Shown: piece after piece, positions 1-64,000 of the stretch
Layout of the letters: every line of letters starts with the position of its first letter
Position numbering within the stretch: position 1 is the first letter of the stretch
Source of the DNA: Octopus vulgaris
Lineage: Eukaryota
Reading direction: 5' to 3'
NCBI GenBank assembly: GCA_951406725.2
Contig: OX597817.1
Coordinates: 99,014,001 to 99,078,000 of the forward strand
Length of the DNA stretch: 64,000 nucleotides
Notes under the pieces: generated by a model
The model's database searches: none
What the model saw: the letters and a program-made list of their open reading frames with translations, nothing else
What the model was told of the DNA's origin: nothing
Translations under genes and position numbers: made by a program

Positions 1-1790
1 ATGTGAAGCTGCCGCCCACTCTACCAGAGCCTATGCCAACTTGCCCTTCTTGTCACCCAAGGTCATCCTCAAACTTGACCTTAAGAATGCCTTCAACTCC
101 ATCAGCCGCGATGCTGTCCTCAGCTCAATAAGAGAGAAGGTCCCACAACTCTACCGCCTTACATGGTAGGCTTATCGGAGCCCTCCTATCTCTTTTTCGG
201 TGACCAAATCATCACCTCTGGCTCAGGAGTCCAATAGGGCGACCCACTCGGGCCCGCTCTGTTCGCACTGGACATTGATGACATTACTAAGATGGGCGTC
301 GAGCTAAACCTCAACGTCTGGTGTCTCAACGATGCTTGTTTGGGGAGTGGGGGACCTTTGGACATGGCAAATATGATGGTTGGGGAGCTTGGTCGCCGGG
401 GTCTCCAAGTAAACAGCTCCAAATGTGAGCTCTGGATCCTCAACCACTCGGTTTCTCAACATCAATCAACTATTGACCTTTACGCAGAGTCTTTCCCTTC
501 CACTGCAGTCGGCTTGGTGCTCTCTAGGTGCTCCAGTCACTGAACTTGCCTTTGAGTCCATCTTCCAGTCGAAGCAATTGCTGAAAAATATTGAAGCTAT
601 CGAACCCCATCAAGGTTTTTTTATACTTAAGAATTACCTCTTAATTCCTAAGCTTCTATATCTACTTAGAGTCAGCTCATCTTACCGATTCCCATCGTGC
701 CTCCAACGCTTCGAGAACCTAATCTTTGAGAGACTCGCATGCTTAGTCGATGTCAGACTCTCCAACGTCCTGCAATCAGGCTGCATTACCCAAGTGATTT
801 GAAGGTCTTGGTCTTCGTAAGTGTACGTCCCTCTCTCTCCCCTGCTTCCTTTCTTCCACCCACGCCTGCTCCATCCTGGTGAACAACATCCGCTCCAACA
901 TGGACCAGTTCTAACAGGAAGTTGGATGACGCTCTCCAATACTGGAGGGAATTGGGCTTGTCTGCTCCTGAGAAGGTGGAGGACTGTCAGAGTCAGAGAA
1001 CTTGGGACATAATTTCGAAGGCCACTTTCGACTCTCTCTTCATCCAGTCGGACCACTTTTCAAGGTGCTGCTTACTGTCTGCTAGCGCCAAATACTCAGG
1101 TGACCGGATTGATGCCATTTCCGTGGCTAATGTTGATGGCTTACTCAGCTTGGACGAACTTTGTGTCTGCATTGCCCTCAGTGTGGGAGCCGATGTATGC
1201 ACGGATTTGATCTGTCATTTTGGCAGGCTTCTCGACTCCACAGGCCTCCATGACCTTTCTTTCCACCTGAATGCTGGTCGCTTCGCGCGTCATACGGAGT
1301 TGAACCTGAGACTCAAGAGGAGCTTGGCCCGAGCTAACGTCCCCTCCATCTGGGATGTCACAGATAGCGACTACTTTGCTTCTCACATCCTGAATGCTGC
1401 AGTCAGGGCGATATCTACAGCTTCTGCGGCCGAGCGGAACAAAATCCTGAAATACCGCGATCCGTCGGCCAACTACATTTTCCATCCTGTGGGGTTCGAG
1501 ATGTTTGATGGGGTCGGACCACTACTGCGAGATTCCTGTCAACTCACCTTGCAGAGGTAACTGGTGAGGCTCGTGAGGGCGCTTGGCTGTTCCAGCGAAT
1601 CAGCCAATAACCATTAGAGAGGTTTCCAAGCGTCCCCAACTTTTCAACCTAAGGTGGTGAATTGTTTTGATTTTTTTTTCTTTTTTCTCCTTTTCTTTTT
1701 TTCATTTTAATTTTTTCAATTGTGTTCTGTTTTGTCCAGTTTTCTATTTTGATTTTGTAAAACGGTAAACACTGTGAAAGCAATAAAATT
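1..1790 (+). mobile_element. Decayed CRE-clade (RLE-type) non-LTR retrotransposon, RT + restriction-like endonuclease, running off the window start
   Basis: Frames give LKLDLKNAFNSISR, GVQ*GDPLGPALF and VWCLNDA (RT motifs with stops), then ARHTELN, WDVT and AERNKILKY (RLE-type C-terminus). A T-rich 3' UTR carries AATAAA at ~1782. Confidence 0.8.
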
Positions 1791-2367
1791 ACCTTAATTA
1801 CACGTACATACACGCACACAACTTGAACATTGTTTCTATTACTTTTTCCTCATTGACTGTCTCATCTCCAAAGACTTTTTTTAAAGCTATCCAATGTGTT
1901 CCACCGTCTTGATCGTTTTCTCCCACATCTTTTCTGATCTCTCAGAATCCAGTCTGTCCAGCTATTTTAACTCATTCTGTAAATAAGTCAAGTACATCTA
2001 TATTCCAATAATTTTATGAACTTGACATCATTTACATTTGCTTTGAAATCTAATTGTCTTATGGTCTTTCAACATTATTTCAAACGTTTTAGAGAGCATA
2101 TTGAGTTGCTTTTAACTGCCTTGTTTGATATTTTGTCAGGTTCTAGGTTTTTTGCAAATTAAGAAATTGCTGCGATGACACTTTGACTTTGAATTCTTTT
2201 ATTAAGGTTTAGGGCTAGTTCAAGGTATTGACCAAGTTATTTCTGTTTTTTAACTGTATTGTTCTAAGTTAGTTTAAGTAAATTTAATTATTTACAATTT
2301 GGAAGGTTTCCTCCGCTTAAGCTTCAGGATTTTTATCAATCAGTTTTCGAACAGTTGTTTTATTTTT

Positions 2368-2867
2368 GGAGCTTCTTCAGAAACGTACCTCTCCAATTAA
2401 ATCAAACGCAATAAAGAAAATGTTATGAAAATGGAAAATATATACAAAATAAATGATGCATGCAAAAAATTAGATTCACCCATTTTAAAATATTTTGTAC
2501 AAAAAAAAAAACGGGAGCGGGAAACGGGCACTCGTGGAATATAAACAAACATGTCAGACGAAACAAGGGACGGTAATCTACTTTTTAGGGTTAGGGTTAG
2601 TTTTAGAGTTGGGGTTAGTGTTAGGATATCATTAATAATGCCCGATTGGTAAAAGTAGATTACTGCCCCTTGTATCGTCTGATATGTTTATATTCCACGA
2701 GTACCCGTTTCTGTTTTATTTTTTAGTATAAAATATTTAAAGACGGATGATTCTTTCTAATTTTTTTTCTTTGCATACATAATTTATTTTGTATATATTT
2801 TCCATTTTCATAATTTTTCTTCATTGTATTTGATTTAATTGGAGAGGTGCGTTTCTGAAGAAGCACC
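2368..2867. mobile_element. Foldback MITE with ~215-bp TIRs, GG..CC ends (Merlin-like) and a TTAGGG-containing centre
   Basis: GGAGCTTCTTCAGAAACGTACCTCTCC at 2368 is the reverse complement of GGAGAGGTGCGTTTCTGAAGAAGCACC ending 2867. The arms match inward to ~2585/2650. Flanks ttattttt/tttttttt are a possible 8-bp TSD. Confidence 0.8.
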
Positions 2868-3354
2868 TTTTTTTTTTAACGTTCATTTTTGATGCATATA
2901 TAACATGCGAGTGACTATTATTTTAATTCTGAGAAATTGTTACAAGCAAAAAAAAAAAAGTGTTATACATATGATATCGTTAATTTGTTATTACAATTTA
3001 CGAGTATAACCATTGATTAAACACGATATTAATTACGATTTCTAGTTATCAGTAATATGCAAACTCACTTACCCGAGACAGTTTCCCATGCTTGATGTCT
3101 TAATGTTACGAGTATAGCACTTGTACCTACAAATCCGATAAATTCCACTGTATTATTATAATTTCGTTTCCCAAAAGACTGCTTGAGGCTGTACTATGTA
3201 GAATGCTACTTGTGAGTTGACAATGACAATATAACTATTTAGGAGTCGATACTACGACAACTATTGCCGAGTCGATAGTGTTAGTATGACAAAAGCTACT
3301 GCGAAATCAATAGAGATTATGTGACAACAGCTCCTGCGAAATCAGTAGAGACTA

Positions 3355-3768
3355 TGGTGTACAACACACAAGTGGTCGCCACCAGTAAAATGGAGAAATT
3401 ATCAGAGGACGATATCGAGGAGTGTCTAGGAAACATAACGAGGGAGGCTACTTTTATTGGCAGAGGAAGAAGATACGGCACGGTGGAGCTGAGGATTGCC
3501 ACCAAAGAAGAGCTGGCCCCACATTCCACCACCATTCTGGGGTCGAGCAAGGTAGCGCTGTTGCCCACGTATAGGGGAAGGTGCAGTGTTCGAGTTAAAT
3601 TAGCGAGAGTGCCACCCGAAATCAAAACAGAGTGATTGGTGGCAGCTATTCTGGCTGTCACTGAAGACAATCAAGAACTGGGACCGATAGGAGTGACAAA
3701 AATGTTAAACTGTTGGGGATTCGGAGTTGAGGAGTGGCTTTTTGCCACATTTGAAGACATAGATCGAA
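3355..3768 (+). pseudogene. Fragment of Tx1-type ORF1 (gag-like), inverted near-copy of 6705-7083
   Basis: YNTQVVATSKMEKLSEDDIEECLGNITREATFIGRGRRYGTVEL is nearly identical to the minus-strand ORF at 6873-7085 and homologous to RGKRYGTVEVRF in ORF1 at 57367. Confidence 0.8.
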
Positions 3769-3769
3769 T

Positions 3770-5439
3770 TATTGCACACTAGGGGCGAACATAGAAGGGA
3801 CAACACACAACATGTGGGGACACAAAGCGGGCAGAAAAAAAAGAACGTATAAAAACATGAAATGACAATGAAGAAATGAAAATCAAGTTACTCGCTCCAC
3901 CTCCGAGAAGCTTCACTTCTTTCTTACCTTAAACTCCGTTCCTTCCTGTATGTCTATTCCACACTCCTTTGTAAGGTCCGTATACAACATCTCATCTGGA
4001 AATTTACTTTTGTCGATATTTACCCTCCACATAGTCTACCCATATTGGGGTTTCTATTTTTCGTTGCCGATCTTCCGATATCAAAATGCATGCGTGTCAC
4101 CCTTTTATATTAACCTTCACTTCCATATTAACTAACATTGTGTCTTTCCACGTCATTGTGTCATCAACCAGTTTTCTATTCGAAGTGTCGTGTAACATAC
4201 ATGCAAAACAACTTTCTTCCTTGGCTGGGGGAGGGGAAGTTTGAGGATTCCTGTGTGTAAGTGCTTTCTTTTTTTGCTTTTGTGTCGGGGGGAGAGGGTG
4301 GGTTTGGTACTGCGGGGGAAGGGTGGGATTGGGAAGGTGTGTGGGGGTGGGGTGGGGTCTTAACTCTGTCTGATTCGCCTTTTACCTTTTTTGGTTTTTA
4401 TTCTCTGCAACCTTCCATGATTCGTCGTCCTTCACTTCTGTTGGTACTTCCTTCTCTGCTCTCGCTGGTTCTTCCTTGGTTTTCTCCTGGCTCTTCTCAG
4501 TTGGTGAAGGGCAATCCGCTCTGTTGTGGTCTTTCAGGCCATATTTCAAGCATCGAGGGATTCTGCGCTCCACCCTAACTCTCAACACCGCCTCCCCGAC
4601 TGTCACCGTCTCCACCATATTTTCCAGAGTCCCCACCGATCCTTGTATTATTAAATCCAAAGTTTGGCCGGCCTTTCCAATTTAAAGCTTCTGACTTAGT
4701 GGCCTGGAGGACTGCTATTTCATCCTCGTTACCCAGGAGTACAGCAGCCGCTACCCAGGCCACGTAGGTGGAATCCCCTCCACCCTCCACCCTCACCCTG
4801 GAAGCTCTCCTTCCGAGGTATGGGCGTAGAAGTACCACACTTTCCGTTCTTAGCGAGGCTGCTGAGTATTGTTTCGCCTTGGCTGCCTCTCTGAGGTGAA
4901 CCCCCACTGTGCCGAATCGGTTTCCTATTACATATCTTGCCAGATTGGTTTCAGGGCCTTTTCAATTTTATCTGTCGATATTATTTCAAATTTTCTCTCT
5001 TCAATTGAATATACTTTATAAATAATTGTTTTCTCATACATTCCTTTCATGACATCTTAGGGTGCGCGACAACTTTACATCGCCACCTTCTCTGTGCAAC
5101 ATCTGGTAATTTTTCAACATTGTTAGATTTACTTCCTTATTTTCTACTTCTGTAACTCTTGAATAACTTTTCTTATTGTCCATTTTTTTTTAATCAATTT
5201 TCTCTATTGCTCTTACGAGTTCCTCTTCCGAAGAAGACAGCCCAAAAGAGCTGTAATCCTCGTATAACATCATTGGCAACAACTGCTTCAAGGCAGCAAA
5301 AAACAGTTCACAAAGTGTTCAACACAAATTTTTCAACGATAAACAACAATTTTTAACTTACAAATGACAACTCCGTTCAATGCCGACCAATGCCTTGTGA
5401 GTGGATTTGGTAGACGGAAACTGAAAGAAGCCTGTCGTA

Positions 5440-5533
<94 letters not shown>

Positions 5534-5760
5534 TGTGTCTGTTTTTATCCCCCTAGCATTGCTTGACAACCGATGCTGGTGTGTCTACGTCCCCGCCACT
5601 TAGCGGTTCGGCAAAAGAGACCGATAGAATAAGTACTGGGCTTACAAAGAATAAGTTCCGGTGTCGATTTGATCGACTAAAAGGCGGTGCTCCAGCATGG
5701 CCGCAGTCAAATGACTGAAACAAGTAAAAGAAAAGAGTAACCCGCGAAATCAATTGAGCC
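3770..5760 (-). mobile_element. ORF1-only Tx1-derived non-autonomous element A, with a SINE inserted in its 5' end
   Basis: Decayed ORF1 (LRTESVVLLRPYLGRR, WVAAAVLL, RRIPRCLKYGLKDHNRADC zinc-knuckle remnant). It is followed by a T-rich 3' UTR ending CCCCTAGTGTGCAATAA, with no ORF2. Confidence 0.65.
5382..5740 (+). mobile_element. 5'-truncated octopus-type (OR-like) SINE with internal (TA)n(TG)n
   Basis: GCCTTGTGAGTGGATTTGGTAGACGGAAACTGAAAGAAG ... GGTGCTCCAGCATGGCCGCAGTCAAATGACTGAAAC is the same body as the complete copy at 32855-33245. Confidence 0.85.
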
Positions 5761-5761
5761 T

Positions 5762-7380
5762 CTTTTTTTTACCCACACAGGCTACAAAGAGGTGCCTTAC
5801 AATACAAAAAAAATACAAAACAAACTCGGGGAACTAAAAATTACAAAAAAGGAAATCAAGTAAAGAAGAAAAAATAAAAGAAACGAATGGAATTATGAAA
5901 GAATGATAAAAATGAAGCGCAATGCCCACTAAACCTTCGAAGTCGAGTGGTTACATTTATACATGATTTTTTTTACAGCCTTTCCCATTTTTTAAAACAT
6001 AAAATTCACATTCTCATCCTCTTTTTTTTTTCTATGCTGTTCATACGCCATTCTTGTTAGTTCCTTGTATTCCATTACAGATGGCGGAAGGTCACGTAAC
6101 CATATCCTGTCTCTCACACTTACCGATCCACCGAATGTATCCATAAATCTATCAAACCTTTCGTCCTGCACCATAATTCCTCTATCATCTCTGCTAAATT
6201 CTTCTCTGGGTAGCTTCACCCTCACCAGTCCTTTCCATTTTACTATTCTTTTTCCACCTCCGCACTTTTTGTAGACTATCAGGAATCTCTTATAATTACA
6301 TTCTTCTGTTTGCTTGTTTGTTTTTTCTCTACTGCTTGTGTATTTTTAGATTTAAGTTGTTCCCTACCTTTTTGTGGATTCTCGGTTTCTTACTTTCTTC
6401 TTTTGGGGCTAACAAACCCCTCACTCCCCTCACTCCCCTCCTTTACCTTTTTCACCTCGATCTTTTCTTTCTCTTTTGCGTCACTGACGCACTCAACATC
6501 GCTTTTGTCTTTTCTTGTTTCAGTTCTTCCTTCCATCTCATTTTCCTGTTCCTTCTCTACTTACTCTCTCAGAGCATGTTCTAACTTGGGGCACTGTGTC
6601 TTCATATAACCCCTCATTCCGCATACATAACAATTAGGTCGACGTCCCTCTACAACAACTTTCAACTTACTTTCCTCCGCAATCTCAATCTGGTAGGGGA
6701 TTCGCTCTATGTCTTCTCAACTCCGAATCCCCAACAGTTTAACATTTTTGTCACTCCTATCGGTTCCAGTTCTTGATTGTCTTCAGTGACAGTCAGAATA
6801 GCTGCCACCAACCACTCTGTTTTGATTTCGGGTGGCACTCTCGCTAATTTGACTCGAACACTGCGCCTTCCCCTATACGTGGGCAACAGCGCTACCTACC
6901 AGAATGGTGGTGGAATGTGAGGCTGGCTCTTCTTTGGTGGCAATCCTCAGCTCCACCGTGCCATATCTTCTTCCTCTGCCAATAAAAGTAGCCTCCTTCG
7001 TTATGTTTCCTAGACACTCCTCAATATCGTCCTCTGATAATTTCTCCATTTTACTGGTGGCGACCACTTGTGTGTTGTACATCACCGTCCCATCACTCCC
7101 ATCCTTTACTGCCTCCTGCGGAGGGACCAGTTTGATAGTGCCTACCTTAAGAAGTTGTTCACTTCTTAAAACCTCCTACATGTCAACTATTATGTACCTC
7201 GCTTCTAACAGCGTGGCTGCTTTCGCCCCAGCGGTCCTTGCATAGCTTTCCATGCTAGAAAAACTAAGTTTTTTTCCCATCCACAATGGGGAGAAAAAGA
7301 GCAAAAAGCAATAACAGCAGCAAATAACAAATACACGCAAGTCGCAAATAACAAACAGAAAATCAGTTGAACCCTTCACT
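5762..7380 (-). mobile_element. ORF1-only Tx1-derived non-autonomous element B
   Basis: ORF1 runs from ~7282 to the stop at 5992, with RGRRYGTVEL and a zinc knuckle (RRPNCYVCGMRGYMKTQC). The 3' UTR ends CCTGTGTGGGT plus poly(A). Confidence 0.75.
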
Positions 7381-9123
7381 TTTTTATTACCCATAGGGGG
7401 ATGAATAAAGAGGTTTTTACGGCCAAAAGGACATTACAAAACATAAAATCGGAGAAATAAAAATACAAAAGGAAAATCGAGCAAAGAAGAAAAATAAAAG
7501 AAACGAGGGAAATTATGGAAAATGATATAATGAAGCGCTATGCCCACTCGATACCCGAAATCGAGTACCTACATTTGGACATAATTTTGGACAGTTTTCA
7601 CTTCTTTTTATTTTTCCATTTTTTAAAAGTAAAAGTTCACATTTTCATCATTTTCTTTTTAAATATTGTTCATCTGAAGTTTTCCAACCTTGCATGTTCC
7701 ACCAGAGTCAGCATTGCATTAAACAACACCGGCACGTCAATCATCATCACCAATTCACGGTAAGAATTTTTTTTAAATGTCGTACCTTTCGTCGTTTACC
7801 GGCATACATCTCTCATTTTCCCTGAACTTCTTTTTGGACAACTTCACTCTTATCAAATTCTTCCACTTGGGTATCCGTTTTTCCACCTCTATACTCTTCT
7901 TATAGTAAATTATAGATCCCTTATTCCTTGTAATCCATTTCTGCTGGTTCCTCTCCACCTCATGCACAAATTTAGACGGCTCTCCACCTTTTTTTTTTTT
8001 TTTGGACGTCCTCTCAGTTTCTGCTGCTGGTCCCGGTGAGTGTTCTCTAGACTTTGCTTTCTTCCTCCTTTTGGGGCTGACAAACCCGTCACTCCCCTCC
8101 ATTGTCGCTTTCTCCTGTCTTCCTCAATATTTTCTTTCTCTTTTGCATCGCTTTTGTTATTCTTCGTTTCAGTTTTTCCTTCCATCTCCAATTCACGTTC
8201 TTTATCCTCTACTTTCTCACTCTGCGCATGTTCCCTCAGCGTATGTTCGTACATGGGGCACTTTGCTTCATATGACCCCTCACTTCACAAATGTAGCAAT
8301 TGGGTCGACGTCCTTCCACAAACACGTTCACAGAACTCTCCTCCGCAATCTCAATTTGGTAGGGGATCCTTTCAATGTCTTCAAATGTGGCAAAAAGCCA
8401 CATCTCGACTCCACATCCCCACCAGTTCAACATATTTGTTCTTCCCACTGGTCCCAGTTCCGGACTGTCTAAGGTGGCAGCCAGAATAGCTGCCACCAAC
8501 CACTCTGTTTTAATTCCGTGTGGCACTCTCGCGACTCTGATTCGAACCCTGCGCCTTCCCCTATACGTGGGTAGCAGCGTCACCTTGTCCGACCTCAGAA
8601 TAGTGGAGGAGTGTGAGGCCGCCTCCTTTTTGGTGGCAAACCTCACCTCTACCGTGTCATACCTCCTCGCTCTGCTAACAAATATCGCCTTCTTCATTAT
8701 GTCTCCCAGACATTCCTCAACACCTTCTTCTGATAACTTCTCTATGTTGTTTGTGGCGACTGCTTGTGTACACCACCGTCATATCGCTTTTATTGTTCAC
8801 TGTTTCCTGCGGAGGAACCAGCTTGATAGCGTCTCCCTCATGCACAAATTGTTCACTTCTTAGAACTTCTTCCATGTCAACCTCTATCTGCCGCTGCGGT
8901 TCTAGCATAGTTTTCTATTATAGAAAAGATAAGTTTTTCCTCATCCACAATGGGGAGAAAAACAGCAAAAAACAACAACAGCAAAGAAAACAAATACGCA
9001 CGAGACACTTCAACAATAAATTTCACAGTACTGATAACAATATCACCAGTCTCAAAAACACAACCTTCCTCTGTCAAACCGTGGTCAAAAGTGACCAACT
9101 CAAACAGCAAATCAATGGAGCAG
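7381..9123 (-). mobile_element. ORF1-only Tx1-derived non-autonomous element C
   Basis: ORF1 has RARRYDTVEVRF and a CCHC knuckle (RRPNCYICEVRGHMKQ), and its C-terminus ends ENVNF as in element B. The 3' UTR ends CCCCCTATGGGTAATAAAAAA. Confidence 0.75.
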
Positions 9124-9850
9124 TTTTTTTTATTTCCCACAAGGGGACAACACAGAAGGGGACGGCACAATCTGAATGGGGTCAGACATAACAAATGATT
9201 TAACACAATTATGAAATTAAAAATTTTACAATATATAAAAAGTTCGAATGGTGAGACATACCAAGACATTACAACTAGAGTGGGAGACAGGTTAGCCCAT
9301 TCTGCTGCCAGTTCGCATAGACATTTGCCAGCAGGTGCCCAAACAAGTCTGGCATGCTCTTATACAACTCATAGGGTAGACCATCCAGTGCCGACGCCTT
9401 ACCCACGCCGCAGTCTGCTATAACCTCAATTACCTCCTCAGGCGTGATCGGTCCTTCACAACGCCCCGCGTCCTGCACCGAGAGGCGCGGCAGCCCGGCG
9501 AGGAAGTCCGTTAGGTCCCCCCTACTGTCCGGTCCGCCCCCACCCCCACACACGAAAAGCTGAGCGAAGTGCTCCTGAAAGGCCTCACACGTTTCCTCGG
9601 GCTCGTTTATCAACTTACCTCGTTGGTTCGTCAAAGATCGAATTGTGCCATCGTTTCCACGTTGGGCTTCCACCACTCGGGCCCATCCCGCGGCCTTGAT
9701 TCCTTCACAACCCACTGCACGAAGCACACAACAAGAAACCAACTTTTACAATACCTGTAATAACAGCAATTTCAACAACACTAATCAATACCATTCACAA
9801 GCTCACAGCAAATCAATGGAATCTCTGTGGCAACAAAGGGCGTTGATCTA
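9124..9850 (-). mobile_element. Internally deleted Tx1 element D (5' end + ORF2 fragment + 3' end)
   Basis: EGIKAAGWARVVEAQRGN...LDGLPYELYKSMPDLFGHLLANVYANWQQNG matches ORF2 at 59695-60447. The 3' end is CCCCTTGTGGGAAATAAAAAAAA. Confidence 0.75.
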
Positions 9851-10099
9851 TAAATAAGTTTTTATTTTATCTATAATTTTACTTCGTGCAATTTTTTTTT
9901 TTTTTCAGTACAAAAACTCTTGTTCGCTACGGTAATGGTAGGGACATGGTTTCAGTTGTTGGTTTCAGCTACTTTACTAGCTACCAGTAATATACTTAAT
10001 GTAGATTGAACCGAATAGTTTACTCTTAACATTGTATCTATGGAAATACTGAGTGGTGGAATTAATTGGGAATACTTGATTAAATACAAGAAATGAAAA

Positions 10100-10875
10100 T
10101 GTTACGTGAGAGTTAACAAAGAGTGAATTATCAAGGTATTATCGCGGAAAAAGAGAACATGGGTGAACGTTAACAGAGTAAGAGCATTAACAGGGACAGG
10201 AGATGTACTTTAACAGAGGGCGAACATTAACATGAGGTTAGCGTTGAGAAGTATTAACAGGAGAATAAAGTTTACAGGAAGTATACATTAACAGATAGTG
10301 AATGTTTATCAGAGTGACTGAACTCACATTAATTTGGGGGTGCAGAGCTGGCATTTCTCACTAGCTAAAGAAAGCCGAGTAACAGGATCTGGTTGATGAA
10401 GCTTTGGTCAAAAGATGTTACACAGCTTCATACTTATTGAAGTCAGCCGACGCGGTTTTCCAGTAAGACTTGTGTACTATTTCTTACAGAAGAAGATTGG
10501 TCTGGAACTCAAATAACTGAAGACGGCAACCAAAAATATCTCCATGGCAACTGAAACCGGTTTAAGGTGGTTCTGGTTGTGGTTGTCAAGAGATTGCACA
10601 TGGAACCCTTCTGTAGGTGAAGGTTAAGTCAGTCCTCGCTTCCCCACTAAGGTAAAGCGAGTAGGCAAACAAGCGAGACGCTTGCGATCCTGAGATGCTT
10701 GCTGAAGATACACTAGGGTTTCCGCCGTTGCGATAACTTTAGTCGTCATCAGGAGAACTGGCAATACCTTTAAGTAGCTCCTGCAATTTTCGCTTGAAGC
10801 AAAAGATTTCTTATGTTTCGTTGCACTTAACAGGGGTAAACGCTAACAAGAGTTGTACGTTAACAGAGGAAATGG
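10100..10875. repeat. Degenerate ~20-bp minisatellite (TTAACAG core) interrupted by a ~500-bp insert
   Basis: ttaacag(a/g) recurs at 10110-10315 and again at 10826-10870. Confidence 0.55.
10320..10825 (-). pseudogene. Possible heavily decayed Gypsy pol fragment (RT/RNase H junction)
   Basis: Minus-strand peptide KLHQPDPVTRLSLASE resembles the L.HPDP..PL.L.tDAS start of Gypsy RNase H. Support is weak. Confidence 0.3.
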
Positions 10876-11070
10876 AACTTTTGAAGTCTGCAGCAAGAGT
10901 GAAAATTCACTTTGACCACTCCAATACCGATAAAAATGTGGAGGACTTTAAACAATTACGTCAATAGTAGAAAGAGTATTAAGCTCTCTAGTTGTGAGCG
11001 GGTTCTGACGTCTACACGAAACGATTCTTGCTCCATCTCACACTCTTTCCTTTATAAAAGAATATTAGTA

Positions 11071-11598
11071 TGTAACGGGAACTCGTTGCTTCTTTACACT
11101 TTTGGGGTGCAACTTGGGTGCAACACAATTTCCTTTCTTTTTGTTTCTAGAAACTACCAGTCAGGAACGAAAAGCAAGTTTAGAAATATATAATTCTTTA
11201 TTCTCTTATACAAAAATGAAACACGATGGTATACTGGTATCCATTCTTACAACAATTCAGTAGCAATAGATAGGTTAAATCCCAAGCGTCTGGGACAGGA
11301 GAATAGGTTGATCACACGTATGAAAGTACGTCCTTTCCCTTCGATCGCTGTGCCTCAAGTCTTAGCGTCCAGAGACAGCGGAATAAAATTGGTCTGCAAC
11401 AATTTCGTATGAAAGTCGTTCTGCTACTGCCTGTCTCTCTGTACCCCTTTGTTCAGGGAACCTCCCTCGCCTATCAACTAATGCCACATCAGCATTTCCT
11501 TCTTCAGTGGTTCGCGCATGCGTGAGAGGGTACTTCCCTTCTGCCTTTCCAGAAGGCTCCAAACCCGCACGCGCACACTGATGTATAACGTCACTACA
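11071..11598 (-). mobile_element. Solo LTR (528 bp)
   Basis: TGTAAC...ACTACA termini, exact 4-bp TSD AGTA (11067-11070 / 11599-11602), AATAAA on the minus strand near 11200. Confidence 0.75.
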
Positions 11599-11829
11599 AG
11601 TATTTCAATTTTGTTATGGCCATAAATACGTTATGACATAGATACATACATCATATATAGGTCGCAAAGTTCCCTCCTTCCATTGTAAAGGGGGTTAGTG
11701 GAAGATATGAACGCTGATATTTTGAGGAATAGTCTGAATTTCATTAAGGATGTATAAAAGTCTTTCCCAGGGTAGTTTTGTTTGCGAATTTACAAAGATA
11801 CTTATTCTGGCAGTCATGTTCGGGATTAG

Positions 11830-12057
11830 CTCCATCTGATGTTCACTTTCATTAGCCGTTGTTTTCCACCAATCAATTTAGTATTCCAATGTTTCATACT
11901 TCATTAATCATTATCTCCATGTTTTCTGCCATACCAAAAATTGCTTTACCTATCCAACTGCACAGTGCCATGTCATATGCTTTTCTGTAATCCAGCCATG
12001 TTACAATCAATCCCGTCAATCTACGTTGACAATTTGTAATTATCATTTTATCAACTA
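11830..12057 (-). pseudogene. R4/Dong-type RT fragment
   Basis: Minus strand reads LVDKMIITNCQRR...VTWLDYRKAYDM..SWI, like the R4-clade WIDYKKAYDSVPHSWI motif. Confidence 0.6.
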
Positions 12058-12058
12058 A

Positions 12059-12457
12059 CTGCAGTATCGCCCGGCGTTACTCGGGTTTGTTTCGACCCTT
12101 CAGAATTGGAACTTTTGAAAAGTAAAAATTGTGCATTATGTAGCTTGTTATTCTCTTTAAGTGAACATTTTTCTGGTTGAAATACACCGAAAAATGGCGA
12201 TACAGCAGTCAAAAAATCGTAAAAAATCGTAAAAAATCGGTATTTTAATAGAAAAAAAGCGCCTTTTTGATGTAAATAATTTTTGGTGTTAACATGGTCC
12301 GATTTGAATTTTTTTCTTCTACTGAAGGAAGAGCAAGTCTTCTATCATACTCTCAATTTTGGTCAACTTGCACCACAGGGTCTTAGAGGAGATAGTGTTA
12401 GTTGAAGGCTAGCAAACCTGCCATACACAGACAACTTCAGCTTTATATATATAGAGA
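12059..12457 (-). mobile_element. Non-autonomous Helitron
   Basis: Minus strand starts TCTCTATATATATAAAG and ends with a GC hairpin (CCCGAGTAACGCCGGG) plus a degenerate CTAG. It sits between A and T. Confidence 0.7.
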
Positions 12458-12529
12458 TGAAGTATATCACTGACATACTAACAATTACAATTGCATCTGT
12501 GTAAGCAGTAGTCAACTTGGTTTTTGCTC

Positions 12530-12905
12530 CCATTTAATCTTGTATTAGTCATTGGACTGTAGCCATCCTGGGGCACCACCTTGGAAGATTCAGTCATAGA
12601 ACTCAACTCCAGTATTTATGTTTCTAAATCTGGTGGTTGTCATATCAGGGTCATTTCTCCAACTGCTTAGTCATGGGGTCATAAACAAACCAACACCAGT
12701 TGTCAAACAGTGGGGGTGGAGGGACAAAACAAACCCAAAGACACACACACAGATATATATACACATGATGAGCATTTTCAGCTTCCATTCACAATGCTTT
12801 GGTTGGCCCAGGGCTATAGTAGAAGACACTTGCCCAAGATGCCACACAGTGGGACTGAACCTAGAACCATGTGAGGAAGCAAACTTCTCACCACAGCCAC
12901 ACCAG
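12530..12905 (-). mobile_element. Diverged OR-like tRNA-derived SINE
   Basis: Reverse complement has GGTTCAGTCCCACTGTGTGGCATCTTGGGCAAGTGTCTTCTACTATAGCC. Confidence 0.7.
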
Positions 12906-13109
12906 CATGGATGTTTTTTCATATATATCTTTTTTTATTTAAGTGAGAAGGGCAGTGTCAAAGACTCTTTATAGGGTCTTTGAAACTGGGTGGGAGGAAG
13001 ATGCTCTTAAACAGGTTAGTTGCTTGCAACAGCATGAGCTCCTCTACTGGAGACACCTAATACCCAAGGTATTAGTGGTGTTAAACTGGCTGACGGATTA
13101 AGTCAACCA

Positions 13110-13625
13110 CTCAAGTAGGTCACAGCAGGTTTTGAACTCGGAACTCAAATGTACCCTGAAAAAAGGTATTCCATCAATGCTCTAATATTTCCACCAGTCC
13201 ACCACTTTAGAATGGTATTTTAGTTTATTGACACCCCACCTCCAAAGGAGGAATGGTAAGGGTGACTTCATGGGGTTTGAACTCAGAACTAAAAGTACCC
13301 TGTAAAACTGTACCCCATCAATGCTCTAATATTTTCATCAGTTCACCACTCTAGAATAGTATTTTATTTTATTGACTCCTCCACTTGCCCCCACCCTACT
13401 CAAAGGACAAATGGCATGGTTGACCTCATGGGATTTGAACTCAGAACTAAAAGGTACTCCATCAATGCTTTAATATTTCAACCAGTCCACTCTAGAATTG
13501 TATCTAGAAATAAGACACCACTCTAGAATGGCATCTTATTTTATTGTCGCCCCACTTCCCCCACCAAAGGACAAATGGTAAGGCTGACCTCATGAGATTT
13601 GAACTCAGAATGCAAAAGGTCAGAA
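13110..13625 (-). repeat. Tandem array (~4 x 145-163 bp) derived from a SINE head
   Basis: TTTGAACTC(A/G)GAA recurs at ~13131, 13276, 13435 and 13598, each with shared flanks (CCATCAATGCTCTAATATTT). Confidence 0.65.
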
Positions 13626-13735
13626 CAAAGAACAAATTCCAGAAATCATTTTGTTCAATGCTCTAACGACTCTGCTAATTATCTACTAATTATCTGCCTC
13701 ATCAACATTTCATATACATTAAATTTAGAGATGTA

Positions 13736-14131
13736 CTAGCAGCTAAGCCCGGTTTCACCTGGTCTGTTTGGATGATGTGCCTGTGATCGTTTTTGGTCAG
13801 GCATAATATATAACAGCGTTTCTCAACCTTATGATTTCGGGTCCTTTGTTTCGATTGGAGCCTCCAGTCCTGACCCCACCCCATCAGAAAACAGCTTCTA
13901 AGCAACTGGTTGTTTTAATGGCGGAATAAAGAGGAGAATTCCATTAGAAAAAGTTTTAATCAATTTTCTCGGTAAGTATGGATGCTAGGAAAAAATACAA
14001 ACCACATTCCAATCTATGCACCCGTCTTCACATGTGTGCCATTTTTCATATGAATCCATCCAGCCGTTTGGCTGTGAACCTCAAGACAAGAAAGAATACA
14101 ACGATCACCCATGTCCAATTTATATTATAGA
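13736..14131 (-). mobile_element. Non-autonomous Helitron
   Basis: Minus strand runs TCTATAATATAAA ... CCAGGTGAAACCGGG hairpin ... CTAG, in an A/T target. Confidence 0.7.
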
Positions 14132-14916
14132 TATATACATGTGTATGTGTGTGTGAGCGCACGCGTGCATCTATATATGTGTGCGTGTGTGCATCTATAT
14201 ATGTGTATGTGTGCATCTATTGTGTGTGTGGGGGGTGCATGTATGTGTCCCATCGTTATCATCATCATCATCATTACCATTGTTTAACATCTGTTTTTCA
14301 TGCATGCAGGAGTAGGACGGTAGAAGACTGCCCCTGTTTTGGCAGGGTTTTTATGGCTGGATGCCCTTCCTAATGTGTGCGTGCGTGTGTGTGTGTATGT
14401 GTGTGTGTGTGATCATTCCTTCTTCTCGTTGTTTAAACATCCATTTTCCATTCTGGCACCGTGGTTGGGTTGATTTGACAGGGCCCAGCAAATGGCAGGG
14501 CTGCATCAAGCTCCAGTATCTGCTTTGTCATGCATTGTCCACCTCTATGCCCTTTCTAATGCAAACCCCCATTACAGCATGTACTGGGTGCTTTGTTTCA
14601 TGCCACCAGCACTAGTGAGGCAACCAAGTAACTTGCAAGACAGGAGCAGAACAAGGAAAGGAAAAAGGCCCCTTGACTTAGTGGTGGAAGCACTATTTTA
14701 AGGAAAGGGGTGTTAGTTTTATGCCAGGTGTGGGGAGATTAAAGTGTGATAGAGGAACAAGAGCAGGTATGATGCTATAAAGGAGATGGTTTATAGCAGT
14801 GTTTCTCAACCCGGGTCCCCGGAACCCTAAGGTTACACAAAAGGGTCCTAGGGGTTCCCCAAGAAAAAGTAAGATAAGCTAATGCTTATTTCATGATTGT
14901 ACTATTACTATACATT

Positions 14917-15228
14917 GAGGCATATGGCCTAGTGGTTAGAGCAGCAGATTTACAGTCGAGGGATCACAGGTCCGAATCTCAGACCAGGTGATGTGTGTGT
15001 TTATGAGTGAAACACCTAAACTCCACGCAGCTCCTGCAGAAGGTAATAGTGAACTTCTGCTGACTCTTTCGCCACCACTTTCTCTCACTCTCTTCTCCTG
15101 CATTTAGCAGCTCGCCTGCAACGGACCAGCGTCCCATCCAGATGGAGAATCTATATGCCAATGAAACTGGGAAACCAGCCCTTATTAGCCTGGCATGGCT
15201 CAAGAAGGAACAAACAACAAACAAACAA
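14917..15228 (+). mobile_element. tRNA-derived SINE nested in the hAT MITE
   Basis: A-box TGGCCTAGTGG, B-box GGTCCGAATCTC, (CAAA)n tail, ~13-bp TSD TATTACTATA(C/G)AT. Confidence 0.8.
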
Positions 15229-15459
15229 TATTACTATAGATGTACAACATATTATTAGTTATTATAATATTGTAATATAGATATTATCCTACCTAACCTA
15301 TTATGTTGTCAAAAATATATAACAACTATATATTTACAAAAAAACAAAAGATGAAGACAGGTGGTATAGACAACAAAGAGATGTATTAGTATAATGGTCG
15401 GGAAGTGAAAAAGTCTTTAATGTTTCGAGCCTATGCTCTTCCACAGAAAGGAGCATATT

Positions 15460-15587
<128 letters not shown>

Positions 15588-15786
15588 ATACAAAATTAGA
15601 GAATGGAGAAACATACTTAAATCAATAAAACATCAACTATCCGATGATACTCAATCCATACTTTAATACACCATTACATAGGAGTAAAGGCAATATATAA
15701 AATGAAATGAGATATACAGTAATAGTAAAAGTAAAAAGATAAAGAGATATAAGTAAAAAATTACAAATACAATATGCAAATAAATC

Positions 15787-15902
15787 AAAACTGACAGCTG
15801 TTTCGGCAGTGAGGACAGTCATACCTCATTTAACCTATAAGCCATAAAGGCAGGTATAAATGAGGCATTAACAAAGATGCCCCACGGCCTCTTCAGAGAA
15901 TT
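15787..15902 (-). ncRNA. Type-I hammerhead ribozyme motif in a PLE terminus (weak stem I)
   Basis: CTGAAGA-GGCCGTGGGG...CCTCACTGCC-GAAA-CAGCTG-TC. Confidence 0.65.
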
Positions 15903-16239
15903 AAATTAAATTTGTTATAATAGTGAAAAATATTATATAATCATATACATATAAATATAAAAATATAAAAAAGTAAAATATAAAAACTTATACATCATAA
16001 TGCTACACTTGTATAATATAATACATATTTGTACAAAAAGGAAGGTAACCAGAACAAAATAAAACAAAATATATAACAGTGTATATATAATATTAATAAG
16101 TACCGATATCATACATATTTAGCTAATAGTTTTTTTATAAAAAAAAGGGCTAACACATATGGAGATGAAAAATAATAATAATTAAATCCGTGGTACAGTT
16201 CATAAAATTCTAAAGCTATAAAAGTTAATAAAAATTACT

Positions 16240-16273
<34 letters not shown>

Positions 16274-16344
16274 GTAATAATAATAAAAAATAATAAAAAT
16301 AGATACAGTTAAGTTATCACCAAGTCCATCCTTCCAAGATCGAA

Positions 16345-16393
<49 letters not shown>

Positions 16394-16566
16394 ACAATTG
16401 CAGCGTGGAAGGTGTTTAAAAGCCATTTAAGAAACACAGAAAAACCGTTAGATTCACTTCAACATTTAAATCTAATTTGTCAAAATATTTTCATCGCTTT
16501 GAGACCACGACCTGTTCACTGACAAAATTGTGCTGCATCTTATATATATACATATATATATATAAA

Positions 16567-16648
<82 letters not shown>

Positions 16649-17464
16649 TTACCATGTGAGCTGCGATGAAAAAAATATGTAAAAGATATGGAATATGATT
16701 TTTTTTTTTGAGACATGTAACTTATTTTAAGGGTTATGCAAGGGTAAAATGGTTGAGAAATACTGGTCTATAGCATCTAAAGATGCTATTTCACAAGGAT
16801 GGGTGGAAGTAACTGAGAAGAAGAAAATAAAGTGGGTAGTGAAAGAGTACCAGAGTAACCTGTCCAGGAGCAAGGAAGTGAGCACAAGAGAGGACATGGT
16901 CAGTGAATGAGGATGGTAAAGGAGAAGAGTGTGTGGTTATAAGAATGTGAGGGGAGGATTAACAGATGGTTAAAGGTGAGGGTAGAGATGAATGTAGTGA
17001 GTGATGAAATGGGTGAAGGTGTAGCATGGTGGGAGATATCAATATGGGTGAGGGTGGGTGATTAAGGCTAGAGAGAGGAAGAGGTTACTCAGGGATGAGA
17101 GGTCAGGAAGTAGAGAAAGATGACCAAGGCTTAGGGAGAGTGGAGCAGGAGATGTAGAGGCTACAGTGAGTGTGGCACAGCGACAGGTATAAGAGGTATT
17201 AAGATGGGGTATGGTGGAGGAGGAGAGGAGATGAGTGGAGGCTGAGAAAAGAAGTAATCAGTGAAAATAGTGTGAAAAGGGATGCTGATGAGAATGAGGG
17301 ATGGAAGTTATGTGTGGTGGGGGGGAGGCAGTAATTGGTGGCACAAAAGAAGTGTCACCAATTGACTGTCAAAGCCTAGGATAGATGATGACAATGACAA
17401 TTTAACAACTACTTTACTTTATTGACCCCCCAGGTGGGTAACAGTCAAATTTCACCTCAGCTTA

Positions 17465-17675
17465 ATAATCCTTTCTACTATAGGCACAAAGCATGAAATT
17501 TGGGGGTGGGGGGTTGTCGTTTTTATCGGCCCCAGTGCGTAACTGGTACTTATTTAATCAACTCCAAAAGGATAAAAAGCAAAAGCCGACCTTGGTAGGA
17601 TTTGAACTCAGAAGATGGACAAAATACCTCCAAGCATTTTGCCTGGCATGCTAACGCTTCTGCCAGCTTGCCATC
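17465..17675 (-). mobile_element. Second tRNA-derived SINE family (other copy at 20735-20970)
   Basis: Reverse complement GCTGGCAGAAGCGTTAGC...GAGTTCAAATCC...CCTTTTGGAGTTGATTAAATAAGTACCAG. Confidence 0.7.
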
Positions 17676-17807
17676 TTACCTTAGCTAAATGATAACAAAT
17701 CACAATATCTCTGGAGAACAGCTACAGTTACTTTGAAACTTATAAGATAACTGGAAGTTAATAGAGAACCCATGAAAAATATACTGTATTGCCTGTGTAC
17801 AAGGCAC

Positions 17808-19412
17808 ACCTGGCTGGCTGGCCGGGCCTTGGCTGCCTGGCTGGCCCAGCTTAGGCTTGCTGGCTGGAAACTGGCCTAGGCTGGCTGGCAGGGCCTTGGC
17901 TGGCCGGGCTTTGGCTGCCTGGCTGGCCCAGCATTGGCTTGCTGGCTGGAAACTGGCCTGGCCGGACCTTGCTGCCTGGCTGGCCCAGTCTTGGCTTGCT
18001 GGCTGGAAACTGGCCTAGGCTGGCTGGCTGGCCTTGCCATCATGGCTGGCCTGGCCTAGGTTTGCTTGTTGGAAACTGGCCTAGGCTGGCTGGCTGATCT
18101 GGCATGGCTGCCTGGCTGGCCCAGCCTAGGTTTTCTGGCTGGAATATAGCCTAGGCTTGGTGGCTGGCCTGGCCTTGGCTGCCCAGCTGGCCAGACCTAG
18201 GTTTGCTGGCTGGAAACTGGCCTAGGCTGGCTGGCTGGCAGGGCTTTGTCTGGCTGGCAGGACTTTGTCTGGCTGGCTTGGTTTTGGCTGGCTGGGTTTT
18301 GGCTGGCTGGGTTTTGGCTGGCTGGCTGGCCCAGCCTTAGTTTACTGGCTGGAAATTTGCCTAGGCTGGCTGGCTGGCCGGCCTTGACTTGCTGGCTGGT
18401 AACTGGCCTAGGCTTGCTGACTGGCCCTGTTTTGGATGCCTGGCTGGCTGGCCAGGCTTTGGCTGCCTGGCTGGCCCGGCCTTGATTTACTGGTTGGAAA
18501 TTGGCCTAGGCTGGCTGGCTGGCTGGCCGGCCTTGACTTGCTGACTGATAACTGGCCTAGGCTTGCTGGCTGGCCCTGTTTTGGATGCCTGGCTTGCCCG
18601 CCCTTCGCTTGCTGGCTGGAAACTGGCTTAGGCTGGCTGGCAGGCCAGGATTTGGCTGCCTGGCTGGCCCGGCCTAGGCTTGCCGGCTGGAAACTGGTCT
18701 AGGCTGACTGGCTGGCCATGCCATGGATGCCTGGCTGGCTGGTCATGCCATGGATGCCTGGCTGGCCTGGCCTAGGTTTGCTGGCTGGAAATTGGCCTAG
18801 GCTGGCTGGCTAAAGGGACTCAGCTGCCTGGCTGGCCCGGCCTAGTTTTGCTGGTTGGAAACTGGCATAGGTTGGCTGGCTGGCCAGGCCTAGGAAGCCT
18901 GGCTGGCTCGGCCTTGGCTTGCTTGCTGGAAACTGGCCTAGGCTGGCTACCTGGCCCTGTTGTGGATGCCTGGTTGGCCCGACCTAGGTTTGCTGGTTGG
19001 AAACTGGCCTTGGCTGGTTGGCTGGCCAGGCTTTGGATGCCTGGCTTGCCCGGATTTGACTTGCTGGCTGGAAACTGGGCTAGGCAGGCTGGCTGGCTGG
19101 GCCTTGGCTGCCTGGCTTGCCTGGCCTAGGTTTGCTGGCTGGAAATTGGCCTAGGCTGGCTGGCCAGGCATTGGCTTGCTGGCTGGAAACTGGCCTAGGC
19201 TGGCTGGCTGGCCCAGATTTGGTTTTTTGGCTGGAACTGGCCTAAGCTGGCTGGCTGGTTGGCTGGCTGGGCCAGCCAGGCAACCAAGCCAGCCAGCCTA
19301 GGCCAGTTTCCAGCCAGCAAACTAAGGGCCGGCCAGCCAGGCATCCATGGCATGGCCAGCCAGCTAGCCAGCCTAGGCCAGTTTCCAGCCAGCAAGCCAA
19401 AGCCCGGGGCCA
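17808..19412. repeat. GC-rich (GGCT)-based minisatellite, ~60-80-bp higher-order unit, last ~140 bp inverted
   Basis: GGCTGGAAACTGGCCTAGGCTGGCTGG recurs about 20 times and switches to the complement (CCAGCCAGCC) at ~19271. Confidence 0.9.
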
Positions 19413-19414
19413 AC

Positions 19415-19850
19415 CATTCTAAAGCACTTTGATTCTAATCCTTGTTTCCACACTTGAAACTTCTCCTATAGTTCTGATAGTGACTCAGCAATTAGAGCAA
19501 GGTTGTCAGCATAGAGAAGTTCCCAGGGGCATCCTGGGGGGGGGGGGGCTGAGGACTGAACCTTAGTGGACCCCTACCTCTACCCTGAATTCTTCCATGT
19601 ACTCGTTGCCAACCCTCATCTTACTTACAGCATCCCTGTACATGGCTTGCACAGCTCTCACTAACCATTCATCTATCCCTAGTTTCCTCATTGACCACCA
19701 GATAAGGGATCAGAGGACCCTGTCAAAGGCTTTCTCCATATCAACAAGGTACAGGGGCTTATCTTTGGCTAGGTATTTCTGCTGCAGCTGTCTTACCAGA
19801 AATATAGCATCAGAGGTGCTTTTCCCTGGCACGAAACCAAACTGCATCTC
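19415..19850 (-). pseudogene. RTE RT fragment (same family as 26384-30147 and 35558-37465)
   Basis: CPWELLYADNLALIAES, shared at the nucleotide level with the other copies. Confidence 0.85.
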
Positions 19851-20466
19851 ATATATATATGTGTGTGTGTAAAGAAATCAGATTAACCACTCTTTACTAT
19901 GCAATGTAATCAAAGACATAATTCATACCATTATTATAATACTTAGTGCAATTCGATGGTAAGACTCTATTGGAAACTCTTTAGCAAATCTTGATGTTTT
20001 ACCAAGTACATATAGTTGAAGCTCAAACCATGATTCCAGGTGTGGAAGAGAAAACAAACTACTATATACCATATTTTAAAGTGGGTAAGGAATCCGTTTT
20101 TTGTCAAAAATTAGGTTTAAAAAATATGGGAGTTTCTTATACATGGATGGAATTATAATCCCTTACAAACCCATTTTCCCAAATTTTAAGCCCCCAAAAT
20201 TAGGGTGTTTCCTGATACACGAGGGTTCCTTATACAGGTTATAATATGGTTATATGCGGTCTCGGCTGTGAAGTAAGAAGTTTGTTTCCCAGCCATATGG
20301 TTTCAGGTTCAGTCCCAGTGTGACACCTTGAGCAAATTTCTTCCACTATAGCTTTAAGTTGACCAAAGCTTTCTGAGTAGATTTTGGTAGATGGAAGCAG
20401 AATAAAACCAACTGTGTGTGTGTGTATATATGTGTAGATATGCACACACACACTCACACGTATGTA

Positions 20467-20497
<31 letters not shown>

Positions 20498-20504
20498 TCA
20501 TATA

Positions 20505-21649
20505 TGAGGAGTTACCTAAAAGTAAATGGAAACGTTCTCTGTGGGACAAGCCCATTGTAGTTCAGGCTTTCACTGCTAGAAGCCACTATCCTCAGGTATC
20601 AGTCTGCCAACAGGTGACATCCAGTGGGATCATACTGCCACATGGTACACCTTTGTTTTGCAATGCTTCTCACCTGTTCATTGACTTTGGCAATGGCTGT
20701 CTTGAAGGAACAGCGTGTTTCCATTAAATTCTGTTTTTTATATTTTTTACTGCCCACATGGGGCTAAACATAGAGGGGATAAACAAGGACAGACAAAGAG
20801 ATTAAGTCAGTGACATTGACCCCAGTGTGTAACTGGTACTTATTTTATTAACTCCGAAAGGATGAAAGGCAAAGTCGACCTCAGCTGAATTTGAACTCAG
20901 AAGGTAAAGACAAATGAAATACTGCTAAGCATTTCGCCCGGTGTGCTAACGTTTCTGCCAGCTTGCCTTCCATGAAATTCTGTTTTCTGCTGGGGAAAAA
21001 AGAGCCAAAACAGTTGTCATGCTTCAAATAGCTTACAAGGACTCTGTCATGAGCGAAACACAAGTTTATGAATGGCTTACATGCTTTAGGGATGGTTATT
21101 TGTCACTTGAGGACCAATCTTGTTCAGGGTAAATGTCAACATTTCGAATGAATGAAAACATTATGAAAATTCATGAAGTGATCTTGGACAACCATCACTG
21201 AACAACTGACAAACTTGATATAACTGGTTATGTGCTGGAGCTACTGCCAACGAATTTTGAGCAAGGAATTGCGAATGAAAAGATTTGCAGCAAAATTCGT
21301 TCCTTGTTTTCTCACCAAAGATCAAAAGCAGTCATGACTGAATTCATGTCAGGAAGCGAAAAGACAGTTGCAAGTTGATTTGGACCTTTTTTCGAAGGCC
21401 ATCAGAAATGATGGAAGCTGGTGCTACAGAATTTGCAGATGTGGAAGAGGCAAAGAAAAAAACAATGCAGGCGTTAAAAGGCATCACTTCGCAGGAGTTC
21501 CAGGACTGCTTCAAACAGTGGAAAACACATCTGGACCAATGCATTGCTTCGAATGGAGAATACTTTGAAGGTCATAAAAGTGTAAACATGTAAAACTACA
21601 GGAATAAAATAATATTGCAAAATTCCGGTTTCTTTTGGGTAGCCCCTTG
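20505..21649 (+). mobile_element. Decayed mariner transposon with a SINE insertion
   Basis: TA-flanked TIRs (TGAGGAGTTACCTAAAAG / CTTTTGGGTAGCCCCTTG). Transposase remnants AYKDSVMSETQVYEW, AKFVPCFLTKDQK and CFKQWKTHLDQCIASNGEYFEG. Confidence 0.85.
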
Positions 21650-21696
21650 TAAATGCACACACACACACACACATTTATATATATATATATATATAT

Positions 21697-21863
21697 ATCA
21701 CAATCAAGGAACGGCCATAATAGGCCATTCACCCACTAGAAATAACAGCCAAAGCTTCAACCGCAAAATAACATTAATTCCGCAAACCAGGAGAAAATTA
21801 AAAAACATTTACCCTGTAATTTCTTATACGATGCACCGTTTATGGCCGTTCCTTGATTGTGAT
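21697..21863. repeat. Short element with a perfect 24-bp inverted repeat
   Basis: ATCACAATCAAGGAACGGCCATAA ... TTATGGCCGTTCCTTGATTGTGAT. Confidence 0.75.
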
Positions 21864-21965
21864 GTTGAACTTATAAATGGTCTATGACTATTTAAGTTTT
21901 TCCCACTAGGCCGCTGGTGGCAAAAAAAAATTCTACAAAATTCTTTTTTGCCACCCTATATTGAT

Positions 21966-22005
<40 letters not shown>

Positions 22006-22130
22006 TAATATAAGAGTAAATAATTATTAATTTCAAAATCAACAATGATTTCCGAGTAGATTTCAGTATGGAAATATAACCATTATTGATAGGAACCTTT
22101 TCAAAAAGTTCTATATATATATAATACAGT

Positions 22131-22338
22131 ATATATATAAATAAAAAGGGCAAGCAATAGGTTGCTTAGCCACATACCGAAAAATTGTATGTAAAACATA
22201 TGTGAGTTACATGTATATGTTATATGTGGAGTTACATTTGTAGAAAATAAAAATAAGTGGTCTTTGACTGCTATTTCTAATTTTCGGTATGTGGCTAAGC
22301 AACCTGTTGCTTGCCCTTTTTATTTATATATATATATA
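22131..22338. repeat. Fold-back with ~55-bp arms anchored in (TA)n
   Basis: ATAAATAAAAAGGGCAAGCAATAGGTTGCTTAGCCACATACCGAAAA and its reverse complement at 22281-22330. Confidence 0.75.
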
Positions 22339-22480
22339 CTAGCAGAGATACCTGGCATTGCCCGGTTACATTCAATTGAAGAATTAGACTTTTCTGTTAG
22401 ATTTTATGTAATGAACTGGAATATCTATATTTCAAATTTCATCAAAATTACAGATGACTGTTATTTCTCTCTTTACACAC
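22339..22480 (-). mobile_element. Helitron 3' end (full extent uncertain, possibly to ~23690)
   Basis: Minus strand CCGGGCAATGCCAGG hairpin followed by CTGCTAG|T. Confidence 0.55.
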
Positions 22481-23654
22481 CCTTAAAAAATTGTAATCGT
22501 GCCACATGTATCCTATACTACTAATTTTTATGCACATATTCCAAAATTCCAATCTTATTGAACCTGTTAAAAAGATTTTGCTCCTGAAAAATGAAGGTCA
22601 TGGAGCTCTAAAATGTGAGAGCTAAGGTCCCTGTTGGGGGTGGGCATCTTAATGTCAACTACAGAATTTGAATTGTTGAGAATCTTTTTAACTTGGGTCT
22701 TATATCTATTGTTTGAATTTCTTTAAAATAGGAAATATATGTTCACTGGGTTTGTAAAAGAGAGCAAATCTAATGGAAACCAAAAGACGAATGATCACAA
22801 TAAGCAGTCAGTTATCCTACCCCTGTCGTTACCACACCCAATGTAGGATTCCTCACCATCCAGGTGACAGGCACAGCCATAAGATGCATTACGAATCTAT
22901 AGCAATTGGAAGTGCGTGACCCAACTGAAATCAACATTAGCAATTGTGTGACGTGAGGGCTAAGGAGAAATTAAAGTGTCACCTCTGGAGTTTACAAATG
23001 ACCACTATACTGATACGTAACTGGACAGAATAAATTTACAATCTATAAATGTCTTTGAATAACCAGTCACTCATCTAGGAAGGCTGTGAAATCAATGTTA
23101 CCATCTGGGGACTATGTGTGACCCAGTGATAATAAAAAGACTGAAAGGAGGTCTGCAATCAAATAACTTTACTCAACACTTTGCAACTGAATCAGTGGAA
23201 GCAAAGATGCCTTTCATTTACTTGACAATTTATGCACCACATTGCAGAAATTACAATGTAAGTGTATGTCAAAGCACACTGTTACCCTGTTGTACCATTG
23301 AATTAGAAATAATGCCCAACTTTTATGCTCGGGTAACCCTACAGCTTCCAAGAGCACAACTGTATTCGTTTTTGCTCAGATAAAATGACAAAATTTTGGG
23401 TGTTAAGTCCCCATGGAGGGGTCTTTCTAATTTGTAAGAAGATGAAATTTTATAAATATTACTTCATTTGTGTCTAATATCTATGGTTAAAATTTCTTCA
23501 ACAGCAAAAATATATGAATTGTCATGGGGTTATGGCCCTTATACATAGAATATAATTTCCAAATTTCATAAAGATCTATTCAGTACTTTTGAACTAGTTT
23601 TGGATCATAAAAGAAATGACTAAAATTTGGGAGTTAAGGCTCCCATTAGGGTGT

Positions 23655-23733
<79 letters not shown>

Positions 23734-24274
23734 GTAGATAGATAGATAGATAGATAGATAGACAGATAGATAGATAAATAGATAGATATAGATATCGCTA
23801 TAGATATATACACACATACACATACACAGATAAATTGATAGATACAACTGAGTGGGCAAACAAAAATATGAGACACAGCCTAATGCTTCTTTTTATGTTG
23901 ATAAGCCTGGTACTTATTCTATTAGTTTGTTCTTGTGAAACCAGTAAGTTATATGGATGTAAATAAATTAACAGCAGTTGTGATGCAGTGATGAGGGAGA
24001 AACACAAAGACACACACATCGACTTACATATATACATACATATATATATATATATATATACTCTTTACTCTTTTACTCTTTTACTTGTTTCAGTCATTTG
24101 ACTGCGGCCATGCTGGAGCACCACCTTTAGAAAAATAGCGTGTTAGACAGCGCCTGTGGTTTCAAGGTAGGAAGAATTCACATAGAGTTCAGATTAACGA
24201 AGTAACCACACGGCTAAGCTCATATATATATATGATTGATTTGTTTCAGTTCCTGTCTACGAAATCCATATATA

Positions 24275-26272
24275 TTGTTGTTGGCATCATTTTTATCTCG
24301 GGAGTCAATGGAGTTGCGCATAAAGTAATCTAGTCCGGCTTTTACATTTCATGTCCTAATACATCTCCTGCTGTGGTTGTGTAGTCCTATCCTGGACAAA
24401 CACTCCCTCTGGCAGGTGCCACAAATGTAGCGAAGACTTTGCCTTGCTGGTTGTAATGTCATAGTTTCTTGTTGACGTCTTTTTTTGTCTTTCCATTTCT
24501 CCTCTCTCTCTATGCCACTCCTTTGTGTTCCCTCTTTTATGGTACGTCGCCAATCTCCACGGTTGCTGGCAGCTGCTTCCCAGTTGCTAATATTGATGTT
24601 GCAGACGCGAGAGATTGAACAGTTTCCCATCACTTCTACTGAGCAGAAACACTCCATCATCTAGTGTCTCAAAGGCATGTGACAGCAGCAGTGAGAAGAA
24701 GATGCCAAGTAATGTAGGAGCAAGGACACAACCTTGCTTTACCCCATTTTTTATTTGGAAGGTGGCTGATGTCGAACTATTGTGCTGTATGGTGCCTTGC
24801 ATATCATCATGGAAAGATTTGATGATCCTCAGCAGCTTTGGTGAACATCTGATTTTTTGGAGCAGGATGAAGAGGCCTTTTCTACTTACCAAGTCAAAGG
24901 CCTTTGTCAGATCAATGAAGGCCATATATAATGGCCTTTTCTGCTCTCTGGACTTCTCCTGAAGTTGGTGTATGGAGAATATCATGTCAATAGTTGATCT
25001 GCTTCTTCTAAAGCCACACTATGATTCTGGATAAATTCAAGAAGCAAGCAGTTGCAGCCTGGACAGGATAATGCAAGCCTTTCCAAAGGCCTTTCCAACG
25101 GTGCTTAGAAGAGATATTCCATGGTAATTGTTACAATCACCACGGTCACCTTTGTTTTTGTAAAGAGTAATGATGCTAGCATCCCGCATATCCTGAGGGA
25201 CTGTACCCTCTTCCCAGCACTGACACAGAAGCTCATGAAGGTGCCAAAACAGGATGGTGTTTTTGCCGATTTTGATGATCTCTAAGGGGATGCCGTCTTT
25301 TCCCCGGAGCCTTGTTACTTGCTAGGGAGTCAATAGCCTATAGATGGCAGACTGTCATGTTGGCACATGACTGGCAAGATCTTGACACCCTCAATTGTAG
25401 CCTCAGCTACCATGGTCTCCTGTGAGTAGAGATCCTGGTAGTACTCCACCCATCTATCCATTTGCTTGCTTTGGTCCTTGATGAGATCTCCAGTAGTTGA
25501 TTTCAGAGGGGCTGACTTGGTTGCAGATGGACCGAAGGCCTTCTTCAAACCGGCATATATCCCACGTGTATCACCACTGTCAGCAGCTGACTGGATACTC
25601 TGACAGATTTCCTGCCAATACCTGTTTGCACAGCGTCTGGCAGTCAGTTTGGTTTCATTTCTTGCCTTTCTGAGTTCTTCGAGTGACTTTGTAGAAGAAT
25701 CACTCTTGTATTGCATCAGAGCTGCATGCTTTGCTTTGATAACTGTTTCCAGCTCTGAGATCCCAGCACTGAACCAATCTGGGTTTTACCTTTCTCTCAT
25801 GCCAAAAGTATATATTGATGTGGTATACAAAGCTTCCCTGATATAATTCCACCTACATTCTGCAGAGGAGGTTGGGCAGCTACTGAGGACAACCTTGATA
25901 GAAACAGCAAAACATTGTCGCAGTGTAGGGTCCGAGGTTCTGGCAGTTTTAATGTGTGGTCGGCCCATTTTCTTGGAGTGATGGACATTTTCAGGCAGAA
26001 TCCTCACGCTGCTTCTTAGTGAATGATCTGTGTCACAAACCACGTTGTGGTAACTACGGGTCAGTTGAACAGAATTCAGAAAGGATCTGCGTGTAATGAT
26101 GAGATCCAGCTGATGCCAGTGGTGAGATCTTGGATGTCTCCAAGATGCCTTGTGGGATGTCTTGTTGGCAAAGAATGTGTTAGTGATGCACAGGTTATGG
26201 TATGTGCAAAATTCAAGTAGTCTCTGACCATTGTCATTCATGTTGCCAATACCAAAACGCTTACACTTACAT
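24275..26272 (-). mobile_element. RTE (BovB-like) LINE, 5'-truncated and internally deleted
   Basis: APE half (NDNGQRLLEFC, HWHQLDLII), RT (FIDLTKAFDLVSR, GVKQGCVLAPTL), C-terminal C2H2 (CGTCQRECLSRIGLHNH), (CAA)n tail. Confidence 0.9.
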
Positions 26273-26350
26273 ATATACATACATATATATGTGATTGATT
26301 TGTTTCAGTTCCTGTCTACAAAATCCATATATATACATATATTTATAACA

Positions 26351-26383
<33 letters not shown>

Positions 26384-26386
<3 letters not shown>

Positions 26387-29300
26387 TCATCATCATCATC
26401 ATCATCATTTAACATCCGCTTTCCATGCTAGCATGGGTTGGACGGTTCAACTGGGGTCTGGGGAGCCCGAAGGCTGCACCAGTCCAGTCAGATCTGGCAG
26501 TGTTTCTACAGCTGGATGCCCTTCCTAACGCCAACCACTCCGAGAGTGTAGTGGGTGATTTTATGTGTCACCGACACAGGTGCCAGACGAGGCTGGCAAA
26601 CGGCCACGCTCGGATGGTGATTTTTTATGTGCCACCGACACAGGTGCCAGACGAGGCTGGCAAACGGCCACGCTCGGATGGTGTTTTTTATGTGCCACCG
26701 ACACAGGTGCCAGATGAGGCTGGCAGACGGCCACGCTCGGATGGTGTTTTTATGTGCCACCGACACAGGTGCCAGATGAGGCTGGCAAACGGCCACGATC
26801 GGATGGTGTTTGTTACATGCCCACAGCACGGAGGCCAGTTGATGCGGCACTGGCTACGGCCACGTTCGGATGGTTTTCTTGTGTGCCACGTGCCACCGGC
26901 ACTGGTACCACAAAGATACAAATTCCATTGATCTTCATCTATTTGATTTGTTTTGATTTTCACTTGCCTCAACAGGTCTTCACAAGTGTCACAAGAAGGA
27001 AGGTAAGCACAGGTGGACTGACTACGTCCCAGGTAGGGGCCACGGGTTATGGCCTGACTAGTCTTGCCGGGTCTTAGGATGGTGTTTTTATGTGCCACTG
27101 ACATAGGTGCCAGATGAGGCTGGCGAACGGCCACGATCGGATGGTGTTTGTTACATGCCCACAGCACGGAGGCCAGTTGATGCGGCACTGGCTACGGCCA
27201 CGTTCGGATGGTTTTCTTGTGTGCCACGTGCCACCGGCACTGGTACCACAAAGATACAAATTCCATTGATCTTCATCTATTTGATTTGTTTTGATTTTCA
27301 CTTGCCTCAACAGGTCTTCACAAGTGTCACAAGAAGGAAGGTAAGCACAGGTGGACTGACTACGTCCCAGGTAGGGGCCACGGGTTATGGCCTGACTAGT
27401 CTTGCCGGGTCTTAGGATGGTGTTTTTATGTGCCACTGACATAGGTGCCAGATGAGGCTGGCGAACGGCCACGATCGGATGGTGTTTGTTACGTGCCCAC
27501 AGCACCGAGGCCAGTCGATGCGGTACTGGCTACGGCCACGTTCGGATGGTTTTCTTGTGTGCCACCGGCACTGGTACCACAAAGATACAAATTCCATTAA
27601 TCTTCATCTATTTTGATTTGTTTTGATTTGATTTGATTTGATTTTGATTTTCACTTGCCTCAACAGGTCTTCACAAGTGTCACAAGAAGGAAGGTATGCA
27701 CAGGTGGACTGACTACGTCCCAGGTAGGGGTCACAGGTTATGGCCTGACTAGACTTGCCGGGTCTTCGGATGGTGTTTTTATGTGCCACCGACACAGGTG
27801 CCAGATGAGGCTGGCGAACGGCCACGATCGGATGGTGTTGTCGGTGCGGTACTGGCTACGGCCACGTTCGGATGGTTTTCTTGTGTGCCACCGGCACTGG
27901 TACCACAAAGATACAAATTCCATTGATGTTCATCTATTTTGATTTGATTTGATTTGATTTGATTTGATTTTCACTTGCCTCAACAGGTCTTCACAAGTGT
28001 CACAAGAAGGAAGGTATGCACAGGTGGACTGACTACGTCCCAGGTAGGGGCCATGGGTTATGGCCTGACTAGTCTTTCCGGGTCTTCGGATGGTGTTTTT
28101 GTGTGCCACCGACACAGGTGAGAGATGAGGCTGGCGAACGGCCACGATCGGATGGTGTTTGTCATGTGCCCACAGCACGGAGGCCAGTCGATGCGGTACT
28201 GGCTACGGCCACGTTCGGATGGTTTTCTTGTGTGCCACCGGCACTGGTACCACAAAGATACAAATTCCATTGATGTTCATCTATTTTGATTTGATTTTGA
28301 TTTTGATTTTCACTTGCCTCAACAGGCCTTCACAAGTATCACAAGGAGGAAGGTATGCACAGGTGGACTGACTACGTCCCAGGTAGGGGCCACAGGTTAT
28401 GGCCTGACTAGTCTTGCCGGGTCTTCGGATGGTGTTTTTATGTGCCACCGACACAGGTGCTAGATGAGGCTGGCAAACGGCCACGATCGGATGGTGTTTG
28501 TTATGTGCCCACAGCACGATGGCCAGTCGATGCGGTACTGACTACGGCCACGTTCGGATGGATTCTTGTGTGCCACCGGCACTGGTACCACAAAGATACA
28601 AATTCCATTGATCTTCATCTATTTTGATTTGATTTTGATTTTGATTTTTACTTGCCTCAACAGGTCTTCACAAGTGTCACAAGAAGGAAGGTATGTACAG
28701 GTGGACTGACTACGTCCCAGGTAGGGGCCACAGGTTATGACCTGACTAGTCTTGCCGGGTCTTCGGATGGTGTTTTTATGTGCCACCGACACAGGTGCCA
28801 TATGAGGCTGGCGAACGGCCACGATCGGATGGTGTTTGTCATGTTCCCACTGCACGGAGGCCAGTCGGTGTGGTACTGGCTACGGCCACGCTCGGATGGT
28901 TTTCTTGTGTGCCACAGGCACTGGTACCACAAAGATACAAATTCCATTGATGTTCATCTATTTTGATTTGTTTTGATTGATTTTCACTTGCCTCAGCAGG
29001 TCTTCACAAGTGTCACAAGAAGGAAGGTATGCACAGGTGGATCGACTACGTCCCAGGTAGGGGCCACGGGTTATGGCCTGACTAGTCCTGCCGGGTCCTC
29101 TCATGCACAGCACACTTCCATAGGACTCGGTCTTTAGTCATTTCCTTGGTGAGACCTAAAGTTCGAAGGTCGTGCTTCACCACCTCGTCCCAGGTTTTCC
29201 TGGGTCTACCTCTTCCACAGGTTCCCTCAACTGCTAGGGTGTAGCACTTTTGCACACAACTATCTTCAGTCATTCTCGTCACATGACCATACCAGCGCAG

Positions 29301-30147
29301 CCGTCTCTTTGCACACCACAACTGACACTTCTTAGGTTCAACTTTTCTCTCAAAGTACTTACACTCTGACGATTATGAACACTGACATTACACATCCATC
29401 GGAGCATACTGGCTTCATTTCTTGCGAGCTTACGCATATCCTCAGCAGTCATGGCCCATGTTTCACTACCATGTAGCATGGCTGTACGTACACACGCATC
29501 ATACAGTCTGCCTTTTACTCTGAGCGAGAGGCCTTTTGTCACCAGCAGGGGTAAGAGCTCTCTAAACTTTGCCCAGGCTATTCTTACTCTAGCAGTTACA
29601 CTTTCAGCACACCCACCCCCGCTACTGACTTGGTCTCCTAGGTAGCGGAAGCTATCAACTACTTCTAGTTTGTCTCCCTGGAACGTGGTAGAAGTTGGTC
29701 TCTGCACATTTCCAGTGTTTATTGCTCCTGAGCATCTGCCACAGACAAAAACTATTTTCTTAGTTAGCCTTCCTTTGACATTGCTGCACCTCTTATGTGT
29801 CCATAGCTTACACTTGGTGCACCTTATAGAGTTTCTACCTACACCTTTTTTACAGATCGAGCAGGGCCATCTACCTGAAGTCGTTTGTGATTGGTCCACC
29901 TTTCCTACTTATTAGGACTTTGGTTTTGGCTAGGTTGATTCTAAGGCCCTTCGATTCTAATCCTTGTTTCCACACCTGAAACTTCTCCTCCAGTTCTGAT
30001 AGTGACTCAGCAATTAGAGCAAGGTCATCAGCATAGAGGAGCTCCCAGGGGCATCCTGTCCTGAATTCCTCCGTTATTGCCTGGAGGACTATGATAAATA
30101 GGAGGGGACTGAGGACTGAACCTTGGTGGACCCCAACCTCTACCCGG
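26384..30147 (-). mobile_element. RTE LINE 3' half with a PHD-like finger and a tandemly amplified 3' UTR
   Basis: GVHQGSVLSPLLF, LLYADD, FRYLGD, RLRWYGHV, GRGRPRKTW; (GAT)n tail at 26384-26408. Confidence 0.92.
26560..29085 (-). repeat. Tandem repeat of ~7 x 320-353-bp units plus ~60-bp subrepeats in the RTE 3' UTR
   Basis: CTTGCCTCAACAGGTCTTCACAAG at ~26963, 27301, 27654, 27974, 28313, 28651 and 28988. Each unit has a variable (GATTT)n tract. Confidence 0.92.
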
Positions 30148-30403
30148 ATAAAAGGAAATGAAGAAAATGCTGACAAAATAATTTAAGTAATTTAAGTAAT
30201 TTAATTAGGTGAAAGTTCTTTTTACCGGTTGCACACTTGTTATGCTTATCAAAAGATAGATTTTTTCCTCTTATCTGACCTTCAGATAAGAGGAAAAAAT
30301 CTATCTTTTGATAAGCATAACAAATGCGCATCCGGTAAAAAGAACTTTCACCTAATTAAATTACTTAAATTATTTTGTCAGCATTTTCTTCATTTCCTTT
30401 TTT
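30148..30403. repeat. Near-perfect palindrome (~125-bp arms, 3-nt loop) at the 5' truncation point of the RTE
   Basis: Centre CTTATCTGA-cct-TCAGATAAG; arms match apart from a few substitutions and a 9-bp duplication. Confidence 0.9.
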
Positions 30404-30477
30404 ATATATCACAACTCGTGTTCCACATCTCCTTTTTTAAATATATATATATATATACATATTTATATACACACACA

Positions 30478-30521
<44 letters not shown>

Positions 30522-31689
30522 GATAAATTGATAGATACAACTGAGTGGGCAAACAAAAATATGAGACACTACATACTGCTTTTTTATATTTTGATAAGCT
30601 TGGTACTTATTCTATCAGTTTCTTCTTGTGAAACCAGTAAGTTATGGGGATGTAAATAAACGAACACCAGTTGTGAAGCAGTACGCAGTTGAATCTATAG
30701 TCCTTTATGTACAAGAAATAAACCAACAGCAGTACTCAGTAGAAGCAGCTGTTCAAGAAAACAGACATTACATACAGCCAAACTGCATATAGATACTTAA
30801 TGCTAGCTAATTAGCAGATAATCTAATGTAAAAGCTGTAGTAAAAGGTATGTCCATCTGGACTATTCCATTTCTGCACACTAATTATATTTTTAATTTAT
30901 TCCCATTCATGTGAAACCACTTATTCAAGTTCAAGTCATTGATGCAATTTTATACCAATTGCTATTTTTACTTTTGTTATGTTACAATATAATTATAATA
31001 TTATACTTTAGTTTGATTTTAATTATTACTTACTACATATAATTCAATTGCTATTATTATCTCTAATTTTTATTGTTAAAGTGAAAGTATCTGACATAAA
31101 ATAGAGAGATGTTTTTGTTTCACTTTTAACATGTAATACTGAAATAGTGGAGGAGATATGATATTGCTATGGGCTCGCCCTAGGTAAGAAGTTGAACATT
31201 TTCTTTTGCCCATGAAACTACATGGACCCTAAGTAAAGCACATGTAAAATTTGAATGAAATTGGTTATGTAGTTCTCAAGTTTTAGGGATTCACACAGAC
31301 AGACAGACATTCTCAGTTTTATATATATAGATAACTGTACTTTAGTTGCCCTACTTTGCCCCCTGCATCCCTTTTGTTCCACTGGAAGTAAATTGTTACT
31401 TCCCAGATGATTATATAATTTTCTTCTACTTGTACTCTATTATGCCAGCTACAATATTATCAGCAGCTATGATTAGCTGGTTTGTTTTACTAATGTTCTG
31501 TTTTAACCAAGCTCAAATCGCCATTTACTTTGCTTGTGGATCTCCTTTCTTTCCCTCTGTCCATACACCCTACATTTGGTGGCACTTTATTGTTCATACC
31601 ATTCATTTTACCTCACAGTATTTCTAGAACCTCCTTCTCTTCATCGTTCAAGTTTAGTGTAATATTTATTGCCACTTGTCCAGCTAAAT

Positions 31690-32455
31690 TATCTTCACTA
31701 TTTATTCCATCAACAACCTCAAGCACACAAAATTTGCTCTGGTATTGTAAGTACAGCGGTTCGTGTCTTTCTAAGCCACGACCCACACATAGTAATCCCT
31801 GGGATTGCAATCGGGGGAATTAAGAGGCCAGAAATTGGGGCTTGAGTAGTCGTAATAATTCTCTGATAATCACTTTTGACACTTTCTGGAGCACATGTTG
31901 CTGCCCATATGACCTTCTACCAGCAACCCTCTCCAGTCAGGGTTTGACCACAGTCTCCAGTAGCTTTACATAGCCGTTTAAATTGAGCTTAAGGCCAGGT
32001 TCAAAGATGTGGGGCGACATGACGTCACCCTAATTGGAGGCACACTCAAAGATCATCACAGTTTGGTGTGGACTTGGTTTACATGATACATGTAGCATCA
32101 CATGGATTTAAGCAAGCCACTGGCTGTTCTTGGCGATGTGCAACTGGTCTTAGAAGAACTTCTTTTCATTTGAGAAGAATGAAATCATCCCCGGCTCAAC
32201 AGGATGTCTCAGCTTGTTCAGGAGCTAATTTGCTTTGGTCAAGTAGTTCTCCTTGGACTTGGCCGTCAGAATTTGTCTCTTGCAGCTCTTGTATGAGTGG
32301 TAGCGAAGTTCGTCATTTAGAGCCAGCTTCATGGTGGCAACTCCAACACCCATCTCTGTCGCCAAAGCCCAGATTCTTTTGCTCAGACCTTCCATCACCT
32401 TGTTCAGCAATTGTTGGCTGAAATCCCCCTTCCTGCTGGCCAAATTAACTCGGAT
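31690..32455 (-). pseudogene. Decayed Tc1/mariner-superfamily (maT/DD37D-like) transposase
   Basis: GDVMSPHIFEPGLKLN and SPDCNPRDYYVWG across frameshifts. Confidence 0.75.
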
Positions 32456-32854
32456 ATTGAGTCATTATTGTACTTATTTTTGTTAAGCCTGGTACTTATT
32501 CTCTCAGTCTCTTTTGCCGAACAGCAAAGTTATGGGACGTAAATACATCTACTAGTGTAGCTGGTGGGGTGTCGGTCCGCCCCAGCGGCACACTCTAGCT
32601 ACGCTAGTAAACACACCAATACCGACTGTCACACGGTACTGAGGACAAACACAGTCATGAACACACACACACACACATATATATATATCTACGACAGGCT
32701 TCTTCCAGTTTCCATCTACCAAATACACTCACAGGGCTCTGGTAGGCCCTAAGTTTTAGTAGGGCCACATTTGATTTAGTAGGGTCACATTTGCAATGAA
32801 GTTTGACTGAACCCGGAACAATGTAGTTGGGAAGGAAGCTTCTTACCACACAAC

Positions 32855-33245
32855 TGGCTGTGGGTTAAGAAGCTTGCTTCCCAACCACATGGTTCTGGAT
32901 AAAGTGACCCTGCGGGGCACCTTGAGCAAGTGTCTTCTACTATTGCCTCAGGCCGACCAAAGCCTTGTGAGTGGATTTGGTAGACGGAAACTGAAAGAAG
33001 CCCATCGTATATATATATGTATGTGTGTGTGTGTCTGTCTGTCTGTTTGCCTGTCTTCCCCCCCCCCACTCGCTTGATGCTGGTGTGTATATGTTTCCCT
33101 AACTTAGCGGTTCGGTAAAAGAGACGGATAGAATAAGTACCACACTTACAAATAATAAGCCCTGTAGTTCGATTTCTTCGACTAAATTCCTTTAAGGCGG
33201 TGATCCAATATGACCACAATCAAAAGACTGAAACAAGAATAAAAG
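32855..33245 (+). mobile_element. Full-length OR-like tRNA-derived SINE, flanked by inverted decayed copies at 32470-32850 and 33290-33605
   Basis: TGGCTGTGGGTTAAGAAGCTTGC head, central (TA)(TG) tract, GACTGAAACAAG tail. Confidence 0.8.
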
Positions 33246-33839
33246 AATATATATAAGTATATATATACATCCTTTATACTGGATAATCACCTTGAAGAAT
33301 TTTAGTCAACGAATCGAACTTAGTATTTATTTATTTATTTAAATCCCTGGTGTTTATTCTATCGGACTGTTTATTCTATTGGACTGCTAAGTCGTGGGGA
33401 AGCAAACACACTAACAGTCATCAAACGGTATTGGGTCACAAATGCGGACACACACACATGCACACACACACACACATTCGATGGGCTTCAACCAAACACA
33501 CTCACAAGGCTTTGGTTGGCTTGAGGTTATAGCAGAAGACATTTGCCCAATGTGTCACGCAATTGGACTGAGCCATGTGGTTGGGAAGCAAACTTCTTGC
33601 CACACAGACATATATACAGGGTGGAGCAGAGAGGACGGACGTTTTTGAAATGGCTGTTACTCAGCCCCAGTGGGAAGGACATTCAGTCAGTGGTGTCTTA
33701 GCATTTTTTTTTCTTTTCAAGTGGGGGGCCAAGGCACTGTGGACGATAGAGCACAAATGCAAAATATAAGTTAGTCCTAGAGTGCACAATGTTCCTGAAG
33801 GTCAGCAATGGTCTTCCTTGGTCACAAGTGGACGGCCAT

Positions 33840-34125
33840 CATGTATGTATGTCATTGGTCAGTTTTATTTCAAGATTTCTTGCCAATAGAGAAAGAACCG
33901 GTTTCTAACCTAGGTTCAAGGCTCCTTCATTGGAATTTCAACATCAACAGCAGGGTATTTTTGCATGTATGTATATGTGCAGATTTCTATGTTTTGCTTT
34001 ATGCATGTATTCTCATGCATAAAGTTGCATATCTAGACATGCTCATATATATTTAAATGATAAACTTCTGGAAAGTTAAACAGATTTTTACAGTTCCAGT
34101 GATGGATTGGATCTGTAGTCTTTGA
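33840..34125 (-). mobile_element. 3' end of the R4/Dong element family
   Basis: Matches 38745-38935 plus 39511-39630, and 63350-63495. Confidence 0.75.
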
Positions 34126-34209
34126 ACACACACAGAACCCTAACCCCCTCCCCATTACCAATAGGGATGATTCAGAAACTTGTTAACTATAAAATAACAG
34201 AAAGAAACA

Positions 34210-34262
<53 letters not shown>

Positions 34263-34520
34263 TTCAGCAAAAATTTAGATTCAAATGAATATAGTACTTA
34301 ATTTAGATGCACCAGAATTTTGCATGGTGTTATCCATAAAAATCTGTGGGGTGATTATAATCAAAATAAGCAACAAGAATGACTCCAACCTTACAGCAGT
34401 CTGGAACAACCAAATCTTAGTCATATGTTCTTAAAGCCACATCTTTGTCTATATATTTACCTTCTCTATAATGTTGCCACTTGATTTGAAAATTTTTGTG
34501 TTTATGGAAAACCTCTATAA

Positions 34521-34606
34521 TTGGCTGATGAGTACTCAGCATCTTAAATCTGTTGTAATACTTACAATATTTAATAAAATGATGTAGTATGAAACGATCG
34601 TACCAA
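34521..34606 (+). ncRNA. Type-I hammerhead ribozyme motif
   Basis: TTGG-CTGATGA-GTACT...AGTAT-GAAA-CGATCG-TA-CCAA, inside a 25-bp inverted repeat (34362-34638) embedded in (TA)n. Confidence 0.75.
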
Positions 34607-34629
34607 ATTACTGGAGTCATTCTTGTTGC

Positions 34630-34671
<42 letters not shown>

Positions 34672-34893
34672 TTCTCCTTTTATATGCCTTTCATTTCTAA
34701 AAAACTGTGCTCCTCTCAAACTCCATTATTTTCTTCAATTATACTATTATTTCTCTTTCTCTTTTTATGCATTCTCTAATAAGAATATTGTACTACACCT
34801 ACTAATAACTAATTCTCTTATAAGTATGTACATGCATATATGCATGCATATATATGTATGTATGTATGTATGGGTGTGTATGTATATATTTGA

Positions 34894-34956
<63 letters not shown>

Positions 34957-35557
34957 TAAATTAACCCTATGAACTTCTTTGACTATCTTATAAAACTCTC
35001 TGACAAAGCCTAGAGGCATACCCAAGTGCCCTAATTTTATCTACAGATTACTACAGTACACTGAAAAGTTGGAAATAAGATGTGGGGTACTGTGACCTCT
35101 TGGCAGAAGCAGCTGTAAGAAACTGCTCTTTCTGTATTCTAGAAATTACTACTCCTCACACATGTATTTATATATTATCTGAAGTGTTTAAAATAAATAA
35201 ATATACATAATATAATGTTTAACAGCTAATGAATACTACCTCTGGATTTTCTTCTTGCCACATAGATTAAGGGTAAAACCACTTATTATCCTCGCCCAAT
35301 CATTATACTCAGTAGTGTAATTGCCATGTAACAACCAACACTTGTATATTAATTAGGTATTCTACCAGCAGTATATTGGATAGATACTATACTTAGTTGG
35401 TTGTATTCACAACCTCTAACTCTCAGTCATAAAAACCATGCCAAAACACACACAGAAGCATGGTGCAAGCTCCCATCAGGCCAGCTTCTGTGAAACTGTC
35501 CAACACATGCCAGCATGGAAGGAGGACATTAAATGATGATGATGATAATGAAGGTGA

Positions 35558-37465
35558 AACATCATCATCCTTTAACGTCTGCTTTCCATGCTAGCATGGG
35601 TTGGACAATTTGACTGAGGACTGGTGAACCAGATGGCTGCACCAGGCTCTAATCTTGATCTGGCAGAGTTTCCACAGCTGAATGCCCTTCATAACGCCAA
35701 CCACTTCGAGAGTGTAGTGGGTGCTTTTACGTGCACTGGCATGGGAGCCAGTCAGGTGGTACTGGCAATGACCTTTCTTGAATGTTTTTTCACTTGCCAC
35801 CAGCACAAGATCTGGTAACGATCACGCTCGAATGGTGCCTTTTACATGCCACCAGCATGGAAGCCAGTTAGCCGCTCTGGCAATAATCATGCTCAGAGGG
35901 TGCTCTTAGCATCCCACTAGCACAGGGCACAAGTGCCAGTAAGATGATGCTGGTAACTATCATGCTCGAAAGGTGCGTTTTACGTGCTGCTGGCAGGGAA
36001 GCCAGTTATCCGCTCTGTCAATGATTATGCTCGGATAGTGCTCTTAGCACCCCTCTAGCACAGATGCTAGTCATTGAATTTGATTTCGATTTCACTTGCC
36101 TCGACAGGTCTTCGCAAACATAGTTTAGTGTGCAAAGAAGGAAAAGGAAAAGTGGGCTGGTTATGACCCTGACATAGGCCATGAGGTTATAGTTTAATTT
36201 GGCTTGCTGAGTCTTCTCAAGCACAGCATATTTCCAAAAGTCTCGGTCACTAATCATTGCCTCGGTGAGGCCTAAAGTTCAAAAGTTGTGCTTCACCACT
36301 TCATCCCAGGTCTTCCTGGGTCTACCTTTTCCACAAGTTCCCTCAACCACTAGGGTGTGACACTATTTCACACAACTGTCCTCATCCATTCTTGCCACAT
36401 GACCATACCAGTGCAGTTGTCTCTCTTGCACACCACATCTGATGCTTCTTAGGTCTAACTTTTCTCTCAAGGTACTTACACTCTGTCGAGTATGCACACT
36501 GACATTACACATCCATCGGATCATACTTGCTTCATTCCTTGTGAGCTTACGCATGTCCTCAGCAGTCACGGCCCATGTTTCACTGCCATGTAGCATGGCT
36601 GTTCATACACATGCATCATACAGTCTGCCTTTTACTCTGAGCAAGAGGCCCTTTGTCACTAGCAGGCATAAGAGCTCTCTGAAATTTTCCCAGGATATTC
36701 TTATTCTTACAGCTACACTTTCAGTGCACCCTCCCCCGCTACTGACTTGGTCACCTAGGTAATGGAAGCTATCAACTACTTCTAGATTTTCTCCCTGGAA
36801 TGTGGCGGAAGTTGTTCTCTGCACATTTTCAGTAGTTATTGCTCCTGAGTATCTGCTACATACAAAAACTATCCTCCCAGTTAGCCTTCCTTTGATATTG
36901 CTGCACCTCTTATGTGTCCATAGCTTACACTAGGTACATCTTACAGAGTTTCTACCTACGCCTCTACTACAGATCGAGCAGGGTCATCTACCTGAAGGGA
37001 TTTGTGGTTTGCCTGCCTTCCTACTTATTAGGACTTTGGTTTTAGTTAGGTTGACTCTAAGGCCCTTTGATTCTAATCCTTGTTTCCACATCTGAAACCT
37101 CTCCTCGAGTTCTGATAGTGACTCAGCCATTAGAGCAAGGTCATTAGCATAGAGGAGCTCCCAGGGGCATCCTGTCTTGTCTTCCTCTGTTATTACCAGG
37201 AGGACTATGATAAATAGGAGGCAACGAAGGACTGAACCTTGGTGGATCCCTACCTCCACCCGGAATTCTTCACTGTACTCGTTGCCAACCCTCACCTTAC
37301 TAACTGCATCCCTGTACATGGCTTGCACAGCTCTCACTAACCATACATCTATTCCTAGTTTCCTCATTGACCACCAGATAAAGGATCGGGGGGGGGAACC
37401 CTGTCAAAGGCTTTCTCCATATCAACAAAAGCCAGGTACAGAGGTTTATCTTTGGCTAGGTATTT
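35558..37465 (-). mobile_element. RTE LINE 3' half (second subfamily, decayed)
   Basis: GIHQGSVL, LLYANDL, MLHGSETWAVT, (GAT)n tail. It lies tail-to-tail with a plus-strand RTE tail at 35420-35550. Confidence 0.9.
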
Positions 37466-37536
37466 ATAGTAAACATATATAAAAATAAGCAATAATAAAT
37501 CTCTGAACGAGATGTAAACAGTAACTGCTCAACAAC

Positions 37537-37826
37537 GTAAAGTATACTAGCCATCTCAATATGGCTAACCACTAAGGGTGGGTGTTACTGTAGCTTTTAG
37601 CCCCAGGAGATCATCGTCTCCAGCTGGCTTTAGGCACACTTTCTGTGCCCTTATGGTATTTGCAAAGGGAGGTTGATGAGAGAGGGATGACCTCCCTTTG
37701 CAAATACCATAAGGGCACAGAAAGTGTGCCTAAAGTCAGCTGGAGACGATGATCTCCTGGGGCTAAAAGCTACAGTAACACCCAACCTCAGTGGTTAGCC
37801 ATATTGAGATGGCTAGTATACTTTAC
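37537..37826. repeat. Palindrome with ~137-bp arms and ~15-nt spacer
   Basis: GTAAAGTATACTAGCCATCTC...GGGAGGT / ACCTCCC...GAGATGGCTAGTATACTTTAC. Confidence 0.9.
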
Positions 37827-37917
37827 ATATATAAAAATAAAAACCTTAAATTAAATTAAAGCACCACTCAATACATTTCAGTAAATTATAATATATTTTA
37901 ACCAGGGAAAAGTTTAC

Positions 37918-37997
37918 AGTTGCTTTAAAGTTTCAGCTTAGCAGTCTTCAGCAGACTGTCTGATGAAGACTACTAAGCTGAAACTTCAAAGCAACTT
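37918..37997. repeat. Palindrome with ~40-bp arms and a hammerhead-like core
   Basis: Centre CAGAC-t-GTCTG; the right arm has CTGATGA...GAAA. Confidence 0.75.
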
Positions 37998-38021
37998 TTC
38001 ATTGTACATACACACACACAG

Positions 38022-38067
<46 letters not shown>

Positions 38068-38935
38068 TCTCTCCCTCTCTCCCTCCCTCCCTCCCTCCCC
38101 TCTCTCTCTTTCAAACATACACACACACACTCACTCACAGAGGCATATGCACACACACATATACACAAACACACAAAATAAGAGTTACAGAAGAGAGGGA
38201 GATGACTAAATGTAAGCAGATGTCAATGTAACAATGTATGCAGGCATAGATATTTTTATAATAACTATCTCTTAAATCAACTACAAAGTGTTTTTATAGG
38301 TCAATCGAAGAATTATGTGACAACATCTGTTTATTTACTGTTTATTGTCTGCACTGCTCCTCGAAACAAAAAATCTATTGATGGTGAAGCAGATGAGAGA
38401 GAGAGAAAAAGAAAGGGGAGAGAGAAGTAACAGCAAGAGAGAAGAAAGAGAGAGGAGAGAGAGAGAGAGATGTGAAACAGACAGACAGGCACAAACACTG
38501 ATGTGGGGAGAAAAAAGCTCAGGAGAAACTTCAAGTGTTTCTTTCAGGCAACACTTTTTTTTACTTTCATGTGTGTATGTATGTGTGAGTGTATATGTAT
38601 GTATATACAGGTACATATGTGTACATATACATATACACATATGTACGTGTATATACATACATATACACTCACATATACATACGTGTATCTAGCTTTGTAA
38701 ATATGGTTGTATGTGCGCATACATGTGTGCATGCATGCATGTGAATGCATGTCTGTCATTATTCTGTTTTATTTCAAGAATTCTTGCCAGTTGAGAAATA
38801 GCTGGTTTTTAAGTTAGGTTCAAGATTCCTTCACTGGAATTCCAACATCAGCAAGGCATTTTTGCACTACATGTATATATGCGCATTATTTGGAATCAGT
38901 GCATGTACAGCTTTGTATGTTTTGTTTTATGTATG

Positions 38936-39510
38936 TGTAGCGGTCTCTGATATCCTCACTGTTTGAGAGACACGGCAGGAATGATCTCGTTTGAGATTAC
39001 AGCCATCTTTGGCCGAGTTGTTCCTGTTGTAACCACTCGCCCTCACCATATTAAAAGAATCCGCTCGCCGATTGAGACCACGACCACGGCTCGACAATAA
39101 TTCGCCCAACCGGTCTCCACCCGAGACACAACTTCTTGATATTGAACTCTTACATACCGTGTACCTCATGAACTGTAAATCAATTTCCACCATTAACTCT
39201 ATGCTCTGTACCTACTATGTCACACGCTTTCACCCTTATGGTATCTGTCACACACACGAACACACAGACACAAACACGTGTTGCATGCACACACACACAC
39301 ACTTGCTAGCACTCACAACCTTCTAACATTAACACCATTGTAAATAAAATCTTGTCTTCTCTCAAACAGTGGAACGGCTTGTCAATTCATCTGTATTCTG
39401 TTGGCACTGCATTGTATAAATTGTATTTATGGCTTATCTTATTTCATTAGGGATATGACCGTGTGACTTACCTATGTCACCAACCTCCACATGCGGTCGT
39501 ATTTCCTACA
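38936..39510 (+). mobile_element. Solo LTR (575 bp)
   Basis: TGTAG...CTACA termini, 4-bp TSD TATG, AATAAA at ~39343. Empty-site homologues are at ~34000 and ~63380. Confidence 0.85.
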
Positions 39511-40811
39511 TATGTATTCTCATGCATATAGTTGCTTGTTTAGATATGCTCATATATACTTAAATGATAAACTTCTGGAAAATTTTACAGATTTTGACTG
39601 TTCCAGTGATGGCTTGGATCTGTAGTCTTTGAATCAGCTTTCACCTTTCTGGTTTTGAGTAGCCTAATTTCTCAAGATTGGTACTTAAGCAATTGTGTTA
39701 CATATCCCAGTGCTCCCATAATTACTGGTATAAACCTGAGTAGGGTAACTGTAGATTTCTCAATAGTTCAGCATAAGTATTTTCTTTTTCATTCACCTTT
39801 AGCTTTATGTTAACATCTGCTGGGCAGCTGATTTCCACAACTGTACACACTTTCTTTTCTCAATCCCAAATCACTATGTCAGGTCTATTATATTTACATT
39901 TGAGGTTAGGTTTTCACTGAGATATTCCACCAGTACTCCTTATTATGAATGGCTATGACTTCTACCATACTGTGAGTTTTTATTTCTTTAGTCTTGGGGT
40001 TATCTTTCCAAAGGATCTCATTATACATTCTCAGCTATAATATCATGTCTTATCAGTAGATGATACCTTAACAAATGTTGTAACCAGGTCAAGGATCTTT
40101 TTCATCTCATGCATGTTCCTGGCCTATAGTTTCAAGTCATCTACAAAGAAACAGTGCGTAATTTTGGTATTTCTTGTGAACCAGTGAGATACCATTCAGA
40201 CTTCCTTTACAAGAATGGCAAGGGGTTTACAGAAAGTATGAATAGCATCACAGAGAGACTGTCCACTTTTATTTTGAAATACTGTATTCTATCAGTAATA
40301 ATACAATCATTCCTTGTATTTAACTTCAAGATAGTGGCCTACAATGAAGTCAGGTCAGCTATGGCTTTGACTACGCTCACTGGAACTTTAAAAGTCTTCA
40401 TTTCACACTAGATTTTCCTCCAGAAGGAATTTGTCTGATCATGAAGGATGTTTACTGTTTCTCCTCTCATGTCTCTGTACACTGCTGTCTGGTTCTGGTT
40501 AGATCTTTTGTTTATTGTTTTTCTTTTGGTTTCTCACAAACAGAGTTTCTCACTAACTGCTTTCAGCTGCTGCTTCAGGGTGATCAGTTTGCAATTGAGC
40601 ATTCCCTTTTTGTTATCTCCAAGCATCACTTTTATCTTCAATTTTTATTGGTGAGACATATAGGGATTTGCTTATTTGAAAGCAATAAGCATTGCTACAT
40701 GGTTGGTGATCTTCCATAGATCAGCTATCTTTTTCTCTGTCTTCAAAACCCATGATGGTACTTCCTTAATTGTTTTGGTTTTGTTTACTTTTGGAGTGTA
40801 CAGCAAAGCTG

Positions 40812-41990
40812 GGATCTTTTCCTTTTGATGGACGGAATTTTCTAGTTAACTAAACAATTTGAAACTTCGTATACTTGTAGAATGTGTCAAAAGAAAACAT
40901 TATTGTAAACAAAATTGTAATTTGTAAGTTTAACATAGTTTAATTCTACGAATTTTAACCAATGAAATCACAGCATTTGAGCTCAAATCATTTGTTGCGT
41001 CTAAAAACTCACACACACACGTCTTATTCATCCTTTCTCTCTTCTGTCCTCTGTCTTCTGCATGTGCTAGAAATAACAGCTATATCTCTTAAATCGATGA
41101 ATTTCGTCGCCCAATAAAAATATTAACGATATTTTTTTAATATTTTCTTTATTTTTTTTTACCGGAAAGGCTTCTCCCATGGTTTTGAAGGGCCAGAAAC
41201 AACAAAAACAAAACAATAATATGCCTAAAGCGGTCTAGAGTTTGCGCGTGGAGTGTGAGTCGTATTGTAAAAATTTGCGAAATATTTTTTCAGAAAAGGA
41301 TGCCCCAGCTTGTCGGAAGCTGTGATATAAATTGGGAAAAAAATCCTCGACACCAGTGCGTAATTGGTACTTAATTTATCGACCCCGAAACGATGAAACA
41401 TTGACCCCCCCTCTTCTGGTTTATTTACCTTTTGTGTAAATTTGTTGCGGCAAGGGGCAATTCACGAACGTGTATGTATGCTTGTGTGCATATGTGTGTG
41501 TATGTATATGTCCGTTTGTATGTGTGTGTACGCTTATATATTAATTACTATGTGCTTGTGCAAATGTATATGCATGTGTTTGAGAGAGAGAGAGTGACAG
41601 AGAGTGTGTGTGTGTATGTGCAAGTGTACGTGTGTATGTATCTGAATATGTGTGTGTGTGTGTGTGCAAGTGTACGTGTGTATGCATCTGAATATATGTG
41701 TGTGTGTGTGTGTGTGTGTGCGGCATGCGTCAGCTATGTTTCTTTATCAATATCGATAACGCAGCAAATGATTTGAGCTCAAATGCTCGGATTTCATTGG
41801 TTAAAATTCGAAGATGCTGGGATTTTATTGGTTAAAATTCCAAGAATTAAACTACGTTAAACTTACAAATTACAATTTTGTTTTCAACTTTGTTTACAAT
41901 AATGTTTTCTTTTGACACATTCCACCAGTATACGAAGTTTCAAATTTTTTAGTTAACTAGAAAATTCCGTCCATCAATAGGAAAAGATCC
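40812..41990. mobile_element. Merlin-like foldback element with ~190-bp arms
   Basis: GGATCTTTTCC...GGAAAAGATCC termini, shared with 43852-44555 and 50499-50724. Confidence 0.75.
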
Positions 41991-42201
41991 CAGCTTTGCA
42001 GTAATAGACGGGTGCCAATCTGCTAGAATGAGAATTCATTACACTACTGTAAATACTCCTCTCCAATTTCATTTGCAGCTTTTAATACCATGTCTGTTGG
42101 TCTTTTGCTTACTACTCTTTCTTCAAGAGAGTAATTCAAACCAAAGTTATTTTCTCTTGAAAAATTTTATTAAGAGCATAGTTCACCAATATATAACTCT
42201 G

Positions 42202-42232
<31 letters not shown>

Positions 42233-42780
42233 TGATCACTGCAGTTTGTGCCTGCTAGTTACCATAGAGGGCTTTAACCTGTAATGTAGTTTGAATGGCT
42301 GGCAGTATAGTAACTGTTGGAATGTCACTAACTGTGAAAGCACATGGTGTTTTAACATCATTTGGGAAAAGGTTAATTTCAGTTACATTCACTAACGTTC
42401 TTCCTATGTTCTACAAATGTTGCTTGTTAACATAATTGTTTCGCAGTAAAATGATTTAGTTCTGGATGCAGATCTTCCCAGTATGATTTCAATCTGTTCA
42501 TACATCCAAGGCAGAGTTTTGTTTCACTCTTTTACAAAAGTATTTTATTTTATAAACCAGTATTTAATTAATAACTCCAAGAGGATTATGTTTTGCAGTT
42601 ACTGTTTCTTCTATAATTACAGGTAGAAAGATTCTGTTTTCCTGTTGAGTTGCTGTTTTGTACTGTTCCTCTGTTGTGTTGTTGATGTTGCCTTGTCCAG
42701 TCATGCTGTTTGTAACAACTCACTCTCTGCATGGTAAAGTCGAATTTCAGTTGTAAATCACTATGATCTTGAATTAAAGA

Positions 42781-43512
42781 TCTATCTCTTTGTTACCTTT
42801 AGTGGTATAACTACAGATTTCTGCCCCCCCACCTCAATTTGGATGATCATAACTTTCAGAAAAATGGATGTTTTTAATGAAATTTTTTCCGAATGTGTGT
42901 TATATCATTTAGATTCCGAATATATAAAATTTTGAGGGAAAAGTGTTTTAGGAGGAGGTGGTGTAGGGAATCTGAAGACTAACTACTTATTTAGCAGAGC
43001 TGATAGTTGTGTCTTCAAAGTTGGAGATAGTATTCATCATATTTATGATAGTCACCCATACCAAATACGCAACTTATTGCTTCACATGTGATATGTACAT
43101 ATGTCAGTTTGTTTGTGTAACAAATAGCATCCAAATTTCTAAGTCAGGTCCTGAAACTGAATCTACATTTTCCTACAAATCTCTTCCTATTGTTCTCACC
43201 TGTTGCACTGGGAAATTTTTTCAAGCCATACATGGGTCAAAGCTGATACAGAGGAAAAATCCTTTATCTAGCCTGACCTAATTTAGTTAGAGAAAATATA
43301 AATACGCAAACAAAAATCAGCTCTATCTCTTTGTTACCTTTAGTGGTATAACTACAGATTTCTGCCCCCCCCCTCAATTTGGATGATCATAACTTTCAGA
43401 AAAAATGGATGTTTTTAATGAAATTTTTTCCGAATGTGTGTTATATCATTTAGATTCCGAATATATAAAATTTTGAGGGAAAAGTGTTTTAGGAGGAGGT
43501 GGTGTAGGGAAT
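42781..43512 (+). repeat. Two ~190-bp near-identical direct repeats (42781-42971, 43322-43512) of a dispersed element also at 51310-51660
   Basis: TCTATCTCTTTGTTACCTTTAGTGGTATAACTACAGATTTCTGCCCCC...GGTGTAGGGAAT occurs twice. Confidence 0.85.
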
Positions 43513-43851
43513 TTTGGAAAATTCACCAGAGTTCAGTTCAATTCGTCATAACTTTCAAGAAAATAGATATTTTTTAATGAAATTTTCTACAAATAAACCT
43601 CGGACTAAGTAGATTCCGAGTCCATAGGAATTTGGGGGGAAATAATCGAGGGCTATTTTTGAGAACTGTTCTCCACTCGGGTGTGTTTCGGAATAAGTCG
43701 TCCATATTTGTTTCATATCTCCGTTTCGTGTGTTTGTGCATCTGTAGATTTCTACTGAAGCAGCAGGCAATGAAAGCAAATGAAGCTGTCACTAGAAAAC
43801 TCGTTATGCTAAAAATACCAGCTAAAGGTCTAAACGTTTCTAACAGAAAGG

Positions 43852-44555
43852 GGATCTTTTCGGTTTGAACGGCAGTTTTTAACATAATTTCTAGGTAACT
43901 AAAAAAATTTTAACTTCGTATACTGGTAGAATGTGTTTATAAAACATCTTTTTCTCTTGGCTTTATTGAGAAAATTCTATAGTTTGTAAGATATTTGTTG
44001 TTTTTTTTCTTCAATTTCTGCAATTTCAACCAATCAATTACGTCCATTGGGGTAATAAACATTCTGTGCCGTATGAATATGTCCCTCGTTTAAGAAACAG
44101 ATTGGGTTTATTTACATTTGTGAAGAAAAAAAAGATACCCGTCAAAAAACGGCAGTTTTTTCTAGCGGTGTCATGAAATTGTCACCCATAATTATGACCC
44201 TAGAATCGATCTATTGCATTTCAATCTATTTTAGATTTAGGGTTAGTTAGGGTTAGGGATGGGGGAAGGGTATCTTTTTTTCTTCACAAATGTAAATAAA
44301 CCCAATCTGTTTCTTAAACGAGGGACATATTCATACAGCACAGAATGCTTTTTAACTCAATAGACGCCAGTGATTGGTTGAAATTGCAGAAATTGAAGAA
44401 ATTAAAGACCAAATATCTTACAAACCATAGAATTTTCTTTATAAAGCCAAGAGAAAAAGATGTTTTATAAACACATTCTACCAGTATACGAAGTTTAAAA
44501 TTTTTTAGTTACCTAGAAATTATGTTAAAAACTGCCGTTCAAACCGAAAAGATGC
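43852..44555. mobile_element. Merlin-like foldback MITE with ~290-bp TIRs and TTAGGG in the centre
   Basis: GGATCTTTTCGG / CCGAAAAGATGC ends; exact 8-bp TSD CAGAAAGG; TTAGGGTTAGTTAGGGTTAGGG at ~44237-44258. Confidence 0.85.
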
Positions 44556-44597
44556 CAGAAAGGCATTGAATGGAATAATTCCCCGTTTGAACTTTTT

Positions 44598-44640
<43 letters not shown>

Positions 44641-45534
44641 GACACTGAGAATAACCATGACACCCCTTTATGATTTTTTTCTCTCTCCATTTTGACAGGG
44701 ATTTTTCTTATTTTATTTTTCACTTACGCCTTCGAGGTGATGTGGTGATCGTGGGAGATATTTTATGAAAAACTTTTTTTGAAATTTATGATTTTTTTTC
44801 ACCTCAACCCCACGCACTTAAAACTCATGAGAGAAGCCTTTTCGGTACTCCTTTAAATCACACACATGTGAAAATACATTTTTTCTAACCGTAAAGGCTT
44901 CTCCCATTGTTTTTAAGAGCGTACTACAGAAAAAAAAAAAGATTGGCTGAAATCGGTCCGGATGGGGTTAAAGAGGAGAAGGGAGGGAGGTGAGAAAAAT
45001 TTAGGCCGTGGTGAAAAAGAAATTCGAAAAATCACCATCAAAACGGAGGTTTCTGATCCGAAACTCAGCCAATACTGAAATTAGTCATTACTCATTTTGC
45101 CCCAATTTAGACATAACTTTTTGAAAATGGAAGATTATGAAATTAGACATTAGTGTGGGTAAAAAATTAACATAGGATCCAACAGAGAAAAGGATATTAA
45201 TTGTTAAACACCAAAAATTATCCAGATACTTGATTTGCAAATTCAATTACAATCGAGTCCAAGTTAGGGAAAAATTTCTTGGAAGAAAAGTACCTGTCAC
45301 ACTCCCTATAGTAATTTCAAATGTTTGACGAATTGGAATGGTACAAAATGACGAAAAATATAGGCAGAAGAAAGAAAGAAAAAGTTTCGATTTAATGAAA
45401 AACTAAAGCTAAATTCAAAATTTACATTTAAGAACATTTCTTACTTGTTCATTCGTTCATAAAGACCAGTAAAGTATGGTCAGTTGGGCATCGTCTGTGA
45501 GAGAAACAGCACCATCAGGAAATTCAACTGTGCA

Positions 45535-46168
45535 ATCTGAGAACATGTACTAAGAGTGATAAAAATCAAATATCCAGTCAACATCATAGTGTTTGGAGTA
45601 TTCACAAGTGATGGCGATGTTATGCTTCCATTCATCTTTCCACACAGCCTCAGACTCAACACGGAGGCCTACAAGTGTCTGGAGGAGGTAGTGTTGCCAT
45701 AGATGAAGAAGGTGGCTGCTGGGAGACCCTATATCTGGCAAGAGGACTCTGCACCATGCCACACAAGCAGGAGAACCCATCATAGTTGTCAGAAAATTTC
45801 TGCAACCACATCATCCCTAACATCTGGCCACCTAACTCCCTAGACTGCAACCCCTTGATTATTATGTGTGGGGCACAGTTGAGCAAGAGACCAACAAAAC
45901 TCCTTGTAGCACCAAAGATGGACTGAAGACAAGGATTATGGCAGCATTCACCAACTTAAGGAGACCGTTCAGAAGAGTTGCAGAAGATTCCAAAGTCGTC
46001 TGGAGACCGTGGTTGAAGCCAATGGCGATTTTATTGAATGAGTTTACTCTTCAGTATTTCAAGATATTTTTATGTAAGTTTGGTTGATACATTTGTTAAA
46101 ATGAGATGTAACTGCTACTTTAATTTTTGCGTAATTTTATACGACAGTGTATTCATCGCAAGCTGTAT
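45535..46168 (+). pseudogene. Decayed maT/DD37D-like transposase 3' half
   Basis: GDVMLPFIFP, IWQEDSAPCHT, WPPNSLDCNPLDYYVWG. Confidence 0.8.
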
Positions 46169-46171
46169 GTG

Positions 46172-46202
<31 letters not shown>

Positions 46203-46547
46203 ATGTATATATTATATTAATAACTATATACATAATTATAGCAAGGGATTGGCAATACGCCTCTCCACGTACTGAGATGCCAAATGGCACTAAAACCACA
46301 TTAAACATTCTAAAAACACAGGTTGTAGTTGAGTAAGAGAAAGATTTAATATTAAACTTTTGGTTAATCACGTATAAGATCTCATTTCAAGCTAAAGACA
46401 AAGAATATGTCTACTGCTATCATCAGCGTCGATATTCTGTTGTATAAATGTACAAGTATCTAGACATACCTATACGAGCAGCGTATTTTATTTTTGTGCT
46501 GACCTCCTGATAAAATCATGAATGATTTTATTCTTCATTATACAATA

Positions 46548-46579
<32 letters not shown>

Positions 46580-46583
<4 letters not shown>

Positions 46584-47182
46584 AATATGTTACATTACTC
46601 GGTAGTCAAGATAAAACTCTGAGTTTCAGATGCCGAAGTGGAAATCCACAACACCATCTCATCGGTTATCTGGCTATTTGAAAACGCTAGGAAAAAATAC
46701 CGTTAAATAAAGGGAAATTACTCTGTTATAACTCTGTTTGCCTGCGTACTTATACATCGCTCGCATTTTTCGTCATAAAAATTATATAAAAATACATAAA
46801 AAATATATAAAAATATATAAAAAATATATAAATTCTTCTTGGGACATAACATAGAAAGCATGTTCTATCTGTTTTCTTTAGGGGACCAAAAACGTAACAG
46901 AAATTTAGTCGCATGTGGGCATGATCCGAAAAGCTCTGTCCTTGTATTTAGACATGTAGTAGGGTCTAAGCTGCTTTTCCAGATAAGCCATCTCTCCATG
47001 TCGCATAGACCGCACCTTCCGCTGCCGTTGGTATAGGGCTTACATCTGGCCAAAATCTTCCATTGTATGTTATAATCGACACCTTTATCTCTTAAAGACC
47101 AAATATGATTAGATAATTGTGTCGCTTTTCTTTTGTTCCAGTGCCTAAAGCTCAAAGTGTGGTTATTGAACCTGGCCTTGAA
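46580..47182 (-). mobile_element. Inverted 5'-truncated copy of the adjacent PLE (GIY-YIG end + pLTR)
   Basis: Near-perfect reverse complement of ~49407-50010. Confidence 0.92.
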
Positions 47183-47337
47183 ATTTTTTTATATATTTTT
47201 ATATATTTTTTATGTATTTTTATATAATTTTTATGACGAAAAATGCGAGCGATGTATAAGTACGCAGGCAAACAGAGTTATAACAGAGTAATTTCCCTTT
47301 ATTTAACGGTATTTTTTCCTAGCATTTTCAAATAGCC

Positions 47338-47400
47338 AGATAACCGATGAGATGGTGTTGTGGATTTCCACTTCGGCATCTGAAACTCAGAGTTTTATCT
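47338..47400 (+). ncRNA. Hammerhead-like motif in the pLTR (copies at 46609-46671 -, 49919-49981 +, 63140-63202 -, 63215-63277 +)
   Basis: AGATAA-CCGATGA-GATG...CATC-T-GAAA-CTCAGAG-TT-TTATCT; variant core. Confidence 0.6.
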
Positions 47401-47607
47401 TGACTACCGAGTAATGTAACATATTATTGTATAGATAAATTTCCTCTATTTACATAATATTGAGGTCTCTTTCTTTCTTTTGTTATCTTACCGTTTTATC
47501 AATAAATCACCTCCCGGACGACGTTATTCTCAACTAAGAGCTAATACGGCCTTTTTGGATTATCGCTTAACATCGGTTGAGGACTCTTACACACAGAAGA
47601 ATTCAAT

Positions 47608-49725
47608 ATGGATGCATATCACATAGATTATTCTATGAAAAATATACCGATCCCATCAAAGGAATTTTACTCTAAGAAACTTCTACAGAAAATTACTGAT
47701 GTAATTAAGCGTATGAGATGGAAGGCTTTCTTTTTTGATACAGAAGCGGACACCAAGGAAAACATTTTCTATCGAATAAAATCCAAAAAATTTCCTCCCG
47801 GCTTGGAAGATTTCGAAGCGGACCTGCTGAAAATTATGAGCAAAATAAAATTTCGTAAGTCTGTTAACGATTTCCAACATAAATTGAAAAAAGATATTAA
47901 TCATATAAAAAGCTCCAAGAAAAAAGCACTTTTTTCGGATAAAACCAAGAACTTATACCTGGTAGATAACAGCAAATACACACAACTCTTACACAACAGC
48001 ATCATTAATAATTATACTAAGGCTAGGGCACAGACATATAACGAAATTAATAAAGAAGCTAGCGTCATCGCCGCTAAACTTAAATTAGATAAAAAAAATA
48101 GAAGCCCTCCCCCAAAAAGAGGCCTTTATTACTATTAAAGATCACAAAGAAAACTTCCTTTCCAACCCTAAATGTAGGCTTATCAACCCAGCCAAGTCAG
48201 AACTTGGGATTATTAGCAAAGAAATTTTAGATAAAATAAATACGAAAATTAAGACCGATACTAGGCTAGTACAATGGTCCAATAGTATAGAAGTCGTAGA
48301 CTGGTTTAAAGCCATTAAGAATAAGAAAAAAGCGAGGTTTACACAATTCGATATTGTTGATTTTTATGCCTCTATCTCTAAAGAACTGCTAGATAAAGCC
48401 CTCATCTTCGCTAGCGACTTCATAGAAATTAGTACCAATGATAAGGACATAATCTTCCATGCTAGAAAGACATTACTTTTTAGTGAGAACGCAAAGTGGG
48501 TAAAAAACACTGACACAGAGGGCGCTTTCGATGTGAGCATGGGTTCATATGATGGGGCAGGCATCTGTGATCTAATTGGACTTTTTCTCCTAGATACCTT
48601 AGGTAAGACATTCCCTAACGTACATTTCGCCATCTACAAAGATGATGCCCTCGCCTTAACAGCTAATACAAATGGACCAGCACAAGATCGTTTTAGGAAG
48701 GATATTATCCAGTTAATGAAACACTTCGGACTTAGTATAACTATAGATACTAACCTGACGGTTGTCAATTTCTTAGACGTTTCCTTAGATCTTAATAAGA
48801 ATATTTATAAGCCTTATAGGAAGCCCAATGATAGACTAAGCTATATTAATGTAGGTTCATGCCATCCCCCTATAGTATTCAAAAATTTAGTTAAAAATAT
48901 TAGTAAGAGGATTTCTAGCCTCTCCTCTGATGAGGACATCTTCAATAGCGTTGCCCCAGTTTATAATAAGGCTTTAAAAGATAGTGGTTTTAGCGAAAAA
49001 ATAAAATATACACCTATCACTAGCCCAACAGTAAGGAAAAGGAATAATAGAAATAGGAAGGTCATCTGGTTTACGCCCCTTACTCACCCGAGGTGGCCTT
49101 CAATATAGGTAAATATTTCCTAGCACTGATAGATAGACATTTTCCAGCTAACCATACTTATAGGAAACTCTTCAATAGACACAATTTAAAAATTAGTTTT
49201 AGTTCAACTACCAATTTTAAAAACATAATCAAACATAACATACAAAAAACACAACAAGAAAACAGCTGTTCATGCAGGAATAAAGAATTGTGCCCGCTAA
49301 ATGGAGCTTGCATGTCCAAGACCATCATATATGAAGCTACCGTAAACTCTATAACCACTAAAGAAACCGTTTCGACGAAGAAATACGTGGGCCTTACAGA
49401 GGGTAATTTCAAGGCCAGGTTCAATAACCACACTTTGAGCTTTAGGCACTGGAACAAAAGAAAAGCGACACAATTATCTAATCATATTTGGTCTTTAAGA
49501 GATAAAGGTGTCGATTATAACATACAATGGAAGATTTTGGCCAGATGTAAGCCCTATACCAACGGCAGCGGAAGGTGCGGTCTATGCGACATGGAGAGAT
49601 GGCTTATCTGGAAAAGCAGCTTAGACCCTACTACATGTCTAAATACAAGGACAGAGCTTTTCGGATCATGCCCACATGTGACTAAATTTCTGTTACGTTT
49701 TTGGTCCCCTAAAGAAAACAGATAG
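47608..49725 (+). CDS. PLE RT + GIY-YIG endonuclease ORF with two frameshifts (~48095, ~49085)
   Basis: KCRLINPAK, FDIVDFYASI, MGSYDGAGICDLIG, IYKDD, NFLDVSL, Cys linker CSCRNKELCPLNGAC, IIYEATV..KYVGLTE..FKARFNNH. Confidence 0.85.
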
Positions 49726-50104
49726 AACATGCTTTCTATGTTATGTCCCAAGAAGAATTTATATATTTTTTATATATTTTTATATATTTTTTATGTATTT
49801 TTATATAATTTTTATGACGAAAAATGCGAGCGATGTATAAGTACGCAGGCAAACAGAGTTATAACAGAGTAATTTCCCTTTATTTAACGGTATTTTTTCC
49901 TAGCGTTTTCAAATAGCCAGATAACCGATGAGATGGTGTTGTGGATTTCCACTTCGGCATCTGAAACTCAGAGTTTTATCTTGACTACCGAGTAATGTAA
50001 CATATTATTGTATAGATAAATTTCCTCTATTTACATAATATTGAGGTCTCTTTCTTTCTTTTGTTATCTTACCGTTTTATCAATATATATATATATATAT
50101 ATAT

Positions 50105-50155
<51 letters not shown>

Positions 50156-50210
50156 CAATTCATAAATAAGGGCAAACGAATTGTTTATGAATTTAACCTT
50201 TAAATGTATT

Positions 50211-50258
<48 letters not shown>

Positions 50259-50498
50259 GATGTGTACGTATTCACTTTTCACACGAAAACGGCTTCACCA
50301 ATTGCTTTCATACTTGTAATGCATGAATAACTTGACCTCGGACAAATCAAAGACTGTTCATTTGATTTTTTTTATTAAAAATTATTAAAAGTAAAAAGTA
50401 TTGCTTTTTGTATTTCATTCACGTCTTTGAAAGTTTTTAAAGTATTAGTTCGTTTTTTTTTTTCCGTCAGTAACATAACATATCTCATTACATATTTC

Positions 50499-50724
50499 GG
50501 ATCTTTTCCTTTTGAACGGCAAATGATTTTAGCTCACTAGAGGCAATTGATTGGTTAAAATTCGAAAAATCAAACTACGTTAAACTTACAAATTACAATT
50601 TTCTCAAGAAAGCCAAGAGAAAAAAAATGTTTTATTTTGACACATTCTACCAGTATACGAAGTTTTAAAGTGTTTAGTTAACTAGAAATTGTGTTGACAT
50701 GTGCCATTCAAAAGGAAAAGATCC
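50499..50724. mobile_element. Short Merlin-like MITE
   Basis: GGATCTTTTCCTTTTGAA / TTCAAAAGGAAAAGATCC; exact 8-bp TSD CATATTTC. Confidence 0.85.
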
Positions 50725-50770
50725 CATATTTCTCTCTATCCGTTCCTCTCTCTCTCTCTCCCTCTCTCTC

Positions 50771-50801
<31 letters not shown>

Positions 50802-51661
50802 CTCTCTCTATCTATCTATCTATCTGTAACATATCTCTTGTTTTCACTGTCATTTTTCAAATGCTATTCTTTTCACTTTTAATTTTCAAATGCCATTGTT
50901 TAACTTCCAAGTTATTGTTTTTACTGTAAGTCTTAAGTTTTCAATCGCTATTTACAAACAAACAACGACAAATTACCGACAGAAAGAAGTTCACAAATAC
51001 TGATGTAAGTAATTTCATAATTTACTGACAGAAGTATCTTCATAAATTTCACTTCAATCCATACGGTTTTGTTTTTCTGTTGTTGACAGTTTCTCTCTGG
51101 TTCCTCCAATACTGGCTCTTTGGTTTACTGAGTGACAAATTTTGTTTCAACCCATACAATGCTTTATTTTCCTTTAAAATTTCTTATTTACTTTCTGGCC
51201 GTCTTATTTTTGTTACCAAGTTATTTTCATTGTTTACTATCTTCTGTACTCGTGTATTTCTGTATACTTATATAACCATGCCTAGAAGGAAAGTGTCAAA
51301 TTTGTCGGCATAACTACAGATTTCTACCCCAACCCCAATTTGGATTATCCCAACTGAGAAAAATGGATATTTTTTAAATAAAATTGTCTACGAATATGTG
51401 TTATATCAGGTAGATTCCGAATATACAAAATTTTGGTGGAGCACGTGTATTCGGAGGGGGCGAAATTTCTGAAAATACAACGGTGTCCACTTCAATTCGT
51501 CCTAACTTTCAAGAAAAGGAATATTTTTTAATGAAATTCTCTACAAATATACATCGGACTATGTAGATTTTGGGTGGGGGTGGGGGAAATTGAGGGTTAT
51601 TTTTGAGAACTGTTCTCCATTTGGGGTGTTTCGGAACAAGTCGTCCATACTTGTTTTATAT

Positions 51662-51717
<56 letters not shown>

Positions 51718-51771
51718 TACATATATAAAAAATGAAAGACAGAAGATGGAATATACAAGAATTTATTATTA

Positions 51772-51870
51772 ATCACGACAATTGTTTCGACACACCTAGT
51801 ATCGATTCCTCTTGGGTGGGCACTCAACAACTGGTTGAGGAGGTGGTGCAGATGTATCTCATTGGGTGAT
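51772..51870 (-). ncRNA. Type-I hammerhead motif with a decayed core
   Basis: ATCAC-CCAATGA-GATACATCT...AGGTGTGTC-GAAA-CAATTG-TC-GTGAT. Confidence 0.6.
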
Positions 51871-52045
51871 AAATACATTATCGCAACTAAAATAAAACAA
51901 CTCATTAAAATGACCGTTCCATAATGTAACTTTCCGTTTTGTAGAGAGAAAAAACAACTAGACGGAGTAAAAATCTTCATATATATAGAAGATCAAAAAT
52001 ATAATTGCAGATAACAAAAAGAAAGACGAACTCGTAATCCAGTGA

Positions 52046-52076
<31 letters not shown>

Positions 52077-53212
52077 TTATTATATAGAAGGAACTTCTAC
52101 AGGACTAGAACTGTTTCATTCAAGAGAAATCTTCAGGAAGCTAGTTAACAAGAATTGTATTGGCATTTATACATTTAGGCAGGTTTAAAGGGGTGTTGGT
52201 GGGGGACTTTTTGGGGGTAGGCATAGCGCAAAATATCATACTTGGGGGAGTGGTCAAGGAGTCAGTGTTAAATTAGATAGAAGAATAAAAAAAAAAATAA
52301 AATAATAAAATAAAAAAATAAATAAAAAAAATAAAAAAATCTATATATAAAAAAAGGGGAATAGAGTTTTAGGTAAATAAGGAGATTCTCACTTATACCT
52401 ATGCACACATGTATACATACATACACACACATACAAACATATATACATATACATACACACATACATACACACATACATACACACACATATATATATACAT
52501 ATATATACACTTACACATACATATACATATCTACACATACACATATATGTATACATACACACACTCACATGCATACACGTATACACACATGTATATATAC
52601 ACACACGACCACACATACATATACGCACACAGAAAAATATATATACACATACACACACATACTCACATACACGCATACACACACATATCCACACACACAC
52701 ATGCACACACAGCACACTAGTCCCTATATACACATACACACACATATACACACACACACATACATATACATACATGTATATATATATATACATATATATA
52801 CATATGTGTACCTATGCATACCTACACACACACACATATATATACACATACAAATACAGACCCATTCTCTAATTTTAATTTTATTATCTTCGTTTATTAC
52901 TTTTGTTATCTTTGGCCGCTTGGTCACAAACATCTTGGCTATGACAGCCAGTCCAATTATCTGTCTACTGGAAAACAAGCACTCATTCACTCACGCACAC
53001 TCTTTAGCACGTACACTCACTCATTCGTACACTCATACACATACACGCACGCACGCGTTATATTCATACATACATACATCTACATACATTCACGTATATA
53101 CACATACGTACGCGTACCTACAGATTCATGTCTACACTCTTAGAAGGCTAGTCTATATATATACACCAATAAATATAAATACACATACATACATATACAC
53201 CTACATACAAAT

Positions 53213-53249
<37 letters not shown>

Positions 53250-53439
53250 CGCATATTCACATATACATATACACATACATACACACATACACATACACAC
53301 ACATATACATATATATACACACATACATACATACATACACACATACATACATACGTATACATACATACATACATACATACATCCATACATCACATACATT
53401 TATACACATACACACACCCACATACATACATATATACAC

Positions 53440-53480
<41 letters not shown>

Positions 53481-54200
53481 CATACATATACATATATACA
53501 CATATATTCATACACACATACATATACATACATACATATACAAATATACGCACACACATACATACATACTCATATACTCATACACGCACATACACATGTA
53601 CATGCGTACCCATACACACACACACACACGCGCGCGCATCCATATATACACATAAGTACACCCATGCGTAGAAGTATACATATATCTATGCTTACACATA
53701 CACACACACACACACGCGCCTCCTTATATTCATACTTACATGCATACAAAATAATAATAGTAAAATATATATACGCGCAGTTATTCATACATGCATACTC
53801 AAAAGATAAATAATGCGCGTGTGTGTGTGTGTGTATGGGTACGCATGTACATGTGTATGTGCGTGTATGAGTATATGAGTATGTATGTATGTGTGTGCGT
53901 ATATTTGTATATGTATGTATGTATATGTATGTGTGTGTATGAATATATGTGTATATATGTATATGTATGTATATGTATATATATATATATATATATAGAT
54001 ATATATATATGCGCGTGTGTATATATGTATGTATGTGGGTGTGTGTATGTGTATAAATGTATGTATGTATGGATGTATGGATGTATGTATGTATGTATAC
54101 GTATGTATGTGTATGTGTGTATATGTATGTATGTGTATGTGTGTATATATATGTATATGTGTGTGTATGTTGTGTGTGTGTGTATGTATATGTATGTATA

Positions 54201-54251
<51 letters not shown>

Positions 54252-55375
54252 ATTTGTATGTAGGTGTATATGTATGTGTGTGTATTTATATTTATTGGTG
54301 TATATATATAGACTAGCCTTCTAAGAGTGTAGACATGAATCTGTAGGTACGCGTACGTATGTGTATATACGTGAATGTATGTAGATGTATGTATGTATGA
54401 ATATAACGCGTGCGTGCGTGTATGTGTATGAGTGTACGAATGAGTGAGTGTACGTGCTAAAGAGTGTGCGTGAGTGAATGAGTGCTTGTTTTCCAGTAGA
54501 CAGATAAATGGACTGGCTGTCATAGCCAAGATGTTTGTGACCAAGCGGCCAAAGATAACAAAAGTAATAAACGAAGATAATAAAATTAAAATTAGGGAAT
54601 GGGTCTGTATTTGTATGTGTATATATATGTGTGTGTGTGTAGGTATGCATAGGTACACATATGTATATATATGTATATATATATATACATGTATGTATAT
54701 GTATGTGTGTGTGTGTATATGTGTGTGTATGTGTATATAGGGACTAGTGTGCTGTGTGTGCATGTGTGTGTGTGGATATGTGTGTGTATGCGTGTATGTG
54801 AGTATGTGTGTGTATGTGTATATATATTTTTCTGTGCGTATATGTATGTGTGGTCGTGTGTGTATATATACATGTGTGTATACGTGTATGCATGTGAGTG
54901 TGTGTATGTATACATATATGTGTATGTGTAGATATGTATATGTATGTGTAAGTGTATATATATGTATATATATGTGTGTGTATGTATGTGTGTATGTATA
55001 TGTATATATGTTTGTATGTGTGTGTATGTATGTATACATGTGTGCATAGGTATAAGTGAGAATCTCCTTATTTACCTAAAACTCTATTCCCCTTTTTTTA
55101 TATATAGATTTTTTTTTATTTTTTTTATTTATTTTTTTATTTTATTATTTTATTTTTTTATTTATTCTTCTATCTAATTTAACACTGACTCCTTGACCAC
55201 TCCCCCAAGTATGATATTTTGCGCTATGCCTACCCCCAAAAAGTCCCCCACCAACACCCCTTTAAACCTGCCTAAATGTATAAATGCCAATACAATTCTT
55301 GTTAACTAGCTTCCTGAAGATTTCTCTTGAATGAAACAGTTCTAGTCCTGTAGAAGCTCCTTCTATATAATAAAT
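52077..55375. repeat. Large inverted duplication (~1.55-kb arms, ~170-bp spacer) of a microsatellite-bodied element with hammerhead-bearing ends
   Basis: 52077-53640 is the reverse complement of 53813-55375, including the unique islands and the irregular CA/TA pattern. Confidence 0.9.
55308..55358 (+). ncRNA. Type-I hammerhead motif (mirror copy at 52092-52142 -)
   Basis: AGCTTC-CTGAAGA-tTTCtcttGAAt-GAAA-CAG ttctagtc CTG-TA-GAAGCT. Confidence 0.65.
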
Positions 55376-55441
55376 TAATTTTACTCTGCTATGTATTGAG
55401 TACCTTATTTACTGTGGTTAACCCCGAATCAACCCGGGACC

Positions 55442-55484
<43 letters not shown>

Positions 55485-55673
55485 GGATGAATGAATTATC
55501 CTTTGTTTACCGTTAACATGGAATATTCAATAAACAGTTACCAGGGTAGCAAAATTCAAGTAACACGGATGAAGCGACCTATTCAAAGGTAGAAACTCCG
55601 GGTTAATGTACAGTAATTTGTGTATTATAAGTAAATAAATGGAGTTGAACGAAGATGTTATTCAACTTCTTTT

Positions 55674-55757
55674 TCTTTCGACATATGTTTCGAAGACAAC
55701 ATGGTATTATTCCAAAGGAATAAACGGTGTAAAATGCAATCTTCTCATCAGGAAAGA
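55674..55757 (-). ncRNA. Canonical type-I hammerhead ribozyme in a PLE 3' repeat
   Basis: TCTTTC-CTGATGA-GAAGA...TCTTC-GAAA-CATATG-TC-GAAAGA; all core nucleotides are intact. Confidence 0.85.
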
Positions 55758-56031
55758 AAGAGAGCCTATCTCAACAACAAGACATTATAACAATTACGCT
55801 GACTGCCTAAATGATAAACAGAACGTTATTAAGTATTTAAAAAAAAAAACGTCAGTAGATTCGACGTCAAAGGCAGATACTAGGAAGAGCAGGGTTAAAG
55901 AAATAATAAGTAGAGAACAAATAAAGAGGGATACGTTAGTTGAAAAAATGTTCAAAGTCTTAGAAGCAGATTTCTCTATTGAAGTAAAGTGCAAGTTAAA
56001 CTAACTGTTCAAACTATAAAGACCGGCGAAA

Positions 56032-56476
56032 TCACTTATATGAATTAAAGGTATGTTTCCGCCAGTGTTTACATTTGTAAGATCGCTCTATAAGTGTGTT
56101 TACAAGGGGATCCTTAGAGAAGAGAATATAGAAGAGTTCGGAGTTGCAAATGTTACAAAATCCCTTGCCCTTATCGTAAGGAAGAGATACGGACAGGATG
56201 AACCAATCTAACTTAAAATCTTTACTGTTGTCTTTAAGATGCCAAACCAATTTACTTAGCCCTGTGCTATGGCGTTTTCTGCTATCCCTAAATGATGCAT
56301 AATGGTTTGAAATTCTCTTAGATAACTGGGAAGAGGATGCGCCTATGTAGAAGTAGACATCGGTACCGGAAGAAATTTTACACTGGTATATAGAATTCTT
56401 GATCTTAAAATTATTAGACATAAATTTAATTCTGTTGGGGTTGTCCTCAGAGATCAAAACCATGTTTTTATTGCTA

Positions 56477-56518
<42 letters not shown>

Positions 56519-56649
56519 TTATTATTATTATTATTCTTTCTTTCTTTCCGAGACGACGGACGTGTGTAAAGCAGCACCGTAAGTTTTGTGCCAATTTGAT
56601 TGGAAATTTCTCTAAAAGTTTTTACATTTTTCGATAATTGTGTGGCCAA
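56032..56649 (-). pseudogene. PLE GIY-YIG endonuclease 3' fragment with an (AAT)n insertion
   Basis: IYQCKI..FYIGASSSQLSKRISNH...CNICNSE...CKH. Confidence 0.85.
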
Positions 56650-57061
56650 GCCGACTAACTTCTTGCGGAGCTAGTTGGCTAGGCAAAATTTTACCCCATT
56701 GGGGGTAAAATCACTGTTTAAAATATTGACATTTGCATTTTATTTCACTTACAAATTTCCAAAATGTCGTTAAAAAGAGCAGCTGGCTCTTCCCTTCTTG
56801 CAACCCCCCCCCCCCTCCACAAGAAAATATTGATTCTCCAAACCGCCCATTTCGTGCCTTAAAAGGCAAAGAAAACTCTTCGATGAAACATGTCGTTCCA
56901 AAAAAGAATGAAAATGAAAACGAAGGCGTCACTTTTGATGTCTTCGAAGACTTCCCTCCTCTTCCCTCTGCAAGCGTCCCAGTAGGGGGGAAAAGACGGA
57001 CAAAAGCAACAAAGATGGCGTCATCTTTGACGTCAATCAGAATTTTCTTTCTCTCCATTCC

Positions 57062-57869
57062 ATGAGTGCAACAGTAGGGGAAAAAGAAGAAAAGAAAATA
57101 ACAAACAGCATCACCGACAACACCACCAGCAACAACACAACAAGCCACCATAGCAATTTTGCTTCCATCACAAAAGAAAACACAGAGCAAATTCAAGTTA
57201 CATTTGACGAAATAAAATCTGCTAAGGAGTTGTTGAGAAAAGAGGAAAACAGTGTTTTCCTCAATACACCTCAACAACTCATAAACGAAACAAAAAAAAA
57301 AGAACTGTAATTTATAACGTTTTCGATAAGAAAAACAAAAAAATAACTAATGCAACACCCCAACAATTGGAAATGGCTCTTAAACCCATATGGGCCAAAA
57401 AGAGCTATGTCACAAGAGGGAAGCGTTACGGGACGGTGGAGGTTCGCTTCCCAACGGAAGACGATGCAAGGGCGCATACCATTTCGCCCTTGCAAAATGA
57501 TAATTTCTTTCTGGTCCCATCATACCTCGGGCGGAAAGTACAAAAAATTAAAATTGATATAGTACCCCCCGAACTCAGTATATCATGGCTGGTGGCGGCT
57601 GTCCTCTATGACATAGAGGACACTGCCACTATTCTAGATGTACGAAGGGTAAGAGAGAAGAACTGGTCAGGTATGGATGTTCAACTGCTGGTACAAATCC
57701 AGCAGGAAAACATTAATGCCATACCTGACTCAGTCATTTTACCAGACGGAACCAGGCTGCACGTTACTGTGGAGGAGCGAAAGCCAAAATGTTACCTCTG
57801 TAGTAGCGAAAACCACCTTAAGAAGGACTGCCCCATTCACAAAAAAAGAATGGAGGCATACGGCAAGAG

Positions 57870-57900
<31 letters not shown>

Positions 57901-58665
57901 CAACAACAACAGAAACAACAGCACGAAACACCAAAGGCTGCCACACCACCAACACCATCACCACCACCGCGACGAACGACACCACCTCCAACAACAACCA
58001 CCAAACCAACACCAACCCCAGCACCAAGAAAAACGACAACAAAAAAACAAGGAGAAACACCAACACCGTCACCATCACCAAAAGACAGCAACAACACCGC
58101 TACCAGCAAAACCAACAAAAATCTTTCACCCTGCTGATGAAGCGGACCCGACAGCCATCCCCTTTCCGGATCAGGACAGCTCGGATTGTGCGAGCACTGA
58201 TACCGAGAAAGGGGAATGGCACACAGTGCCTCCAAAGAAGAAAAGGAGGAAAAAACAAAAGGACACACAGGGGAAGCACGAACAAATAGTGCTTCCCAAC
58301 ATCAACAACAACAACATACACTCACAACAACAAACAACAACAACACTTTCGACACCACTACTGCCACTGCCACACACACCAACACACACAGACACGATTA
58401 CAGCAATAAACACAAAAGATGAAAAACTAGTTACATATCTAAAAGACAATACAAGTACACAAATTGAAGATTTCATTATACCAACACACAACACACCACT
58501 AGCACACAATCAAAATTAATCAAAAACACATAGCGAAATAAAACAAATATTCCCTAACGATGTCGGATCGCTAGGGAAAAGTTTCTCAAAGAAACTTTAT
58601 AAAAATATTATTGAAGCACCCGTGCAAAAGCACAAGGGAGCCACCCCCACCACCAACAACAGTAA
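57062..58665 (+). pseudogene. Tx1 ORF1 (CCHC zinc knuckle, polyQ and Pro/Thr linker), frameshifted
   Basis: RGKRYGTVEVRF, WLVAAVL, KCYLCSSENHLKKDC, GEWHTVPPKKKRRK. Confidence 0.8.
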
Positions 58666-58710
58666 GTAGAGCCTTTTTCTCCTTTTATTTTTTTTTCTCA
58701 CCTTTGAAAC

Positions 58711-61700
58711 GTGGCAAAACTTAGAATCGGTTGCTTGAATATGAGAGGCCTCGGGTCACCTTGGAAACAGGGTCACCTGTTAAACGACCTGAGGTTTCAT
58801 GATGTGGATGTAGCAGCCATCAGTGAAACCAGGCTCTCCGACCCGCAGGAACTCGCAGCCCTTTTCGGCGGATACGAGATATTTCTATCTCCGTGTCGGC
58901 CGGGAGCGGGCGGTGGTGGTACTGTGGTGTTGTTTCGGAAGGGCCTGGACTTGAAAATAAGGACAGTCTTCCTGGATCCGGAAGGTAAGTTGGTGGTCCT
59001 CGACGTAGACGGTAGTGACGGCGGTGCTTTCAGACTGCTGGCTGCCTACGCTCCGACAGGAGCAGGGCAGTCGGATTATTTCAAACGTCCGGAAGTTTTC
59101 CTGGGAACGTCACGCACTCTAGTGCTAGTTGGGGATTGGAACGCTGTCTTAGACGAACGTTTCGATCGGGTGGGGCAGGGAAGCGTCTGATAGGAGAGGA
59201 GGGTGCAAGAGCCTCGCCAATCTACTCGGACGCTTTCAGCTGTCCGACAGATTTCGACTAGACAACCCGAATGTGCCAATGTGGACTTGGACCAATCGCA
59301 TCGGGTCGTCTAGATCGTACTTAGATAGAGTGTTTTGTAGGCCAGCGGATAAGGATAGCATAGGGTATCCACAATTCCACATAGTCGACTACACGGACAA
59401 CAAATTCGTGATCTGTACGGTCGACTTAGATAGGCTACGTAGACAGGGACCCGGCTACTGGAAGCTGAACGCGTCGTTAACGGCGTGCAAAGCTTACAGA
59501 GACCGGATTAGTTTACTAGTTAAGCGGGCGCTCACGGGGGCAATCATCAACAACAACTGGTGGTTTGCCCTCAAGAGAGCAATTAGAGTAGAGTCGATTA
59601 GGTTTAGTAAGACTCTAGCTATTGAACGTAGGAAGAGAGAGCGGATTTAGTTAAGAAACTAGACGAGGCTCTTGAGACTGGCATCGCGACCGACGTGTTG
59701 GCGGCAAGGTTGGCCCTCGACCAACACTTTGACGCCAAACACGAAGGCTGCGTTGTCAGAGCTAAGGCACGTTCGCTAAGCGGGGAGGGGATTAGAGCCA
59801 CTCGATGGGCCCGCGTGGCGGAGGCGAAGCGAGGCAACAAAGCAACCATTCGGTCTTTGATGGACCAGAACGGGCGCAAGGTTACCGAACCGAAGCAGAT
59901 GTGTACGGTGTTTCAGCGGCACTTTTCTCAGCTGTTTGGGGTGAGCGGTGGTACGGCCAACAACGGTACAGACTTCAGTGTGTACCTGGACGGCCTACCG
60001 CGGCTCTCGAACAACGAGGCAGAGTGCTGCGAAGGACCGATATCTGCCTGGGAAGTGGAGGAAGCGATGAAGAGTTGCACGAGAGGTAGATCGCCGGGTT
60101 TGGATGGTCTGCCCTACGAGCTTTACACTTCAATGTCAGACTTATTTGCGGGCCTGTTGGCAAATGTCTACTGCAACTGGCAGCAAAACGGGAGAATTCC
60201 TGCTTTTGTCTGTCGAGGGGTGGTGGCTTTGCTAAAAAAAGGACCCAAACAAGGGGGACGTTATAGGGAATTTTCGGCCCATCACTCTGCTCAATGCAGA
60301 GTTGAAGATTTTGGCCAAGGTGCTAGCCAAGAAATTGGCGCTTGTCGTGGACAAGCTGGTTGGCAAGACGCAGACATGCGCCGTGCCGACCAGGTCGATA
60401 CACGACAACCTCCATCTCATGCGCTACATCATAGAAAGGGTGGGTAACGACGCTGGCGCGGGTGGGGCTTTGATCAATTTAGATCAGAGTAAAGCCTTCG
60501 ATAGGGTCGACCATCGGTACCTGGCAGCTGTTCTCAAGGCAGCCGGCTTCGGTCCAGTCTTCCGAGGGTGGGTCGCTGCTTTATACAGCAACATCTGCTC
60601 GGTGATACGGGTGAACGGTCACCTTTCGGAACCGTTTGACCTCTCGCGTTCGGTCCGCCAAGGATGCCCTATCTCCTCCCTCTTGTACATTTTGACTCTC
60701 GAGCCACTACTGCGCAAGTTGGAGGCTTTGAGGGGTATCCCGCGCGATCTAGGAGGCGGAAACAGCGTGTCTGCCTATGCCGAGACGACGTCACCGTGAT
60801 GGTGTCGAGCCACAGGCACATTGGCCTGATTGGCGAGACACTAAACGAGTACGAAGCGGTGACAGGGGCAAAGATTAACGCGGAAAAGTCTGTGGGCTTG
60901 CAACTGGGCACCTGGAGAAGCAAGCCCATGCCGTCCAACAGCGTCGTAGGGCGCTGGACAGACGGACCCGTTAAACTGCTCGGGGTCTGGTTCGGTCCGG
61001 ACCTCCAGGTGGATAAAAACTGGGAAGAAGTGACGAGCAGGGTGGCACGTTTCACCCAGAAATGGGCCGAGAGGAAGCTGTCCCCGAAAGGTCGAGCGGA
61101 GGTGGCGAATGCATACATCGCATCCGTCATCTATTACCGCTTGACCGTCGTCCCTTGTCCCAACCGGTGGTTGGCCAAGCTGGTACGCCTGCTCTTCGAC
61201 TTTTTGTGGAAGGGTCAGGTGCCACAGGTCAGCGATCCATCTGCTGTCAACGACCGCTGAACGGAGGCCTTGGCATGCCGTGGTTACTGATGCGCAGACA
61301 TGCGCTCAGGCTGCGATATCTCAAGCGTTTCCTAGACGGTGATCAGGTGTGGTCGTCTTTTGTCAGACGCGACTTTCCGCAGCTCGTCTCTTTGACAGAG
61401 CTGCAGACCTGGATCAAACGTAGACCGAGAAAGGGCGCTTGGCACCTCGAGTGCCGTCAAGCTCTCTCCGCCCTCCGCCAGGCGGGCAATGCGATCGGTT
61501 TTAGTTCCACTCAAGCGTTCTATAGAGGGTTAGTGGAGGGAAAATGCGACGACGTTCTCGGGGAAACTCTTCACGTTGATGATAACGAACTGAGCGATCT
61601 GTTCGGAAGGACTTTCGGGCCGGGGCCAATGGATAATTTCCAGAGGTCGCTCGCCTGGCAGTGCTACCGAGGGGCTCTGCCTGTTCGGGATAAACTCTAC

Positions 61701-62123
61701 CGGCACGGAAGTGCCGTCAGCCGGGCCTGCCCGAGGTGTTGCCAGGACGACGAAACCGTTCTGCACGCACCGGTCCAGTGCCCGAGTATTGCTGAACTAT
61801 GGGTTTATGTCGAACAGCTACTGTCGCGTATAGGACGGATCCGGCTATCAGCCGAATCCATAGTGAAGATTGCCCCACCGACAATGTGGAAGGGTCAGGT
61901 ACACACTGTGGTGAAAGAGATTGTATGGTGGACCCGTTTGAAAGGGCTAAAGTCAGACACTTTCCTCTTTGGTCAAGGCCTCATCAACTTTTTCAAGTTT
62001 CACTTGAAAAGGAAGATGAGGTTAGAGAGGAGAGCGCTGTCCGATAGCAAGTTTTCTGAAAGGTGGGTGAATTGTGCGAGAATGGCCAGTATAAATGGAC
62101 CAATTCTCAGGTTTCGCCTGTGA
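58711..62123 (+). pseudogene. Tx1 ORF2 (APE endonuclease + RT + C-terminal Zn finger), with several frameshifts and stops
   Basis: LNMRGL, ISETR, GDWN, SYLDR, GPGYWKLN, SPGLDGLPYE, LDQSKAFDRVDH, VRQGCPIS, a frameshifted YADD, CPRC..ETVLH...C. Confidence 0.92.
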
Positions 62124-62389
62124 TTGAAAAAGGTTTTATAAAAGGAGAAAAGGGCTCTCTACCCCCTTTTTTGACCAGGCTACCGTTGGCTTTTATGGGT
62201 TTTTTCCACCAGGAACCTTTCGTAACGCCTCCCCCTTTTGGGAGATTTTCATTGTTATAATCTTTCGTTGTTGAACTGTTTTTACTCGGATTTTTTACAA
62301 ACGGACAAAACCCTTTGTAACCTTTCGTCCTGTTTTGTCCCTTTATGTTTACTAATCATGTGTGTCAGCCCTTGTGGCCAATAAAAAGA

Positions 62390-62428
<39 letters not shown>

Positions 62429-62790
62429 GTGAGGGTTGGAATTAACAAGATTAATGTTGGAACTCCCAGAAAATGGCCGACCAATTCCCGGACGTCTGTG
62501 GAGGTCTTTATCGCGATGATTGTCTGCTTTACCTCCAAAACATTTCAAATCAAAAAATACAGAAGGTTAAGAATAGATTAGTTGGGTTTTTTTACATCGT
62601 TTTTGACGATGAGTTAAATAAAGCTAATTTCTTAGACATTACTCTCAATTTACAAAATAGCTCGTACTTCCCATACCATAAACCTTCCACAAATCTTAAA
62701 TATATTAGTCCTTACAGTAATCACGCTAGGGCAATTACTAAGAATTTAGTTAAAAACATTTCACTTAGATTATCTAAATTATGCGCGTAT
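62429..62790 (+). pseudogene. PLE RT fragment
   Basis: GLYRDDCL, NFLDITLNL, PYHKP, SNH...KNISLRLSKL. Confidence 0.85.
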
Positions 62791-62805
62791 TTTCCTTTTT
62801 TAATT

Positions 62806-62888
<83 letters not shown>

Positions 62889-62974
62889 TTTGTATATGTT
62901 TAATTTTTAATTTGGGGGCAACTTTTTATTTCAATAAAGTGTATGTGATATATATATGTATGTATATATGTATG

Positions 62975-63039
<65 letters not shown>

Positions 63040-63043
<4 letters not shown>

Positions 63044-63306
63044 ATAAAACGGTAAGATAACAAAAGAAAGAAAGAGACCTCAATATTATGTAAATAGAGG
63101 AAATTTATCTATACAATATGTTACATTACTCGGTAGTCAAGATAAAACTCTGAGTTTCAGATGCCGAAGTGGAAATCCACAACACCATATCTTCGGTTAT
63201 CTGGCTATTTAGCCAGATAACCGAAGAGATGGTGTTGTGGATTTCCACTTCGGCATCTGAAACTCAGAGTTTTATCTTGACTACCAAGTAATGTAACATA
63301 TTGTAT

Positions 63307-63310
<4 letters not shown>
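63040..63310. repeat. Head-to-head palindrome of the same pLTR as 47183-50083
   Basis: Centre GGTTATCTGGCTA-tt-TAGCCAGATAACC, flanked by (TA)n. Confidence 0.88.
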
Positions 63311-63344
<34 letters not shown>

Positions 63345-63350
<6 letters not shown>

Positions 63351-64000
63351 GTATGTGCAGCTTTTTATGTTTTATGTATGTATACTCGTGCATATAGTTG
63401 CATATCTAGACATACTCATATATATTTAAATGATAAACTTCTGGAATGTTTTACAAATTTTTACAGTTCCAGTGATGGATTGGATCTGTAGTCTTCGAAT
63501 TAGCCTTCTCCTTTCTGGTTTTTAGAAGGCTAATTTCTCACGATTGGTATCTAGGCAGTGTGTTACATATCCCCGGGCCCCAATAATAACAGATAAAAAC
63601 CTGAACTTGTAATCTGGATAGAGTAACTGCAGATTTCTCAGTAGTTCAGCATAGATGTTCTCTTTTTCACTAATCTTCTGCTTTATGTTAACATCCGCTG
63701 GGCAGCTAATTTCTACGACTACGCACAGTTTCTTTTCTCTATCCCAAATCATTATATCAGATCTATTGTGCTTACATTTTATTGAGGTCTTCACTGGTAC
63801 ATTCCACCAGTATTCCTTTTTGATATGAGTGGCTATGGTTTCTACCATATTTTGGGTTCTTTGTCCTTGGGATTATCCTTCCAACAGATTTCATTATAGA
63901 GTGTCCTAGCTACAACAATATATCTCATGATGACATTTTCGAACAACTGCTTATGATGTGCGTGATATCTTCAGTGTGAACTCCACAAAGTCTGCATCAG
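63345..64000 (-). mobile_element. R4/Dong-clade LINE 3' portion (RLE domain)
   Basis: HNRSDIMIWD..VVEISCPADVN..EKENIYAEL..VIIGARG. Confidence 0.85.

Follow-up and report, generated by a model that had tools for sequence, protein, structure and literature searches.

Three decayed elements, A, B and C, which lie close together on the minus strand of the window (the whole 64,000-nt stretch of Octopus vulgaris DNA analysed), are very probably old copies of genome-wide elements that encode ORF1 only. They represent two deep octopus lineages whose ORF1 was under selection, and ORF2 was presumably provided by complete relatives.

Structure of the elements in the window

The following features were located.

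3339..3770, plus strand: inverted piece of ORF1 directly beside the 3' end of A; over 380 nt it is 94% identical to B
3770..5380, minus strand: element A, decayed ORF1-only, clade II; leader, ORF1 N-half at ~5183-4501, C-terminal domain at ~4216-3924, 3' UTR, poly-A truncated at 3770
5382..5740, no strand assigned: repeat plus microsatellite between A and B, outside the elements, with matches elsewhere in the window
5741-5762 and 9804-9821: motifs similar to the TSD of C, bounding the D-C-B chain
5763..7352, minus strand: element B, decayed ORF1-only, clade I; ATG at 7253, N-half up to 6575, C-terminal domain at ~6291-6053; the family leader is incomplete, with ~100 nt missing at its 5' end
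5921..5958, minus strand: conserved 3'-UTR palindrome/hairpin of B, a clade I signature
7353..7371, minus strand: downstream TSD copy of C, at the C/B junction
7381..9100, minus strand: element C, decayed full-length ORF1-only, clade I; mutated start codon at 8918, N-half up to 8242, C-terminal domain at ~7922-7676
7539..7575, minus strand: conserved 3'-UTR palindrome/hairpin of C
9101..9119, minus strand: upstream TSD copy of C, at the D/C junction (score 26; 3.8% of control pairs reach 24)
9124..9803, minus strand: element D, derived from the autonomous family Auto2, of which it has the T-rich leader, a piece from the middle of ORF2 and the 3' UTR; head of the D-C-B chain
56650..62388 (start approximate), plus strand: autonomous ORF1+ORF2 LINE of family T, followed by (ATT)n

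A, B and C share the same layout, a T-rich leader, an ORF1 remnant, a 3' UTR of 150-300 nt and an A-rich end; tblastn detected ORF1 in each of them and ORF2 in none. The first-pass annotation had described them as ORF1-only elements, which agrees with this layout, but their ORF1s are broken and a perfect CCHC knuckle is present in none of the three. Compared with family majority sequences over the N-half and C-terminal segments, the damage amounts to 6 frameshifts and 3 stops in A, 6 and 2 in B, and 4 and 1 in C (3-6 frameshifts per copy overall). The start codon of C is mutated to ATA.

With 72% nucleotide identity over 1001 columns, B and C belong to one family group, and A represents a separate lineage. 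Because A is parted from B by ~380 nt of microsatellite and a repeat which we take to be SINE-like, only D, C and B form a chain. The inverted fragment next to A is likely the product of a local inversion-duplication. The ORF2 fragment of D is closer to the ORF2 of Auto2 (72% at the amino acid level) than to that of family T (55%). The deletion in D was found at one locus only, and D was rejected as a family: 39 of 40 other matches covered only the ORF2 piece, and the remaining one added a separate 3' piece.

Dispersed copies and insertion marks

The junction between ORF1 and 3' UTR recurs at other loci, contrary to the single-locus deletions that the first-pass annotation had named as a refuting result. 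Eleven loci were colinear with C from ORF1 through the 3' UTR in one piece, with 66-72% identity (40 of 253 candidates scored), and seven were colinear with A (40 of 305 scored). The annotation had also considered that other copies might continue into ORF2; no endonuclease was detected downstream of the C-terminal domain at any of 70 loci, window B included. At one locus (L067) a C-terminal ORF2 piece lies 60 nt behind the C-terminal domain. Since inspection was limited to top-scoring candidates (150 listed of 11,737, with ~20 regions fetched), autonomous elements carrying an ORF1 of clade I or II might exist as rarities. The class of 58 of the 243 ORF1 cores could not be assigned. L199 and L211 had been labelled ORF1-only automatically but are both autonomous, and L134 consists of an Auto2-type ORF1 on its own.

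TSD scores of at least 24 were obtained for 11 of 28 near-full copies, as against 3.8% of mismatched control pairs; the other 17, among them window A, fell below this threshold. A 300-nt repeat serving as target was uninterrupted at 17 of 20 sampled sites, and at three it carried a poly-A-ended insert at the same base. The insertion site in this repeat adjoins 13 of 52 3' ends of the A and C families. The ORF1-only structure at many independent loci, the lack of ORF2 between ORF1 and the 3' end, and the marks of retrotransposition (poly-A end, TSD, empty target) identify these sequences as ORF1-present non-autonomous LINEs.

Selection on ORF1

In the N-half of C (33 copies) omega was 0.18 for substitutions shared by at least three copies and 1.43 for private ones. 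The corresponding values were 0.28 and 1.26 for the C-terminal domain of C (30 copies), and 0.15 and 1.17 for the N-half of A (16 copies), with Fisher p values between 4e-7 and 4e-34 for the contrasts. Third codon positions accounted for 64-69% of the shared and 28-31% of the private changes. Between families omega was 0.08-0.17 at dS 1.3-1.9. Taking into account that shared substitutions are mostly synonymous and private ones neutral, these values show that ORF1 was selected while the elements spread, in agreement with the purifying selection expected in the first-pass annotation. Together with the clade structure described below they indicate that ORF1 was kept by selection after the loss of ORF2, the C-terminal domain of A alone not being significant (p = 0.2, 10 copies). 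For the copies in the window, decay followed insertion, which a rough calibration puts at no more than about 17-25 My ago.

The ORF1 protein and the 3' UTR

The only Pfam match to ORF1 was zf-CCHC, and its named relatives were octopod proteins with a CCHC knuckle. Octopus proteomes contain false CCHC gene models that are in fact ORF1-only elements. The structure model of the full-length protein was poor (mean pLDDT 48), that of the C-terminal domain good (pLDDT 86). In structure searches this domain matched nothing more specific than the alpha/beta plait in general (best Z 6.5, rmsd 4.7, 80 aligned), and Foldseek returned nothing at E 0.001. The predicted layout consists of an RRM-like core, a CCHC knuckle, a charged linker and an alpha/beta-plait C-terminal domain, and ORF1p is likely an RNA-binding protein.

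HHalign matched the C-terminal domain of C to that of young families with probability 92. Clade I and clade II domains matched with probability 73 (the clade II alignment including one out-of-frame row), compared with 19 or less against autonomous ORF1s; a remote relationship between the domain and the C-terminus of autonomous ORF1s is possible (probability 19, E 0.001). B and C had been reported to share a C-terminal domain ending in ENVNF. The domain is shared, but ENVNF was rejected as the end of the protein: the underlying ATGTGAAY is a 3'-UTR motif 33-63 nt beyond the domain. Of 16 copies, 6 have this motif in the reading frame, and in 2 of these no stop codon intervenes; it also occurs 3' of the stop codon in an intact young family. 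Clade I families at dS >1.2 have a 3'-UTR hairpin in common, for which no match was found among the autonomous loci compared.

Phylogeny

In the ORF1 tree the 31 ORF1-only rows formed two well-supported clades (99/97 and 97/97) with no autonomous row inside, and the five autonomous families fell outside both. The final tree contained 43 of 94 rows, picked after a quick tree; L199, L134 and noisy rows were left out. B and C belong to clade I, A to clade II. Thus the proposal of one long-lived lineage was right as to old families under selection, but the tree contains two deep lineages.

Candidate donor LINEs

The 3' ends had been likened to that of the LINE ending at ~62,388, to which they proved only weakly similar (6-12 of 45, global score). 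With this tail match the 57-62 kb element (family T) was a poor candidate for the main donor and was rejected. Against Auto2, the tails of A and D scored 23-32 of 45 and those of B and C 9-18; the A majority tail reached 32, young tails 37 and the C-family tail 18. The donor is probably not the 57-62 kb element, and Auto2, the family of the neighbouring D, appears to be the better candidate. No ORF2-bearing element, and hence no candidate donor for B and C, was found beside the main old target (0 of 27).

ORF2 of the parent LINEs contains Exo_endo_phos, RVT_1 and zf-RVT, and its better match to L1 ORF2p (E 3e-63) than to R2 (1e-24) places it in the L1 group. An APE-RT-zinc-binding ORF2 of this group and the target-sequence preference are as in the Tx1 clade, to which the parents likely belong; a homologue search returned no Tx1-labelled reference.

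Young relatives and arrays

Young relatives of B and C have intact ORF1s of 466-493 aa in units of 1.78-1.93 kb. The 493-aa ORF1 was intact at 7 loci, and 9 compared units of that family were 95-98% identical. Young units also form head-to-tail arrays of up to 22, adjoining an autonomous LINE with the same last 45 nt; the 22-unit array terminates in an autonomous copy. Array units were 97-99.9% identical (median 98.9% both within arrays and between contigs), and most contained a frameshift. Both the window and the arrays of C7, C1 and C22 lie at interstitial positions (e.g. C7:100.09-100.13 Mb of 128.6 Mb). A few matches lie near contig ends. No marks of RNA editing were found in 35 young array units (A>G 19, G>A 23, C>T 15, T>C 7). 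A young family was covered by contigs from runs only guessed to be RNA, which is no evidence of expression.

Mechanism and origin

The observations comprise the shared structure, the TSDs, the empty and filled target, the selection on ORF1, the two clades, the intact young kin and the tail shared with an autonomous family. Beyond these, we infer that ORF2 is borrowed in trans from a putative autonomous partner, to which the shared tail and the adjacency of young families point only indirectly. A master copy would be transcribed, and its RNA likely coated in cis by its own ORF1p. The ORF2p of the helper would then likely recognise the last ~45 nt of the RNA, nick a preferred site inside other repeats and copy the RNA. 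As the duplication would regenerate the target site, later insertions could line up one behind the other in the same orientation, the arrangement seen in D-C-B.

The same elements could be explained if every ORF1-only family had arisen separately, by a recent internal deletion in an autonomous parent now extinct or unsampled, the selection signal coming from the parents. Such deletions do occur here, as D shows, only five autonomous families were sampled, and Drosophila telomeric elements lose ORF2 repeatedly according to the available part of PMC13534243. However, this would require every one of dozens of parents to be missing, no autonomous row falls within either ORF1-only clade, and clade I families as distant as dS >1.2 share both the C-terminal domain and a hairpin that gave no match in autonomous loci; we regard this explanation as unlikely. 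Purifying selection and the related gene models in octopus proteomes would also fit processed copies or duplications of a domesticated, L1TD1-like host gene derived from ORF1, but a host gene is very improbable given the neutral decay of copies once inserted and the large number of diverged families, which have LINE-type tails and a target preference and occur in chains mixed with autonomous LINEs. Hardly any weight can be given to single-locus deletions combined with DNA-level tandem duplication. Local rearrangement is evident from the inverted copy of B, and unequal exchange may have partly enlarged the young arrays, whose units are nearly identical; yet these units are as alike between contigs as within an array, B and C are too diverged, each has closer or equally close kin elsewhere, and TSD-like junctions lie between them. 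For A, B and C the dispersed colinear copies and TSD scores already contradict it.

Within the preferred reading of old, trans-mobilized ORF1-only lineages, a single origin of both clades was not rejected by the AU test (p-AU 0.17), which was not blind. This value, the greater likeness of the two clades' C-terminal domains to each other than to autonomous ones, the B/C-type domain in O. bimaculoides-labelled proteins, and the Auto2-like tails on ORF1 cores of clade II (A) and young clade I that are only ~35% identical suggest a more speculative reading, which we consider possible but rather doubtful. All octopus ORF1-only families would descend from one ancient ORF2 loss predating the O. bimaculoides split, would have radiated into many families outnumbering their helpers at some targets, and would survive by swapping their 45-nt recognition tails at the 3' end, thereby following whichever autonomous LINE is active.

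Discussion

Mammalian HAL1, known from several lineages, derives from L1 and encodes ORF1p only (PMC5753468; available part of PMC5786205). The octopus elements are likewise non-autonomous derivatives of an L1-group LINE with multiple lineages, but HAL1 belongs to the L1 clade, whereas they have a CCHC-knuckle ORF1 akin to that of octopus L1-group (likely Tx1) LINEs, a preference for sites within other repeats and head-to-tail stacking. They do not originate from mammalian L1-clade elements and are HAL1-like in working only. HeT-A and other ORF1-only telomeric Jockey elements of Drosophila, as presented in passages of PMC13534243 and PMC5786205, also form head-to-tail arrays with autonomous partners, and their ORF1-only lineages spawn further families. 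These elements are telomeric and of the Jockey clade, whereas the octopus arrays examined are interstitial rather than telomere-specific, have TSD-like junctions and serve no evident host role. Ag-Sponge is a similarly bipartite ORF1-present non-autonomous LINE, but derived from CR1, and the available text of PMC5786205 states no targeting or arrays for it. Tx1 of Xenopus and Tx1-Mar/SINEU of crocodilians resemble the octopus system in targeting other transposons, in having a non-autonomous partner at the same target and in tandem insertions sandwiching a TSD (passages of PMC4494074); the partners described there are non-coding SINEs, whereas those in octopus code for an ORF1 that has been under selection.

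Full-text literature searches turned up neither ORF1-only Tx1 elements nor elements of this kind in cephalopods, although supplements, repeat libraries or Repbase could hold them; the available parts of the cephalopod repeat papers PMC13282606 and PMC8967140 do not mention ORF1-only elements. The 2018 classification, in the part available (PMC5786205), lists ORF1-present non-autonomous LINEs from three clades only, Jockey, L1 and CR1. If a site-preferring L1-group/Tx1-type LINE gave rise to a large radiation of long standing, its clade would be the fourth, and HeT-A-like ORF1-only lineages and arrays would be known outside telomeres as well. Old fossils such as A, B and C provide evidence over deep time for continued selection on ORF1 in the absence of ORF2, and their intact young kin make the question why such elements keep their own ORF1 testable in cells.

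The ORF1-only elements belong to dispersed families

The following features make up the cluster in the window.

about 9803-9124, minus strand: element D, heading the row of elements
9100-7381, minus strand: element C, ORF1 by tblastn
7352-5763, minus strand: element B, ORF1 by tblastn
between B and A, about 380 nt: SINE-like repeat and microsatellite
5380-3770, minus strand: element A, ORF1 by tblastn
3339-3770, past the 3' end of A: ORF1 fragment in inverted orientation, with 94% identity to B
5921-5958 and 7539-7575: 3'-UTR palindrome

With the ORFs of the autonomous LINE at 56650-62388 (family T) as tblastn queries, ORF1 was found in A, B and C at 23-34% amino acid identity and, among the four elements, ORF2 in D only. 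The ORF1s of A, B and C are all broken, and the named proteins nearest to them bear octopus labels. B and C are 72% identical across 1001 columns; A gave no nucleotide match to either. D is a deletion derivative of the lineage of Auto2, another autonomous LINE family.

A, B and C are not local deletions but members of families. Searching the octopus genome with the DNA of C yielded 71 matches, and 11 other loci aligned with it from ORF1 through the 3' UTR in one piece at 66-72% (40 of 253 candidates scored); with A there were 66 matches, seven of them single-piece alignments from ORF1 to the 3' end (40 of 305 candidates scored). The junctions of ORF1 with the 3' UTR recur at many loci, the point that the first-pass annotation had proposed to test. 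Majority sequences built from 36 (C) and 23 (A) extracted copies, some overlapping loci being counted twice, gave a near-continuous ORF1 for both families. In the restored elements an N-terminal core is followed by a CCHC knuckle, a low-complexity linker, a C-terminal domain some 85-100 aa long and the 3' UTR.

The C-terminal domain of B, used as query, was found at 148 places (150 scored). Seventy such loci (the top 30 and 40 selected remote ones) were inspected for copies continuing into ORF2, and in no case did an ORF2 endonuclease lie in the 1.5 kb downstream, in agreement with the ORF1-only structure first suggested. A C-terminal ORF2 piece was fused at the 3'-UTR hairpin in a single case (L067), which is better read as a truncated insertion. 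The strict tail pattern was present in 30 of the 70 loci and, by eye, many remote families among the loci listed carry variant tails.

Other repeats in the window include two tandem arrays.

17810-19258: 71-nt GC-rich tandem array
26554-29097: 338-nt tandem array containing a 63-nt sub-repeat

In an element at 46569-50021, the frame at 47581-49725 is RT-like and GIY-YIG-like, and the element's own end recurs as a 617-nt inverted copy (100%); the structure resembles that of Penelope-type elements. At 52075-55375, DNA rich in CA/TA microsatellites makes up most of a large inverted repeat, which is nearly perfect and has arms of about 1.2 kb (89-98%).

Target sites

Flanking duplications scoring at least 24 were found in 11 of 28 near-full copies, compared with 3.8% of mismatched flank pairs. 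C is among the 11; A has no duplication at this threshold, and its 3' end adjoins the inverted fragment. Of 52 A/C-family 3' ends, 13 adjoin a single site close to where a 300-nt interspersed repeat ends, smaller groups adjoin SINE-like or MITE-like motifs, and 28 were left unclassified by target. The host repeat terminates in a hairpin followed by TT, an end that recalls Helitron/Helentron-type elements, of which it is a candidate member.

The 32-nt pattern of the main target site had 97 exact matches (0 in the control). When 20 sites were fetched, 17 were uninterrupted and three were interrupted at an identical base by an insert ending in poly-A. In a donor check, upstream of 27 sites preceded by a polyadenylation signal there was a clear match to ORF1 or the C-terminal domain in 19 cases, a weak one in two and none in six; ORF2 was found upstream of none of the 27.

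Young relatives and candidate autonomous partners

The ORF1 core of C as protein query gave 11,737 candidates, with many long open frames among the top 150, and in the fetched regions there were ORF1-only families with intact frames of about 466, 476 and 493 aa, the last intact at seven loci. In one array, 22 units of 1775-1785 nt precede a complete Auto2, which also terminates several shorter mixed chains; two chains have autonomous DNA upstream. The whole 466-aa frame is present in only one of the 22 units, the remaining breaks being real or assembly errors. Along this array (L126-L129, G000:C7:100.087-100.127 Mb) the sequences of the inter-unit junctions shift stepwise, a pattern as from sequential insertion.

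Over the last 45 nt the young families reach a score of 37 of 45 with Auto2 and of 8-10 with family T; on the same scale the majority tail of A scores 32 and 12, and that of C 18 and 11, respectively. Family T precedes (ATT)n and, at the three loci fetched, chains with itself only. It is young and abundant, with at least 150 endonuclease matches (91-100%), in many of which a 1145-aa ORF2 is open, and forms its own head-to-tail chains of 5.87 kb. Contig depth over the common 3' tail (L143:3731-3827) exceeded that over the neighbouring ORF several hundred times in three of four runs and about 70-fold in the remaining one; by this poor measure, tail-bearing elements may be far more numerous than the families seen.

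The 3'-UTR palindrome common to B/C and the young families had 55 distinct variants among the loci examined, and its degenerate pattern gave 186 exact matches (0 in the control). Across clade I, the ORF1-only lineage containing B/C, its conservation is far above that of synonymous sites. The palindrome may act as a signal in the RNA or as a promoter element of the following unit; in HeT-A a promoter element serves the next unit.

Phylogeny and selection

We labelled 243 ORF1 cores (redundancy included) by downstream content: 147 ORF1-only, 38 autonomous and 58 unknown. Two ORF1-only clades were recovered in a quick tree (94 rows) and again by IQ-TREE from 43 selected rows. Clade I (99/97) comprises B/C, remote families and the young families of 466-493 aa, and clade II (97/97) comprises A and others; five autonomous families fall outside the two. 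The tree requires two changes, and grouping all ORF1-only rows together was not rejected (p-AU 0.173). The C-terminal-domain profile of B/C matched the young families with probability 92, A with 73 and autonomous ORF1s weakly, with 19. The domain of B is confidently predicted to fold as a beta-alpha-beta-beta-alpha-beta plait plus helix, and structural comparison of this model found no specific relative. By eye, P0019 and P0023, proteins labelled O. bimaculoides, end in a B/C-type domain. P0023 combines a clade II-like core with a C-terminal domain like that of clade I, whether through inter-clade recombination or as a gene-model artefact.

To test for selection, we projected each copy onto the majority ORF of its family and binned changes by the number of copies sharing each. 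Private changes were neutral (omega 1.2-1.4; 28-31% at third positions in the N-halves). Changes common to at least three copies were under constraint, with omega 0.18 for the N-half and 0.28 for the C-terminal domain of C, and 0.15 for the N-half of A, with 64-69% at third positions in the N-halves. Site counts in omega take no account of transition bias, of which the third-position contrast is independent. Between families omega was 0.08-0.17 (dS 1.3-1.9). Purifying selection on ORF1 was borne out, save that in the C-terminal domain of A the shared versus private contrast did not reach significance (0.58 vs 0.34, p = 0.2). Terminal branches of the three window copies are 0.06-0.09 (family medians 0.09-0.11); by the calibration in the part of PMC13282606 consulted, where JC 0.09 equals about 25 My, their age has a rough upper bound of about 17-25 My.

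Proposed mechanism and relation to known elements

Established LINE biology, the shared tail and the adjacency of the elements suggest how they might move: ORF1p would coat its own RNA, a helper ORF2p would recognise the tail and prime at the target, whose regeneration would permit insertions to stack. The parent LINEs are likely Tx1 members. A literature search found no published description of the octopus system, though supplements and repeat libraries may contain one.

In passages of PMC5786205, the non-autonomous LINEs retaining ORF1 are HeT-A (Jockey), HAL1 (L1) and Ag-Sponge (CR1); according to sections of PMC13534243, telomeric Jockeys lost ORF2 repeatedly and form small ORF1-only clades; and in portions of PMC4494074, Tx1 elements and their SINE partners use other transposons as targets and insert in tandem. 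The octopus system unites these traits. In structure, dispersion, target-site duplications, target, selection, clades and shared tails it is real and well supported; it works like HAL1 and HeT-A but belongs to neither.

Follow-up and report, generated by a model that had tools for sequence, protein, structure and literature searches.

A mixed head-to-tail array of L1/Tx1-type LINE derivatives in Octopus vulgaris, probably built by successive insertions into a regenerated host site

Polar, mixed head-to-tail arrays with ORF1-only elements are known from the telomeric arrays of HeT-A and TART, and HeT-A joins chromosome ends without a target-site duplication (TSD). Promoter-proximal integration placed by the transcription machinery is known from Ty3 and Tf1, which are LTR elements with an integrase. 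Among Tx1-clade elements, tandem insertions "sandwiching a TSD" are described in a section of Kojima 2015 (PMC4494074) for Tx1-Mar LINEs and SINEU-3 in crocodilians as well as for Tx1 in Tx1D of Xenopus, and are explained there by sequential insertion. Double insertion is presented as a general route to tandems, with R1, jockey and the P element in Drosophila as examples, in the part of the work that deals with these elements (McGurk and Barbash, 10.1101/158386). The formation of arrays by reuse of a TSD is already known; the potential significance of the locus described here lies in the choice of the site.

The array was analysed in a 64-kb stretch of Octopus vulgaris DNA, which is called the window in the following. 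It consists of four co-oriented L1/Tx1-type derivatives that lie head to tail on the minus strand (A, B, C and D), namely one internally deleted LINE (A) and three ORF1-only elements (B, C and D). As best overall explanation we propose that these four LINE derivatives probably inserted one after another into a host TSD that was regenerated each time. The features, in coordinates of the window, are:

9849..9856, minus strand: TATA-like box TATTTATA, recognised by its sequence, with a putative promoter function
9808..9826, minus strand: target copy 1, the upstream TSD, in unique flank DNA (motif part 9821-9808)
9124..9807, minus strand: element A, internally deleted LINE with short 5' UTR, ORF2 fragment (about 9723-9296), 3' UTR and A-run
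9107..9123, minus strand: target copy 2, A/B junction (motif part 9120-9107)
7380..9106, minus strand: element B, decayed, ORF1-only, zinc-knuckle type, begins at the family start
7358..7379, minus strand: target copy 3, B/C junction (motif part 7371-7358)
5763..7357, minus strand: element C, decayed, ORF1-only, 72% identical to B, without about 110 nt of the 5' UTR
5744..5762, minus strand: target copy 4, C/D junction (motif part 5758-5744)
3769..5743, minus strand: element D, decayed, ORF1-only, third family, ends with AATAA, A-run missing
5381..5735, no strand assigned: high-copy repeat with CA/TA microsatellite, which we take to be SINE-like, a few bases inside the start of D (edges approximate)
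3355..3768, plus strand: inverted ORF1 fragment between the tail of D and target copy 5, sister of C in the tree
3336..3354, minus strand: target copy 5, candidate far-end TSD (motif part 3350-3336)
3287..3366, no strand assigned: 35-bp tandem repeat in unique DNA, contains motif copies 5 and 6 (copy 6 at 3315-3301)

The original prediction described four different, co-oriented and apparently 5'-complete elements without spacer, each poly(A) being followed by the start motif of the next element. The array itself is borne out, with all four minus-strand motif copies in place and one at every junction; for three of them the gap to the preceding A-run is 3, 8 and 4 nt. Several details had to be corrected. 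From a tail to the start of the next element's own family sequence there are 17-22 nt, motif included, and the tails are runs of 6-8 A, mostly inside AATAAAAAA and of similar length across the families, while the A-run of D has been lost. Two elements are incomplete at the 5' end: in A about 85 nt of 5' UTR lead directly to the ORF2 fragment and the 3' UTR, and C lacks the 5' UTR portion that is present in B. The motif copies 5 and 6, the SINE-like repeat within the first bases of D and the inverted C-like fragment had been overlooked. Exact matches to TCMAYTGATTT occur four times in the window, exclusively at these four places (0.27 expected; four or more in none of 100 shuffles), a significance that is overstated because the pattern was derived from these same sites. 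Contigs from independent public runs span the B/C junction and the point where A meets its upstream flank, and they also run across the inverted fragment's borders on either side; at the A/B junction they overlap with fewer than 31 letters on one side, and no bridging contig for the C/D junction was present among the pieces listed. One contig across the TATA-like box (9708-9860) stems from a run guessed as RNA, which may be DNA, and was left unused as evidence.

The assignment of A to D to ORF1 or ORF2 rests on the comparison with a decayed full-length LINE in the same window (56530-62390, plus strand), which comprises ORF1, endonuclease, RT and zf-RVT and in which Pfam recognised zf-CCHC (20.7 bits, cut-off 20.8), Exo_endo_phos, RVT_1 and zf-RVT. 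This LINE is bordered by a TTA microsatellite on either side, a third kind of landing site. With the ORF2 of this LINE, element A shares 54% identity. The ORF1 of the LINE is matched by B, C and D with E values from 1e-11 to 4e-26, and these three gave no match to any of its four ORF2 pieces. In Pfam neither the ORF1 pieces of B and D nor the fragment of A were recognised, and the endonuclease piece had no match among solved structures. An ORF1 with a CCHC knuckle, an ORF2 partner with APE, RT and zf-RVT, and A-rich 3' ends in the form of short A-runs, together with TSDs in the relatives, place the elements among the APE-type non-LTR retrotransposons of the L1/Tx1 group. The associated LINE and the elements may belong to the Tx1 clade; the listed homologues of its ORF2 include no named Tx1 reference, and the nearest named ones among them are from Argonauta. 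Long copies located in the head of a tRNA-type SINE share 84-87% identity with A over its ORF2 fragment, and A is an internally deleted member of their family. Among genomic spans with both ends called, a few of which are doubtful calls, an ORF2 match was found in 0 of 22 and an ORF1 match in 18 of 22, so B, C and D represent dispersed ORF1-only families, comparable to HAL1.

HAL1 (half-L1) of mammals is likewise a non-autonomous LINE derivative with ORF1 only; it belongs to another lineage, and the part of PMC5753468 devoted to it mentions neither a strong site preference nor arrays. The B, C and D families work like HAL1 without being members of it: HAL1 proper derives from mammalian L1, and the nearest named ORF2 homologues of the LINE associated with these families are from Argonauta. 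In Tx1-Mar/SINEU-3 and Tx1/Tx1D, too, another transposon serves as the target, both for the Tx1-clade elements and for their passengers, and the TSD is 16 nt long. Unlike in the cases treated in that section of PMC4494074, the passengers here encode ORF1, the arrays mix families, and insertions occur in a Helentron-like repeat, in the head of a SINE, in a small inverted-repeat element and, in this window, at a unique site. With the tandems of R1, jockey and the P element the present array shares an insertion that preserves and regenerates its target and a junction TSD derived from the host locus, but those treated in the relevant part of 10.1101/158386 are same-family dimers, whereas here three families share one site four-deep. 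In the open-licence literature no ORF1-only passengers in mixed arrays, no Helentron-like target and no TATA-proximal landing were found; Repbase reports and supplements, which were outside the scope of this search, may hold such families. In the main text of the Octopus vulgaris repeat paper (PMC13282606) the word "target" is absent.

By sequence and by analogy to the relatives, the 17-20 nt at the junctions are most likely a landing site of the host, which was duplicated at each of four separate insertions. An autonomous L1/Tx1-type LINE would have provided the ORF2 that reverse-transcribed each element at the site, in trans for B, C and D, and for A too if A moved after its deletion. As every insertion would duplicate the 17-20-nt site, a usable target would remain, and the next arrival would use the regenerated TSD, giving rise to a mixed head-to-tail array. 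We consider it very probable that the insertions were sequential and that each TSD was left as a reusable target for the next arrival, in line with the independent insertions into a shared target that the original prediction had proposed as one of its options. A weaker part of this explanation is that a TATA box upstream may position the insertion about 30 nt downstream.

The TSD model predicts a fifth motif copy beyond D. Such a copy was found directly after the inverted fragment and a sixth one 35 nt further on, both past the far end of the array in unique DNA. A probable TSD copy lies at every junction and at both outer ends, as in arrays formed by double insertion; the far-end copy is displaced by the inverted fragment, whose position between D and target copy 5 counts against the TSD reading. 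In an alignment of the flank upstream of A with the flank that holds the 35-bp tandem repeat, 32 of 42 columns are identical, a score reached by one shuffle in 2000 and, when the query was 61 nt long, by 0 of 4362 genomic tiles; with a longer, AT-rich query of 201 nt the similarity was matched by 9 of 522 tiles. The motif copies differ at 1-5 of 15 positions and disagree in their first 5 nt, and their positional ladder is one of the 4 most parsimonious among 105 trees. No empty allele of this site was present among the joints listed from public reads, which leaves analogy together with copies 5 and 6 as the basis for the TSD reading; an empty site with a single target copy was seen for a 374-bp repeat used by the relatives. 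A genome search with both flanks, which skips very common words, returned only the window itself. The inverted fragment is 94% identical to C and keeps about 30 nt that are missing from C; it possibly arose when a nick in the target was repaired from a template.

For the analysis of relatives, the best genomic matches of each 3' end were sampled (best 40 candidates scored per search, 30 loci fetched), which yielded 90 flanks as non-redundant rows, a few of them miscalled, and 8 more rows without a tail call. The relatives are bracketed by clean TSDs of 14-20 nt, which differ between loci and are free of the motif; a control set for these TSDs, contaminated by loci with common targets, was left out of the statistics. 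Of the B-type flanks 17 of 25 lie in one site of the 374-bp Helentron-like repeat, which is also used by 9 of 29 D-type flanks. One SINE-head site accounts for 21 of 23 A-type flanks, a count that includes many duplicates from contig C31. B, A and D thus all exceed the 20% of flanks in one sequence type that Kojima applies for a target preference. B-type copies split the 374-bp repeat with a duplicated overlap of about 17 bp (L268, L270, L271, L273), and the long A-family copies L143 and L147 have a SINE-head TSD. The site of the 374-bp repeat has 197 exact matches in the genome, and all 30 fetched copies were empty. In one empty copy of the repeat, a subterminal inverted repeat of imperfect match is present along with a hairpin that is weak (-1.4 kcal/mol), and the 3' flanks of the repeat are T-rich; subterminal inverted repeats, a 3' stem-loop and T-rich insertion sites are the hallmarks of Helentron-associated elements (HINEs) named in the pertinent section of PMC4067079. 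The idea that the Helentron-like repeat had captured the elements was considered and rejected, as most copies of the repeat are empty, its interruption goes along with a duplication, and other sites harbour members of the same families. A further landing place of B- and D-type elements is a small inverted-repeat element that has a TA run at its centre; there they lie about 27 nt past TATAAAG (L278, L280, L282, L305).

Further mixed arrays, which the original prediction had suggested looking for, do exist, and each is spaced by its own local target. Four of the 14 B-type starts behind the target of the 374-bp repeat come after the tail of another element. The array at L203:548-6600 (G000:C2:142.895-142.902 Mb) comprises four or more units of several families, each with an ORF1-type part or tail, which are spaced by the target of the Helentron-like repeat; the first fully seen unit looks chimeric, with two ORF1 matches. 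Automatic calling placed another element behind 8 of the 90 flanks, and three of these 8 come from copies of a single array that has been duplicated. One two-element array with the same flanks is found at three places (L038, L212 and L257, at C10:6.82 Mb and C29:13.97 and 15.96 Mb), which means that arrays can also be copied as DNA. Inner junctions at first seemed to differ from outer ones by TTGC versus TCGC, which did not hold with more loci. In L143 the LINE is preceded by a SINE with a similar tail, at first regarded as a D-type copy. An abundant SINE has a tail resembling the 3' ends of these LINEs, and behind it there is often internal sequence of a further SINE copy (L258, L265, L267, L273, L274). 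On contig C31 (12 Mb) the SINE site is occupied by at least 17 short A-type 3' fragments that are nearly identical to one another (L054-L079) and likely go back to a segmental amplification.

In the window, the first base of TATTTATA is located 30 nt before the first target copy, and the box has one mismatch. Insertion sites, one per target class and including the one in this window, were scored for a TATA-like 7-mer with at most one mismatch at -33..-24, an interval fixed after the flanks had been inspected; about 4 spurious-looking automatic TSD calls were left out. A TATA-like box was present at 10 of 17 sites, or 9 after a spurious match in a SINE tail had been dropped, compared with 0-4 of 17 in other 10-nt intervals and a background of 15% at random positions. 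All 8 TSD-defined sites added to this set, including 5 short truncated copies, are without the box, and L108 proved to be without it on recheck. Pooled over the independent sites, the box occurs in 9 of 25 (p=0.008 against the 15% background), in 8 of 24 without this window (p=0.02) and in 9 of 20 long copies (p=0.001); among the 16 sites without it are the SINE sites and those of each of the 5 short truncated copies. The offset is -29 in five sites and -30 here. Since the interval was set after inspection and an exact TATA match is found at 3 of 17 sites only, this evidence is suggestive. The short copies (250-480 bp; L151, L160, L162, L263, L359) have clean TSDs of 16-19 nt at pyrimidine-rich sites without TATA and form a second insertion class.

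Repeat targets confound sequence with position; a unique site used by three families separates the two. That position played a part in the choice of the site, with landing about 30 nt downstream of a TATA box at a putative transcription start, has slightly less than even odds; such siting would explain why families with different usual targets converged on one unique site. It might also be argued that the same TSDs were reused and the site was set solely by a loose sequence or DNA-shape preference of the endonuclease or by annealing of the RNA 3' end, with purine-rich first bases and AT-rich DNA upstream, the TATA-like box being incidental or a signal of bendability. We regard this as a serious possibility, if somewhat short of an even one. 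Many TSDs start with AGAG, AGGG, GAGG or AAGG, most sites are without TATA, short copies land at pyrimidine-rich sites, and the double insertion described in the cited part of 10.1101/158386 requires a motif preference only. A preference for 4 nt, however, corresponds to millions of sites in 2.8 Gb and leaves four hits on one unique site unexplained, and the TATA-like matches cluster at -26..-31 over three unrelated repeats and several unique sites.

In its full form, siting by position can be put forward only tentatively: an L1/Tx1-type LINE would aim about 30 nt behind pol II TATA boxes, and ORF1-only passengers would share its machinery and borrow a host promoter, so that arrays grow 5' only. 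The window would then represent, with the same reserve, a unique site hit four times by three families with differing usual targets. If position behind TATA decides, LINEs would have their own equivalent of the promoter-tethered integration of LTR elements, the easy target switching of Tx1-type elements would be explained, and Tx1-type elements would be directed mutagens of core promoters. Positional siting also predicts growth at the 5' end, because the upstream copy alone keeps the TATA box. The ladder of motif copies requires 8 steps with 5' growth versus 10, though only with copy 6 as outgroup. Terminal branch lengths in three arrays gave no consistent older side, and dating of array members by terminal branches was abandoned as uninformative.

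The original prediction had read the motif as a 5' signal common to the elements, with new copies homing to the 5' end of a relative. Every element here indeed has the motif in front, and the geometry of the junctions by itself is compatible with insertion just upstream of an older copy. Other copies of the B, D and A families, however, start without the motif, and the family sequence aligns only past it; copies 5 and 6 are not followed by a recognisable element start. The proposed enrichment of TCMAYTGATTT behind the tails did not appear, as 0 of 90 flanks of relatives contain the motif within 30 nt. Genome-wide, tail plus motif was found 56 times versus 38 times for the reversed control, which is near chance, and among 30 of these 56 loci that were fetched, element homology was seen in 0 of 28 non-self loci. 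Among 142 loci, this window alone has the motif adjoining an element end. A common 5' signal is thus very improbable, and "self-targeted insertion" holds in the weak sense that each insertion regenerates its site, not in that of a shared 5' motif. As the array mechanism is published, the motif constitutes no new signal. Rfam identified no RNA family at the motif (three chance-level matches in 2500-12000), which argues against a snRNA or tRNA target here.

That the array is one old tandem duplication, or was built elsewhere and moved as a block, is hardly credible: B and C are related and one two-element array occurs at three genomic places, but B and C share just 72% identity and fall into separate clades of the tree, no comparison revealed meaningful DNA similarity between A, B/C and D, which excludes a single duplication, the searches made gave a single copy of each flank and of every junction, and the motif matches the far flank of this very locus.

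Apart from the array, the window contains a 338-bp tandem array of 7 copies (26559-29097) and a complex CTGG-rich satellite (17812-19258). Between 52284 and 55163, tandem repeats and GC skew are mirrored around about 53.8 kb, a pattern that suggests a large inverted repeat.
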